Below, piece after piece: positions 1 through 64,000 of a stretch of DNA of 64,000 bases. The notes under the pieces were generated by a model that saw only the letters and a list, made by a program, of their open reading frames with translations, was not told where the DNA came from and made no database searches. A program made the translations under genes and the position numbers. Where the stretch lies: the NCBI RefSeq assembly GCF_035084215.1, contig NW_027139264.1, forward strand, positions 124,001 to 188,000. The letters run 5' to 3'. This stretch comes from Heptranchias perlo (lineage: Eukaryota). Position 1 is the first letter of the stretch. The number at the start of each line of letters is the position of its first letter.

Positions 1-830
1 GCCCACATGCAGCAAGACCTGGACAACCTGGGCTCATAAATGGCAAGTAACATTCGCCCCAGACAAGTGCCAGGCAATGACCATCTCCAACAAGAGAGAG
101 TCTAACCACCTCCCCTTGACATTCAACGGCATTACCATTGCCGAATCCCCCACCATCAACATCCTGGGGATCACCATTGACCAGAAACTTAACTGGACCA
201 GCCATATAAATACTGTGTCTACAAGAGCAGGTCAGAGGCTGGGTATTCTGCAGTGAGTGACTCACCACCTGACTCCCCAAAGCCTTTCCAACATCTACAA
301 GACACAAGTCTGGAGTGTGATGGAATACTCTCCACTTGCCTGGATGAGTGCAGCTCCAACAACACTCAAGAAGCTCGACTCCATCCAAGGCAAAGCAGCC
401 CGCTTGATTGGCACCCCATCCACCCTAAACATTCACTCCCTTCACCACCGGCGCACTGTGGCTGCAGTGTGCACCATCCACAGGATGCACTGTAGCAACT
501 CGCCAAGGCTTCTTCGACAGCTCCTCCCAAACCGTGACCTCTACCACCGAGAAGGACAAGAGCAGCAGGCACATGGGGACACCACGACCTGCACGTCCCC
601 CTCCAATTCATACACCATCCCGACTTGGAAATATATCGCCGTTCCTTCATCGTCGCTGGGTCAAAATCCTGGAACTTCCTTCCTAACAGCACTGTGGGAG
701 AACCTTCACCACACGGACTGCAGCGGTTCAAGAAGGCGGCTCACCACCACCTTCTCAAGGGCAATTAGGGATGGGCAATAAATGCTGGCCTCGCCTGCGA
801 CGCCCACATCCCATGAACGAATAAAAAAAA
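1..830 (+). mobile_element. 3' end of non-LTR retrotransposon (CR1/L2-group family A), cut by window edge
   Basis: RT C-terminal peptide (IYKTQVWSVMEYSPLAW) near-identical to 8822-9595; ends in ...cccacatcccatgaacgaataaaaaaaa poly(A) tail; contains stops and frameshifts. Confidence 0.9.
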
Positions 831-869
831 GTGTTTATTTTGCTGTGATTTCACATAGTGCTGTGAATT

Positions 870-3800
870 TAGATATAGTGATGTGGATTTAAATATAGCA
901 ATGTCAGTTTATAGATACAGTGGTATGGGTTTTTATATGTAGTGGGGTGGGTTTACATACACAATGGTGTGGTTTTATAGATAGTGGTGTGGATTTATAG
1001 ATACAGTGGTGTGGGTTTATATAGAGTAGTGTGTATTTATAAATATATCTCAAGTTGCATGGATTTATGTGGAGTGGTGTGGGTTTATACATACAATGGT
1101 GCGGGTTTATATACAGTGGTGTGTGTGTGTCTGTATACAGTGGCGTGGGTTTATACATACAGTGGTGTTGGTGCATCGTAGAGTGGGTTTCCGCATAGTC
1201 GTTGGAGTTTGTATACACAATGATGTGGGTTTATAATCACAGTGGTGTGGGTTTCTATATAGAGTGGTGTGGGTTTATAATCCCAGTGGTGTGGGTTCTA
1301 TATAGAGTGGTGTGGGTTTATGTATAGAGTGGTGTGGGTTTATATATAGAGTGGTGTGGGTTTATATATAGAGTGGTGTGGGTTTATATATAGAGTGGTG
1401 TGGGTTTATATCTCGAGTGGTGTGGGTTTATATCTCGAGTGGTGTATGTTTATATATAGAGTGGTGTGGGTTTATATACAGAGTGGTGTGGGTTTATATA
1501 TAGAGTGGTGTGGGTTTATGTATAGAGTGGTGTGGGTTTATGTATAGAGTGGTGTGGGTTTATATATAGAGTGGTGTGGGTTTATATATAGAGTGGTGTG
1601 GGTTTATATATAGAGTGGTGTGGGTTTATATATAGAGTGGTGTGGGTTTATATACAGAGTGGTGTGGGTTTATATCTCGAGTGGTGTATGTTTATATATA
1701 GAGTGGTGTGGGTTTATATATAGAGTGGTGTGGGTTTATATCTCGAGTGGTGTATGTTTATATATAGAGTGGTGTGGGTTTATATATAGAGTGGTGTGGG
1801 TTTATATACAGAGTGGTGTGTGTTTATATATAGAGTGGTGTGGGTTTATATATAGAGTGGTGTGGGTTTATATATAGAGTGGTGTGGGTTTATATTTTGA
1901 GTGGTGTGGGTTTATATATAGAGTGGTGTGGGTTTATATATAGAGTGGTGTGGGTTTCTATATAGAGTGGTGTGGGTTTATGTATAGAGTGGTGTGGGTT
2001 TATATATAGAGTGGTGTGGGTTTATATATAGAGTGGTGTGGGTTTATATATAGAGTGGTGTGGGTTTCTATATAGAGTGGTGTGGGTTTATGTATAGAGT
2101 GGTGTGGGTTTATATATAGAGTGGTGTGGGTTTATATATAGAGTGGTGTGGGTTTATATATAGAGTGGTGTGTGTTTATATATAGAGTGGTGTGGGTTTA
2201 TATATAGAGTGGTGTGGGTTTATATATAGAGTGGTGTGGGTTTATGTATAGAGTGGTGTGGGTTTATATATAGAGTGGTGTGGGTTTATGTATAGAGTGG
2301 TGTGGGTTTATATATAGAGTGGTGTGGGTTTATGTATAGAGTGGTGTGGGTTTATATATAGAGTGGTGTGGGTTTATATATAGAGTGGTGTGGGTTTATG
2401 TATAGAGTGGTGTGGGTTTATATATAGAGTGGTGTGGGTTTATGTATAGAGTGGTGTGGGTTTATATATAGAGTGGTGTGGGTTTATGTATAGAGTGGTG
2501 TGGGTTTATATATAGAGTGGTGTGGGTTTATATATAGAGTGGTGTGGGTTTATATATAGAGTGGTGTGGGTTTATATATAGAGTGGTGTGGGTTTCTATA
2601 TAGAGTGGTGTGGGTTTATATATAGAGTGGTGTGGGTTTATATATAGAATGGTGTGGGTTTATGTATAGAGTGGTGTGGGTTTATATATAGAGTGGTGTG
2701 GGTTTATATATAGAGTGGTGTGGGTTTATATATAGAGTGGTGTGGGTTTATATATAGAGTGGTGTGTGTTTATATATAGAGTGGTGTGGGTTTATATATA
2801 GAGTGGTGTGGGTTTATATATAGAGTGGTGTGGGTTTATATATAGAGTGGTGTGGGTTTATACATAGAGTGGTGTGGGTTTCTATATAGAGTGGTGTGGG
2901 TTTATGTATAGAGTGGTGTGGGTTTATATATAGAGTGGTGTGGGTTTATATATAGAGTGGTGTGGGTTTATATATAGAGTGGTGTGGGTTTATATATAGA
3001 GTGGTGTGGGTTTATATATAGAGTGGTGTGGGTTTATATATAGAGTGGTGTGGGTTTATGTATAGAGTGATGTGGGTTTATATATAGAGTGGTGTGGGTT
3101 TATATATAGAGTGGTGTGGGTTTATATATAGAGTGGTGTGGGTTTATATATAGAGTGGTGTGGGTTTATATATAGAGTGGTGTGGGTTTATATATAGAGT
3201 GGTGTGGGTTTATATATAGAGTGATGTGGGTTTATATATAGAGTGGTGTGGGTTTATATATAGAGTGGTGTGGGTTTATATATAGAGTGGTGTGGGTTTA
3301 TATATAGAGTGGTGTGGGTTTATATATAGAGTGGTGTGTGTTTATGTATAGAGTGGTGTGTGTTTATATATAGAGTGGTGTGGGTTTATGTATAGAGTGG
3401 TGTGTGTTTATATATCGAGTGGTGTGGGTTTATGTATAGAGTGGTGTGTGTTTATATATAGAGTGGTGTGGGTTTATATATCGAGTGGTGTGTGTTTATG
3501 TATAGAGTGGTGTGGGTTTATATATAGAGTGGTGTGGGTTTATGTGTCGAGTGGTTTGGGTTTATAATCACAGTGGTGTGGGTTTATATATAGAGTGGTG
3601 TGGGTTTATGTATAGAGTGGTGTGGGTTTATATATAGAGTGGTGTGTGTTTATATATAGAGTGGTGTGGGTTTATGTATAGAGTGGTGTGGGTTTATATA
3701 TAGAGTGGTGTGGGTTTATGTATAGAGTGGTGTGGGTTTATATATAGAGTGGTGTGGGTTTATGTATAGAGTGATGTGGGTTTATGTATAGAATGGTGTG

Positions 3801-4232
3801 GGTTTATATATCGAGTGGTGTGTGTTTATGTATAGAGTGGTGTGGGTTTATATATAGAGTGGTGTGGGTTTATGTGTCGAGTGGTTTGGGTTTATAATCA
3901 CAGTGGTGTGGGTTTATATATAGAGTGGTGTGGGTTTATGTATAGAGTGGTGTGGGTTTATATATAGAGTGGTGTGGGTTTATGTATAGAGTGATGTGGG
4001 CTTATATATAGAGTGGTGTGGGTTTATGTATAGAGTGGTGTGGGTTTATATACAGAGTGGTGTATGTTTATATATATGGAGTGGTGTGGGTTTATATATA
4101 GAGTGGTGTGTGTTTATATACAGAACGTTATGTGCTTATCTGTCGATTGGTTTATATTTATATATGGAGTGGTTTGTGTTTATCTATAGACTGGTGCCTG
4201 TTTATGTATAGAGTGGTGTGTGTTTATATATA
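870..4232. repeat. 22-bp minisatellite (gagtggtgtgggtttatatata)n, about 150 units, degenerate edges
   Basis: Direct 22-bp periodicity; an internal variant block is duplicated at 330-bp offset (about 3480 and 3810). Confidence 0.97.
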
Positions 4233-4282
4233 GTGTAAGGAGGCGCACAACACCAGGTTATAGTCCAACAGCTTTATTTGAA

Positions 4283-4322
4283 ATCACAAGTTTTCGGAGC
4301 ATTGCTCCTTCGTCAGGTGAAG
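4283..4322 (-). ncRNA. Minimal hammerhead ribozyme of Penelope pLTR (stem III palindrome mutated)
   Basis: Minus strand reads tcac-CTGACGA-a-ggagc aat gctcc-GAAA-actt-gtga: conserved core, stem II, stem I tcac/gtga. Confidence 0.8.
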
Positions 4323-4494
4323 TGAAGAGATGCATCTCGGCACAGCATATATAGTCAGAGAACAACGCCTGGTGATTACAGATAATCTTTCCAACTGCCC
4401 TTTATCACACCTCGGCAGAGAGATAATCACAGCATCAAAGGAGTGAATGCTGTTCAAACAGGTTAGTCAGGGAAACATTACATCCAAGAATATA

Positions 4495-5322
4495 AATTGG
4501 GCCAGTGGGCCGATGAATGGCAGATGGAGTTTAATTTAGATAAATGTGAGGTGATGCATTTTGGTAGATCGAATCAGACCAGGACCTACTCCGTTAATGG
4601 TAGGGCGTTGGGGAGAGTTATAGAACAAAGAGATCTAGGAGTACAGGTTCATAGCTCCTTGAAAGTGGAGTCACAGGTGGATCGGGTGGTGAAGAAGGCA
4701 TTCGGCATGCTTGGTTTCATTGGTCAGAACATTGAAGTTGTACAAGACATTAGTACGGCCACACTTGGAGTACTGTGTACAGTTCTGGTCACCCTATTAT
4801 AGAAAGGATATTATTAAACTAGAAAGAGTGCAGAAAAGATTTACTAGGATGCTGCCGGGATTTGATGGTTTGACTTACAGGGAGAGGTTAGACAGACTGG
4901 GACTTTTTTCCCTGGAGAGGAGGAGGTTTAGGGGTGATCTAATAGAAGTCTATAAAATAATGAGGGGCATAGATAAGGTAGATAGTCAAAATCTTTTCCC
5001 AAAGGTAGGGGAGTCTATAACGAGGGGACATAGATTTAAGGTGAGAGGGGAGAGATACAAAAGGGTCCAGAGGGGCAATTTTTTCACTCAAAGGGTGGTG
5101 AGTGTCTGGAACGAGCTGCCAGAGGCAGTAGTAGAGGCGGGTACAATTTTGTCTTTTAAAAAGCATTTGGACAGTTGCATGGGTAAGATGGGTATAGAGG
5201 GATATGGGCCAAGTGCAGGCAATTGGGACTAGCTTCGTGGTATAAACTGGGCGACATGGACATGTTGGGCCGAAGGGCCTGTTTCCATGTTGTAAACTTC
5301 TATGATTCTATGATTTGATTCT
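4495..5322 (+). mobile_element. 5'-truncated CR1 LINE inserted into the Penelope pLTR
   Basis: RT C-terminus (LYKTLVRPHLEYCVQFWSP...GYGPSAGNWD) and (ttctatga) tail; possible aata TSD. Confidence 0.93.
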
Positions 5323-6231
5323 AATACTGTGGTGGGGTCACAAGGGGTCAAATGTAGCAGATGCTGGGGTTTGTATTGAAAACAGATAACCTTTTTTTTC
5401 GCTGGAAATTGCAGCTGGTCCGGCCGCATCTGTGTATGGAGAACAAGCCAACTACGACTTGAGTCTGGATGACTCTACGTCAGGTGGGGTTACATGTAGC
5501 GTGACATGAACCCAAGATCCCGGTTGAGGCCGTCCTCGTGGGTGCGGAACTTGGCTATCAATTTCTGCTCGACGATTTTGCGTTGTCGTGTGTCTCGAAG
5601 GCCGCCTTGGAGAACGCTTACCCGAAGATCGGAGGCTGAATGTCCTTGACTGCTGAAGTGTTCCCCGACTGGGAGGGAACCCTCCTGTCTGGCGATTGTT
5701 GTGCGGTGCCCGTTCATCCGTTGTCGCAGTGTCTGCATGGTCTCGCCGATGTACCATGCTCTGGGGCATCCTTTCCTGCAACGTATGAGGTTGACAACGT
5801 TGGCAGAGTCACAGGAGTATGAACCATGTACCTGGTGGGTGGTGTCCTCTCGTGTGATGGTGGTATCTGTGTCGATGATCTGGCATGTCTTGCAGAGGTT
5901 GCCATGGCAGGGTTGTGTGGTGTCGTGGTCGCTGTTCTCCTGAAAGCTGGGTAATTTGCTGCGAACGATGGTCTGTTTGAGGTTAGGCGGCTGTTTGAAG
6001 GCGAGTAGTGGAGGCATGGGGATGGCCATAGTGAGGTGTTCGTCGTCATCGATGACGTGTTGAGGGCTGCGAAGAACATGGGGTAGTTTCTCCCCTCCGG
6101 GGAAGTACTGGACGACGAAGGGTACTCTGTTGGTTGTGTCCCATGTTTGTCTTCTGAGGAGGTCTATGCGATTTTTCGTTGTGGCCCGTTAGAGCTGTCG
6201 ATCGACGAGTCGAGCGTCATATCCCGTTCTT

Positions 6232-7269
6232 ATATATGGATTATATATACAGTGGCGTGGGTTTACACATAGAGTGGTGTGGGTTTATATATAGAGTGGT
6301 GTGGGTTTATATATAGAGTGGTGTGGGTTTATATATAGAGTGGTGTGGGTTTATGTATGGAGTGGTGTGGGTTTATATATAGAGTGGTGTGGGTTTATAT
6401 TTAGAGTGTTGTGTGTTTATCTATAAAGTGGTGTGTGTTTATATATAGATTGTTATGTGCTTATCTATAGAGTGGCATGTGTTTATATCTCGAGTGGTTT
6501 GTGTTTATCTATTGAGTGGTGCGTGTTTATATATAAAGTGTGTGTTTATATATGGAGTGGTGTGTGTTTATCTATAGATTGTTATGTGCTTATCTATAGC
6601 GTGGTGTGGGTTTATGTATATAGTGGTGTGTGTTTATATGTGGAATGGTGTGTGTTTATCTATGGAGTGTTGTGGTTTCATATATAGAGTGTTGTGGTTT
6701 TATATATAGAGTGGTGTGGGTTTATATATAGAGTGGTGTGGTTTTATATATAGAGTGGTGTGGGTTTATATATAGAGTGGTGCGGGTTTATATATAGAGT
6801 GGTGTGGGTTTATATGTGGAATGGTGTGTGTTTATCTATGGAGTGTTGTGGTTTTATATATAGAGTGTTGTGGTTTTATATATAGAGTGGTGTGGGTTTA
6901 TATATAGAGTGGTGTGGGTTTATATATAGAGTGGTGTGGGTTTATATATAGAGTGGTGTGGGTTTATATATAGAGTGGTGTGGGTTTATATATAGAGTGG
7001 TTTGGGTTTATGTATAGAGTGGTGTGGGTTTATATATAGAGTGGTGTGGGTTTATATATAGAGTGGTGTGGGTTTATATATAGAGTGGTGTGGGTTTATG
7101 TATAGAGTGGTGTGGGTTTATGTATAGAGTGGTGTGGGTTTATATATAGAGTGGTGTGGGTTTATATATAGAGTGGTGTGGGTTTATATATAGAGTGGTG
7201 TGGGTTTATATATAGAGTGGTGTGGGTTTATATATAGAGTGGTGTGGGTTGATATATAGAGTGGTGTGG
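6232..7269. repeat. Continuation of the 22-bp minisatellite (about 47 units)
   Basis: Same unit; the variant gttatgtgcttatct occurs on both sides of the Penelope insertion. Confidence 0.95.
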
Positions 7270-9658
7270 CCGAGTCCTGAAGGACATTGCTGCCAGACTG
7301 GGCCTGCGGCAGGTGGTGAGCGAATCAACACGAGGGAAAACCTTACTTGACCTCGTCCCACCAATCTACCTGTCGCAAATGCATATGTCCATGACAGTAT
7401 TAGTAGGAGTGACCACCACACAGTCCTCATGGAGATGAAGTCCCGTCTTCACACTGAGGACACCATCCAACGTGTTGTGTGGCACTATCACCGTGCTAAA
7501 TGGGATAGATTCAGAACAGATCTGGCAGTTCAGAACTGGGCATACATGAGGCGCTGTGGGCCATGAGCAGCAGCAGAATTGTATTCCAGCACAATCTGTA
7601 ACCTCATGGCCCGGCATATTCCTCACTCTACCATTACCAACAAGCCAGAGGATCAACCCTGGTTCAATGAGGAGTGTAGAAGAGCATGCCAGGAGCAGCA
7701 CCAGGTGTACCTAAAAATGAGGTGCCAACCTGGTGAAGCTACAACTCAGGACTACATGCATGCTAAACAGCGGAAGCAACATGCTATAGACAGAGCTAAG
7801 CGATTCCACAACCAACGGATCAGATCAAAGCTCTGCAGTCCTGCCACATCCAGTCATGAATGGTGGTGGACAATTTAACAACTAACGGGAGGAGGAGACT
7901 CTGTAAACATCCCCATCCTCAATGATGACAGAGTCCAGCACGTGAGTGCAAAAAACAAGGCTGAAGCGTTTGCAACCATCTTCAGCCAGAAGTGTCGAGT
8001 GGATGATCCATCTCGGCCTCCTCCCGATATCCCCACCATGACAGAAGCCAGTCTTCAGCAAATTCGATTCACTCCACGTGATATCAAGAAACGGCTGAGT
8101 GCACTGGATACAGCAAAGGCTATGGGCCCCGACAACATCCCAGCTGTAGTGCTGAAGACTTGTGCTCCAGAACTAGCTGCGCCTCCAGCCAAACTGTTCC
8201 AGTACAGCTACAACACTGGCATCTACCCGACAATGTGGAAAATTGCCCAGGTATGTGCTGTCCACAAAATCCAATCTGGCCAATTACCGCCCCATCAATC
8301 TACTCTCAATCATCAGCAAAGTGATGTAAGTCATCGACAGTGCTATCAAGCAGCACTTACTCACCAATAACCTGCTCACTGATGCTCAGTTTGGGTTCCG
8401 CCAGGACCACTCAGCTCCAGACCTCATTACAGCCTTGGTCCAAACATGGACAAAAGAGCTGAATTCCAGAGGTGAGGTGAGAGTGACTGCCCTTGACATC
8501 AAGGCAGCATTTGACCGAGTGTGGCACCAAGGAGCCCGAGTAAAATTGAAGTCAGTGGGAATCAGGGGGAAAACTCTCCAGTGGCTGGAGTCATACCGAG
8601 CACAAAGGAAGATGGTAGTGGTTGTTGGAGGCCAATCATCTCAGCCCCAGGGCATTCCTGCAGGAGTTCCTCAGGGCAGTGACCTAGGCCCAACCATCTT
8701 CAGCTGCTTCATCAATGACATTCCCTCCAAGATAAGGTCAGAAATGGGGATGTTCGCTGATGATTGCACAGTGTTCAGTTCCATTCGCAACCCCTCAAAT
8801 AATGAAGCAGTCTGAGCCCGCATGCAGCAAGACCTGGACAACATCCAGTCTTGGGCTGATAAGTGGCAAGTAACATTCGCACCAGACAAGTGCCAGGCAA
8901 TGACCATCTCCAACAAGAGAGAGTCTAACCACCTCCCCTTGACATTCAACGGCATTACCATCGCCGAATCCCCCACCATCAACATCCTGGGGGTCACCAT
9001 TGACCAGAAACTTAACTGGACCAGCCATATAAATACTGTGGCTACAAGAGCAGGTCAGAGGCTGGGTAGTCTGTGGCGAGTGACTCACCTCCTGACTCCC
9101 CAAAGCCTTTCCACCATCTACAAGGCACAAGTCAGGAGTGTGATGGAATACTCTCCACTTGCTTGGATGAGTGCAGCTCCAACAACACTCAAGAAGCTCG
9201 ACACCATCCAAGATAAAGCAGCCCGCTTGATTGGCACCCAATCCACCACCCTAAACATTCACTCCCTTCACCACGGGCGCACCGTGGCTGCAGTGTGCAC
9301 CATCCATAGGATGCACTGCAGCAACTCGCCAAGGCTTCTTCGACAGCACCTCCCAAACCCGCGACCTCTACCACCTCGAAGGACAAGAGCAGCAGGCACA
9401 TGGGAACAACACCACCTGCACGTTCCCCTCCAAGTCACACACCATCCCGACTTGGAAATATATCGCCGTTCCTTCATCGTCGCTGGGTCAAAATCCTGGA
9501 ACTTCCTTCCTAACAGCACTGTGGGAGAACCGTCACCACACGGACTGCAGCGGTTCAAGAAGGCAGCTCACCACCACCTTCTCAAGGGCAATTAGGGATG
9601 GGCAATAAATGCCGGCCTCGCCAGCGACGCCCACATCCCATGAACGAATAAAAAAAAA
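7270..9658 (+). mobile_element. 5'-truncated LINE family A (end of endonuclease region, RT, poly(A) tail), inactivated
   Basis: RT motifs LDIKAAFDRV, GVPQGS, FADD in broken ORFs 7579-9595; same 3' end as 1-830. Confidence 0.93.
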
Positions 9659-9735
9659 CAAGATAAAAAGGCATTGAGGATGGTTAAAACAACAACAACT
9701 TGCATTTATATAGCGCCTTTAATGTAGTAAAATGT

Positions 9736-11877
9736 TGCCAAGAAGAGTACTAAGCCTGAGGATTGGGAGAGTTTTAGAAACCAGCAAAGGATGACCAAAA
9801 AATTGATAAGAAGGGAGAAAATAGAATATGAAAGTAAACTATTAAGAAATATAAAAACAGATTGTAGGAGCTTCTACAAGTGTGTAAAAGGGAAGAGAGT
9901 AACAAAAGTAAACGTTGGTCCCTTAGAGGCTGAGACTGGAGAAATTATAACGGGGAATCAGGAAATGGCAGAGACGTTAAACAAATATTTTGTATCTGTC
10001 TTCACAGTAGAAGCATGTCAGAAATAGTGGGGAATCAAGGGGCTAATGAGAGTGAGGAACTTAAAGTAATTAATACTAGAACTAGGGGGCATAATCTTAG
10101 AATAAGGGGCTGCTCTTTCAAAACTGAGATGAGGAGAAACTTCTTCACTCAGAGGGTGGTAGGTCTGTGGAATTTGCTGCCCCAGGAAGCTGTGGAAGCT
10201 ACATCATTAGATAAATTTAAAACAGAAATAGACAGTTTCCTAGAAGTAAAGGGAATTAGGGGTTATGGGGAGCGGGCAGGAAATTGGACATGAAGCTGAG
10301 TTCGGATCGGTCAATGCCCTGTGGGTGGCGGAGAGGGCCCAGGGGCTATGTGGCCGGGTCCTGCTCCGACTTCTTGTGTTCTTTAGATTTGTGGTTGGGA
10401 TCAGATCAGCCATGATCTTATTGAATGGCGGAGCAGGCTCGAGGGGCCGATTGGCCTACTCCTGCTCCAATTTCTTATGTTCTTATGTTCTTATCAGTAG
10501 AGAAAAACTACTGGAGAAACTAATGGGACTAAAAGCCAATAAATCCCCTGGACCTGATGGCCTACATCCAAGTGTTCTAAAGAGGTGGCTGTGGAGATAG
10601 TGGATGCATTGGTTATGATCTTCCAAAATTCCCTAGATTCTAGAATGGTCCCAGTGGACTGGAATGTAGCAGATGTTACCCCGCTATTCAAGAAAGGAGG
10701 GAGAGAGAAAACAGGGAACCACAGACCAGTTAGACTGACATCAGTCGTCGGAAAAATGCTGGAATCCATTATTAAGGAAGCGGTAACAGGGCACTTAGAA
10801 AATCATAATATGATTAGGCAGAGTCAACATGGTTTTATGAAAGGGAAATAGTGTTTGACAAATGTATTGGAGTTTTTTGAGGATGTAACTAGCAGGGTAG
10901 ACAAAGGGGAACCAGTAGATGTAGTATATTTGGATTTTCAAAAGGCATTTGATAAGGTGCCACATAAAAGGTTGTTACACAAAATATGGGCTCATGGGGT
11001 TGGGGGTAAAATATTAGCATGGATAGAGGATTGGTTAATGGACAGAAAACAGAGAGTAGGGATAAACGGGTCATTCTCAGGTTGGCAGGCTGTAACTAGT
11101 GGGGTGCTGCAAGGATCAGTGCTTGGGCCTCAGCTATTTACAATCTATATTAATGACTTAGATGAAGGGACCAAGTGTAGCATATTGAAGTTTGCTGATG
11201 ACAAAAAGCTAGGTGGGAAAGTAAGCAGTGAGGAGGACACAAAGAGTGTGCAAAGGGATATGGAGACTTAAGTGAGTGGGCAAGAAGATGGAGTATAATG
11301 TGGGGAAATATGAGGTTATTCACTTTGGTAGGAAGAATAGAAAAACAGAATATTTTTTAAATGGTGAGAAACTATTAAATGTTGGTGTTCAGAGAGACTT
11401 GGGTGTCCTCATACAAGTGACACATAAAGTTAGCATGCAGGTACAGCAAGCAATTAGGAAGGCAAATGGCATGTTGGCCTTTATTGCAAGGGGGTTGGAG
11501 TACAAGAATAAGGAAGTCTTGCTACAGTTGTACAGGGCTTTGGTGAGACCTCACCTGGAGTATTGTATACAGTTTTGGTCTCTTTATCTTAGGAAGGATG
11601 TACTTGCCTTGGAGGCAGTGCAGTGAAAGTTCACTGGATTGATTCCTGGGATGAGAGGGTTGTGAATCTTTGGAATTCTCTACCCCAGAGGGCTGTGGAT
11701 GCTGAGTCATTGAGTATATTCAAGGCTGAGATCGATAGATTTTTGAACTCTCGGGGAATCAAGGGATATGGGGATCGAGCGGGAAAGTGGATTTGAGGTT
11801 GAAGATCAGCCATGATCTTATTGAATGGTGGAGCAGGCTCGAGGGGCCGTATGGCCGACTCCTGCTCCTATTATTCT
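9736..11877 (+). mobile_element. 5'-truncated CR1 LINE inserted into the L2 3' end
   Basis: RT motifs YLDFQKAFDKV and FADD; stem-loop tail ctcctgctccta; TSD taaaatgt 9728-9735 / taaaacgt 11878-11885. Confidence 0.92.
10074..10491 (+). mobile_element. Short CR1 3' fragment nested in the CR1 above, with duplicated 3' UTR
   Basis: RTRGHNLRI...GYGERAGNWT followed by (ttcttatg)n tail; host CR1 resumes at atcagtagagaaaaa. Confidence 0.88.
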
Positions 11878-13304
11878 TAAAACGTCCCATGGCGTTTCAC
11901 AGGAGCGATTATCAAACAAAATTTGACACCGAGCCACATGAAATATTAGGACAGGTGACCAAAAGCTTGGTCAAAGAGGTAGGTTTTAAGGAGCATCTTA
12001 AAGGAGGAGAGAGAGGTGGAGAGGCGGAGAGGTCTTGGAAGGAATTCCAGAGCTTAGGGCCGAGGTAGCTGAAGGCATGGCTGCCAATGGTGGAGCGATT
12101 AAAATCGGGGATGCACAAGAGGCAAGAATTTGGAGAGCGGAGAGTTTTTGGATGGCTGTAGGGCTGGAGGAGGTTACAGAGAGAGGGAGGGGTGAGGCCA
12201 TGGAAGGATTTGAAAACAAAGATGAGAATTTTAAAATCGAGACTTTGCCAGACCGGGAACCAATGTAGATCAACGAGCACAGTGGAGTTGGGTGAACGGG
12301 ATTTGGTGTGAGTTAGGATACGGGCAGCAGAGTTTTGGATGAGCTCAAGTTTGTAGAGGGTGGAAGATGGGAGGCTGGCCAGGAGAGCATTGGAATGGTC
12401 AATTCCAGAGTTAATAAACATAGATGAGGGTTTCAGCAGCAGATGGGCTGAGGTAGGGGCGGGGACGGGCGGTGTTACGAAGGTGGAATTAGGTGGCCTT
12501 GATGATGAAGCAGATATGGGGTCAGAAGTTCCTCTCAGGGTCAAATAGGACGCCAAGGTTGTGAAGGTCTGGTTCAGCCTCAGACAATGGCCAGGGAGAG
12601 GGATGGAGTCGGGGGTCTAGGGAACGGAGTTTGTAGAGTCATAGAGTTATACAGCACGGATAGAGGCCCTTCGGCCCATCGTGTCCGCGCCGGCCATCAA
12701 GCCCAGTCTCATCTAATCCCATATTCCAGCATTTGGTCCGTAGCCTTGTATGCTATGGCATTTCAAGAGCTCATCCAAATGCTTCTTGAATGTTGTGAGG
12801 GTTCCTGCCTCCACAACCCTCTCAGGCAGTGAGTTCCAGACTCCAACCACCCTCTGGGTGAAAAAGTTCTTTCTCAAATCCCCTCTAAACCTCCCGCCTT
12901 TTACCTTGAATCTATGCCCCCTTGTTATAGAACCCTCAACGAAGGGAAAAAGCTCCTTAGTATCCATCCTATCTGTGCCCCTCATAATTTTGTACACCTC
13001 AATCATGTCCCCCCTCAGCCTCCTCTGCTCCAAGGAAAACAAACCCAATCTTCCCAGTCTCTCTTCATAGCTGAAGCGCTCCAGCCCTGGTAACATCCTG
13101 GTGAATCTCCTCTGCACCCTCTCCAAAGCGATCACATCCTTCCTGTAGTGCGGCGACCAGAACTGCACACAGTACTCCAGCTGTGGCCTAACCAGTGTTT
13201 TATACAGCTCCATCATAACCTCCTTGCTCTTATATTCTATGCCTCGGCTAATAAATTGTAAACAATTTTACAACACCAAGTTATAGTCCAGCAATTTTAT
13301 TTTA

Positions 13305-13347
13305 AATTCACAAGCTTTCGGAGATTTCCTCCTTCCTCAGGCAAATG
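13305..13347 (-). ncRNA. Minimal hammerhead ribozyme (left Penelope pLTR)
   Basis: Reverse complement of 16108-16150. Confidence 0.82.
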
Positions 13348-13589
13348 TTTCAAGAGCTCCTTGAAGCCTACGCATTTATACATATAGAACAATACATGGT
13401 GTTTACAGACTGCCCCTGCAACTGCCCGTTGCCAAGGCAATCACCGTGTTCAGACAGAGAGGTGTCACCTGCAGAACCCCCGAATACACATTCAACAAAA
13501 AAACAAACAGGGAAAAAAAACAGAGAAAAAAAACAGAGAGAGGCAGAAACATCCGGAAGGCAGAGAGAGCCAGCAAATGACCCATTATA

Positions 13590-14790
13590 TTAAAAACAGA
13601 TAACATTTGTTCGCTGGTGGGGTAACGTGTAGCGTGACATGAACCCAAGATCCCGGTTGAGGCCGTCCTCATGGGTGCGGAACTTGGCTATCAATTTCTG
13701 CTCGACGATTTTGCGTTGTCGTGTGTCTCGAAGGCCGCCTTGGAGTATGCTTACCCGAAGGTCGGTGGATGAATGTCCATGACTGCTGAAGTGTTCCCCG
13801 ACTGGGAGGGAACCCTCCTGTTTGGCGATTGTTGCGCGGTGTCCGTTCATCCGTTGTCGCAGCGTCTGCATGGTCTCGCCAATGTACCATGCTCTGGGGC
13901 ATCCTTTCCTGCAACGTATGAGGTAGACAACGTTGGCCGAGTCACAGGAGTATGAACCATGCACCTGGTGGGTGGTGTCCTCTCGTGTGATGGTGGTATC
14001 TGTGTCGATGATCTGGCATGTCTTGCAGAGGTTACCGTGGCAGGGTTGTGTGGTGTCGTGGACGCTGTTCTCTTGAAAGCTAGGTAGTTTGCTGCGAACG
14101 ATGGTCTGTTTGAGGTTGGGTGGCTGTTTAAAGGCGAGTAGTGGAGGTGTGGGGATGGCCATAGCGAGATGTTTGTCCTCATTGATGACATGTTGAAGGC
14201 TGCGGAGAACATGGCGTAGTTTCTCCGCTCCGGGGAAGTACTGGACGACAAAGGGTACTCTGTTGGTTGCGTCCCGTGTTAGTCTCCTGAGGAGGTCTAT
14301 GCGATTTTTTGCTGTGGCCCGTCGGAACTGTCGATCGATGAGTCGAGCGTCATATCCCGTTCTTACTAGGGCGTCTTTCAGCGTCTGTAGGTGTCCATCG
14401 CGTTCCTCCTCGTCTGAGCAGACCCTGTGTATTCGCAGGGCCTGTCCATAGGGGATGGCCTCTTTGACGTGGTTAGGGTGGAAGCTGGAAAAGTGGAGCA
14501 TCGTGAGGTTGTCCGTGGGCTTGCGGTAGAGTGAGGTGCTGAGGTGCCCGTCTTTGATGGAGATTCGTGTGTCCAAGAAAGAAACTGATTCTGAGGAGTA
14601 GTCCATGGTGAGCTTGATGGTGGGATGGAACTTGTTGATGTTATCGTGTAGTCTCTTTAGTGATTCCTTGCCGTGGGTCCATAGAAAGAAAATGTCGTCG
14701 ATGTATCTGGTGTATAGTGTTGGTTGGAGGTCTTGTGCAGTGAAGAAGTCCTGCTCGAACTTGTGCATGAAAATGTTGGCGTATTGGGGT
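13590..14790 (-). pseudogene. Penelope RT C-terminal half (YIDD) + GIY-YIG endonuclease, 5'-truncated
   Basis: YTRYIDDIF, FLD, YRKPT, VVYLIRC...WYIGET motifs. Confidence 0.92.
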
Positions 14791-15865
14791 ATCACTAAAG
14801 AGACTACACGATAACATCAACAAGTTCCATCCCACCATCAAGCTCACCATGGACTACTCCTCAGAATCAGTTTCTTTCTTGGACACACGAATCTCCATCA
14901 AAGACGGGCACCTCAGCACCTCACTCTACTGCAAGCCCACGGACAACCTCACGATGCTCCACTTTTCCAGCTTCCACCCTAACCACGTCAAAGAGGCCAT
15001 CCCCTATGGACAGGCCCTGCGAATACACAGGGTCTGCTCAGACGAGGAGGAACGCGATGGACACCTACAGACGCTGAAAGACGCCCTAGTAAGAACGGGA
15101 TATGACGCTCGACTCATCGATCGACAGTTCCGACGGGCCACAGCAAAAAATCGCATAGACCTCCTCAGGAGACTAACACGGGACGCAACCAACAGAGTAC
15201 CCTTTGTCGTCCAGTACTTCCCCGGAGCGGAGAAACTACGCCATGTTCTCCGCAGCCTTCAACATGTCATCAATGAGGACAAACACCTCGCTATGGCCAT
15301 CCCCACACCTCCACTACTCGCCTTTAAACAGCCACCCAACCTCAAACAGACCATCGTTCGCAGCAAACTACCTAGCTTTCAAGAGAACAGCGTCCACGAC
15401 GCCACACAACCCTGCCACGGTAACCTCTGCAAGACATGCCAGATCAACGACACAGATACTACCATCACACGAGAGGACACCACCCACCAGGTGCATGGTT
15501 CATACTCCTGTGACTCGGCCAACGTTGTCTACCTCATACGTTGCAGGAAAGGATGCCCCAGAGCATGGTACATTGGCGAGACCATGCAGACGCTGCGACA
15601 ACGGATGAACGGACACCGCGCAACAATCGCCAAACAGGAGGGTTCCCTCCCAGTCGGGGAACACTTCAGCAGTCATGGACATTCATCCACCGACCTTCGG
15701 GTAAGCGTACTCCAAGGCGGCCTTCGAGACACACGACAACGCAAAATCGTCGAGCAGAAATTGATAGCCAAGTTCCGCACCCATGAGGACGGCCTCAACC
15801 GGGATCTTGGGTTCATGTCACGCTACACGTTACCCCACCAGCGAACAAATGTTATCTGTTTTTAA
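14791..15865 (+). pseudogene. Penelope RT thumb + GIY-YIG endonuclease, 5'-truncated after YIDD
   Basis: Mirror copy of the left arm with a few substitutions (YRK/YCK, IID/IND, DTT/DAT, SIL/SVL). Confidence 0.92.
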
Positions 15866-16107
15866 TATAATGGGTCATTTGCTGGCTCTCTCTGCCTTCC
15901 GGATGTTTCTGCCTCTCTCTGTTTTTTTTCTCTGTTTTTTTTCCCTGTTTGTTTTTTTGTTGAATGTGTATTCGGGGGTTCTGCAGGTGACACCTCTCTG
16001 TCTGAACACGGTGATTGCCTTGGCAACGGGCAGTTGCAGGGGCAGTCTGTAAACACCATGTATTGTTCTATATGTATAAATGCGTAGGCTTCAAGGAGCT
16101 CTTGAAA

Positions 16108-16150
16108 CATTTGCCTGAGGAAGGAGGAAATCTCCGAAAGCTTGTGAATT
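16108..16150 (+). ncRNA. Minimal hammerhead ribozyme (right Penelope pLTR)
   Basis: atttgc-CTGAGGA-a-ggag gaaat ctcc-GAAA-gctt-gtgaat; palindromic AAGCTT stem III typical of dimer-acting PLE hammerheads. Confidence 0.82.
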
Positions 16151-18623
16151 TAAAATAAAATTGCTGGACTATAACTTGGTGTTGTAAAATTGTTTACAAT
16201 TGTCAACCCCAGTCCATCACCGGCATCTCCACATCATCGGCTAATAAAGGCAAGTATCCCATATGCCTTCTTTACCACCTTATCTACCTGTTCCGCCGCC
16301 TTCAGGGATCTGTGAACTTGCACACCAAGATCCCTCTGACCCTCTGTCTTGCCTAGGGTCCTCCCATTCATTGTGTATTCCCTTGCCTTGTTAGTCCCTC
16401 CAAAGTGCATCACCTCGCACTTTTCCGGGTTAAATTCCATTTGCCACTGTTCCGCCCATCTGACCAACCCATCTATATCGTCCTGCAGACTGAGGCTATC
16501 CTCCTCGCTATTTACCACCCTACCAATTTTTGTATCATCAGCGAACTTACTGATCATACCTTTTACATTCATATCCAAGTCGTTAATGTAGTCCACAAAC
16601 AGCAAGGGACCCAGCACCGATCCCTGTGGTACCCCACTGGCCACAGGCTTCCAGTCACAAAAACAACCTTCGACCATCACCCTCTGCCTTCTGCCACTAA
16701 GCCAGTTTTGTATCCAAAGTGCCAAGGCACCCTGGACTCCATGGGCTCGTACCTTCTTGACCAGTCTCCTGTGCGGGACTTTATCGAAGGCCTTACTGAA
16801 ATCCATGTATACCACATCCACTGCGTTACCCTCATCCACACGCCTCGTCACCCCCTCAAAAAATTCAATCAAATTAGTCAGACATGATCTTCCCTTGACA
16901 AAGCCATGTTGACTATCCCTGATTAATCCTTGCTTCTCCAAGTGGAGACTAATTTTGTCCTTCAGAATTTTTTCCAATAATTTTCCTACCACTGATGTTA
17001 GGCTCACTGGCCTGTAGTTCCCCGGTTTTTCCCTACTCCCCTTCTTGAATAATGGTACTACATTAGCGGTTCTCCAGTCCTCTGGCACATCCCCTGTGGC
17101 CAGAGAGGTTCTGAATATATGTGTTAGAGCCCCCGCAATCTCCTCCTTTGCCTCACACAGTAGCCTGGGATACATTTCGTCCGGGCCTGGGGATTTATCC
17201 ATTTTTAGGCCTGCTAAAACCGCCAATACCTCCTCCCGCTCGATGTTAATATGTTCGAGTATATCACAGTCCCCCTGTCGTATTTCTCTGTCTACGTCAT
17301 CCTTCTCCAAAGTGAAAACAGATGCAAAAAATTCATTTAGAACCCCTCCGACATCTTCCGGCTCCACACACAGATTGCCATTTTTGTCCCTAATGGGCCC
17401 TATTTTTTCCCTAGTTATCCTCTTACCCTTAATATACTTATAAAACATCTTAGGATTTTCCTTTATTTTGCTCGCCAGTGTTTTTTCATGGCCCCTCCTT
17501 GATCTCCTAATTTCCTTTTTAAGTATCCCCCTGCACTTTTTGTACTCCTCTAGGGCTTCCTCCGTCCTTAGCCTTTTGTATCTGCCAAAAGCCCTCCTTT
17601 TTTTCCTAATCCATTCTCGTATATCCCCTGACATCCAAGGTTCCCTGGAGTTCTTGGAACCACCCTTGACCTTTACGGGAACATGTTGCCATTGTATGGT
17701 CTCAATCTCCCTTCTGAAAGACTCCCATTGCTCCGATGCGGATTTTCCTACAAGCAGCTGATCCCAGTCCATTTTGGCCAGATCCTGCCTTATCCTATTA
17801 AAATCGGCCTTCCCCCAATTTAGAACCTTTATTTCCGGCCCCTCCCTGTCCTTTTCCATGACCACCTTAAATCTCACTGAATTATGGTCACTGTCACCAA
17901 AGTGCTCACCTACTAGCACTTCTTCCACTTGGCCGGACTCATCCCCTAGAATTAGGTCCAGTACCGCCCCCTCTCTTGTAGGACTTTCGACATGCTGGCT
18001 CAAAAAGCTCTCCTGGATGCACGTTAAGAATTTTGTATCCTCTAAGCCTTTTACACTCTGAGTATCCCAGTTAATATTGGGGAAGTTGAAATCCCCCACT
18101 ATTATTACCCTATTATTTGCACAATTTTCTGAGATTTGCCTACATATCTGTTCCTCTATCTCCCCCTGACTGTTTGGGGGTCTATAGTACACTCCCATCA
18201 AAGTGCTTGCCCCCTTTTTGTTTTTAAGCTCCACCCATATGGCCTCATTTGAGGAACCTGCTAATATATCATCCCTCCTTATGGCAGTAATTGATTCTTT
18301 AATTAATATTGCGACCCCCCCTCCTCTTATACCTCCCCCTCTGTCTCGCCTGAAGATTCTGTACCCCGGAATATTGAGCTGCCAGTCTTGCCCCTCCCTC
18401 AACCATGTCTCTGTGACAGCAACAATGTCATACTCCCATGTGTTTATCAACACCTTCAGTTCATCCACCTTATTTGCAAGACTCCTTGCATTAAAATAGA
18501 TGCCATCCAGCCTTGCTCTTACATATTTGCCCTGTCTTCCAAGCTGACTTGTTTTTTTCTCAATATTTGGCTGCACATCACCCCCTATTGTAGCTCCACT
18601 CTGTATCCCATCCCCCTGCCAAG

Positions 18624-19574
18624 TTAGTTTAAACCCCCCCCAACAGTGCTAGCAAACCTCCCCGCAAGGATATTTGTCCCGCTCTGGTTCAGATGCAACC
18701 CGTCCGACTTGTACAAGTCCCACCTTCCCCAGAAGCAGGCCCAGTGATCCAGGAAACTGAAACCTTCCCTCCTGCACCAACTCTTTTGCCACGCATTCAT
18801 CTGTTCTATCCTCCTATTTCTATACTCACCAGCCCGTGGCATTGGGAGTAATCCAGAGATTACAACCTTTGAGGTCCTGCTCTTTAATCTGCTACCTAGC
18901 TCCCTAAATTCTTGATGCAGGACCTCATCTCCCTTCCTACCTATGTCGTTGGTCCCAATGTGGACCACGACCTCTGCCTGCTCACCCTCCCCCTTGAGAA
19001 TGCCCTGAAGCCGCTCAGTGACATCCATGACCCTGGCACCAGGGAGGCAACAAACCATCCTGGAGTCACGTTTACGGCCACAGAAACGCCTGTCTGTTCC
19101 CCTTACGATAGAATCCCCTACCACTATAGCTCTTCCACTCTTTTTCCTCCCAGCCTGTGCAGCAGAGCTACCCCTGGTGCCAGGAAGTTGGCTGCTGCTG
19201 CCTTCCCCTGATAAGTCATCCCCCTCAACAATATCCAAAGCGGTATATTTGTTTGAGAGGGGGACGGCCACAGAGGACCCCTGCACTGCCTGCCTGCTCC
19301 TCTTACTCTGCCTGGAGGTCACCCACTTACTTCCTGCCTGTACAACCTTTACCTGCGGTGTGACCATCTCACTAAACGTGCTGTCCACGACGTTTTCAGC
19401 ATCGCGAATGCTCCATAATGAATCCATCCGCAGCTCCAGCGCCGCAATGCGGTTTGTCAGTAGCTGCAGCTGGATACATTTCCCGCACACATGGTCGTCA
19501 GGGACACCGGAAGGGTCCCTGATTTCCCACATAGAGCAGGAAGAGCACAACACGAGGCTGGGCTGTCCTGACAT
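18624..19574 (-). CDS. CR1 ORF1p: N-terminal Cys zinc finger / leucine zipper plus SGNH esterase domain (316 aa, intact)
   Basis: CSSC...CGKC, then GDS, HIGTND, DGLH motifs; ATG at 19574, TAA at 18624-18626. Confidence 0.92.
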   Translation of the reverse strand: MSGQPSLVLCSSCSMWEIRDPSGVPDDHVCGKCIQLQLLTNRIAALELRMDSLWSIRDAENVVDSTFSEMVTPQVKVVQAGSKWVTSRQSKRSRQAVQGSSVAVPLSNKYTALDIVEGDDLSGEGSSSQLPGTRGSSAAQAGRKKSGRAIVVGDSIVRGTDRRFCGRKRDSRMVCCLPGARVMDVTERLQGILKGEGEQAEVVVHIGTNDIGRKGDEVLHQEFRELGSRLKSRTSKVVISGLLPMPRAGEYRNRRIEQMNAWQKSWCRREGFSFLDHWACFWGRWDLYKSDGLHLNQSGTNILAGRFASTVGGGLN

Positions 19575-19842
19575 GACTTACCCTTTAACTAATTAATTCA
19601 AATTAAATGAATCCCACCAATTTCACTTCAATTAAAAGGTATACTCAAGGGCCCTTGCTGAACAGCAGTCCCCCACTCCACAACAGAGACCCTAGAATCC
19701 ACAAACTCTAACCTGAGACAAATTCAGCAGGAAAATACTCACCAACCAATCACTTACCTCTTCCTTGGTGACGTCCCACTTTGGATTACTTTTTGCTTCT
19801 TATTTATCTTAGGTCCAGGAGTTAAGTCCGTAGGTCTCTCCG

Positions 19843-20142
19843 AGGTCCGCTCCCGCCTGTAGCTCCGCTCCGAGTGCGGGTAGGCCCTCGAGCCTGGGCC
19901 TTTAGTAGTCTCCGAGTCCCGCGCTCTCTCCTAGGTCCGCTCCCGCCTGTAGCTCCGTCCGAGTGCGGGTAGGCCCTCGAGCCTGGGCCTTTAGTAGTCT
20001 CCGAGTCCCGCGCTCTCTCCTTGGTCCGCTCCCGCCTGTAGCTCCGCTCCGAGTGCGGGTAGGCCCTCGAGCCTGGGCCTTTAGTAGTCTCCTAGTCCCG
20101 CGCTCTCTCCTAGGTCCGCTCCCGCCTGTAGCTCCGCTCCGA
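19843..20142 (-). promoter_or_regulatory. CR1 5' UTR tandem monomers, 90 bp x about 3.3, CpG-rich (probable internal promoter)
   Basis: Unit starts at 19843, 19933, 20022, 20112; lies at the 5' end of the full-length CR1. Confidence 0.7.
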
Positions 20143-21519
20143 GATGGGGACCGAAGACAATGGCTTCAGTCTTCCCAATGTTTAATTGAAGGAAATTTCT
20201 GCTCATCCAATACTGGATGTTGGACAAGCAGTGTGACAAATCGGAAACAGTGGAGGGGTCGAGAGAGGTGGTGGTGAGGTAGAGCTGAGTGTCGTCAGTG
20301 TACTTGTGGAACCTCACGTTTATTGGATGATGTTGTCGAGGGGCAGCGTGTAGATAGGAGGGGACCAAGGATAGATCCTTGGGGAACTCCAGAGATAACG
20401 ATGCAAGAGCAGGAAGTGAACCCACTGCTGGTGATTCTCTGGCTATGACTGGATAGACAAGAATGGAACCAGGCGAGGGCAGTCCCACCCAGCTGGATGA
20501 CGGAGGAGAGGCATTGGAGGAGGACGGTGTGGTCAACCGTGTCAGAGGCTGCAGACAGGTGGAGAAGGATGAGGAGGGATAGTTTACCACGGTCACAGTC
20601 ACAGAGGATGTCATTTGTGACTTTGATAAGGGCCGTTTCAGTGCTGTGGCAGGGATGGAAACCTGATTGGAGGGATTCAAACATGGAGTTGCGGGAAAGA
20701 TGGGCACGGATTTGGGAGACGACAACATGTTCAAGGACTTTGGAGAGGAAAGGGAGGTTGGAGACGGGGCGGGAGTTTGCAAGGACAGAGGGGTCAAAGG
20801 TGGGTTTTTTGAGGAGGGGGTGATGACGGCAGATTTGAAGGGGAGGGGGACAGTACCTGAGAAAAGAGAACAAGATAAAAAGACATTGAGGATGGTTAAA
20901 ACCAAGATCAGGAAGAAAATTAGTCGTAAACAAGTGGGTTATAAAAGTTGGAAGAGAGTTGACATTTCTGTCTCGGACAAGAGGAGCAGCAGACCAGGAT
21001 GGTCAGGGTAGAAGAGGCAACAGACCTTTCAGATGATGTGACCCAGGTTCTCTCGGAGGAAAGTGAGAAGGCGGCTGGATATAATGTGTTAAGTTGAGTC
21101 ATAATGTTTACATTTAGAAATAAAAGAAGTTCGAGTCTTTGTCCTCCTCGCTTCCTGAGTCACATTGAGAATAAAAATAGAAGCTGAGACAAGTTGTACA
21201 ACTGGTTGTGTGAATCAGACTGTGCAGAGAGTCTGTCAAGGCAGGTTTGGTCAATTAATGTGGGAAAAAATAGTCAACAAATTTAACAATTGGCATTCCA
21301 GGTGGGAGAAAAGGTACAGAGGGTTCTTGGGTCATGTAAGAATAACACGGTATGATCAAATGTAGAAACAATACATCAATACAGAAAAGGAATTAATTCA
21401 AATATATCTGCTTCCTGAGTCAATCATAATTACAAACACTGAGACAAGCTGACAGGTAAATCTGCAACCTGGGATATCGAAACACAAAAGTCGAGATGGA
21501 AACATAGCAAACTAATCTT

Positions 21520-22090
21520 TCCCGCACTCTCCCTGACTGTCTCCCCACAGCCCTCTGTCAATCACAAACTGATCCCACTGTCCCGCCCTCTCCATACCCT
21601 GTTTCAATCCCAAAATAACTACAATGCCCCACTCTCTCCCCATAGCCCTGTATCAATCCAAAACTAATCCCACTGCCCCACTCTCTCCCCATGGTCCTGC
21701 ATCAATCCAAAACTAATCCCACTGCCCCACTCTCTCCCCAGAGCCCTGTATCAATCCCAAACTAATCCCACTGTCCCACTCTCCCCCCATAGCCCTGTAT
21801 CAATCCCAAACTAATCCCACTGTTCCACTCTCCCTTACCATAGCCCTGTATCAATCCTAAACTAATCCCACTGTCCCACTCTCCCCCCATAGCCCAGTAT
21901 CAATCCCAAACTAATCCCACTGTCCCACTCTCCCCCCATAGCCCTGTATCAATCCCAAACTAATCCCACTGTCCCACTCTCCCCCCATAATCCTGTATCA
22001 ATCCCAAACTAATCTCACTGCCCCGCCCTCTCCCCATAGCCCCGTGTCAATCCTAAACCAATCCCTTGGCCCTGCTCTCTCCCCAGGACC
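21520..22090. repeat. 49-bp minisatellite (caatcccaaactaatcccactgtcccactctccccccatagccctgtat)n, about 11 units
   Basis: Direct periodicity; unit resembles the CR1 ORF2 terminus in reverse orientation. Confidence 0.9.
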
Positions 22091-22199
22091 CTGTAGCTGG
22101 TACTTGGGGTGGGGATCCCCTGTCAGTACATGGCCGGTGGGGTGGTCCGCACCCCTGGGGTCTCCCTGTCTTTTGTCCGCCATATTCCCGGGGCCATGT

Positions 22200-22540
22200 C
22201 AACCCTCTCCACTTTGACCGATTTTCACTGCTCCCTTCCCCCTCTGTTATTCTGCTGTCACCATTTCCACCTCCTCCGCCTGCATTTGTCCAATTATCAC
22301 CTCCTTTTGCCATTTAACCACTCCTGCTCCCCGCCCTACCACAGACCTTCCCTTTTGTTCTTTCCCTTTTGCCTGATTGCACTTGTTTAAAAGCTGTTCA
22401 CCTCTCCTCTCGACAGTCTCTGTCCACAGTCTGAGTCACAGAACCAGTTGCACAACTCAGTTCTGATGAAAGGTCATCGACCTGAAACGTTAACTCTGTT
22501 TCTTTCTCCACAGATGCTGCCTGACCTGCTGAGTATTTCA
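22200..22540 (+). mobile_element. Old Penelope-derived pLTR remnant
   Basis: Pyrimidine-rich stretch followed by a hammerhead and cacagatgctgcctgacctgctgagtatttc, homologous to the 5403-5483 module. Confidence 0.7.
22459..22496 (+). ncRNA. Minimal hammerhead ribozyme with canonical core
   Basis: agtt-CTGATGA-a-aggtc atc gacct-GAAA-cgtt-aact; AACGTT palindrome. Confidence 0.83.
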
Positions 22541-22554
22541 TAGTGGTATCTTAG

Positions 22555-22970
22555 TATAGTTCAGCACAGAAGGAAGTCATTCAGCCCATCGTGCCTGTGC
22601 TAGCTCTTTGAAAGAGCGATCCAATTAGTCCCACTCCCCTGTGTTTTCCCTACAGCCCTGTAAATCTTTCCCCTTCAAGTATTTATCCAATTCCCATTTG
22701 AAAGTTACTATTGAATCTGCTTCCACCGCCCTTTCAGGCAGTGCATTCCAGATCAGAACAATTCGCTGCGTAAAAAAATGTTTCCTCATCTCCCCTCTGA
22801 TTCTTTTGCCATTAACCTTAAAACTGTGTCATCTGGTTACTGACCCCTCTACCACTGCAAACAGTTTCTGCTTATTTACTCTGTCAAAACAATTCATGAT
22901 TTTGAACACCTCGATCAAATCTCTCCATAACCACCTTTGCTCAAAGGAGAACAACCCCAGTTTCTCCAGT
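22555..22970 (-). mobile_element. Degenerate CR1 3' fragment
   Basis: Similarity to the CR1 3' ends at 12640-13070; a further piece lies near 23515-23625. Confidence 0.8.
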
Positions 22971-23716
22971 CGCTCGAGCATTATCTGTTTTTATGTCTGA
23001 TTTCCCCCAACCGCAGTATTTTGCTTTCGAGCTGGCCACAGAACTCGGCGGGGAAAGTACGGAGAGACGCAGAAATGGTTTCTTTTCTGAATGACTTGGA
23101 AACAGAGGCCGGAGAGGGTGTGAACGAAGATGGGCCTGAGCTGGTAATTCCCAAAGTTAGAGAGCAACTGTGCGTTCTGCCTCGATACATCGAGGCAATA
23201 GGTCGTGAAAGGTTTGTTGAATTCTACGCGCAGGGAGGGAGAGGGCGAAGGTTTAATGATTTCCAATCCCCGCCAAACTAGAACTGACATCGCAACATTA
23301 AAAAAACTCCCGAGACGGGAGCATTTTCCATCACTTTTTAAGATGCTCTCCTGCCTTCAGCCTTCAGCAAGATGTTGGAAGAAATCCAGACAAATAAAAA
23401 TAGTTGTGCACCAGACCAGCCTTCATTTTTGTTGCTTCCCGCTTGATAAAAATTTCCGTTTCATCGCAATTTGCGAGGTTGTCCCAAACGATTGCAACTA
23501 AGCAGGTTCCACTGTATCATTCTGGGGAATCTGCACTGCACCCCCTCCAAGGCCAATATATCCTTCCTGAGCTGCAGTGTCCACAACACAAGATAGTACT
23601 CCAGATGGGCACTAACCAGAGCTCTGGACAACAATATTGCACATTAGCCTGAGAGGGGGAGGTGTGCGAGGGGTTAAATCATCCAAAACACTCATTTTAC
23701 AGATATTTGATACATA

Positions 23717-23722
23717 TTTATT
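23717..23722 (-). terminator. Candidate polyadenylation signal (AATAAA) of the zinc-finger gene
   Basis: Minus-strand AATAAA with a GT-rich element (gagtgttttgg) about 25-35 nt downstream; 1.85 kb beyond the ZNF stop. Confidence 0.4.
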
Positions 23723-23899
23723 ATGCTGGTAAGCAATGGTTAATTCAAGTAACCTGCTCTAATCCACCGGACTTTGAAACTGTTTGTAGGCAGTATCGAG
23801 CATCCCATAATTAAACAGCTTGAAGTAAGGTTACAGTTAGTGAGCTCGAGGCCAAACACAGTCTTAATGAGACCTTCCACTCTCCGGGATTCTTACCCC

Positions 23900-24682
23900 A
23901 TTCCCCTCACCCCGAGCCCCTCACCCAGAACCCACACCCTGAGCCCCTCACCCAGAACCCCTCACCCCTCACCTTCCCTTCACCCCTCACCCTGAACCCC
24001 TCACCCTGAACCCCTCACCCTGAACCCCTCACCCTGAACCCCTCACCCTGAGCCCCTCACCCTGAGCCCCTCACCTTGAGCCCCTCACCCCTCACCTTCC
24101 CTTCACCCCTCACCTTCCCCTCACCCCTCACCTTCCCCTCACCCCTCACCTTCCCCTCACCCCTCCCTCACCTTCCCCTCACCCCTCACCTTCCCCTCAC
24201 CCCTCACCTTCCCCTCACCCCTCACCTTCCCCTCACCCCTCACCTTCCCCTCACCCCTCACCTTCCCCTCACCCCTCACCTTCCCCTCACCCTGAGCCCG
24301 GCACCCTCCCCTCACCCTGAACCCCACACCCTGGGCCTGGCACCTTCCCTTCACCCCTCACCCCTCACCTTCCCTTCACCCCTCACCCCTCACCTTCCCT
24401 TCACCCCTCACCCCTCACCTTCCCTTCACCCCTCACCCCTCACCTTCCACTCACCCCTCACCTTCCCTTCACCCCTCACCTTCCCCTCACCCCTCACCTT
24501 CCCCTCACCCTGAACCCCTCACCCTGAGCCCCTCACCATGAACCCCACACCTTCCCCTCACCCCTCACCTTCCCCTCACCCCTCACCTTCCCCTCACCCC
24601 TCACCTTCCCTTCACCCCTCACCTGCCCCTCACCCCTCACCTTCCCCTCACCCCTCACCTTCCCCTCACCCTGAACCCCGCA
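23900..24682. repeat. C-rich low-complexity minisatellite built from cccctca / cccctcacctt / ccctgaa units
   Basis: Direct inspection; G-run-rich on the minus strand. Confidence 0.92.
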
Positions 24683-24684
24683 CC

Positions 24685-24815
24685 TGTGCACAAATTGGCT
24701 GCTGCATTTGCCGACAGCAGTGACGACACGTTAAAAAGTATTTCATTTTCTGTGAGGCACTTTGGAACATCCTGAGGTCATGAAAGGTGCTTTAAATAAA
24801 TGCAAGTTCTTTTTC
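24685..24815 (+). mobile_element. SINE 3' part with L2-derived tail (DeuSINE/SacSINE-like)
   Basis: aaattggctgc...ctttggaacatcctgaggtcatgaaaggtgctttaaataaatgcaag; similar copies at about 54570-54680 and 55650-55810. Confidence 0.7.
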
Positions 24816-24989
24816 TGTCCTTCTTTCGAACATGTTCTCTTGTTGCTTGTGTCAGAAGCTTCCTGGCTGCAATGTCTCCTGTGAAGCTTGTACCTCTTGG
24901 CAGCAGTCAACGAGTTGGGAGAGTTGAAGCTGAGAAACTATGGTTTATATATTGTGGGGCAGAAATCCATCTCGAGCGGAAGCGTGAAA

Positions 24990-25535
24990 CGGGCAGTATG
25001 GCCAACGGAACCCAATATCAGGCCGGGCACATAACGGGCGGTATGGCCAACGGAACCCAATATCGGGCCGGGCGTATAACGGGCGGTATGGCCAACGGAA
25101 CCCAATATCGGGCCAGGTGTATGACGGGCAGTATAGCCAATGGCACCCAATATCGGGCCGGGCGTATAATGGGCGGTATAGCCAACGGAACCCAATATCG
25201 GGCCAGGTGCATGACGGGCAGTATAGCCAATGGAACCCAATATCGGGCCGGGCGTATAACAGGCGGCATAGCCAATGGAACCCAATATCGGGCCGGGCAT
25301 ATAACGGGCGGTATAGCCAACGGAACCCAATATCGGGCCGGGCGTATAACGGGCAGTATAGCCAATGGAACCCAATATCGGGCCGGGCGTATAACAGGCG
25401 GCATAGCCAACGAAACCCAATATCGGGCCGGGCGTATAACGGGCGGTATAGCCGATGGAACCCAATATCGGGCCGGGCGTATAACGGGCGGTATAGCCAA
25501 TGGAACCCAATATCGGGCCGGGCGTATAACGGGTG
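24990..25535. repeat. CpG-rich 45-bp minisatellite (gccaatggaacccaatatcgggccgggcgtataacgggcggtata)n, about 12 units
   Basis: 15-codon periodicity in the ORF track; ends about 30 nt from the ZNF stop codon. Confidence 0.95.
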
Positions 25536-25564
25536 GCTGATGCGCTGCCGCCCAAGTTGGATTT

Positions 25565-26702
25565 CTACTCCTGCGTCTGGTGACGTTTCAGGAGACGAGG
25601 TGAAGTCCTTCTCACACGCCCAGCATTTGGAGAGCTCCTCCCCTCAGAGGGCGCGCCGATCCCGCGAGAGGTCGGAGGGGTAACCGAGTGACCGGAGGCG
25701 GGTGGGGGAGGGGTCGAACCGGACCTCGCCGCACGGCGCCGGAACAGCTGCGACCGCCGGCTGAAGGCCCGCCGAGGCCACTCTGAGTGGATGCGCTCGT
25801 GGACCAGGAGGGCCGTCGAGCGGAGGAAGGCCTTCCCGCACATCGAGCACTTGTAGGCCTTGTCCCCGCTGTGCAGGCGCTGGTGGTTCAGGAAGCTGTA
25901 GGCGTGGGCGAAGGCCTGGTCGCACAGCGTGCACTTGTAGGGCCGCTCGCCGGTGTGGACGCGCCGGTGGACGGTGAGGCTGTACGGCCGGGAGAAGCTC
26001 TTCCCGCACACCGAGCACAGGTGCTGCTTCGGTGGGCAGGGGGAGGAAGAGGAGGAAGGTGAAGGGTCCCCGTTGGGACCAGGGGTCTTCGCCTGGGCCG
26101 GAGATCTGTCGGAGCTTTCCCCGGAGTGGCAGCACCTGTGCGTGGAGAAGGGTGACAGGTGGCTGTACATCTTGGCGCAAATGGGGCACTTGTAGATCTT
26201 CATGCCGGTGTGGACCCGCTGGTGCATCAGTAGCGAGGAGGAGCGGACGAAGCTCATGGGGCAGGCCAAGCAGCGGTAGGGCTTCTCCCTCATGTGGATG
26301 CGCTGGTGGACCAGCTGGTCGGAGGAGCGGGCAAAGGCCTTGTGGCACACCGGGCAGGCGAAGGGCTTCTCGCCAGTGTGGAGACGCTGGTGCTGGCGCA
26401 TGGCGTAGAGCCAGGCGAAGGCCTTGTGGCACACGGGGCAGGTGAAGGGCTTGTCACCGGAGTGTACCCGCTGGTGCTGGCGCAGGCCGGAGGGCTGGGC
26501 AAAGGCCTTGCCGCAGGTCGGGCACTGGAACTGCTTCTGCCCCAGGTGGATGTAGCGGTGGATCTTGAGGTTGGAGGGGCGGCTGAACATCTTCCCGCAG
26601 TCGGGACACTGCACCCTCTTGTCCCCCCGGGGGGCGCGCTCGCCCCCTGGCAGGTCGCAGGGCGGGGAAACAGCGGTTTGCGGATCCATTCTCCCTCCTG
26701 CC
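25565..26702 (-). CDS. C2H2 zinc-finger protein, main coding exon (9 fingers in clusters of 6 and 3)
   Basis: CxxC-x12-HxxxH repeats with HTGEKPF/HSGDKPF linkers; GC-rich codon usage; acceptor tcttgttcctcgtcgcaag at 26703; internal ATG at 26689; TAG at 25565-25567. Confidence 0.92.
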
Positions 26703-27154
26703 CTTGCGACGAGGAACAAGACTCCGCACTTTGGGGGGAGGCGAGGGTGGAAAATGAGCAACAGGAGACTCCGCACAAAGGACGAGGCAGCGAGGGCAGT
26801 GGATCTCAGGCAAAGCACGCTGCCCAAATCCTAGGCACGAAAGAGCCCCTCCTCCGGATGCATTTCCCTTGCTGAAGATCAGAGGAGGACGAGTTCAACA
26901 GGACAACTCAATTGCCAGGCAATGCCAATGCTCCACCCCCCACACTGGGTCCGGGCTAGTTGGACAAGGCAGGAGAACGTCTCTTCGTTGTCAACAGCTG
27001 TCCCTCTCCAAATCCAACCAATGCCGACACCTTGCACGGACTGTCTCGGAGAACGGGTGGCTTTTCCATCCCACCCCTCACCAAGGGGGCTCAGCTGGGT
27101 CCTTCGACTCCTCGAGTCTCCTCCAAAACTGAGAAACAAATGAAACAAATGAAC

Positions 27155-27618
27155 ACTTTAGGAAGGATGTCAAGGCCTTGGAGAGGGCGCAGAGGAGGTT
27201 TGACGAGAATGGTACCAGGGATGCGGGGCTGTCCAGAGGTTGGGGTTGTTCTCCTCAGGGCAGAGAAGGTGAAGGGGAGATTTGGTGGAGGTGTTCAAAA
27301 TTATGCAGGGTTTTGATCGAGCAAATAAGGAGAAACCGTTTCCACTGGCAGAAGGGTCGCAGGTTTAAGATAACTGGCAAAAGAACCAGAGGCGACATGA
27401 GGAAATATATTTTCATGCAGCGAGTTGTTCTGATCTGCAATGCACTGCCTGAAAGGGTGGTGGAAGCAGATTGCTTTTCAAAAGGGAATTGGATAAATAC
27501 ATGAAGGGGGGAAATTTGCAGGGGAATGGGACTAATTGGATAGCTCTTTCAAAGAGCCAGTACAGGCACGATGGGACGAACGGCCTCCTTCTGCTCTGTA
27601 TCAATCTATGATTCTATA
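27155..27618 (+). mobile_element. Degenerate CR1 3' fragment with internal deletions
   Basis: LERAQRRF..., ALPERVVEA, ctatgattcta tail. Confidence 0.8.
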
Positions 27619-27629
27619 TCTTTATCTGC

Positions 27630-28990
27630 TGCCAAGGCAACTGTACACTATGGGATATTGATGTGTAAGTCACACCCCCGTGTACGGTGCCCGGGGAGAA
27701 CTCCCCTGCTCTTCTTCGAAATAGTGCCGTGGAATCTTTTACGTTCAACTGAGAGCGCAGACGGGGTCTCGAGTTAACGCCTCATTTGAAACACGGCACC
27801 TCCGACAGTGCAGCGCTCCCTCAGTACTGCCCCTCCGACAATGCAGCACTCCCTCAGTACTACCCCTCCGACAGTGCAGCGCTCCCTCAGTACTGCCCCT
27901 CCGACAATGCAGCACTCCCTCAGTACTGCCCCTCCGACAGTGCAGCACTCCCTCAGTCCTGCCCCTCCGACAGTGCAGTGCTCCCTCAGTACTGCCCCTC
28001 CGACAGTGCAGTGCTCCCTCAGTCCTGCCCCTCCGACAGTGCAGTGCTCCCTCAGTCCTGCCCCTCAGACAGTGCAGTGCTCCCTCAGTACTGCCCCTCC
28101 GACAGTGCAGTGCTCCCTCAGTCCTGCCCCTCCGACAGTGCAGTGCTCCCTCAGTACTGCCCCTCCGACAATGCAGCACTCCCTCAGTACTGCCCCTCCG
28201 ACAGTGCAGCACTCCCTCAGTCCTGCCCCTCCGACAGTGCAGTGCTCCCTCAGTACTGCCTCTCCGACAGTGCAGCGCTCCCTCAGTTCTGTCCCTCAGA
28301 CAGTGCAGCACTCCCTCAGTACTGCCCCTCAGACAATGCAGCGCTCCCTCAGTACTGTCCCCTCAGATAGTACAGCACTCCCTCAGTACTGTCCCTCCCA
28401 CAGTACAGCACTCCCTCAGTACTGCCCCTCTGACAGTGCAGCACTCCCTCAGTACTGTCCCTCCCACAGTACAGCACTCCCTCAGTACTGCCCCTCTGAC
28501 AGTGCAGCACTCCCTCAGTACTGCCCCTCTGACAGTGCAGCACTCCCTCAGTACTGCCCCTCTGACAGTGCAGCACTCCCTCAGTACTGCCCCTCTGACA
28601 GTGCAGCGCTCCCTCAGTACTGCCCCTCCCTCAGTACAGCGCTCCCTCAGTCCTGTCCCTCCCACAGTGCAGCGCTCCCTCAGTACTGTCCCTCAGATAG
28701 TACAGCAGTCCCTCAGTACTGCCCCTCCTACAGTGCAGTGCTCCCTCAGTACTGCCCCTCCCACAGCGCAGCGCTCCCTCAGTACTGCCCCTCCGACAGT
28801 ACAGCACTCCCTCAGTTCTGCCCCTCCCACAGCGCAGCGCTCCCTCAGTACTGCCCCTCCCACAGTACAGTGCTCGCTCAGTCCTGCACTGGAGTGTGAG
28901 CCAGGATTATCTGGTCAAGTGTCTGGAGTGGGAGTTGAACTGATAACCTCAGACTCAGGTGTGAGTGTGCTCCCCACAGAGAGACGGCTT
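27630..28990 (-). mobile_element. tRNA-headed SINE (DeuSINE/SacSINE-like) with internal 33-bp expansion
   Basis: Degenerate tRNA-like head with B-box (gttcaactcc) at about 28925-28990 on minus; SINE body resumes at 27630-27796. Confidence 0.7.
27797..28880. repeat. 33-bp minisatellite (cctccgacagtgcagcactccctcagtactgcc)n, about 33 units
   Basis: 11-codon periodicity. Confidence 0.95.
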
Positions 28991-29254
28991 CATCAAAGCG
29001 ATTCTGGACTCTGTGTCCACCACTGGTTTTGAAAAGGGGATTTCTCAATAACTCGCTGCATGAAAAAAGTCCCTTTATTCTTTTCTGATTGATATTAAGT
29101 TTGCGCCCTTTTTTCTAAAGTCTAAAATTTAAGTTTCTCTCATCTCTCCTCCGAGCTCATCCCATTCAGACCAGGATCAGTCTCTTTGTAGCTTTTAATG
29201 CAACTTTATCTTGGCTGTGATCTCACCCACTCCCTCCCCCTGCCTTCCTTCACT

Positions 29255-32200
29255 CTCTCACTCTCACATACACACTCACTCCCCCCTCTCCCTCCCTCCC
29301 TCCCACTCTCACACACACACTCACTCCCCCCTCTCCCTCCCTCCCTCCCACTCTCACACACACACTCACTCCCCCCTCTCCCTCCCTCCCTCCCACTCTC
29401 ACACACACACTCACTCCCCCCTCTCCCTCCCTCCCTCCCACTCTCACACACACACTCACTCCCCCCTCTCCCTCCCTCCCTCCCACTCTCACATACACAC
29501 TCACTCCCCCCTCTCCCTCCCTCCCTCCCACTCTCACATACACACTCACTCCCCCCTCTCCCTCCCTCCCTCCCACTCTCACATACACACTCACTCCCCC
29601 CTCTCCCTCCCTCCCTCCCACTCTCACATACACACTCACTCCCCCCTCTCCCTCCCTCCCTCCCTCCCACTCTCACATACACACTCACTCCCCCCTCTCC
29701 CTCCCTCCCTCCCACTCTCACATACACACTCACTCCCCCCTCTCCCTCCCTCCCTCCCTCCCTCCCACTCTCACATACACACTCACTCCCCCCTCTCCCT
29801 CCCTCCCTCCCACTCTCTCATACACACTCACTCCCCCCTCTCCCTCCCTCCCTCCCACTCTCACATACACACTCACTCCCCCCTCTCCCTCCCTCCCTCC
29901 CACTCTCACACACACTCACTCCCCCCTCTCCCTCCCTCCCTCCCACTCTCACACACACTCACTCCCCCCTCTCCCTTCCTCCCTCCCACTCTCACACACA
30001 CACTCACTCCCCCCTCTCCCTCCCTCCCTCCCACTCTCACACACACACTCACTCCCCCCTCTCCCTCCCTCCCTCCCACTCTCACATACACACTCACTCC
30101 CCCCTCTCCCTCCCTCCCTCCCACTCTCACATACACACTCACTCCCCCCTCTCCCTCCCTCCCTCCCACTCTCACATACACACTCACTCCCCCCTCTCCC
30201 TCCCTCCCTCCCACTCTCACATACACACTCACTCCCCCCTCTCCCTCCCTCCCTCCCACTCTCACATACACACTCACTCCCCCCTCTCCCTCCCTCCCTC
30301 CCACTCTCACACACACACTCACTCCCCCCTCTCCCTCCCTCCCTCCCACTCTCACACACACACTCACTCCCCCCTCTCCCTCGCTCCCTCCCACTCTCAC
30401 ACACTCACTCCCCCCTCTCCCTCCCTCCCTCCCACTCTCACACACAAACTCACTCCCCCCTCTCCCTCCCTCCCTCCCACTCTCTCACACACACTCACTC
30501 CCCCCTCTCCCTCCCTCCCTCCCTCCCACTCTCACATACACACTCACTCCCCCCTCTCCCTCCCTCCCTCCCACTCTCACATACACACTCACTCCCCCCT
30601 CTCCCTCCCTCCCTCCCTCCCACTCTCACATACACACTCACTCCCCCCTCTCCCTCCCTCCCTCCCACTCTCACACACACTCACTCCCCCCTCTCCCTCC
30701 CTCCCTCCCACTCTCTCACACACACTCACTCCCCCCTCTCCCTCCCTCCCTCCCTCCCACTCTCACATACACACTCACTCCCCCCTCTCCCTCCCTCCCT
30801 CCCACTCTCACACACACACTCACTCCCCCCTCTCCCTCCCTCCCTCCCACTCTCACACACACACTCACTCCCCCCTCTCCCTCCCTCCCTCCCACTCTCA
30901 CACACACACTCACTCCCCCCTCTCCCTCCCTCCCTCTCACTCTCTCATACACACTCACTCCCCCCTCTCCCTCCCTCCCTCCCACTCTCACATACACACT
31001 CACTCCCCCCTCTCCCTCCCTCCCTCCCACTCTCACATACACACTCACTCCCCCCTCTCCCTCCCTCCCTCCCACTCTCTCATACACACTCACTCCCCCC
31101 TCTCCCTCCCTCCCTCCCACTCTCTCATACACACTCACTCCCCCCTCTCCCTCCCTCCCTCCCACTCTCTCATACACACTCACTCCCCCTCTCCCTCCCT
31201 CCCTCCCACTCTCTCATACACACTCACTCCCCCCTCTCCCTCCCTCCCTCCCACTCTCACATACACACTCACTCCCCCCTCTCCCTCCCTCCCTCCCACT
31301 CTCACACACACTCACTCCCCCCTCTCCCTCCCTCCCTCCCACTCTCACACACACTCACTCCCCCCTCTCCCTCCCTCCCTCCCACTCTCACATACACACT
31401 CACTCCCCCCTCTCCCTCCCTCCCTCCCACTCTCACATACACACTCACTCCCCCCTCTCCCTCCCTCCCTCCCACTCTCACACACACACTCACTCCCCCC
31501 TCTCCCTCCCTCCCTCCCACTCTCATACACACTCACTCCCCCCTCTCCCTCCCTCCCTCCCACTCTCACATACACACTCACTCCCCCCTCTCCCTCCCTC
31601 CCTCCCACTCTCACATACACACTCACTCCCCCCTCTCCCTCCCTCCCTCTCACTCTCACACACACTCACTCCCCCCTCTCCCTCCCTCCCTCCCACTCTC
31701 ACATACACACTCACTCCCCCCTCTCCCTCCCTCCCTCCCACTCTCACATACACACTCACTCCCCCCTCTCCCTCCCTCCCTCCCACTCTCACACACACAC
31801 TCACTCCCCCCTCTCCCTCCCTCCCTCCCACTCTCACACACACTCACTCCCCCCTCTCCCTCCCTCCCTCCCACTCTCTCATACACACTCACTCCCCCCT
31901 CTCCCTCCCTCCCTCCCACTCTCACATACACACTCACTCCCCCCTCTCCCTCCCTCCCTCCCACTCTCACATAAACACTCACTCCCCCCTCTCCCTCCCT
32001 CCCTCCTACTCTCACACACACACTCACTCCCCCCTCTCCCTCCCACTCTCACACTCTCACATACACACTCACTCCCCCCTCTCCCTCCCTCCCTCCCACT
32101 CTCTCATACACACTCACTCCCCCCTCTCCCTCCCTCCCTCCCACTCTCTCATACACACTCACTCCCCCCTCTCCCTCCCTCCCTCCCACTCTCACATACA

Positions 32201-35200
32201 CACTCACTCCCCCCTCTCCCTCCCTCCCTCCCACTCTCACATACACACTCACTCCCCCCTCTCCCTCCCTCCCTCCCACTCTCAAATACACACTCACTCC
32301 CCCCTCTCCCTCCCTCCCTCCCACTCTCACACACACACTCACTCCCCCCTCTCCCTCCCTCCCTCCCACTCTCACATACACACTCACTCCCCCCTCTCCC
32401 TCCCTCCCTCCCACTCTCACATACACACTCACTCCCCCCTCTCCCTCCCTCCCTCCCACTCTCACATACACACTCACTCCCTCCTCTCCCTCCCTCCCTC
32501 CCACTCTCTCATACACACTCACTCCCCCCTCTCCCTCCCTCCCTCCCACTCTCACATACACACTCACTCCCCCCTCTCCCTCCCTCCCTCCCACTCTCAC
32601 ACACACACTCACTCCCCCCTCTCCCTCCCTCCCTCCCACTCTCTCATACACACTCACTCCCCCCTCTCCCTCCCTCCCTCCCACTCTCACACACACACTC
32701 ACTCCCCCCTCTCCCTCCCTCCCTCCCACTCTCACACACACACTCACTCCCCCCTCTCCCTCCCTCCCTCCCACTCTCACACACACACTCACTCCCCCCT
32801 CTCCCTCCCTCCCTCCCACTCTCTCACACACTCACTCCCTCCTCTCCCTCCCTCCCTCCCACTCTCTCATACACACTCACTCCCCCCTCTCCCTCCCTCC
32901 CTCCCACTCTCACATAAACACTCACTCCCCCCTCTCCCTCCCTCCCTCCCACTCTCACATACACACTCACTCCCCCCTCTCCCTCCCTCCCTCCCACTCT
33001 CACATACACACTCACTCCCCCCTCTCCCTCCCTCCCTCCCACTCTCTCATACACACTCACTCCCCCCTCTCCCTCCCTCCCTCCCACTCTCACATACACA
33101 CTCACTCCCCCCTCTCCCTCCCTCCCACTCTCACATACACACTCAGTCCCCCCTCTCCCTCCCTCCCTCCCACTCTCACATACACACTCACTCCCCCCTC
33201 TCCCTCCCTCCCTCCCACTCTCACATACACACTCACTCCCCCCTCTCCCTCCCTCCCTCCCACTCTCACACACACACTCACTCCCCCCTCTCCCTCCCTC
33301 CCTCCCACTCTCACACACACACTCACTCCCCCCTCTCCCTCCCTCCCTCCCACTCTCTCACACACACTCACTCCCCCCTCTCCCTCCCTCCCTCCCACCC
33401 TCACACACACACTCACTCCCCCCTCTCCCTCCCTCCCTCCCACTCTCACACACACACTCACTCCCCCCTCTCCCTCCCTCCCTCCCACCCTCACACACAC
33501 ACTCACTCCCCCCTCTCCCTCCCTTCCTCCCACTCTCACATACACACTCACTCCCCCCTCTCCCTCCCTCCCTCCCACTCTCACACACACTCACTCCCCC
33601 CTCTCCCTCCCTCCCTCCCACTCTCACACACACAATCACTCCCCCCTCTCCCTCCCTCCCTCCCACTCTCACACACACACTCACTCCCCCCTCTCCCTCC
33701 CTCCCTCCCACTCTCACATACACACTCACTCCCCCCTCTCCCTCCCTCCCTCCCACTCTCACATACACACTCACTCCCCCCTCTCCCTCCCTCCCTCCCA
33801 CTCTCACATACACACTCACTCCCCCCTCTCCCTCCCTCCCTCCCACTCTCACAAACACACTCACTCCCCCCACTCCCTCCCTCCCTCCCACTCTCACAAA
33901 CACACTCACTCCCCCCTCTCCCTCCCTCCCTCCCACTCTCACATACACACTCACTCCCCCCTCTCCCTCCCTCCCTCCCACTCTCACACACACACTCACT
34001 CCCCCCTCTCCCTCCCTCCCTCCCACTCTCACACACACTCACTCCCCCCTCTCCCTCCCTCCCTCCCACTCTCACATACACACTCACTCCCCCCTCTCCC
34101 TCCCTCCCTCCCACTCTCACATACACACTCACTCCCCCCTCTCCCTCCCTCCCTCCCACCCTCACACACACACTCACTCCCCCCTCTCCCTCCCTTCCTC
34201 CCACTCTCACATACACACTCACTCCCCCCTCTCCCTCCCTCCCTCCCACTCTCACACACACTCACTCCCCCCTCTCCCTCCCTCCCTCCCACTCTCACAC
34301 ACACAATCACTCCCGCCTCTCCCTCCCTCCCTCCCACTCTCACACACACACTCACTCCCCCCTCTCCCTCCCTCCCTCCCACTCTCACACACACACTCAC
34401 TCCCCCCTCTCCCTCCCTCCCTCCCACTCTCACATACACACTCACTCCCCCCTCTCCCTCCCTCCCTCCCACTCTCACAGACACACTCACTCCCCCCTCT
34501 CCCTCCCTCCCTCCCACCCTCACACACACACTCACTCCCCCCTCTCCCTCCCTCCCTCCCACTCTCTCATACACACTCACTCCCCCCTCTCCCTCCCTCC
34601 CTCCCACTCTCACACACACACTCACTCCCCCCTCTCCCTCCCTCCCTCCCACTCTCACATACACACTCACTCCCCCCTCTCCCTCCCTCCCTCCCACTCT
34701 CACACACACACTCACTCCCCCCTCTCCCTCCCTCCCTCTCACTCTCACATAAACACTCACTCCCCCCTCTCCCTCCCTCCCTCCCACTCTCACACACACA
34801 CTCACTCCACCCTCTCCCTCCCTCCCTCCCTCCCACTCTCACATACACACTCACTCCCCCCTCTCCCTCCCTCCCTCCCACTCTCACACACACACTCACT
34901 CCCCCCTCTCCCTCCCTCCCTCCCACTCTCACACACACACTCACTCCCCCCTCTCCCTCCCTCCCTCCCACTCTCACATACACACTCACTCCCCCCTCTC
35001 CCTCCCTCCCTCCCACTCTCACATACACACTCACTCCCCCCTCTCCCTCCCTCCCTCCCACTCTCACATAAACACTCACTCCCCCCTCTCCCTCCCTCCC
35101 TCCCACTCTCACATACACACTCACTCCCCCCTCTCCCTCCCTCCCTCCCACTCTCACATACACACTCACTCCCCCCTCTCCCTCCCTCCCTCCCACTCTC

Positions 35201-38200
35201 TCATACACACTCACTCCCCCCTCTCCCTCCCTCCCTCCCACTCTCACATACACACTCACTCCCCCCTCTCCCTCCCTCCCTCCCACTCTCTCATACACAC
35301 TCACTCCCCCCTCTCCCTCCCTCCCTCCCACTCTCACATACACACTCACTCCCCCCTCTCCCTCCCTCCCTCCCTCCCACTCTCACATACACACTCACTC
35401 CCCCCTCTCCCTCCCTCCCTCCCACTCTCACATACACACTCACTCCCCCCTCTCCCTCCCTCCCTCCCACTCTCACACACACACTCACTCCCCCCTCTCC
35501 CTCCCTCCCTCCCACTCTCACACACACACTCACTCCCCCCTCTCCCTCCCTCCCTCCCACTCTCACAGACACACTCACTCCCCCCTCTCCCTCCCTCCCT
35601 CCCACTCTCACATACACACTCACTCCCCCCTCTCCCTCCCTCCCTCCCACTCTCACATACACACTCACTCCCCCCTCTCCCTCCCTCCCTCCCACTCTCA
35701 CACACACACTCACTCCCCCCTCTCCCTCCCTCCCTCCCTCCCACTCTCACATACACACTCACTCCCCCCTCTCCCTCCCTCCCTCCCACTCTCTCATACA
35801 CACTCACTCCCCCCTCTCCCTCCCTCCCTCCCACTCTCACACACACACTCACTCCCCCCTCTCCCTCCCTCCCTCCCACTCTCACATACACACTCACTCC
35901 CCCCTCTCCCTCCCTCCCTCCCACTCTCACACACACACTCACTCCCCCCTCTCCCTCCCTCCCTCCCACTCTCACATACACACTCACTCCCCCCTCTCCC
36001 TCCCTCCCTCCCACTCTCACATACACACTCACTCCCCCCTCTCCCTCCCTCCCTCCCACTCTCACACACACACTCACTCCCCCCTCTCCCTCCCTCCCTC
36101 CCACTCTCACATACACACTCACTCCCCCTCTCCCTCCCTCCCTCCCACTCTCACATACACACTCACTCCCCCCTCTCCCTCCCTCCCTCCCACTCTCACA
36201 TACACACTCACTCCCCCCTCTCCCTCCCTCCCTCTCACTCTCACATAAACACTCACTCCCCCCTCTCCCTCCCTCCCTCCCACTCTCACAGACACACTCA
36301 CTCCCCCCTCTCCCTCCCTCCCTCCCAATCTCACACACACTCACTCCCCCCTCTCCCTCCCTCCCTCCCACTCTCACATACACACTCACTCCCCCCTCTC
36401 CCTCCCTCCCACCCACTCTCACATACACACTCACTCCCCCCTCTCCCTCCCTCCCTCCCACTCTCTCATACACACTCACTCCCCCCTCTCCCTCCCTCCC
36501 TCCCACTCTCACATACACACTCACTCCCCCCTCTCCCTCCCTCCCTCCCTCCCTCCCACTCTCACATACACACTCACTCCCCCCTCTCCCTCCCTCCCTC
36601 CCACTCTCACATACACACTCACTCCCCCCTCTCCCTCCCTCCCTCCCACTCTCTCATACACACTCACTCCCCCCTCTCCCTCCCTCCCTCCCACTCTCAC
36701 ATACACACTCACTCCCCCCTCTCCCTCCCTCCCTCCCACTCTCACATACACACTCACTCCCCCCTCTCCCTCCCTCCCTCCCACTCTCACACACACACTC
36801 ACTCCCCCCTCTCCCTCCCTCCCTCCCACTCTCACACACACACTCCCCCCTCTCCCTCCCTCCCTCGCACTCTCACATACACACTCACTCCCCCCTCTCC
36901 CTCCCTCCCTCCCACTCTCACATACACACACACTCCCCCCTCTCCCTCCCTCCCTCCCACTCTCATACACACACTCACTCCCCCCTCTCCCTCCCTCCCT
37001 CCCACTCTCTCATACACACTCACTCCCCCCTCTCCCTCGCTCCCTCCCACTCTCACATACACACTCACTCCCCCCTCTCCCTCCCTCCCTCCCACTCTCA
37101 CACACACACTCACTCCCCCCTCTCCCTCCCTCCCTCCCACTCTCTCATACACACTCACTCCCCCCTCTCCCTCCCTCCCTCCCACTCTCACACACACACT
37201 CACTCCCCCCTCTCCCTCCCTCCCTCCCACTCTCACATACACACTCACTCCCCCCTCTCCCTCCCTCCCTCCCACTCTCACATACACACTCACTCCCCCC
37301 TCTCCCTCCCTCCCTCCCACTCTCATACACACTCACTCCCCCCTCTCCCTCCCTCCCTCCCACTCTCACATACAGACTCACTCCCCCCTCTCCCTCCCTC
37401 TCTCCCACTCTCACATACACACTCACTCCCCCCTCTCCCTCCCTCCCTCCCACTCTCACATACACACTCACTCCCCCCTCTCCCTCCCTCCCTCCCACTC
37501 TCATACACACTCACTCCCCCCTCTCCCTCCCTCCCTCCCACTCTCAATTAAACACTCACTCCCCCCTCTCCCTCCCTCCCTCCCACTCTCATACACTCAC
37601 TCCCCCCTCTCCCTCCCTCCCTCTCACTCTCACATACACACTCACTCCCCCCTCTCCCTCCCTCCCTCTCACTCTCACATACACACTCACTCCCCCCTCT
37701 CCCTCCCTCCCTCCCACTCTCATACACTCACTCCCCCCTCTCCCTCCCTCCCTCTCACTCTCACATACACACTCACTCCCCCCTCTCCCTCCCTCCCTCC
37801 CACTCTCATACACACTCACTCCCCCCTCTCCCTCCCTCCCTCTCACTCTCACATACACACTCACTCCCCCCTCTCCCTCCCTCCCTCTCACTCTCACATA
37901 CACACTCACTCCCCCCTCTCCCTCCCTCCCTCCCACTCTCACATACACACTCACTCCCCCTCTCCCTCCCTCCCTCCCACTCTCACATACACACTCACTC
38001 CCCCCTCTCCCTCCCTCCCTCCCACTCTCACATACACACTCACTCCCCCCTCTCCCTCCCTCCCTCCCACTCTCACATACACACTCACTCCCCCCTCTCC
38101 CTCCCTCCCTCCCACTCTCCCTCCCACTCTCACACACACTCACTCCCCCCTCTCCCTCCCTCCCTCCCACTCTCACATACACACTCACTCCCCCCTCTCC

Positions 38201-40010
38201 CTCCCTCCCTCCCACTCTCACACACACACTCACTCCCCCCTCTCCCTCCCTCCCTCCCACTCTCACATACACACTCACTCCCCCCTCTCCCTCCCTCCCT
38301 CCCACTCTCTCATACACACTCACTCCCCCCTCTCCCTCCCTCCCTCCCTCCCTCCCACTCTCACACACACACTCACTCCCCCCTCTCCCTCCCTCCCTCC
38401 CACTCTCAATTAAACACTCACTCCCCCCTCTCCCTCCCTCCCTCCCACTCTCACACACACACTCACTCCCCCCTCTCCCTCCCTCCCTCCCACTCTCACA
38501 TACACACTCACTCCCCCCTCTCCCTCCCTCCCTCCCACTCTCACATACACACTCACTCCCCCCTCTCCCTCCCTCCCTCCCACTCTCATACACACTCACT
38601 CCCCCCTCTCCCTCCCTCCCTCCCACTCTCACATACACACTCACTCCCCCCTCTCCCTCCCTCCCTCCCACTCTCATACACACTCACTCCCCCCTCTCCC
38701 TCCCTCCCTCCCACTCTCACATACACACTCACTCCCCCCTCTCCCTCCCTCCCTCCCTCCCACTCTCACATAAACACTCACTCCCCCCTCTCCCTCCCTC
38801 CCTCCCACTCTCTCATACACACTCACTCCCCCCTCTCCCTCCCTCCCTCCCTCCCACTCTCACACACACACTCACTCCCCCCTCTCCCTCCCTCCCTCCC
38901 ACTCTCACACACACTCACTCCCCCCTCTCCCTCCCTCCCTCCCACTCTCACACACACACTCACTCCCCCCTCTCCCTCCCTCCCTCCCACTCTCACACAC
39001 ACACTCACTCCCCCCTCTCCCTCCCTCCCTCCCACTCTCACATACACACTCACTCCCCCCTCTCCCTCCCTCCCTCCCACTCTCATACACACTCACTCCC
39101 CCCTCTCCCTCCCTCCCTCCCACTCTCACATAAACACTCACTCCCCCCTCTCCCTCCCTCCCTCCCACTCTCACATAAACACTCACTCCCCCCTCTCCCT
39201 CCCTCCCTCCCACTCTCACATACACACTCACTCCCCCCTCTCCCTCCCTCCCTCCCACTCTCACATACACACTCACTCCCCCCTCTCACTCCCTCCCTCC
39301 CACTCTCACATACACACTCACTCCCCCCTCTCCCTCCCTCCCTCCCACTCTCACATACACACTCACTCCCCCCTCTCCCTCCCTCCCTCCCACTCTCACA
39401 TACACACTCACTCCCCCCTCTCCCTCCCTCCCTCCCACTCTCACACACACACTCACTCCCCCCTCTCCCTCCCTCCCTCCCACTCTCACACACACTCACT
39501 CCCCCCTCTCCCTCCCTCCCTCCCACTCTCACACACACACTCACTCCCCCCTCTCCCTCCCTCCCTCCCACTCTCACACACACACTCACTCCCCCCTCTC
39601 CCTCCCTCCCTCCCACTCTCACATACACACTCACTCCCCCCTCTCCCTCCCTCCCTCCCACTCTCACATACACACTCACTCCCCCCTCTCCCTCCCTCCC
39701 TCCCACTCTCACATACACACTCACTCCCCCCTCTCCCTCCCTCCCTCCCACTCTCACATACACACTCACTCCCCCCTCTCCCTCCCTCCCTCCCACTCTC
39801 ACACACACTCACTCCCCCCTCTCCCTCCCTCCCTCCCACTCTCACATACACACTCACTCCCCCCTCTCCCTCCCTCCCTCCCACTCTCTCATACACACTC
39901 ACTCCCCCCTCTCCCTCCCTCCCTCCCACTCTCACAGACACACTCACTCCCCCCTCTCCCTCCCTCCCTCCCACTCTCACACACACACTCACTCCCCCCT
40001 CTCTCTCCCT
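29255..40010. repeat. 45-bp C/T-rich minisatellite (ctcactcccccctctccctccctccctcccactctcacatacaca)n, about 240 units
   Basis: Direct periodicity with 2-bp and 4-bp slippage variants; almost no G on the plus strand. Confidence 0.98.
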
Positions 40011-40249
40011 CCCTCCCTCCCGCTCTCTCCCCCTCCCCCCGCTCACACACTCACCGTCAGTCTCTCACACACACAATCTCACACTCGCTCAATCTCACAC
40101 TCACATCCTCTGTCACGATCTCACACTGACTCACACACACAGTCGCACACTCACTCGCACACACTCACTCACTCTCTCACACTCACTCACTCACTCTCTC
40201 ACACTCAGTCAGTTTCAGAACCTCTCCCTCTGACCCAACATCTCTCCCT

Positions 40250-43200
40250 CCCTCACCTGTCCTCCTCTCTCTCCTCCTCACCTTTCCTCCTCTCTCTCCC
40301 CCTCACCTGTCCTCCTCTCTCTCTCCCCCTCACCTGTCCTCCTCCTCTCTCTCCTCACCTGTCCTCCTCTCTCTCTCCTCACCTGTCCTCCTCTCTCTCC
40401 CCCTCACCTGTCCTCCTCTCTCTCCTCCTCACCTGTCCTCCTCTCTCTCCTCCTCTCTCTCCCCCTCACCTGTCCTCCTCTCTCTCTCCCTCACCTGTCC
40501 TCCTCTCTCTCTCCCCCTCACCTGTCCTCCTCTCTCTCTCCCCCTCACCTGTCCTCCTCTCTCTCCCCCTCACCTGTCCTCCTCTCTCTCCCCCTCACCT
40601 GTCCTCCTCTCTCTCCCCCTCACCTGTCCTCCTCTCTCTCCCCCTCACCTGTCCTCCTCTCTCTCCCCCTCACCTGTCCTCCTCTCTCTCTCTCCCCCTC
40701 ACCTGTCCTCCTCTCTCTCCCACTCACCTGTCCTCCTCTCTCTCCCCCTCACCTGTCCTCCTCTCTCTCTCCCTCACCTGTCCTCCTCTCTCTCTCCCCC
40801 TCACCTGTCCTCATCTCTCTCTCCCCCTCACCTGTCCTCCTCTCTCTCCCCCTCACCTGTCCTCCTCTCTCTCCCCCTCACCTGTCCTCCTCTCTCTCCC
40901 CCTCACCTGTCCTCCTCCCTCTCCCCCTCACCTGTCCTCCTCTCTCTCCCCCTCACCTGTCCTCCTCTCTCTCTCCCTCACCTGTCCTCCTCTCTCTCCC
41001 CCTCACCTGTCCTCCTCTCTCTCTCCCTCACCTGTCCTCCTCTCTCTCCCCCTCACCTGTCCTCCTCTCTCTCTCCTTCACCTGTCCTCCTCTCTCTCCC
41101 CCTCACCTGTCCTCCTCTCTCTCCCCCTCACCTGTCCTCCTCTCTCTCTCCTCACCTGTCCTCCTCTCTCTCCTCCTCACCTGTCCTCCTCTCTCTCCCC
41201 CTCACCTGTCCTCCTCTCTCTCTCTCTCTCTCTCCCCCTCACCTGTCCTCCTCTCTCTCTCTCTCCCCCTCACCTGTCCTCCTCTCTCTCTCTCTCCCCC
41301 TCACCTGTCCTCCTCTCTCTCTCCTCACCTGTCCTCCTCTCTCTCCTCCTCACCTGTCCTCCTCTCTCTCCCCCTCACCTGTCCTCCTCTCTCTCCCCCT
41401 CACCTGTCCTCCTCTCTCTCCCCCTCACCTGTCCTCCTCTCTCCCCCTCACCTGTCCTCCTCTCTCCCCCTCACCTGTCCTCCTCTCTCTCTCCCTCTCA
41501 CCTGTCCTCCTCTCTCTCCCTCTCACCTGTCCTCCTCTCTCTCCCCCTCACCTGTCCTCCTCTCTCTCTCCCTCTCACCTGTCCTCCTCTCTCTCCCCCT
41601 CACCTGTCCTCCTCTCTCTCCCCCTCACCTGTCCTCCTCTCTCTCCCCCTCACCTGTCCTCCTCTCTCTCCCCCTCACCTGTCCTCCTCTCTCTCCCCCT
41701 CACCTGTCCTCCTCTCTCTCCCCCTCACCTGTCCTCCTCTCTCTCCCCCTCACCTGTCCTCCTCTCTCTCTCCCCCTCACCTGTCCTCCTCTCTCTCCCC
41801 CTCACCTGTCCTCCTCTCTCTCTCCCCCTCACCTGTCCTCCTCTCTCTCTCCCCCTCACCTGTCCTCCTCTCTCTCTCCCCCTCACCTGTCCTCCTCTCT
41901 CTCCCCCTCACCTGTCCTCCTCTCTCTCCCCCTCACCTGTCCTCCTCTCTCTCCCCCTCACCTGTCCTCCTCTCTCTCTCCCCCTCACCTGTCCTCCTCT
42001 CTCTCCCCCTCACCTGTCCTCCTCTCTCTCCCCCTCACCTGTCCTCCTCTCTCTCCCCCTCACCTGTCCTCCTCTCTCTCCCCCTCACCTGTCCTCCTCT
42101 CTCTCCCCCTCACCTGTCCTCCTCTCTCTCTCCCTCACCTGTCCTCCTCTCTCTCTCCCCCTCACCTGTCCTCCTCTCTCTCTCCCCCTCACCTGTCCTC
42201 CTCTCTCTCCCCCTCACCTGTCCTCCTCTCTCTCTCCCCCTCACCTGTCCTCCTCTCTCTCCCCCTCACCTGTCCTCCTCTCTCTCTCCTCACCTGTCCT
42301 CCTCTCTCTCCCCCTCACCTGTCCTCCTCTCTCTCCCCCTCACCTGTCCTCCTCTCTCTCCCCCTCACCTGTCCTCCTCTCTCTCTCCCTCACCTGTCCT
42401 CCTCTCTCTCTCCCCCTCACCTGTCCTCCTCTCTCTCTCCCCCTCACCTGTCCTCCTCTCTCTCCCCCTCACCTGTCCTCCTCTCTCTCTCCCCCTCACC
42501 TGTCCTCCTCTCTCTCCCCCTCACCTGTCCTCCTCTCTCTCTCCCCCTCACCTGTCCTCCTCTCTCTCTCTCTCTCCCCCTCACCTGTCCTCCTCTCTCC
42601 CCCTCACCTGTCCTCCTCTCTCTCCCCCTCACCTGTCCTCCTCGCTCTCTCCCCCTCACCTGTCCTCCTCCCTCTCCCCCTCACCTGTCCTCCTCTCTCT
42701 CTCCCCCTCACCTGTCCTCCTCTCTCTCCCCCTCACCTGTCCTCCTCTCTCTCTCCCCCTCACCTGTCCTCCTCTCTCCCCCTCACCTGTCCTCCTCTCT
42801 CTCCCCCTCACCTGTCCTCCTCGCTCTCTCCCCCTCACCTGTCCTCCTCTCTCTCCCCCTCACCTGTCCTCCTCTCTCTCTCTCCCCCTCACCTGTCCTC
42901 CTCTCTCTCTCTCCTCACCTGTCCTCCTCTCTCTCTCCCCCTCACCTGTCCTCCTCTCTCTCTCTCCCCCTCACCTGTCCTCCTCTCTCTCTCTCCTCAC
43001 CTGTCCTCCTCTCTCTCTCCCCCTCACCTGTCCTCCTCTCTCTCCCCCTCACCTGTCCTCCTCTCTCTCCCCCTCACCTGTCCTCCTCTCTCCTCCTCAC
43101 CTGTCCTCCTCTCTCTCTCCCTCACCTGTCCTCCTCTCTCTCCCCCTCACCTGTCCTCCTCTCTCTCCCCCTCACCTGTCCTCCTCTCTCTCTCTCTCCT
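40250..43200. repeat. About 28-32-bp polypyrimidine minisatellite (cccctcacctgtcctcctctctct..)n, roughly 100 units
   Basis: Invariant core ctcacctgtcctcc with variable (ct)n; the minus strand reads gacag|GTGAGg in each unit. Confidence 0.97.
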
Positions 43201-43324
43201 CTCTCTCTTTCTCCTTCTCTCTCTCTCCGTGACGGAGCCTCTGACCGTCTCCCCAGAGTGCACCGGGGCCGCGGGCGGACCGCTTTCCGAGCCGCGCGGC
43301 CTTGTGGGTAATGAACACCGCCAT
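43176..43324 (-). CDS. Candidate first coding exon of the zinc-finger gene (MAVFITHKAARLGKRS...EDR)
   Basis: Unique CpG-rich island between two arrays; gcaATGGCG start context; donor CAG|GTGAG at 43176 is phase 2, matching the phase-2 acceptor at 26702. Confidence 0.45.
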
Positions 43325-43327
43325 TGC

Positions 43328-46300
43328 TGCTCCCAGACTGACCAAAACACCAGACAGACAGGGGGGAATCCCACCATCAGTGACCGCTCCCAGACTGACC
43401 AAAACACCAGACAGACAGGGGGGAATCTCACCATCAGTCACCGCTCCCAGACTGACCAAAACACCAGACAGACAGGGGGGAATCTCACCATCAGTCACCG
43501 CTCCCAGACTGACCAAAACACCAGACAGACAGGGGGGAATCTCACCATCAGTCACCGCTCCCAGACTGACCAAAACACCAGACAGACAGAGGGGAATCTC
43601 ACCATCAATCACCGCTCCCAGACTGACCAAAAAACCAGACAGACAGGGGGGAATCTCACCATCAATCACCGCTTCCAGACTGACCAAAACACCAGACAGA
43701 CAGGGGGGAATCTCACCATCAGTGACCGCTCCCAGACTGACCAAAACACCAGACAGACAGGGGGGAATCTCACCATCAGTGACCGCTCCCAGACTGACCA
43801 AAACACCAGACAGACAGGGGGGAATCTCACCATCAGTGACCGCTCCCAGACTGACCAAAACACCAGACAGACAGAGGGGAATCTCACCATCAGTGACCGC
43901 TCCCAGACTGACCAAAACACCAGACAGACAGAGGGGAATCTCACCATCAGTCACCGCTCCCAGACTGACCAAATCACCAGACAGACAGGGGGGAATCTCA
44001 CCATCAGTGACCGCTCCCAGACTGACCAAAACACCAGACAGACAGAGGGGAATCTCACCATCAGTCACCGCTCCCAGACTGACCAAAACACCAGACAGAC
44101 AGGGGGGAATCTCACCATCAGTCACCGCTCCCAGACTGACCAAAACGACCAGACAGACAGGGGGGAATCTCACCATCAGTCACCGCTCCCAGACTGACCA
44201 AAACACCAGACAGACAGGGGGGAATCTCACCATCAATCACCGCTCCCAGACTGACCAAAACACCAGACAGACAGGGGGGAATCTCACCATCAGTCACCGC
44301 TCCCAGACTGACCAAAACACCAGACAGACAGGGGGGAATCTCACCATCAATCACCGCTCCCAGACTGACCAAAACACCAGACAGACAGGGGGGAATCTCA
44401 CCATCAATCACCGCTCCCAGACTGACTGAAACACCAGACAGACAGGGGGGAATCTCACCATCAGTCACCGCTCCCAGACTGACCAAAACACCAGACAGAC
44501 AGGGGGGAATCTCACCATCAGTCACCGCTCCCAGACTGACCAAAACACCAGACAGACAGAGGGGAATCTCACCATCAGTCACCGCTCCCAGACTGACCAA
44601 AACACCAGACAGACAGAGGGGAATCTCACCATCAGTCACCGCTCCCAGACTGACCAAAACACCAGACAGACAGAGGGGAATCTCACCATCAGTCACCGCT
44701 CCCAGACTGACCAAAACACCAGACAGACAGAGGGGAATCTCACCATCAGTGACCGCTCCCAGACTGACCAAAACACCACACAGACAGAGGGGGAATCTCA
44801 CCATCAGTGACCGCTCCCAGACTGACCAAAACACCAGACAGACAGAGGGGAATCTCACCATCAATCACCGCTCCCAGACTGACCAAAACACCAGACAGAC
44901 AGAGGGGAATCCCACCATCAGTCACCGCTCCCAGACTGACCAAAACAACAGACAGACAGAGGGGAATCTCACCATCAATCACCGCTCCCAGACTGACCAA
45001 AACACCAGACAGACAGAGGGGAATCCCACCATCAGTGACCGCTCCCAGACTGACCAAAACACCAGACAGACAGGGGGGAATCTCACCATCAGTCACCGCT
45101 CCCAGACTGACCAAAACACCAGACAGACAGGGGGGAATCCCACGGTCAGTGACCGCTCCCAGACTGACCAAAACACCAGACAGACAGAGGGGAATCTCAC
45201 CATCAGTCACCGCTCCCAGACTGACCAAAACACCAGACAGACAGAGGGGAATCTCACCATCAATCACCGCTCCCAGACTGACCAAAACACCAGACAGACA
45301 GAGGGGAATCTCACCATCAATCACTGCTCCCAGACTGACCAAAACACCAGACAGACAGGGGCGAATCTCACCATCAGTCACCGCTCCCAGACTGACCAAA
45401 ACACCAGACAGACAGAGGGGAATCTCACCATCAATCACCGCTCCCAGACTGACCAAAACAGCAGACAGACAGGGGGGAATCTCACCATCAGTCACTGTTC
45501 CCAGACTGACCAAAACACCAGACAGACAGAGGGGAATCTCACCATCAATCACCGCTCCCAGACTGACCAAAACACCAGACAGACAGGGGGGAATCTCACC
45601 ATCAGTCACCGCTCCCAGACTGACCAAAACACCAGACAGACAGAGGGGAATCTCACCATCAATCACCGCTCCCAGACTGACCAAAACACCAGACAGACAG
45701 GGGGGAATCTCACCATCAATCACCGCTCCCAGACTGACCAAAACACCAGACAGACAGAGGGGAATCCCACCATCAATCACCGCTCCCAGACTGACCAAAA
45801 CACCAGACAGACAGAGGGGAATCTCACCATCAATCACCGCTCCCAGACTGACCAAAACACCAGACAGACAGGGGGGAATCTCACCATCAGTCACCGCTCC
45901 CAGACTGACCAAAACACCAGACAGACAGGGGGGAATCTCACCATCAGTCACCGCTCCCAGACTGACCAAAACACCAGACAGACAGGGGGGAATCTCACCA
46001 TCAGTGACCGCTCCCAGACTGACCAAAACACCAGACAGACAGAGGGGAATCTCACCATCAGTGACCGCTCCCAGACTGACCAAAACACCAGACAGACAGG
46101 GGGGAATCTCACCATCAGTCACCGCTCCCAGACTGACCAAAACACCAGACAGACAGGGGGGAATCTCACCATCAGTCACCGCTCCCAGACTGACCAAAAC
46201 ACCAGACAGACAGGGGGGAATCTCACCATCAGTCACCGCTCCCAGACTGACCAAAACACCAGACAGACAGGGGGGAATCTCACCATCAGTCACCGCTCCC

Positions 46301-48740
46301 AGACTGACCAAAACACCAGACAGACAGGGGGGAATCTCACCATCAGTCACCGCTCCCAGACTGACCAAAACACCAGACAGACAGGGGGGAATCTCACCAT
46401 CAATCACCGCTCCCAGACTGACCAAAACACCAGACAGACAGGGGGGAATCTCACCATCAATCACCGCTCCCAGACTGACTGAAACACCAGACAGACAGGG
46501 GGGAATCTCACCATCAGTCACCGCTCCCAGACTGACCAAAACACCAGACAGACAGGGGGGAATCTCACCATCAGTCACCGCTCCCAGACTGAACAAAACA
46601 CCAGACAGACAGAGGGGAATCTCACCATCAGTCACCGCTCCCAGACTGACCAAAACACCAGACAGACAGAGGGGAATCTCACCATCAGTCACCGCTCCCA
46701 GACTGACCAAAACACCAGACAGACAGAGGGGAATCTCACCATCAGTCACCGCTCCCAGACTGACCAAAACACCAGACAGACAGAGGGGAATCTCACCATC
46801 AGTGACCGCTCCCAGACTGACCAAAACACCAGACAGACAGAGGGGGAATCTCACCATCAGTGACCGCTCCCAGACTGACCAAAACACCAGACAGACAGAG
46901 GGGAATCTCACCATCAATCACCGCTCCCAGACTGACCAAAACACCAGACAGACAGAGGGGAATCCCACCATCAGTCACCGCTCCCAGACTGACCAAAACA
47001 CCAGACAGACAGAGGGGAATCTCACCATCAATCACCGCTCCCAGACTGACCAAAACACCAGACAGACAGAGGGGAATCCCACCATCAGTGACCGCTCCCA
47101 GACTGACCAAAACACCAGACAGACAGGGGGGAATCTCACCATCAGTCACCGCTCCCAGACTGACCAAAACACCAGACAGACAGGGGGGAATCCCACGGTC
47201 AGTGACCGCTCCCAGACTGACCAAAACACCAGACAGACAGAGGGGAATCTCACCATCAGTCACCGCTCCCAGACTGACCAAAACACCAGACAGACAGAGG
47301 GGAATCTCACCATCAATCACCGCTCCCAGACTGACCAAAACACCAGACAGACAGGGGCGAATCTCACCATCAGTCACCGCTCCCAGACTGACCAAAACAC
47401 CAGACAGACAGAGGGGAATCTCACCATCAATCACCGCTCCCAGACTGACCAAAACACCAGACAGACAGGGGGGAATCTCACCATCAGTCACTGCTCCCAG
47501 ACTGACCAAAACACCAGACAGACAGGGGGGAATCTCACCATCAGTCACCGCTCCCAGACTGACCAAAACACCAGACAGACAGAGGGGAATCTCACCATCA
47601 ATCACCGCTCCCAGACTGACCAAAACACCAGACAGACAGGGGGGAATCTCACCATCAGTCACCGCTCCCAGACTGACCAAAACACCAGACAGACAGAGGG
47701 GAATCTCACCATCAATCACCGCTCCCAGACTGACCAAAACACCAGACAGACAGGGGGGAATCTCACCATCAATCACCGCTCCCAGACTGACCAAAACACC
47801 AGACAGACAGAGGGGAATCCCACCATCAATCACCGCTCCCAGACTGACCAAAACACCAGACAGACAGAGGGGAATCTCACCATCAATCACCGCTCCCAGA
47901 CTGACCAAAACACCAGACAGACAGGGGGGAATCTCACCATCAGTCACCGCTCCCAGACTGACCAAAACACCAGACAGACAGGGGGGAATCTCACCATCAG
48001 TCAACGCTCCCAGACTGACCAAAACACCAGACAGACAGAGGGGAATCTCACCATCAATCACCGCTCCCAGACTGACCAAAACACCAGACAGACAGGGGGG
48101 AATCTCACCATCAGTCACCGCTCCCAGACTGACCAAAACACCAGACAGACAGAGGGGAATCTCACCATCAGTGACCGCTCCCAGACTGACAAAAACACCA
48201 GACAGACAGGGGGGAATCTCACCATCAGTCACCGCTCCCAGACTGACCAAAACACCAGACAGACAGAGGGGAATCTCACCATCAGTGACCGCTCCCAGAC
48301 TGACCAAAACACCAGACAGACAGAGGGGAATCTCACCATCAGTGACCGCTCCCAGACTGACCAAAACACCAGACAGACAGGGGGGAATCTCAACATCAAT
48401 CACCGCTCCCAGACTGACCAAAACACCAGACAGACAGGGGGGAATCTCACCATCAATCACCGCTCCCAGACTGACCAAAACACCAGACAGACAGGGGGGA
48501 ATCTCACCATCAGTCACTGCTCCCAGACTGACCAAAACACCAGACAGACAGAGGGGAATCTCACCATCAGTCACCGCTCCCAGACTGACCAAAACACCAG
48601 ACAGACAGGGGGGAATCTCACCATCAATCACCGCTCCCAGACTGACCAAAACACCAGACAGACAGAGGGGAATCCCACCATCAGTGACCGCTCCCAGACT
48701 GACCAAAACACCAGACAGACAGGGGGGAATCCCACCATTG
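43328..48740. repeat. 57-bp minisatellite (gctcccagactgaccaaaacaccagacagacaggggggaatctcaccatcagtcacc)n, about 95 units, with 2053-bp higher-order duplication
   Basis: 19-codon periodicity; rare variants recur at +2053. Confidence 0.98.
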
Positions 48741-49289
48741 ATCAGCCGGGATGCGCTGTGAAGCTGGATCGCTTTCATGCCTCGATCTTCCGTGAATATC
48801 CAAGTGGAATTGGATGAGAGAGAAAAGAGAATCCAGTTCCCGATCAAGAGACATTATTATCCGGGAAGTGTCCAGTTCCCCCATCGATTCCCCGTTACAT
48901 TTGAGACTGATGGGCTTCCATGAGGAATTGTCACTTGGCCCAGGTTGTTCTTCAGCAGCTCGAATTCCATTCCACGCAGAGATTCTTTTTACAGAGAAAA
49001 CTGTAAAATACTTTTAGTTTCAGGAAAATCAACAAGTTCCCACAAAGTAAATGCGCGACCCACAGGGCTGATTGGAGAGGAATCAGTGGGTGATTGAAAC
49101 TCACAGCTCAGCAAGGAGTCTTTCCCCTTCTGAGTGTCAGAGAATTGTCCCCCAACAGCCCGTGACTTTCCATCTATTTCAATTAACGATCATAAAATCA
49201 TGGACTGGAATGTGTAATTTCCTAATGTGCCCCCTCTCCCCACACAACCTGCTTCCCCCCCAGTCCAGGGGCGCTGATCGCCGAGGGAC

Positions 49290-50790
49290 ACAGGACACAG
49301 GAACAGGAATCGGCCATTTCGCCTCTCAAGCCTGTTCTGCCATTCATTGAGATCCTGGCTGATCTGTGAGCTGACTCCAGACACCAGCCTTATCCCCACA
49401 TCCCTTTATATCTTTGGTTACCACAAATCTATCAAACTCAGATTTAAAACCAATGGAGCGAGCATTAACTGCCGATTGGGGAAGAGAGTTCCAAACTTCT
49501 ACCGCCCTTTGCGTCACTCCTGAAAGTCCTGGCTCTAATTTTTAGACTGTGTCCCCTCGTCCTGGACTCCCCAACCAGCGGAAATAGTTTCTCTCTATCG
49601 ACCCGATCAGTTCCCCTTAATATCTTGAAAACTTCGATCAAATCACCCCTTAATCTTCTAAATTCCACAGAATACAACTCTAGTTTGTGTAATCACTCCT
49701 CGTAATTTAACCCTTGGAGCCCAGGTATCATTCTAATAAATCTGCACTGCTCTCCCTTCCTAAGGTGCGGTGCCCAGAACAGTACTCCAGGTGTGGTCTA
49801 ACCAGGGCTTTGTACAGCTGTATAACTTCTACCCTCTTGTATTCTAGTCCTCTAGATATAAAGGCCAGCATCCCATTAGCCTTTTTGATTATTTTCTGTA
49901 CCTGTCCATAACATTTTAATGATCTATGTACAGGGGCCCTTAAGTCTCTTTGGACCTCCACTGTTTCCTGCTTTTCACCATTTAGAAAGTACTCTGATCT
50001 CTCCTTTTTAGGTCCAAAGTGGATGACCTCACATTTGCCTACACTGAAATCCATTTGCCACAGTTTTGCCCATTCACTTAATCTATTAATATCTCTGTAA
50101 TTTTATGCTTCCATCTACACTGCTTACAATGCTGTCTTTCTTTCTGTCATCATCAATACAGTGAATAGTTGAGGCCCCGACACAGATCCCTGTGGGACAC
50201 CACTAGTCACATCCTGCCTATTTGAGTACCTGCCCATTATCCCCACTCCCTGTCTCCTGCCGCTCAGCCAATTTCCTAACCAGGTCAATAATTTGCCCTC
50301 AATTCCATGAGCTTCAACTTTAGCTAACAGTCTCTTATGAGGGACTTTATCGATTGCCTTCTGGAAGTCCATATAAACAACATCCATAGACATTCCTTTG
50401 TCCATTACTTTAGTCACCTCTTCAAGGCATGACCCTTTACAAATCCATGCTGGCTCTCTCTGATCAGCTGAAAATTTTCAAGGTGTTCAGTCACTCCATC
50501 CTTAATTATAGACTCTAGTAATTTCCCAACAACAGATGTTCGGCTAACTCGTCTATAATTCCCTGGTTTCTCTCTCTCACCTTTCTTAAATAGTGGAGTG
50601 ACGTGTGCAATTTTCCAATCTAAAGGAACGGTTCCTGAATCGAGAGAACTTTGGAAGATTCTCGTTAGGGCTTCTGGAATGTTCTCACCGACTTCCTTTA
50701 AAACCCTGGGATGGAAACCATCTGGTCCTGGGGATTTGTCACTCTTTAGTGCCATTATTTTCTTCATTGCTGTTAATTACGGGAAGTCCC
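49290..50790 (-). mobile_element. 5'-truncated decayed CR1 LINE
   Basis: KSPGPDG, YMDFQKAIDKVPH, PQGS motifs in broken ORFs 49465-50767. Confidence 0.9.
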
Positions 50791-51818
50791 CGTCCCTGAT
50801 TCAGAATTAGTTTCCTACATAATTAGATGGAGAATACTGTTGGGAAAATAAAAATGGTCTCTTTCATCCATTAAAAAAACCCGGTGCCCGGACGCTGAGG
50901 TTCTGCACGAGACTGTAATACAAGACTTCTGGCTTGGCACTTGAATTTAAAAGCTCCTTCCTAGGCCCATGATCTGCTTGCCACTCCCTCCCTCTTCAGG
51001 CCTCCGTTCTGCTGCTGCTCCCTACCTCTACCCCAGGGCCCCATTCTTTACTGGTCTCTCCGTCTCTCACACTGCTCCTCATTTGATTTTTCCCGACTGC
51101 TCCCGCTTCTGTTTGCTCTCCTATGCTGTACGATCCTTGGCTGCCCCGCTGCCCCCATCTCTCTCCAGGCGGACACCCTCCCCAACCTCTCCCTCTCTCA
51201 AGTCCCTGCTTTCCTCACAAAATCTGGGCCCGAAATTCCTTTGGGGAGTGGGGTGGTGGCAGAGGCAATGTAATCGGGGCTGGATTCTGGAACTGGACCC
51301 GGCTGCTCCAGGTCTCTATCCCTTTTTTCCCAAAGTTGGGAAATTTCACCGAGAGTGTGAGGGGTCACCTCTTGTGTCCTTTCCACCCCCCCGTCCCCTC
51401 CACCCCCACTCCATGCGGACATCATTGGAAGAGATGGGACTGTAAACATGGCACCATCCATCAGAACTCCCTCAGTTCCGCTCCCCAGTGCCCCCCAACA
51501 CTAAGTACTCCTGTAGGGTACGTATCAGGACTAGATCCCCGTGGAAGTGACCAAAAGCACTTTACAGTGAAGGATTTTGGACTTTTAAATACCAGTTTTA
51601 AGGATTAATTACCTGCTAAAGGAGCTGAGTTTGGTTAAAAGTATTAATTCAACATCGGAACTGTTGAACTGACTGTTCAAGGCGGCATGCTGGACAGGTT
51701 GGCCACGTTGGAAAAGTGTTATTCGAACTGCCTGGAAGGCTAGAGATAAGGAGGCCTTGAAATATTGTGGGAGACCATCGTAAACACCAGGTGATGTTTT
51801 TGTAGTCTCAGTCCCCTC

Positions 51819-52507
51819 AGATAATGAAGCAGTCCGAGCCCGCGTGCAGCTCGACCTGGACAACATCCAGGCTTGGGCTGATAAGTGGCAAGTAACATTC
51901 GCACCAGACAAGTGCCAGGCAATGACTATCTCCAACAAGAGAGAGTCTAACCACCTCCCCTTGACATTCAACGGCATTACCATCGCCGAATCCCCCACCA
52001 TCAACATCCTGGGGCTCGCCATTGACCAGAAACTTAACTGGACCAGCCATATAAATACTGTGGCTACAAGAGCAGGTCAGAGGCTGGGTATTCTGCGGTG
52101 AGTGACTCACCTCCTGACTCCCCAAAGCCTTTCCACCATCTACAAGACACAAGTCAGGAGTGTGATGGAATACTCTCCACTTGCCTGGATGAGTGCAGCT
52201 CCAACAACACTTAAGAAGCTCAACGCCATCCAGGACAAAGCAGCCCGCTTGATTGGCACCCCATCCACCACCCTAAACATTCACTCCCTTCACCACCAGC
52301 GCACTGTGACTGCAGTGTGTACCATCCACAGGATGCACTGCAGCAACTCGCCAAGGCTTCTTCGACAGCACCTCCCAAACCCGTGACCTCTACCACCTAG
52401 AAGGACAAGAGCAGCAGGCACATGGGAATAACACCACCTGCACGTTCCCCTCCAAGTCAGACACCATCCTGACTTGGAAATATATCGCTGTTCTTTCATC
52501 GTCGCTG
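51819..52507 (+). mobile_element. LINE family A fragment truncated at both ends
   Basis: Near-identical to 8800-9485. Confidence 0.9.
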
Positions 52508-52508
52508 T

Positions 52509-52549
<41 letters not shown>

Positions 52550-52993
52550 CCTGCATTTATTTCGCGCCTTTAACGTCCCAAGGCACTTCACAGGAGCAAT
52601 TATCAAACAAGACTTGACACTGAGCCACGTAAGGAGATGTTAGGACAGGTGACCAAAAGCTTGGTCAAAGAGGTAGGTTTGAAAGAGCATCTTAAAGGAG
52701 GAGAGAGAGGTGGAGAGGCGGAGAGGTTCAGGGAGGGAATTCCAGAGCTGAGGGCCTAGGCAGCTGAAGGCATGGCCGCCAATGGTGGAGAGATTAAAAT
52801 TGGGGATGCGCAAGAGGCCAGAATTGGAGGAGTGCAGAGATCTCGGAGCGTTGTAGGGTTGGAGGAGGTCACAGGGATAGGGAAGTGCGAGGCCAGGGAG
52901 GGATTTGAACACATGGAGGAATTTTAAAATCGAGGTGTTCCCGGATCGGGAGCCAATGTAGGTCAGCGAGCACGGGGTGGGTGGGGAACGGGT
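52509..52993 (-). mobile_element. L2 3' fragment with (aac)14 tail microsatellite
   Basis: Homologous to 11885-12300 and 9691-9725. Confidence 0.88.
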
Positions 52994-53592
52994 GACAGGA
53001 AGGGAAGGGAACACCACATTTTCTGGATGCTATTGGGTAGTTTCTGGGTCATACTTTGTAGTCGCCTGAGCAAGAGTAAGTGGGCTTGAGCAATCGAATG
53101 ATGCTCCAGTACCTGTGGCCAGTGGGGTGACTCGGCTGGTATCTCAGGATTGGAGGTAGACTGGACTGTAACCCAAAGAGACTGTGCACAGAGGGTCACC
53201 AGTCACTGTTTTAGACACTCTCTGTGCTGGGTGGTTAAAAGCCACTTTAAACTGACCCCAACTGGGGTGATGGTTGTAGGGCCGCGACATGTGGCCTCAG
53301 GGCCCCTGGGTTAGGGAGGGGACTGTTATCCCCACTCTAAATCAAACAGTGTTGGAACTGTGCGTGTCTGGACATCGGACGGGCCAGGATCTGGCCAGGC
53401 TGTGTTGAAAAGCCTATTGATGCTTAGTGTCAAGGTTCACAGGTGTTTAATGGTCACTGGGGCGATATACTGGAGAGTGACCCCTGTCTGTGGAACCCTA
53501 TCCAGCAAGAGGTTAATGGATTCAAGAGAGGAGGAGGAGGAGAGAAGGGAGTTGGTGAGGGAAGGAGTGTCGAGAATTTGCTTTCGATTCAG

Positions 53593-53900
53593 CGCTTGAA
53601 ATCCGTATTCTAACTCGCACCAAGTCCCGTTCTCCCATCACCCCCTGCGTTCGCTGACCTACACTGGCCCCCGGTCCGGGAACGCCTCGATTTTAAAATT
53701 CTCATCCTTGTTTTAAATCCCTCCATGGCCTCGCCCTCCCTTTCCCTGTAACCTCCTCCAGCCCTACAACCCTCCGAGATCTCTGCGCTCCTCCAATTCT
53801 GGCCTCTAGCGCAGCCCCGATTTTAATCGCTCCACCATTGGCGGCCGTGCCTTCAGCTGCCTCGGCGTTAAGCTCTGGAATTCCGTCCCTAAACCTCTCT
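53593..53900 (+). mobile_element. L2 fragment (opposite orientation)
   Basis: Reverse-complement homology to 12040-12325 and 52740-52990. Confidence 0.85.
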
Positions 53901-53904
53901 GGTT

Positions 53905-56159
53905 CTCCAGCAGTCTCCCTCAGGATTCCTGTCTTCTTCCTTCCTGTCTCCACACAGTTCCTGAATCCCCTTCTGTCCGTGATTCTGGCTCCCCTTAAAT
54001 CCTCTCTTTGGTCTCCTTCCTCCTGCTCTGTGCTCTGAGGTGTCTCCCTGTACACTGTTTTATTGTAAGTTGCTGTACACAGTCAAAACATCACATTGGA
54101 ACATAGGAACAGGAGGAGGCCATTCAGCCCCTCGATCCTGTTCCGCCATTCAATTAGATCATGGCCAATCTGCATCTCAACTCCATCCTTGGTGCCATAT
54201 CCCTTAATAACCTTGCCGAACAAAAATCGATCAATCTCAGTTGTGAAATTTTCAATTGACCCCCAGCCTCAACAGTTTTTTGGGGGAGAGAGTTCCAGGT
54301 TTCCACTCCCCTTTGTGTGAAGAAACGCTTCCTGACATCACCCCTGAACGGCCTGGCTCTAATTTTAAGGTGACGCCCCCTCGTGTTCTGGATTCTCCCA
54401 CCGGAGGAAATAGTTTCTCTCTATCTACAATATCAAATCCTTCAATGATCTTAATTACAGCACCCGTTAATCTTCTGCACTCAAGGGAATACAAGCCTCG
54501 TCTGTGCAACCTGTCCTCATAATTCAACCCTTTCAGCCCCCAGTATGAAAGTACTTCTCACAATGAATGGCGTTTCCCACATTACAACAGTGATGACACT
54601 TTCACATTACTTCACTTTCTGTGAAGCGCTTTGGGACATCCTGAGGTTGTGAAAGGTGATGTATAAAAAGATCTTTTGTTCTTTCCGAACCTTCTTGTGC
54701 TGCTTCAGCAGGGTGACACTGAAATCGAAGCAGATTCGAAGCCTGGCCCCCCGTTCCCACCTTCACCTCACAGCAACACAATGGACTTTGGACTGTCCGA
54801 TGTCCGATGTGTTGCTCAGGCCCACGACTGACTTTTATTTCTGAGCAAACACTGCCCGTTTATTATAGTCTCTGAGCGGGTCAAGGCCAAAGTGAACTCT
54901 GTGTGTCCGATTGTGGGGAGAATGAGCTGCTGACTCTTCAATAATCAACTGGTGCTCGAGGAAAAAATACTCACAGTGATGTTGATCTGGGTGAATTAGA
55001 ATAAATTGGCATCGAAACAAATTCACAGACAGATTTTTATGTTAATTTTCAATGCACCGTCTTCGAGTCGCGCTTAACATGAGGCTCCTCAGAACAGCAA
55101 TCCATGAGGATAACAGAACATTGAACGATGTCAACAAATCCAGTCAGTGGACGTCATGCTCAAACTGAGGGGGAGGGGGAAAGGGGAAGGGGGAGAGCAT
55201 GGGGGAGGCAGAGGGATAGGATGTGGGAGAGCGGGAGGGAGAAGGAGAGGGGGAGGGAGACGGAGAGAGGGGGGGGAGGAGATGGGAGTGGGAGATAGTG
55301 AGGGGTAGGGAGATGAGAGGGAAAGGGATGGGGAGGGAGAGGGGACGGGGAAGGGTCGGGAGAGGGATGAGGAGGGAGAGGGGACGGGGATGGAGAAGGA
55401 GAAAGAGAGGTGGAGGATTGGGTGGAATTGTGCAGGGAGAGTGGGAAGGAGGGGATATGAGGAGGGAGGGGGGAATTGGATGAAGAGAGGGAGAGGAAGG
55501 GAAAGGAGATGGGGAGTGGAAGAGGACAAGAAGGGAGATGAGGAGGGGAGGGAGAGGGAGATGGGAGTGAGAGGGTGGGACAGGGAGAGAGGGATGGTGG
55601 GAGTTAGAGGAGGAGGAGGGGACGGGGAGGGAGAGCGAGTAGGGAGATTATCTGGCCATTAACTCGTTGCTGTTTGTGGCATCTTGCTGTGCGCAAATTG
55701 GCTGCCGTGTTTCCTACATTAAAACAGTGACTGCACTTCACTAATACTTCACTGTCTGTAAAACTCTTTGGGAGGTCCTGAGGTGGTGAAATCACAATAG
55801 GAATGTGAGTCTCTCTTTTCTTTGTGGTCCCATTGCCAGTGAGAGTCGGTGCATTGGGAAGAGAATGGGAGGGGTGAAAGTGGGAGTCTGGAATAGACCA
55901 TTGAAATACAGGGGGTGTAACCAGATGCGATGGTTCGGTGTTAATACTGGGCTGGGCCTCAGTGTGAACCCCTGCTGTAAGATGCAGGCTCAGACTCCAC
56001 TCCCTGGGACCCAGTGACCAGAACAAGTCCCTCCATTCTAACTGGATCTGGTTATCAGACCTGCTGCACACAAGCACCAATAAGTAGCTTCAGACTCGAG
56101 TGGTGTTGAAAACGCAAGAGATTAAGTTACTGTTACAGCAGCTTCTCTCCTGGTTAATC
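53905..56159. repeat. Tandem segmental duplication, copy 1 (CR1 3' fragment, SINE tails, unique DNA, purine tract)
   Basis: Collinear with 57240-59460, offset about 3.3-3.35 kb. Confidence 0.95.
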
Positions 56160-57239
56160 AGCGCCTCGGGTGACTTTACAACATGCTGCTTGTTACTTTA
56201 CTGAACGTTTACTGTGTGCCCAACGTCTCCTCTGGTAAGCAAATCAAACAGCTTCTATCTGTGGACAGTATTTGAGGGGACACCGAGATTGAACCCATCT
56301 TCATCACAAGATGCTCTCGAGCGGCCCCTGGGTTTGGACTATCTCATTGCCTTGGGTGTGTGAGAGATTCAGGTTAAGGATGATCCCTGTTCTGGGGAGG
56401 GGTCACTGGGAGAGGTTGTGTCACTGATCTGTTTGCAAAGTGTTTGATCGAGGCACTTTTCTTCAATTATTGTCAAGGCTCACAGACAAATAACAGCCAT
56501 TTTGGGGGGTGAGGTATTGGAGCTGTACCTCGGAAGCAGTGGAAGGGAAGGGGATGGAGGGAATGGGAAGGGACAGGAAAGAAAAGGAAGGGGAAGGGAA
56601 GGGAAGGAATCGGAAAGGAAGGGAAAGGGAATGGAAGGGGAGGGAAGGAAAACCCTTTCCCTCGGATGGTGTTTGAAGGAGGATTCCATTATCCCCTTTC
56701 ACATAACGGGCTCGATTGTGGTTTTAGCTCCGAGACATTAGGCATCACCTGGGCTGAGTTCAGAACGGAAATCTGGCCGGGCGGGGGGGATTTCAATAGA
56801 TGGAAAATGCTCCAGGTTCTGTTCCTGCCGTGTGATCCTCCTCTCCAGATTTTGCTCTCTCTCTGCTCCGCCCAGTTGATGCTGAACACCCAGGTGGTAA
56901 AGGTGAAAATCGACCTCAATATTACTGGACCACAGACACGTGTGAACCTTTCAGAGATTGTGTTCTGATCGATGAGTTCTGCCTCCTCCCTCTCACCCCC
57001 ATCCCTTGTTCGTGCCAAAACCCCATCAGCTCCTCCAACTCCACAGAATTGACTCAAAGGTTCATTTCTTCACCTTTAAAGCCCTCTCTGTCCTCCTCCC
57101 TTCCCACCTCCGCAATCTCCCCCAATCTCATGCCCCCACATGCCCCCTCCGCTCCTCCCACACCGGCCTAACCCCTCCTTCTCCACTGCCTCTGTTCCAC
57201 CACTGGGAGTCGATCCTTCAGTCTCTCCTGTCCCTGCCC

Positions 57240-59460
57240 TCTCCAGCAATCTCCCTCAGGATTCCTGCCTTGTCCCTTCCCGGCCTCTCCACTGTTCCTG
57301 AATCAACTCCTGAGTGTGATTCTGGCTCCTCTTAAATCCTCTCTTTGGGCTCCTCCCTCCTGCTCTGTGCTCTGAGGCGTCTCCCTGTACACGAGGGCTG
57401 TTGTAGTAATGTAAGCTGCTGCACACAGTCAAAGCATCTCATCGGAACATGGGAACAGGAGGAGGCCATTCAGCCCCTCAAGCCTGTTCCGCCATTCAAT
57501 TAGATCATGGCTGATCTGTTTCTTAACTCCACCCACCCGCCTTGGTGCCATATCCCATAATAACCTTGCCTAACAAAAATCGATCAATCTCAGTTGTGAA
57601 ATTTTCAATTGACCCCCAGCCTCAACAGCATTTTGGGGGAGAGAGTTCCAGATTTCCACTCCCCTTTGTGTGAAGAAACGCTTCCTGACATCACCCCTGA
57701 ACGGCCTGGCTCTAATTTTAAGGTGACGCCCCCTCTTGTTCTGGACTCTCCCACTGGAGGAAATAGTTTCTCTCTATCTTCAATATCAAATCCTTCAATG
57801 ATCTTAATTACAGCACCCGTTAATCTTCTGCACTCAAGGGAATACAAGCCTCGTCTGTGCAACCTGTCCTCATAATTTAACCCTTTCAGCCCCCAGTATG
57901 AAAGTACTTCTCATAATGAATGGCGTTTCCCACATTACAACAGTGATGACACTTTCACATTACTTCACTTTCTGTGAAGCGCTTTGGGACATCCTGAGGT
58001 TGTGAAAGGTGATGTATAAAAAGATCTTTTGTTCTTTCCGAACCTTCTTGTGCTGCTTCAGCAGGGTGACACTGAAATCGAAGCAGATTCGAAGCCTGCC
58101 CCCCCGTTCCCACCTTCACCTCACAGCAACACAATGGACTTTGGGCTGTCCGATGTCCGATGTGTTGCTCAGGCCCACGACTGACTTTTATTTCTGAGCA
58201 AACACTGCCCGTTTATTATAGTCTCTGAGCGGGTCAAGGCCAAAGTGAACTCTGTGTGTCCGATTGTGGGGAGAATGAGCTGCTGACTCTTCAATAATCA
58301 ACTGGTGCTCGAGGCAAAAATACTCACAGTGATGTTGATCTGGGTGAATTAGAATAAATTGGCATCGAAGCAAATTCACAGACAGATTTTTATGTTAATT
58401 TTCAATGCACCGTCTTCGAGTCGCGCTTAACATGAGGCTCCTCAGAACAGCAATCCATGAGGATAACAGAACATTGAACAATGTCACCAAATCCAGTCAG
58501 TGGACGTCATGCTCAAACTGAGGGGGAGGGGGAAAGGGAGGGAGAGGGATAGTGGGAGGGAGATGGAGAGGGAGAATGGGAGGGGGAGTCGGAGGGAGAG
58601 TTGGAGGCAGAGGCTGAGGGGGAGGGGAGGGAGAGTGGAGGGGAGGGAGAGTGGAGGGGAGGGAGAGGCTGGGGGAGCTAGAGGGAGAGAGGGAGGGTGA
58701 TGGGGAAGGGACAGAGAAGGGGAGCGAGAGGGAGAGGTGCAGGAGGGGGTGTGTGAGTGAAGAGAGAGGGTAAAGGTGGGGAGATGGGGAGGGAGAGGGG
58801 GAGTCAGACAAAGAGAGGGAGAGGAAAGGGAAGAGGATGAGGCAGATGGGGAGAGAGAGGGAGATGGGGAGGGAGAGGGTGGGAAAGGGAGAGAGGGATG
58901 GTGGGAGAGAGTGGGGGATGAGGAGGGGGAGGGGAGGGAGTGGGGAGATTATCTGGTCATTATCTCGTTGATGTTTGTGGGATCTTGCTGTGCGCAAATT
59001 GGCTGCCGTGTTTCCTACATTAAAACAGTGACTACACTTCACTAATACTTCACTGTCTGTAAAACGCTTTGGGAGGTCCTGAGGTGGTGAAATCACAATA
59101 GGAATGTGAGTCTCTCTTTTCTTTGTGGTCCCATTGCCAGTGAGAGTCGATGCATTGGGAAGAGAATGGGAGGGGTGAAAGTGGGAGTCTGGAATAGACC
59201 ATTGAAATACAGGGGGTGTAACCAGATGCGATGGTTTGGTGTTAATACTGGGCTGGGCCTCAGTGTGAACCCCTGCTGTAAGATGCAGGCTCAGACTCCA
59301 CTCCCTGGGACCCAGTGACCAGAACAAGTCCCTCCATTCTAACTGGATCTGGTTATCAGACCTGCTGCACACAAGCACCAATAAGTAGCTTCAGACTCGA
59401 GTGGTGTTGAAAAGCGCAAGAGATTAAGTTACTGTTACAGCAGGTTCTCTCCTGGTTAAT
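57240..59460. repeat. Tandem segmental duplication, copy 2
   Basis: Collinear with 53905-56159. Confidence 0.95.
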
Positions 59461-59657
59461 CCGTGTCCATGACTGACATTTATTTCTGGTCAAACACTGC
59501 CTGTTTATTGTAGTCTCTGAGCACGTCAAGGCCAAGGTGAACTCTAAGGGGTCGATTTTAACCCCATGAACGGGTGGGTTTGGGTGCAGGTGGGAAGGTA
59601 AAAATTGTAAAAATCTAAAACCCGCCTTCCAACTGACCACTTCCGGTTTTAACGGCA

Positions 59658-62600
59658 TAGAACCATACAAAGGATACAGCACAGAAGGGGGCTATTCGGC
59701 CCATCGTGTCCGTGCCGGCTCGAAAAACAACCAGGTCCCCATTCTAGTCCCACCTTCCAGCACCCGGTCCGTAGCCCTGCAGCTTACAGCACTTTAGATG
59801 CAGGTCCAGGTACTTTTTAAAAGAGTTGAGGGTCCCTGCCTCTACCACCAATTCGGGCAGCGAATTCCATACACCCACCACCCTCTGGGTAAAAGTGTTT
59901 TTCCTCATGTCCCCTCTAATCCTTCTGCCAATCAGCTTAAAGCTATGTCCTCTAGTTCTTGAACTCTCCGCTAGGGGAAACAGGTATTTCCTGTCTACTC
60001 TATCTAGGCCCCTCATAATTTTGTACACCTCAATCAAGTCTCCCCTCAGCCTCCTCTGCTCCAAGGAAAACAACCCCAGCCAATCCAATCTCTCCTCCGA
60101 GCTGCAATTTTCAAGCCCTGGCAACATTCTTGTAAATCTTCTCTGCACTCTCTCCAGAGCAATTACGTCCTTCCTGTAATGTGGTGACCAGAACTGCGCA
60201 CAATACTCCAGCTGTGGCCTTACCAGCATTTTATACAGTTCCATCATTACATCCCTGATTTTGTATTCTATGCCTCTGCTAATAACGGAGAGCATTCCGT
60301 ATGCCTTCTTCACAACCTTATCGACCTGTACTGCCACCTTCAGGGACCTGTGCACATGCACTCCAAGGTCTCTCACTTCCTCTACCCCTCTCAATATATT
60401 CCAGTTTACTGTGTATTCCCTTTTACTGTTTGCCCTCCCTAAGTGCATTACCTCACACTTCTCCAGGTTGAACTCCATTTGCCACTTTTCCGCCCACTCC
60501 ACCAACCCATTGATATCTTCTTGGAGTCTACAGCTATCCTCTTCACTATCAACTGCACGGCCAATTTTTGTCGTCTATAAATTTGCCAATCATGCCCCCT
60601 ACATTCAAGTCCAAATCATTAATACATACCACAAACAGCAAGGGACCCAACACTGAGCCTTGTGGCACACCACTGGAAACGGATTTCCATTCTCAAAGAC
60701 ATCCATCGACTTTTACCATTTGTTTCCTGTTACTGAGCCAATTTTGGATCCAATTCACCACATTTCCCTGTATCCCATGGGCTTTTACCTTTCTGACCAG
60801 TCTGCCATGTGGGACCTTGTCAAATGCCTTACTAAAATCCATGTAGACAGCATCCATTGCACTACCCTCATCAATCCTCCTTGTCACTTCCTCAAAGAAT
60901 TTAATCAGATTTGTAAGGCATGACCTTCCCTGAACAAATCCATGCTGACTATCCCTGATTAAACCATGCCTTTCCAAGTGACAGTTTATCCTATCTCTCA
61001 GTATTGATTCTAATCGTTTGCCCACCACCGAGGTAAGACTGACCGGCCTATAATTGTTCGGCCTTTCCCTCGTACCCTTTTTAAACAACGGTACTACGTT
61101 TGCAGTCTTCCAGTCCTCCGGTACCTCCCCTGTATCTAGTGAGGATTGGAAAATGATCCTAAGAGCATCCGCTATTTCCTCACTGGCTTCCTTCAATAGC
61201 CTAGGAAACAATCCATCCGGCCCTGGTGACTTATCAAATTTCAAGGATTCCACTCCCTCTGGTACTTCCTCTCTCGTTATGTTTATTTTATCCAATATTT
61301 CACACCTCTCCTCTTTAACTACTACGTCCAGATCATCCCTTTCCCTTATGAATACGAAGACAAAATATTCATTTAAAACCCTACCCACATCCTCTGCTTC
61401 TACACACAGGTTACCCTTATCGTCCCTGATCGGTCCCACCTTTTCCTCAGCTATCCTCTTGTTCTTAATGTACTGATAAAACATCTTTGGGTTTTCTTTA
61501 ATCTTACTCGTTAATATTTCTTCATGCCCGCTCTTTGCTTTCCTTATTTCCTTTTTTACGTCATCCCTGTACTTTCTATACTCCTCCAGGCTTTCTGCAG
61601 TATTTAGTTTTCTGTGACAGTCATAATCTTTCTTTTCCTGCTTTATCTTGCCCCGTATACTTCTGGACAACCAGAGGGCTCTAAATTTGGCAGTGCCACC
61701 CTTTTTCTTTGAGGGGACGTGTCTGCATTGTACCCGTAGAATTTCACTTTTTAGTGCCTCCCACTGGCTTGCCACTGATTTCTCCTCAAGTAGTTGTGTC
61801 CAGTCCACTTCTGCCAAATCACCTCTAAGTTCTGTAAAATTTGCCTTCCCCCAATTTAAAACATTTACTCCTGATTTAACACTGTCCTTTTCCATAATAA
61901 TGCTAAAACTAACTGAATTGTGGTCACCATCCCCAATATGGTCACCCACTGTCACTTCACCCACTTGCCCATCTTCATTTCCCAGGACTAAATCTCGAAT
62001 GGCATCCCCTCTTGTTGGGCTTGTCACGTACTGGCTAAAAAAGTTCTCCTGGACACCAATCAAGAATTTTGAGCCCTCTGTGCCCCTCACACTGTTTGAA
62101 TCCCAGTTGATGTTCGGGTAGTTGAAATCCCCTACTATTATTGCCCTCTTATTTTTGCACTCAGAAATTTGCCGACATATTTGTTCTTCTATCTCCCTTT
62201 CGCTATTCGGGGGTCTAGAGTACACTCCTAGTAGTGTGACTGCCCCTTTTTTATTCCTTAGCTCAACCCATACGGCCTCGATTGATGATCCATTTAGCAT
62301 ATCATCCCTTCTCACAACTCTAATTGATTCTTTAACCAATAATGCTACCCCCCTCCTTTTTTATCACCCACTCTATCCTGCTTGAACACTCTATATCCAG
62401 GGATATTGAGCTGCCAATTATCCCCCTCTTTAAGCCAGGTTTCCATTATAGCAATGATATCATGCTGCCACGTGTCTATCTGTGCCCTTAGCTCATCTGC
62501 TTTGTTTGTAATACTCCTTGAATTGAAGTATATACCCTTTAACCCCGTCAAATTCCTGTGCTGAACACTATTTAACCTTTGCTTTTTTGCATTTCTGAGT

Positions 62601-63010
62601 CGCAAACTACGTCACTAACTGCTTTTCTACTTTGCGTTTCCTGGTCTGAATTTGTCCTATCTGGACCTGCCCTTTGGTTCCCATCCCCCACCATACTAGT
62701 TTAAACCCTCCCCAACACAACTCGCAAATGTCCCCACGAGGATACTGGTCCCGGTTCTGCTTGGGTGCAATCCTTTCATCTTGTACAGGTCCCGCCTTTC
62801 CCAGAATCGGTCTCAATGCCTCAGGAATTTAAACCCCTCCCTCCTACACCATCTCTCAAGCCACGCATTCATCTGGTCTATTCTCCTATTTCTGCTCTCG
62901 CTGGCATGTGGCACTGGGAGTAATCCTGAGATTACTTCCTTAGAGGTCCTGCTTTTTAATTTATTTCCTATCTCCCGATATTCTGCTTGCAGGACCTCAT
63001 CCGTTTTTTT
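59658..63010 (-). mobile_element. CR1 LINE, 5'-truncated within ORF1, ORF2 frameshifted
   Basis: Esterase ORF1 remnant 62700-63010; APE/RT pieces 62345-62605, 60693-62339, 59744-60505; 3' tail near 59658. Confidence 0.93.
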
Positions 63011-63299
63011 TTTACAATACTTCACACTAAATTGTGGGAGTACGACTTAGGTTCAAACGAGTAAAAGGCGACTTGGGACAGACGTCAGGATGATATCTTC
63101 CTCATGCTAAAGCCTCGATTTTAACCTAACCTGTCCAGAGGGAATGGGATGGATTTGGTTCAACTTCAATGGAGCGTAAAATCGGGCAGGGTATAAATAG
63201 GGCGAACCATGTGACCTGTTACTAAACGGGGAACAGAGAGGAGACAATAGGAGGGAGTCCACAGTTAAAGTCAGAGGTCCTGTGGTGGGATAAAGTTGA

Positions 63300-64000
63300 T
63301 GTAGATAGGGTGGAGTCAGCTTGGAGCATCAACCAACTGATGTCCAGGTTCGGTGACAGGGTGTGGAGGGTGAGTGAGTCCAGAAGCTATTTGAAGGGTA
63401 GATTATCGGAGGACGCACTGCTGGGGGGGATTTCCGTGGGGATGAAGAGTCAGGAGGTTTGGAGAATCGATCGCAGAGCAGAAGAACAATGGTGAAGATG
63501 GAGGTCACTGTAAGATCTAGAAGCAGCGGAGGAATGGACTTCGGCCCAGGGGAGTGAATTTCTGGCCAGGAACCAGAGTGTAGAAAAATAAAGCTGAAAA
63601 ACCAGTAGTACAGTCATAAACTCAGCAGGTAATAGCTGGGGGATGGGCTGTGGGCTGGACAAAGTTACCTTAACTCTTAAGCAGCTGAGTCTTCCAGTGG
63701 AGTAGCGTAGTGCTGAGAAGTCGAGGAATTTAGAAGCCAAATTTGAGCAAAGATCCAGTTTTCACTGATGTAAACAAAGAGCAGGCCCGGTCGGGGAATG
63801 GGCAGTGGGCCCAGGTAAGTTTAAACTTGCAGCTTGAACTTGTGGGTAGGGGTAAAATGCACCCACTATTAGAGCCAGGGAACTTAAACAGTGGAAGAGA
63901 GGAGATTGGGGGAGAATGGGCAAAGGATGGCAATGGATGACCAAGGATAGGATTGTCCAGCAAAGGAGCTCCCGAGGGAGCAGCCAGCCCAGGAGCCATC
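63300..64000 (-). mobile_element. Highly decayed LINE-like (possibly L2 endonuclease region) fragment
   Basis: Weak peptide resemblance (IHCHPL vs L2 IHGHPLD); no intact motif. Confidence 0.3.

Follow-up and report, generated by a model that had tools for sequence, protein, structure and literature searches.

A conserved slippery heptamer at the ORF1/ORF2 junction of CR1 retrotransposons and its probable use in programmed -1 frameshifting

Esterase-type CR1 LINEs are the dominant retrotransposons of most vertebrates. Canonical vertebrate CR1 elements combine an esterase ORF1 with an APE-RT ORF2, as set out in the part of PMC13343379 that treats them, and the element described here, which shares this layout, is one of them. 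In its passages on CR1, that survey contains no mention of frameshifting, overlap, or start codons and does not address ORF2 translation. ORF2 translation in LINEs is called an open and important question in a passage of PMC3894237. The worked cases, L1 and SART1, use reinitiation (passages in PMC3894237, PMC2881922, and PMC10275272); in SART1, this is coupled to the word UAAUG. Their RNAs are likewise bicistronic, with ORF2 beginning at the ORF1 stop, but UAAUG is found in only a subset of CR1 elements, and CR1 conserves a slippery heptamer instead of an AUG.

The Dictyostelium elements TRE5-A and TRE3-A are likewise APE-type non-LTR retrotransposons, and a -1 frameshift is said in part of PMC5911963 to be required for their ORF2. 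The principle is therefore not new for non-LTR elements. TRE5-A and TRE3-A differ from CR1 in clade and host, and the relevant passage of PMC5911963 gives neither a shift site nor a stimulator. In the papers and passages found by literature search, the frameshifting review PMC5009743 among them, CR1 frameshifting is nowhere described.

U_UUA_AAC is listed among the shiftiest heptamers on mammalian ribosomes in a section of PMC5009743. The same section describes infectious bronchitis virus (IBV) and other coronaviruses, which place U_UUA_AAC in the same phase, with a downstream polymerase ORF in the -1 frame. The CR1 site differs from these in having no predicted local structure, an immediate stop, and a G5 run at a fixed distance. 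Coronavirus U_UUA_AAC sites use a 3′ pseudoknot. In the arterivirus nsp2 -2/-1 frameshift, nsp1beta/PCBP acts on CCCANCUCC, a short linear motif at a fixed spacer rather than a structure (parts of PMC5009743 and PMC7618843), as the G5 run would be here. The arterivirus motif is C-rich whereas that of CR1 is G-rich, the shift sites differ, and no binding protein is known for the CR1 G5 run. By analogy, the arterivirus PCBP site may serve as a model for how the G5 run acts.

The CR1 element analysed here lies in a window of 64,000 nucleotides from Heptranchias perlo. Judging from sequence comparison, its ORF1/ORF2 junction is probably a programmed -1 frameshift site giving an esterase-APE-RT fusion. 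The junction signal itself is real, ancient, and conserved.

The element and its ORF1/ORF2 junction

ORF1 encodes an esterase (Pfam PF13472, E 1.7e-15) whose profile matches the solved ZfL2-1-type ORF1 esterase in PDB 4c1b (E 5.4e-43). ORF2 matches PF03372, PF14529, and PF00078, which cover APE and RT. Both canonical features, an SGNH esterase in ORF1 and APE plus RT in ORF2, are thus present, and from domain layout and homologues we take the element to be a CR1. Sister copies L158-L160 end, as judged by eye, in a 7-nt repeat without poly(A), which fits the canonical CR1 3′ end; a short tandem-repeat 3′ end marks CR1 elements (in part after section 15 of PMC13343379). Family C copies L167-L169 apparently carry two tail hairpin units in tandem at the 3′ end, and L166 carries one.

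An insertion at about 13270-16230 of the window splits ORF2. It contains two near-identical inverted ORFs (13590-14816, minus; 14771-15865, plus) that encode an RT end and a Y-I-G-E-T motif, and is presumably Penelope-like. Judging from its translation, the segment beyond the insertion likely belongs to the interrupted ORF2 (Table 1). The CR1 5′ region contains a 90-bp tandem repeat of 3.4 copies at 19835-20143, and a diverged RT fragment at about 20165-21002 adjoins the element.

The preliminary description of this DNA placed a slippery heptamer in phase directly before the ORF1 stop, and the coordinates bear it out: ORF1 ends GGT TTA AAC TAA at 18633-18624 (minus), with TTTAAAC at 18633-18627 in the X_XXY_YYZ phase. 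The -1 frame is, as also described there, stop-free into the APE motif YFNARS. It is open from 18648 to 16234, reads F-K-L-T-W-Q-G-D-G at the junction, and reaches YFNARS at 18498. Upstream of the heptamer, ORF1 and ORF2 overlap by five codons that contain no ATG; the 1997 chicken and turtle CR1 papers may already mention the ORF overlap. The first in-frame ATG of ORF2 (18198) is codon 145 counted from the heptamer, and the N of NARS is codon 47, which places this ATG 98 codons past the first APE motif. The first APE motifs contain catalytic residues, as in the L1 endonuclease, and would be lost if ORF2 started there. Past the stop, the nearest AUG lies in frame 0 and would pull scanning ribosomes away from ORF2.

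Table 1. Features of the CR1 element, its junction, and its families (window positions)
Feature	Position	Strand	Remarks
Slippery heptamer U_UUA_AAC	18627..18633	minus	in phase with ORF1
ORF1 stop TAA	18624..18626	minus	directly 3′ of the heptamer; relatives have TAA, TAG, or TGA
Linker, open in the -1 frame, ~42 codons	18499..18623	minus	length family-specific; -1 register always kept in intact copies
G5 run (+11 to +15 from the heptamer), a candidate stimulator of frameshifting	18612..18616	minus	conserved among representatives
First AUG after the stop	18609..18611	minus	frame 0; context GGGAUGG; opens 8 codons only
CR1 ORF1, 316 aa, ends G-L-N-stop	18624..19574	minus	two N-terminal CxxC pairs; C-terminal SGNH/GDSL esterase
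CR1 ORF2 frame (APE from 18498, RT)	16234..18648	minus	804 codons stop to stop; ended at 16234 by insertion; first in-frame ATG 18198
Probable C-terminal remainder of this ORF2, on the far side of the insertion	12713..13267	minus	reading taken up again at F-I-S-R, the point at which the 804-codon frame breaks off
C-rich ORF1 stretch	19252..19281	minus	best predicted partner of the post-stop G-rich stretch in family A, -33.8 kcal/mol; weak lead
Second, decayed CR1 junction, other family	62684..62705	minus	heptamer + TAG; G5 one base closer; APE off register
Family A (window's family)			stop to APE motif 128 nt
Family B			stop to APE motif 200 nt; old
Family C			stop to APE motif 143 nt
Family D			stop to APE motif 158 nt

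The pattern of heptamer, stop, N7, and G5, which was defined after loci had been seen, is matched three times in the window with at most one mismatch, where 0.04 matches are expected. Besides the junction described here, these are the second CR1 junction and a site outside any CR1 ORF. The second CR1 element spans about 60275-63010 (minus) and is 65% identical.

Conservation across copies and lineages

All 30 of the closest loci in this genome, the window included, share the junction (99-100% identical; the best 30 of 1517 candidates), which is therefore not a lesion of one copy. Families B, C, and D were found by genome searches with diverged ORF1 proteins, and their esterases are 51-54% (B) and 75-76% (C and D) identical to that of family A. 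In a tally of 155 loci of the same genome, 63 of which duplicate an already counted sequence, the heptamer followed by TA stands at the expected place in 142, differs in 5, and is unanchorable in 8. All four families retain the heptamer. Protein queries P0018 and P0052 gave no new family at first look over their matches, and their loci appear only in this tally.

The -1 register is kept in every row with an intact end and an APE motif in families A (22/22), C (17/17), and D (18/18). In the old family B, it is kept in 9 of 15 anchored rows; five are off register and one has no motif. These off-register copies and the second junction in the window are decayed copies. Families C and D (L071-L110) have ORF1 sequences that are 89-90% identical and unrelated linkers and APE starts, with the switch just 3′ of the G-run. 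The position of this switch suggests module swaps at the junction.

Conservation of the heptamer and the -1 register, proposed earlier as a check, extends across families to copies with about 25-40% ORF1 identity, at otherwise near-saturated silent sites. Among the 120 ORF1 homologues listed, 87 end in L-N. Restricted to homologues that have a short tail and contain a DGxH motif, the figure is 80 of 84; the remaining 36 of the 120 have no such motif or long tails. By source name, the L-N homologues come from sharks, rays, coelacanth, a bony fish, frogs, turtles, lizards, and a bird. The stop-to-APE distances of 104, 122, 128, 140, 143, 158, 185, and 200 nt represent eight linker lengths, all in the -1 register. 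Metagenome loci in which APE was found have it in the -1 frame at 104, 122, 140, or 143 nt in seven cases, and L133 is off register. In L149, the stop is lost and the linker shortened.

Three ORF1 proteins, P0003, P0088, and P0090, end in E-L-N, which is incompatible with U_UUA_AAC, as a purine is expected at the first position. A CR1 ORF1-like protein that is 63% identical, P0008, is filed under Pseudomonas aeruginosa and is likely host contamination of that assembly. Prokaryote genome contigs gave two weak esterases and no junction, and viral contigs gave no relatives by protein. A pattern search of viral contigs returned 62 matches, one with long frames on both sides that is not CR1-like and was taken as chance. 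A search for longer proteins gave four matches; these include an esterase-APE protein represented by a single gene model but do not form a fused family. In the ray gene models P0038 and P0121, the esterase runs directly into G-F-K-L and on to APE, which is the -1 reading of the junction; these fusions probably arose through single-copy indels.

The terminal Leu is encoded by TTA in 16/16 representatives and the terminal Asn by AAC in 15/16, with TTA making up 12.8% of Leu codons. Each of the 23 other conserved esterase columns uses at least two codons. Ten metagenome rows in this 16-representative comparison had been located by the motif, so loci located by protein match alone served as a control. 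Scanning metagenomes yielded 44 host-DNA loci, of which 25 end before the end of ORF1. The 19 evaluable loci, distant copies with 28-38% ORF1 identity that were placed by protein match, read TTTAAAC in 16 cases, TTTAAAT in one, and neither in two.

The first U of the heptamer is the silent third position of a variable residue, and it is T in 18/18 representatives. This residue takes 11 values, 84 of 87 being encodable by NNT, a result that is no longer significant once duplicates are strictly removed (p 0.16, n 12). Silent identity among six deep lineages is 95/266 (0.36) at four-fold sites, 31/91 (0.34) at Leu codons, and 83/158 (0.53) at NNY codons. All three silent sites are kept in five further lineages, with p near 1e-6 if independence is assumed. 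On these codon comparisons, the heptamer is conserved beyond protein constraint. Only -1 re-pairing predicts an invariant first U, and tandem slippage is the sole model that needs all seven bases.

The G5 run and candidate stimulators

G is present at +11, +12, +13, and +15 in 18/18 representatives and at +14 in 17/18, and the positions from +4 to +10 are variable. GGGG occurs in 71 of 1493 control windows. L119 and L149, which lie outside the set of 18 representatives, also carry the G-run. The families diverge completely after about +21, and the assembled contigs of four runs have loose ends at 18606, which is the family divergence point.

The preliminary description had proposed that downstream G-runs and a ttggc/gccaa pairing act as stimulator. 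The G-runs are there (G5 at 18616-18612); the pairing appears in 0/5 predicted folds (z -0.10 to +0.85). No local 3′ hairpin is better than shuffles in 19 folds (z -1.6 to +1.1). A classical stem-loop 5-9 nt downstream was not found either, and a pseudoknot is improbable there, as this stretch is purine-rich and has no stable first stem. A G-quadruplex was rejected as stimulator, as it gives an energy gain in only 4/19 cases. Pairing of the G-run with the 3′ tail of the element is among the top sites in 3/3 family B and 3/3 family C copies and in neither the two A nor the four D copies, and was set aside as not general. The C-rich tail strand in B and C resembles, by eye, an arm of the tail's own hairpin.

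Pairing of the G-run with ORF1 about 650 nt upstream is the best predicted site in A, D, L118, and L125 and near the best in L117. It is not the best in the other 12/18 rows (D2 counted as D), and matched against mismatched families give p 0.06 on 7 rows. This predicted long-range pairing is a lead only. Stimulators that start 12-15 nt behind the shift site act at the mRNA entrance, and linear stimulators work with trans-acting factors, according to sections of the review PMC5009743. The conserved 3′ element is a G5 run at a fixed distance and not a hairpin, and the G5 motif is the likely candidate for the stimulator.

Frameshifting and alternative explanations

In the proposed mechanism, a minority of ribosomes would slip back one base on U_UUA_AAC just ahead of the ORF1 stop. 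The slippage would be tandem, with tRNA-Leu and tRNA-Asn re-pairing from UUA/AAC to UUU/AAA, and the junction peptide would read G-L-N (or G-L-K), then L-T-W-Q-G. The product would be an esterase-APE-RT fusion of about 1,280 residues. More speculatively, the G5 run at +11 to +15 might reach the mRNA entry channel during decoding of the heptamer and slow the ribosome. It would most likely act as a site for a bound protein or by long-range pairing, because there is no local hairpin. ORF1p would then greatly outnumber the fused RT, at a set ratio, and the RT would be anchored in the ORF1p multimer in the way that Gag-Pol is anchored in Gag.

The AUG-less character of ORF2, claimed in the preliminary description, holds for the window copy and its family and fails in other lineages. 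There is no in-frame AUG ahead of the APE motif in 21/22 family A and 17/17 family C copies, and in families A, B, C, and D the representatives have their first post-stop AUG in frame 0. Of 20 representatives, six (D2, L116, L117, L125, L134, and L148) carry an in-frame AUG 2-5 nt past the first stop base, as does L119. Among the 13 representatives whose APE is in the -1 frame, an in-frame AUG precedes the motif in eight, at six distinct positions. ORF2 is, on these sequences, AUG-less in families A and C and in L113/L114, and not universally so, because some lineages have an in-frame AUG beside the stop. An AUG before the APE domain in the family consensus, named beforehand as evidence against frameshifting, thus occurs in some lineages and not in the window's family.

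The main rival to frameshifting is termination-reinitiation as in SART1 and L1, which we consider unlikely. Ribosomes would stop at the ORF1 end and resume either one base upstream or a few bases downstream, using an AUG where present and otherwise a non-AUG codon. The heptamer and G5 would then be a reinitiation signal, and ORF2p a separate protein with an N-terminal tail of 35-65 residues. This model explains the -1 register equally well. The SART1 stop-start word TAATG, which provides the in-frame AUG, occurs in 7/19 family D copies and in L134, and the AUG lies 5 nt after the first stop base in L116, L117, L119, L125, and L148. There is precedent in SART1, which uses UAAUG, and in both SART1 and L1, whose ORF2 depends on ORF1 translation (passages in PMC3894237 and PMC2881922). 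However, a conserved UAAUG or AUG beside the stop, as in SART1, is not found and is absent in the window's family, and folds compared with shuffles show no RNA structure downstream of the stop. Different codons occupy the stop-start position (ACT, AAG, AAT, ATG, GAT, GGT), near relatives have no AUG, and in the window's family an AUG in good context follows after 15 nt, outside the ORF2 frame. A TURBS-like UGGGA occurs at no shared upstream position. Reinitiation also leaves the invariant first U of the heptamer unpredicted, and the heptamer is retained even in lineages with an AUG.

A combination of both routes is rather improbable. Here, frameshifting would be ancestral, and lineages with an AUG beside the stop would add free ORF2p by reinitiation. 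Heptamer, G5, and in-frame AUG do co-occur in L116, L117, L119, L125, L134, L148, and family D2. However, the AUG is missing in the close relatives L126 and L127 and in 12/19 family D copies, and its context in D2 is poor (CTAATGT), so the AUG may be neutral.

As for splicing or transcript indels, contigs of four runs (two samples, guessed to be RNA) span the junction and show neither a listed indel nor a joint to the ORF1 start; such contigs drop rare forms, so they carry no weight as evidence here. Most improbable is that the motif is kept for another reason (the protein C-terminus L-N, a splice acceptor, RNA packaging, or polymerase slippage), with ORF2 translation beginning at a near-cognate linker codon: most linkers contain near-cognate codons, the G-run follows AG in families A, C, and D and in L113, and the last SGNH helix extends to the final profile positions in some bacterial homologues, but protein constraint is unable to fix TTA and AAC, AG is missing ahead of the G-run in L118, L134, L140, and L148, near-cognate positions are not common to the linkers, and the ZfL2-1 esterase alignment stops at profile position 312 of 316.

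Programmed -1 frameshifting also allows a broader reading, which is plausible and held tentatively. Esterase-type CR1 LINEs may have made their RT as a Gag-Pol-like fusion for over 400 million years, through a 22-nt cassette of U_UUA_AAC, stop, 7 nt, and GGGGG with a new structure-free stimulator. Its reader would possibly be a G-run-binding protein or, in a feedback loop, ORF1p itself, and the cassette would also mark ORF1/ORF2 module swaps between families. If CR1 does frameshift, a dominant vertebrate LINE clade uses a retroviral strategy, annotated CR1 ORF2 proteins lack the genuine N-terminal portion, and the esterase accompanies the RT. A frameshift junction may also account for engineered CR1 elements needing their native junction, and the cassette could be usable as a compact frameshift part.

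Elsewhere in the window, long satellite arrays occupy about 19 kb (29255-48738); their periods are 45, 50, and 57 bp, and their strand skew is extreme. Repeats of 84 bp and C2H2 type are located at 25826-26510.

What the first reader, a model, noticed from the sequence alone, without database searches (positions are those of the whole stretch)
40250..43200. About 100 tandem consensus 5' splice donors beginning at the donor of the candidate ZNF exon 1
Seen: every unit reads GAGGAGGACAG|GTGAGG on the ZNF sense (minus) strand, i.e. a purine-rich enhancer-like stretch plus a strong donor. The first copy (43176) closes the candidate exon in phase 2, and reading past it meets an in-frame TGA (43172-43174). 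Inference: the exon/intron boundary itself was amplified. Only the first donor gives the long protein; use of any later donor turns exon 1 into a terminated uORF ahead of the ATG at 26689. The array could act as a copy-number-tunable splicing/translation switch or as a U1 snRNP loading platform.
Basis: partly seen in the sequence, partly recalled or inferred. Interest (0 to 1): 0.7.

Follow-up and report, generated by a model that had tools for sequence, protein, structure and literature searches.

The report
Minisatellite repeating a first-exon splice donor
A short DNA repeat has copied what is probably the end-of-exon splicing signal of a zinc-finger gene 114 times; such repeats are already known in several human genes, where the first copy does nearly all the work, so this is most likely ordinary.

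Summary
The array is real: 114 tandem 23-37-nt units on the minus strand, each with AG|GTGA; 108 read CAG|GTGAGG. It starts at the edge of a 130-bp CpG-rich island with two ZNF143-like sites. It supplies the only strong donors within 25 kb upstream of an intact 374-aa C2H2 ORF. An amplified exon-1/intron-1 junction is therefore likely but unproven; there are no RNA data or orthologues.

The best-scoring acceptors give no long protein, only weaker ones fuse in frame. No homologue of the exon peptide was found. ATG 43324 may lie upstream of the transcription start.

Junction-reiterating minisatellites are a described class (F7, CBS, IFI6, LMNB2, PDGFA, ABCA7). There the first donor dominates. 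In ABCA7 (25-bp unit, 12-427 copies) second-donor use is about 2% and independent of array length. The locus is also full of other G-rich arrays (92% of the intron).

Verdict: new member of a known kind, probably near-neutral. Distinctive only in being promoter-proximal with about 110 strong donors.

The parts
40251..43186 (-). 25-bp G/A-rich minisatellite, 114 units, each repeating the exon-end/donor junction
   Evidence: unit variants
43174..43175 (-). GT of the first (most upstream) donor, the presumed authentic 5' splice site; last exon base 43176
   Evidence: strength; no other donor of 7/9 or better in non-array minus-strand DNA from 51611 to 26690; use inferred
43172..43174 (-). TGA in frame with ATG 43324; ends a 50-codon ORF if the first donor is read through
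43200..43330 (.). Single-copy CpG-rich island (CpG o/e 0.97 against 0.46 background); candidate promoter / short first exon
   Evidence: (CpG, self-BLAST)
43293..43310 (-). ZNF143/Staf-site-like 18-mer, 2 mismatches, core intact
   Evidence: consensus as printed in PMC5006282
43250..43267 (+). Second ZNF143/Staf-site-like 18-mer, 3 mismatches, core intact
43322..43324 (-).
   Evidence: TSS not determined
43329..48738 (-). 57-bp minisatellite (about 95 copies) directly upstream of the island; weak donor-like word in 83 copies, weak acceptor-like end; three +1 frameshift units; not coding-like
29255..40017 (-). 45-bp G-rich minisatellite (about 239 copies) filling most of the presumed intron; weaker donor-like word in 234 copies
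27799..28887 (.). 33-bp minisatellite in the presumed intron
26871..26873 (-). Best-scoring acceptor within 200 nt of the ZNF ATG (AG at 26873-26872, first exon base 26871); alternatives 26702 (in frame) and 26728 (out of frame)
   Evidence: (rough matrix from recalled frequencies)
26831..26863 (-). 10-codon uORF in the ZNF frame, ending at TAG 26833-26831, which blocks in-frame extension from acceptors further upstream
25565..26689 (-). Intact 374-aa ORF with nine C2H2 fingers, GC3 0.93 in the fingers; no close orthologue found
   Evidence: searches

Best explanation
The island at 43200-43330 is the promoter and short, most likely non-coding, first exon of the C2H2 gene whose ORF starts at 26689 (inferred). 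Its donor sat between two GA-rich tracts. Slippage or unequal exchange between them duplicated a 25-bp piece spanning the junction, and this expanded into a 114-copy minisatellite, one of several G-rich arrays that fill 92% of the 16.3-kb intron (structure shown; history inferred). On the nascent RNA the unstructured repeats can probably bind U1, but the first donor, occasionally the second or third, is used and the rest are silent pseudo-sites removed with the intron (inferred from F7, CBS, IFI6, LMNB2, PDGFA and ABCA7). The protein is the 374-aa ORF whichever early donor is used. The array is a tolerated by-product; at most it lengthens the 5' UTR by 25-50 nt in a minority of transcripts or modestly changes splicing efficiency.
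For: Array anatomy and flanks. Donor in the top 0.5% of background GT sites. It is the only donor of 7/9 or better on the sense strand in 25 kb upstream of the ORF outside other arrays. Two of the 9 core-intact ZNF143-like sites in 37 kb of non-array DNA fall in the 130-bp island; 8 of 5000 shuffles gave one site as good and 0 of 5000 gave two (post hoc). ZNF143 sites mostly lie upstream of start sites (bioRxiv 2024.05.13.594008 passages), which would leave ATG 43324 outside the mRNA. The 374-aa protein is held letter for letter in the ESM Atlas (may be this genome's own record). Precedents: first donor only, or plus the next two (PMC1557585); ABCA7 second donor 2 +/- 1% and unaffected by length (PMC5954066). 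Donor positions are not better conserved than their flank: 4 variant types over 9 donor positions, 1 over 8 flank positions (counted). Array RNA is unfolded (MFE -0.4 kcal/mol per 200 nt).
Against: There is no transcript, junction or orthologue evidence at all. A donor this good arises in at least one of 10 arrays by chance with probability 0.19. Three neighbouring arrays also carry weaker donor-like words on the same strand. [quoted passage not shown] In F7 only perfect-consensus pseudo-sites competed, and these donors are stronger than F7's. A YY1-like word at 43324 could put the start site upstream of the ATG (bioRxiv 2023.06.27.546584 passage). All precedents are mammalian.
Confidence: 0.58

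Rival explanations
1. Coincidence: the array is a GA-rich minisatellite grown from a simple repeat, the donor word is accidental, and the ZNF is transcribed from elsewhere (its own CpG-rich 5' region, or an exon further upstream such as a donor at 51612).
For: P=0.19 across the window's arrays. GTGAG words are common in the GA/GT repeats next door. The ZNF ORF region is itself CpG-rich. Eight donors of 7/9 or better lie upstream at 51612-63668. No orthologue or transcript support.
Against: The array begins exactly at the 3' edge of the only promoter-like island, on the sense strand, and points to the ORF. ZNF143-like pair. A good acceptor lies 182 nt before the ATG.
Confidence: 0.22
2. Many donors are really used. 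Downstream copies win by the proximity rule and give a ladder of G/A-rich 5' UTRs full of unused donor motifs. These transcripts are retained in the nucleus, degraded or poorly translated, so array length sets ZNF dose.
For: Proximal-site rule and several U1 per transcript in complex E (PMC3413131). Retained donor motifs inhibit export, shown for terminal exons and unspliced mRNA (PMC4380460 abstract). Donors are strong and accessible. ABCA7 array length does change skipping of the next exon.
Against: Every natural junction-spanning array reported uses only the first one to three sites. ABCA7 unit retention is length-independent. G-rich silencers between competing sites inhibit the intron-proximal one (PMC2095810 passages), and most units carry a G5 run. 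No sign of selection on the donors. Polymorphism is unknown.
Confidence: 0.1
3. One reading: ATG 43324 is translated. Donor 1 spliced to a phase-2 acceptor (most plausibly 26702) gives a 428-aa ZNF with an exon-1 N-terminus; later donors close a 50-codon uORF.
For: ATG in good context, phase 2, in-frame TGA. Acceptor 26702 is the second-best within 200 nt of the ATG (score 2.7; 190 of 5211 background AG score as well) and fuses in frame.
Against: Better acceptors give no fusion. 26702 has another AG 17 nt upstream and no branch-like word of its own. The peptide has no Pfam family and no homologue. The public record starts at 26689. ZNF143-like sites lie inside the supposed coding exon.
Confidence: 0.07
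4. Assembly artefact: the array is much shorter in the animal.
For: Low-complexity arrays are hard to assemble; raw reads were not available.
Against: Units vary in a patterned way (22 unit types among 113 intervals, clustered variants), and the flanks are single-copy. A wrong copy number would not remove the feature.
Confidence: 0.03

Closest known systems
ABCA7 intron-18 VNTR (PMC5954066; passages and section 21 read)
   Same: 25-bp unit that begins at the exon's donor GT; array of kilobases (12-427 units); a second donor one unit downstream would shift frame or expose a stop.
   Different: ABCA7 is an internal coding exon in human with measured splicing. Here the exon is a presumed first exon, 108 of 114 units keep a near-consensus donor, and nothing is measured.
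F7 IVS7 37-bp minisatellite (PMC1557585; abstract, passages and Discussion read)
   Same: First unit spans the exon-intron boundary, so identical donors follow the authentic one.
   Different: 5-9 copies of a weak donor on an internal exon, against 114 strong donors 25 nt apart next to a presumed promoter.
IFI6 (6-16), CBS IVS13, LMNB2 and PDGFA junction minisatellites (known only through the introduction of PMC1557585; originals not read)
   Same: Reiterated donor in 10-26 copies; the first site, or the first plus two, is used.
   Different: Fewer copies, human genes, use demonstrated.
Splicing-associated tandem repeats in general (PMC10078293 and PMC2812944; passages)
   Same: Repeats near or across junctions can alter splicing or gene structure.
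   Different: Those rest on population RNA data or paralogue comparison; neither is available here.

Membership tests
Junction-reiterating minisatellite (F7/CBS/IFI6/LMNB2/PDGFA/ABCA7 type) | Head-to-tail array of 10-100-bp units | tested here: met
   114 units of 23-37 nt
Junction-reiterating minisatellite (F7/CBS/IFI6/LMNB2/PDGFA/ABCA7 type) | Each unit repeats the same donor sequence on the gene's sense strand | tested here: met
   108 of 114 identical 9-mers on the ZNF strand
Junction-reiterating minisatellite (F7/CBS/IFI6/LMNB2/PDGFA/ABCA7 type) | First unit spans an authentic, used exon-intron boundary | tested here: inconclusive
   Promoter-like island and sole strong donor, but no transcript or orthologue
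Junction-reiterating minisatellite (F7/CBS/IFI6/LMNB2/PDGFA/ABCA7 type) | Downstream copies mostly silent; first one to three used | not testable with these tools
   No RNA data
VNTR / splicing-QTL repeat | Copy number varies among individuals and tracks splicing or expression | not testable with these tools
   One sequence only
uORF-based splice-translation switch | Upstream ATG inside the mRNA and in frame with the main ORF through the favoured acceptor | tested here: not met
   None of the 4 best-scoring acceptors fuses in frame; 5 weaker ones of 14 do. The acceptor matrix is rough and the TSS unknown.
ZNF143/Staf-type promoter | 18-bp site with CCCR at positions 3-6 and C at 12, close to the published consensus | tested here: met
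   Two sites, 2 and 3 mismatches; post hoc, mammalian consensus; binding not testable
C2H2 (Kruppel-type) zinc-finger gene | Intact ORF with tandem C2H2 fingers | tested here: met
   Nine fingers; PF00096 E 1e-43

The most novel reading that the evidence does not exclude
A promoter-proximal array of about 110 strong, unstructured donors works as a length-tunable rheostat. It loads many U1 snRNPs just after initiation and lets far-downstream donors compete, so allele length sets the mix of short productive 5' UTRs and long donor-laden ones. If transcription can also start above ATG 43324, donor 1 with the best acceptor makes a repressive 188-aa overlapping ORF, while donors 2-3 close it at 50 codons, within about 50 nt of the junction (NMD rule recalled).
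Probability: 0.1. Interest if true: 0.6.

Novelty: new member of a known kind. Interest (0 to 1): 0.24.

Why it matters
As it most likely stands, this adds one probably non-mammalian, first-exon example to a class described in human genes since the 1990s, and shows how much repeat load a promoter-proximal intron tolerates. Its use is as a natural test case. 114 near-identical strong donors 25 nt apart beside a cap set first-site preference (F7 scanning model) against the proximity rule (PMC3413131), and one long-read experiment would decide between them. If array length tuned ZNF output, it would be a heritable splicing rheostat, but nothing here shows that.

Tried and rejected
Orthologue searches led nowhere. 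Whole ORF: the best 120 of 4814 hits were listed, with 29-45% identity, all generic zinc fingers. Finger 6-linker-finger 7 region: 58 hits of 148 candidates, at most 38% identity over the full region. C-terminal tail: 0 hits in 1.84 billion representatives. Exact look-up: not in that collection. Exon peptide in longer proteins: 0 of 4248. ZNF forms longer than 737 aa were not searched with the finger region. An Atlas feature search of the exon peptide gave no result.

Rfam: 0 matches at gathering score in the window. The island had no match in plasmids (irrelevant collection). GTDB was not scanned because it is prokaryotic; viral and metagenome contigs stayed unchecked.

Idea that the 57-bp array is a matching run of amplified acceptors, making 43337-43176 an internal exon: rejected as weak (score -0.1; 563 of 5211 background AG score as well), although the last unit has a longer AG-free zone. 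Idea that the 57-bp array is coding: rejected (three +1 units; 4 synonymous against 16 non-synonymous variant types in 91 units).

Codon test of the 'long protein': GC3 is 36/49 in exon 1 and 32/47 upstream of the ATG against 255/275 in the fingers, but the ORF's own tail is 50/73, so it does not discriminate. Telescripting need: only one AATAAA and one ATTAAA in the 16.3-kb intron. G-quadruplex: G4Hunter mean 1.28, but ViennaRNA gains only 1.5 kcal/mol with quadruplexes allowed; not pursued. The 3-mismatch ZNF143 scan of the whole window was swamped by arrays (305 matches) and was replaced by a core-intact scan outside arrays.

Literature: searches for a shark or elasmobranch precedent and for UPF3A/CUL4A splice VNTRs returned nothing relevant; one recalled preprint is not held. 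No supplements were read.

Full report
Observation. The minus strand from 43186 to 40251 is a tandem array of 114 units, each holding AG|GTGA. Units are 23-37 nt, 25 nt in 69 of 113 intervals, and differ mainly in the number of GA dinucleotides. The first GT is at 43175. ATG 43324 lies 149 nt upstream (phase 2), and read-through stops at TGA 43174-43172.

Is it more than chance? The 114 copies are one event amplified, so the test is per unit. The donor matches the U1 consensus at 7.5 of 9 (my score; U1 motif recalled). 21 of 3992 non-array GT sites reach that, and 3 of 3992 pair as stably. Shuffling the unit gives such a donor in 0.3-0.5% of trials. Over the 10 arrays tested, the chance that at least one does is 0.19. 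Three neighbouring arrays carry weaker donor-like words on the same strand: 83 copies in the 57-bp array, 234 in the 45-bp array and 25 in the 18-bp array beyond the gene's 3' end. The array alone is therefore suggestive, not proof.

Context. The window is vertebrate-like DNA made of LINE fragments (reverse transcriptase, endonuclease and an esterase-type ORF1) and long minisatellites. It looks like a cartilaginous fish to me, from recall and not tested. One host gene is evident: an intact minus-strand ORF at 26689-25565, 374 aa with nine C2H2 fingers and GC3 of 255/275 in the fingers. No orthologue was found. The exact sequence is absent from one collection but held letter for letter in the ESM Atlas. 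So some record starts this protein at ATG 26689; it may derive from this genome and does not exclude a longer isoform.

The island. Between the 57-bp array and the donor array lie about 130 bp of single-copy, CpG-rich DNA (o/e 0.97 against 0.46). It holds two 18-mers close to the ZNF143/Staf consensus printed in PMC5006282 (passages; core defined in PMC3082894, passages): minus 43310 with 2 mismatches and plus 43250 with 3. These are 2 of 9 such sites in 37,088 non-array bases. In 5000 shuffles of the island, 8 gave one site as good and none gave two. I noticed the motif by eye first, and the consensus is mammalian. No donor scoring 7 or more occurs in non-array sense-strand DNA between 51611 and 26690; eight occur further upstream. 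The simplest gene model is thus a promoter and short first exon in the island, the donor at 43175, a 16.3-kb intron of which 14,955 bases are arrays, and one coding exon. ZNF143 sites mostly lie upstream of start sites (bioRxiv 2024.05.13.594008, passages), which would put ATG 43324 outside the mRNA. YY1 motifs lie just downstream of start sites (bioRxiv 2023.06.27.546584, passages), and the ATG sits in a YY1-like word (recalled), so a start above it is possible. The start site is not determined.

Origin. The 5' flank ends in a GA tract before the first donor, and the last unit runs into a short GA-rich tract before unique intron sequence. Misalignment between two such tracts would duplicate exactly the piece that spans the junction. 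The donor positions show no extra conservation among copies: four variant types over nine donor positions, one over eight flanking positions (counted).

The 'long protein' switch. With a rough acceptor matrix built from recalled frequencies, the four best AGs in 27800-26690 are 27448, 26871, 27128 and 27373. None fuses exon 1 in frame. Acceptor 26871 (32 of 5211 background AG score as well) is followed by a 10-codon uORF and an in-frame TAG at 26833. Spliced to donor 1 it gives a 188-aa ORF that overlaps the ZNF start out of frame. Acceptor 26728, with a 38-nt AG-free zone and a branch-like word, gives 195 aa out of frame. Five of 14 acceptors do fuse in frame; four score below zero, and 26702 (score 2.7; 190 of 5211) is the only credible one. 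The exon peptide has no Pfam family and no homologue among 4248 candidates. A codon-bias test did not discriminate. So the long isoform is possible but unlikely. If ATG 43324 is translated at all, the favoured acceptor would make donor 1 repressive and later donors permissive, the reverse of the proposal.

Which donor is used? Natural precedents are direct. PMC1557585 (abstract, passages, Discussion) describes minisatellites whose first unit spans an exon-intron boundary. F7, LMNB2 and PDGFA use only the first site; IFI6 and CBS use two more (those originals not read). In F7 constructs the most upstream functional site always won unless a pseudo-site was made perfect. ABCA7 has a 25-bp unit starting at the donor, with 12-427 copies; retention of one unit was 2 +/- 1% and unaffected by length, whereas skipping of the next exon rose with length (PMC5954066, passages and section 21). 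G-rich silencers between competing sites inhibit the intron-proximal one (PMC2095810, passages), and most units here carry a run of five G. Against this, duplicated strong sites shift to the intron-proximal copy beyond about 30 nt and fully at 45 nt, and several U1 can bind one transcript early (PMC3413131, abstract and passages). The array RNA is unfolded, so U1 occupancy is plausible. Retained donor motifs can block export (PMC4380460, abstract; shown for terminal exons and unspliced mRNA). A protective role is not obviously needed: the intron has one AATAAA and one ATTAAA.

Verdict. Shown: the array, its donor content, the promoter-like island, the ZNF ORF and the frame arithmetic. Inferred: that the first donor is real (about 0.75), and that it dominates with the array near-neutral (0.58 overall). 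Not supported: a copy-number-tuned long-protein/uORF switch (0.07). The feature works like, and probably belongs to, the known junction-reiterating minisatellites; membership awaits one spliced read. It differs in being promoter-proximal with about 110 strong donors, probably outside mammals; three searches for a shark precedent found none. Interest 0.24.

Noticed in passing
window 43329-48738, minus: The 57-bp array is open in one frame and continuous with ATG 43324, but broken by three +1 units (46897, 44844, 44159). The first two are the same variant 2053 bp apart, a higher-order duplication. Units carry a weak donor word and a weak acceptor, so the array could in principle splice itself out.
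   Followed up: partly
window 48740-49330: Single-copy DNA above the 57-bp array has two CCAAT words (49075, 48813), an ETS-like word (48792) and a ZNF143-core-like word (49037). It may be the other half of a promoter split by the 57-bp expansion.
   Followed up: partly
window 21536-43192: The 49-, 18-, 33-, 45- and 25-bp arrays are all G-rich on the minus (ZNF sense) strand, with G4Hunter means 0.83-1.88; possible R-loop or quadruplex-driven expansion under transcription.
   Followed up: partly
window 23903-24671, minus: 18-bp array with 25 AAG|GTGAGG donor-like words between the ZNF stop and the first AATAAA (23722); it may lie in the 3' UTR, where such motifs could hinder export or polyadenylation.
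   Followed up: no
window 25568-25786, minus: The ZNF's 73-aa tail begins like a decayed tenth finger, has lower GC3 (50/73) and no homologue; a 45-bp CpG-rich array (24988-25533) starts just after the stop.
   Followed up: partly
window 16234-20143, minus: Near full-length LINE: 90-bp CpG-rich tandem repeat at the 5' end, a 317-aa esterase-domain ORF1 and an 804-aa endonuclease/reverse-transcriptase ORF.
   Followed up: partly
window 13590-15865: Two near-identical ORFs in inverted orientation (13590-14816 plus, 14771-15865 minus), with a third copy at 5490-6188; they look like Penelope-type elements (recalled; Pfam found no family in the one tested).
   Followed up: no
window 54187-59212: Local direct duplication with about 3.3-kb spacing and 94-97% identity.
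   Followed up: no
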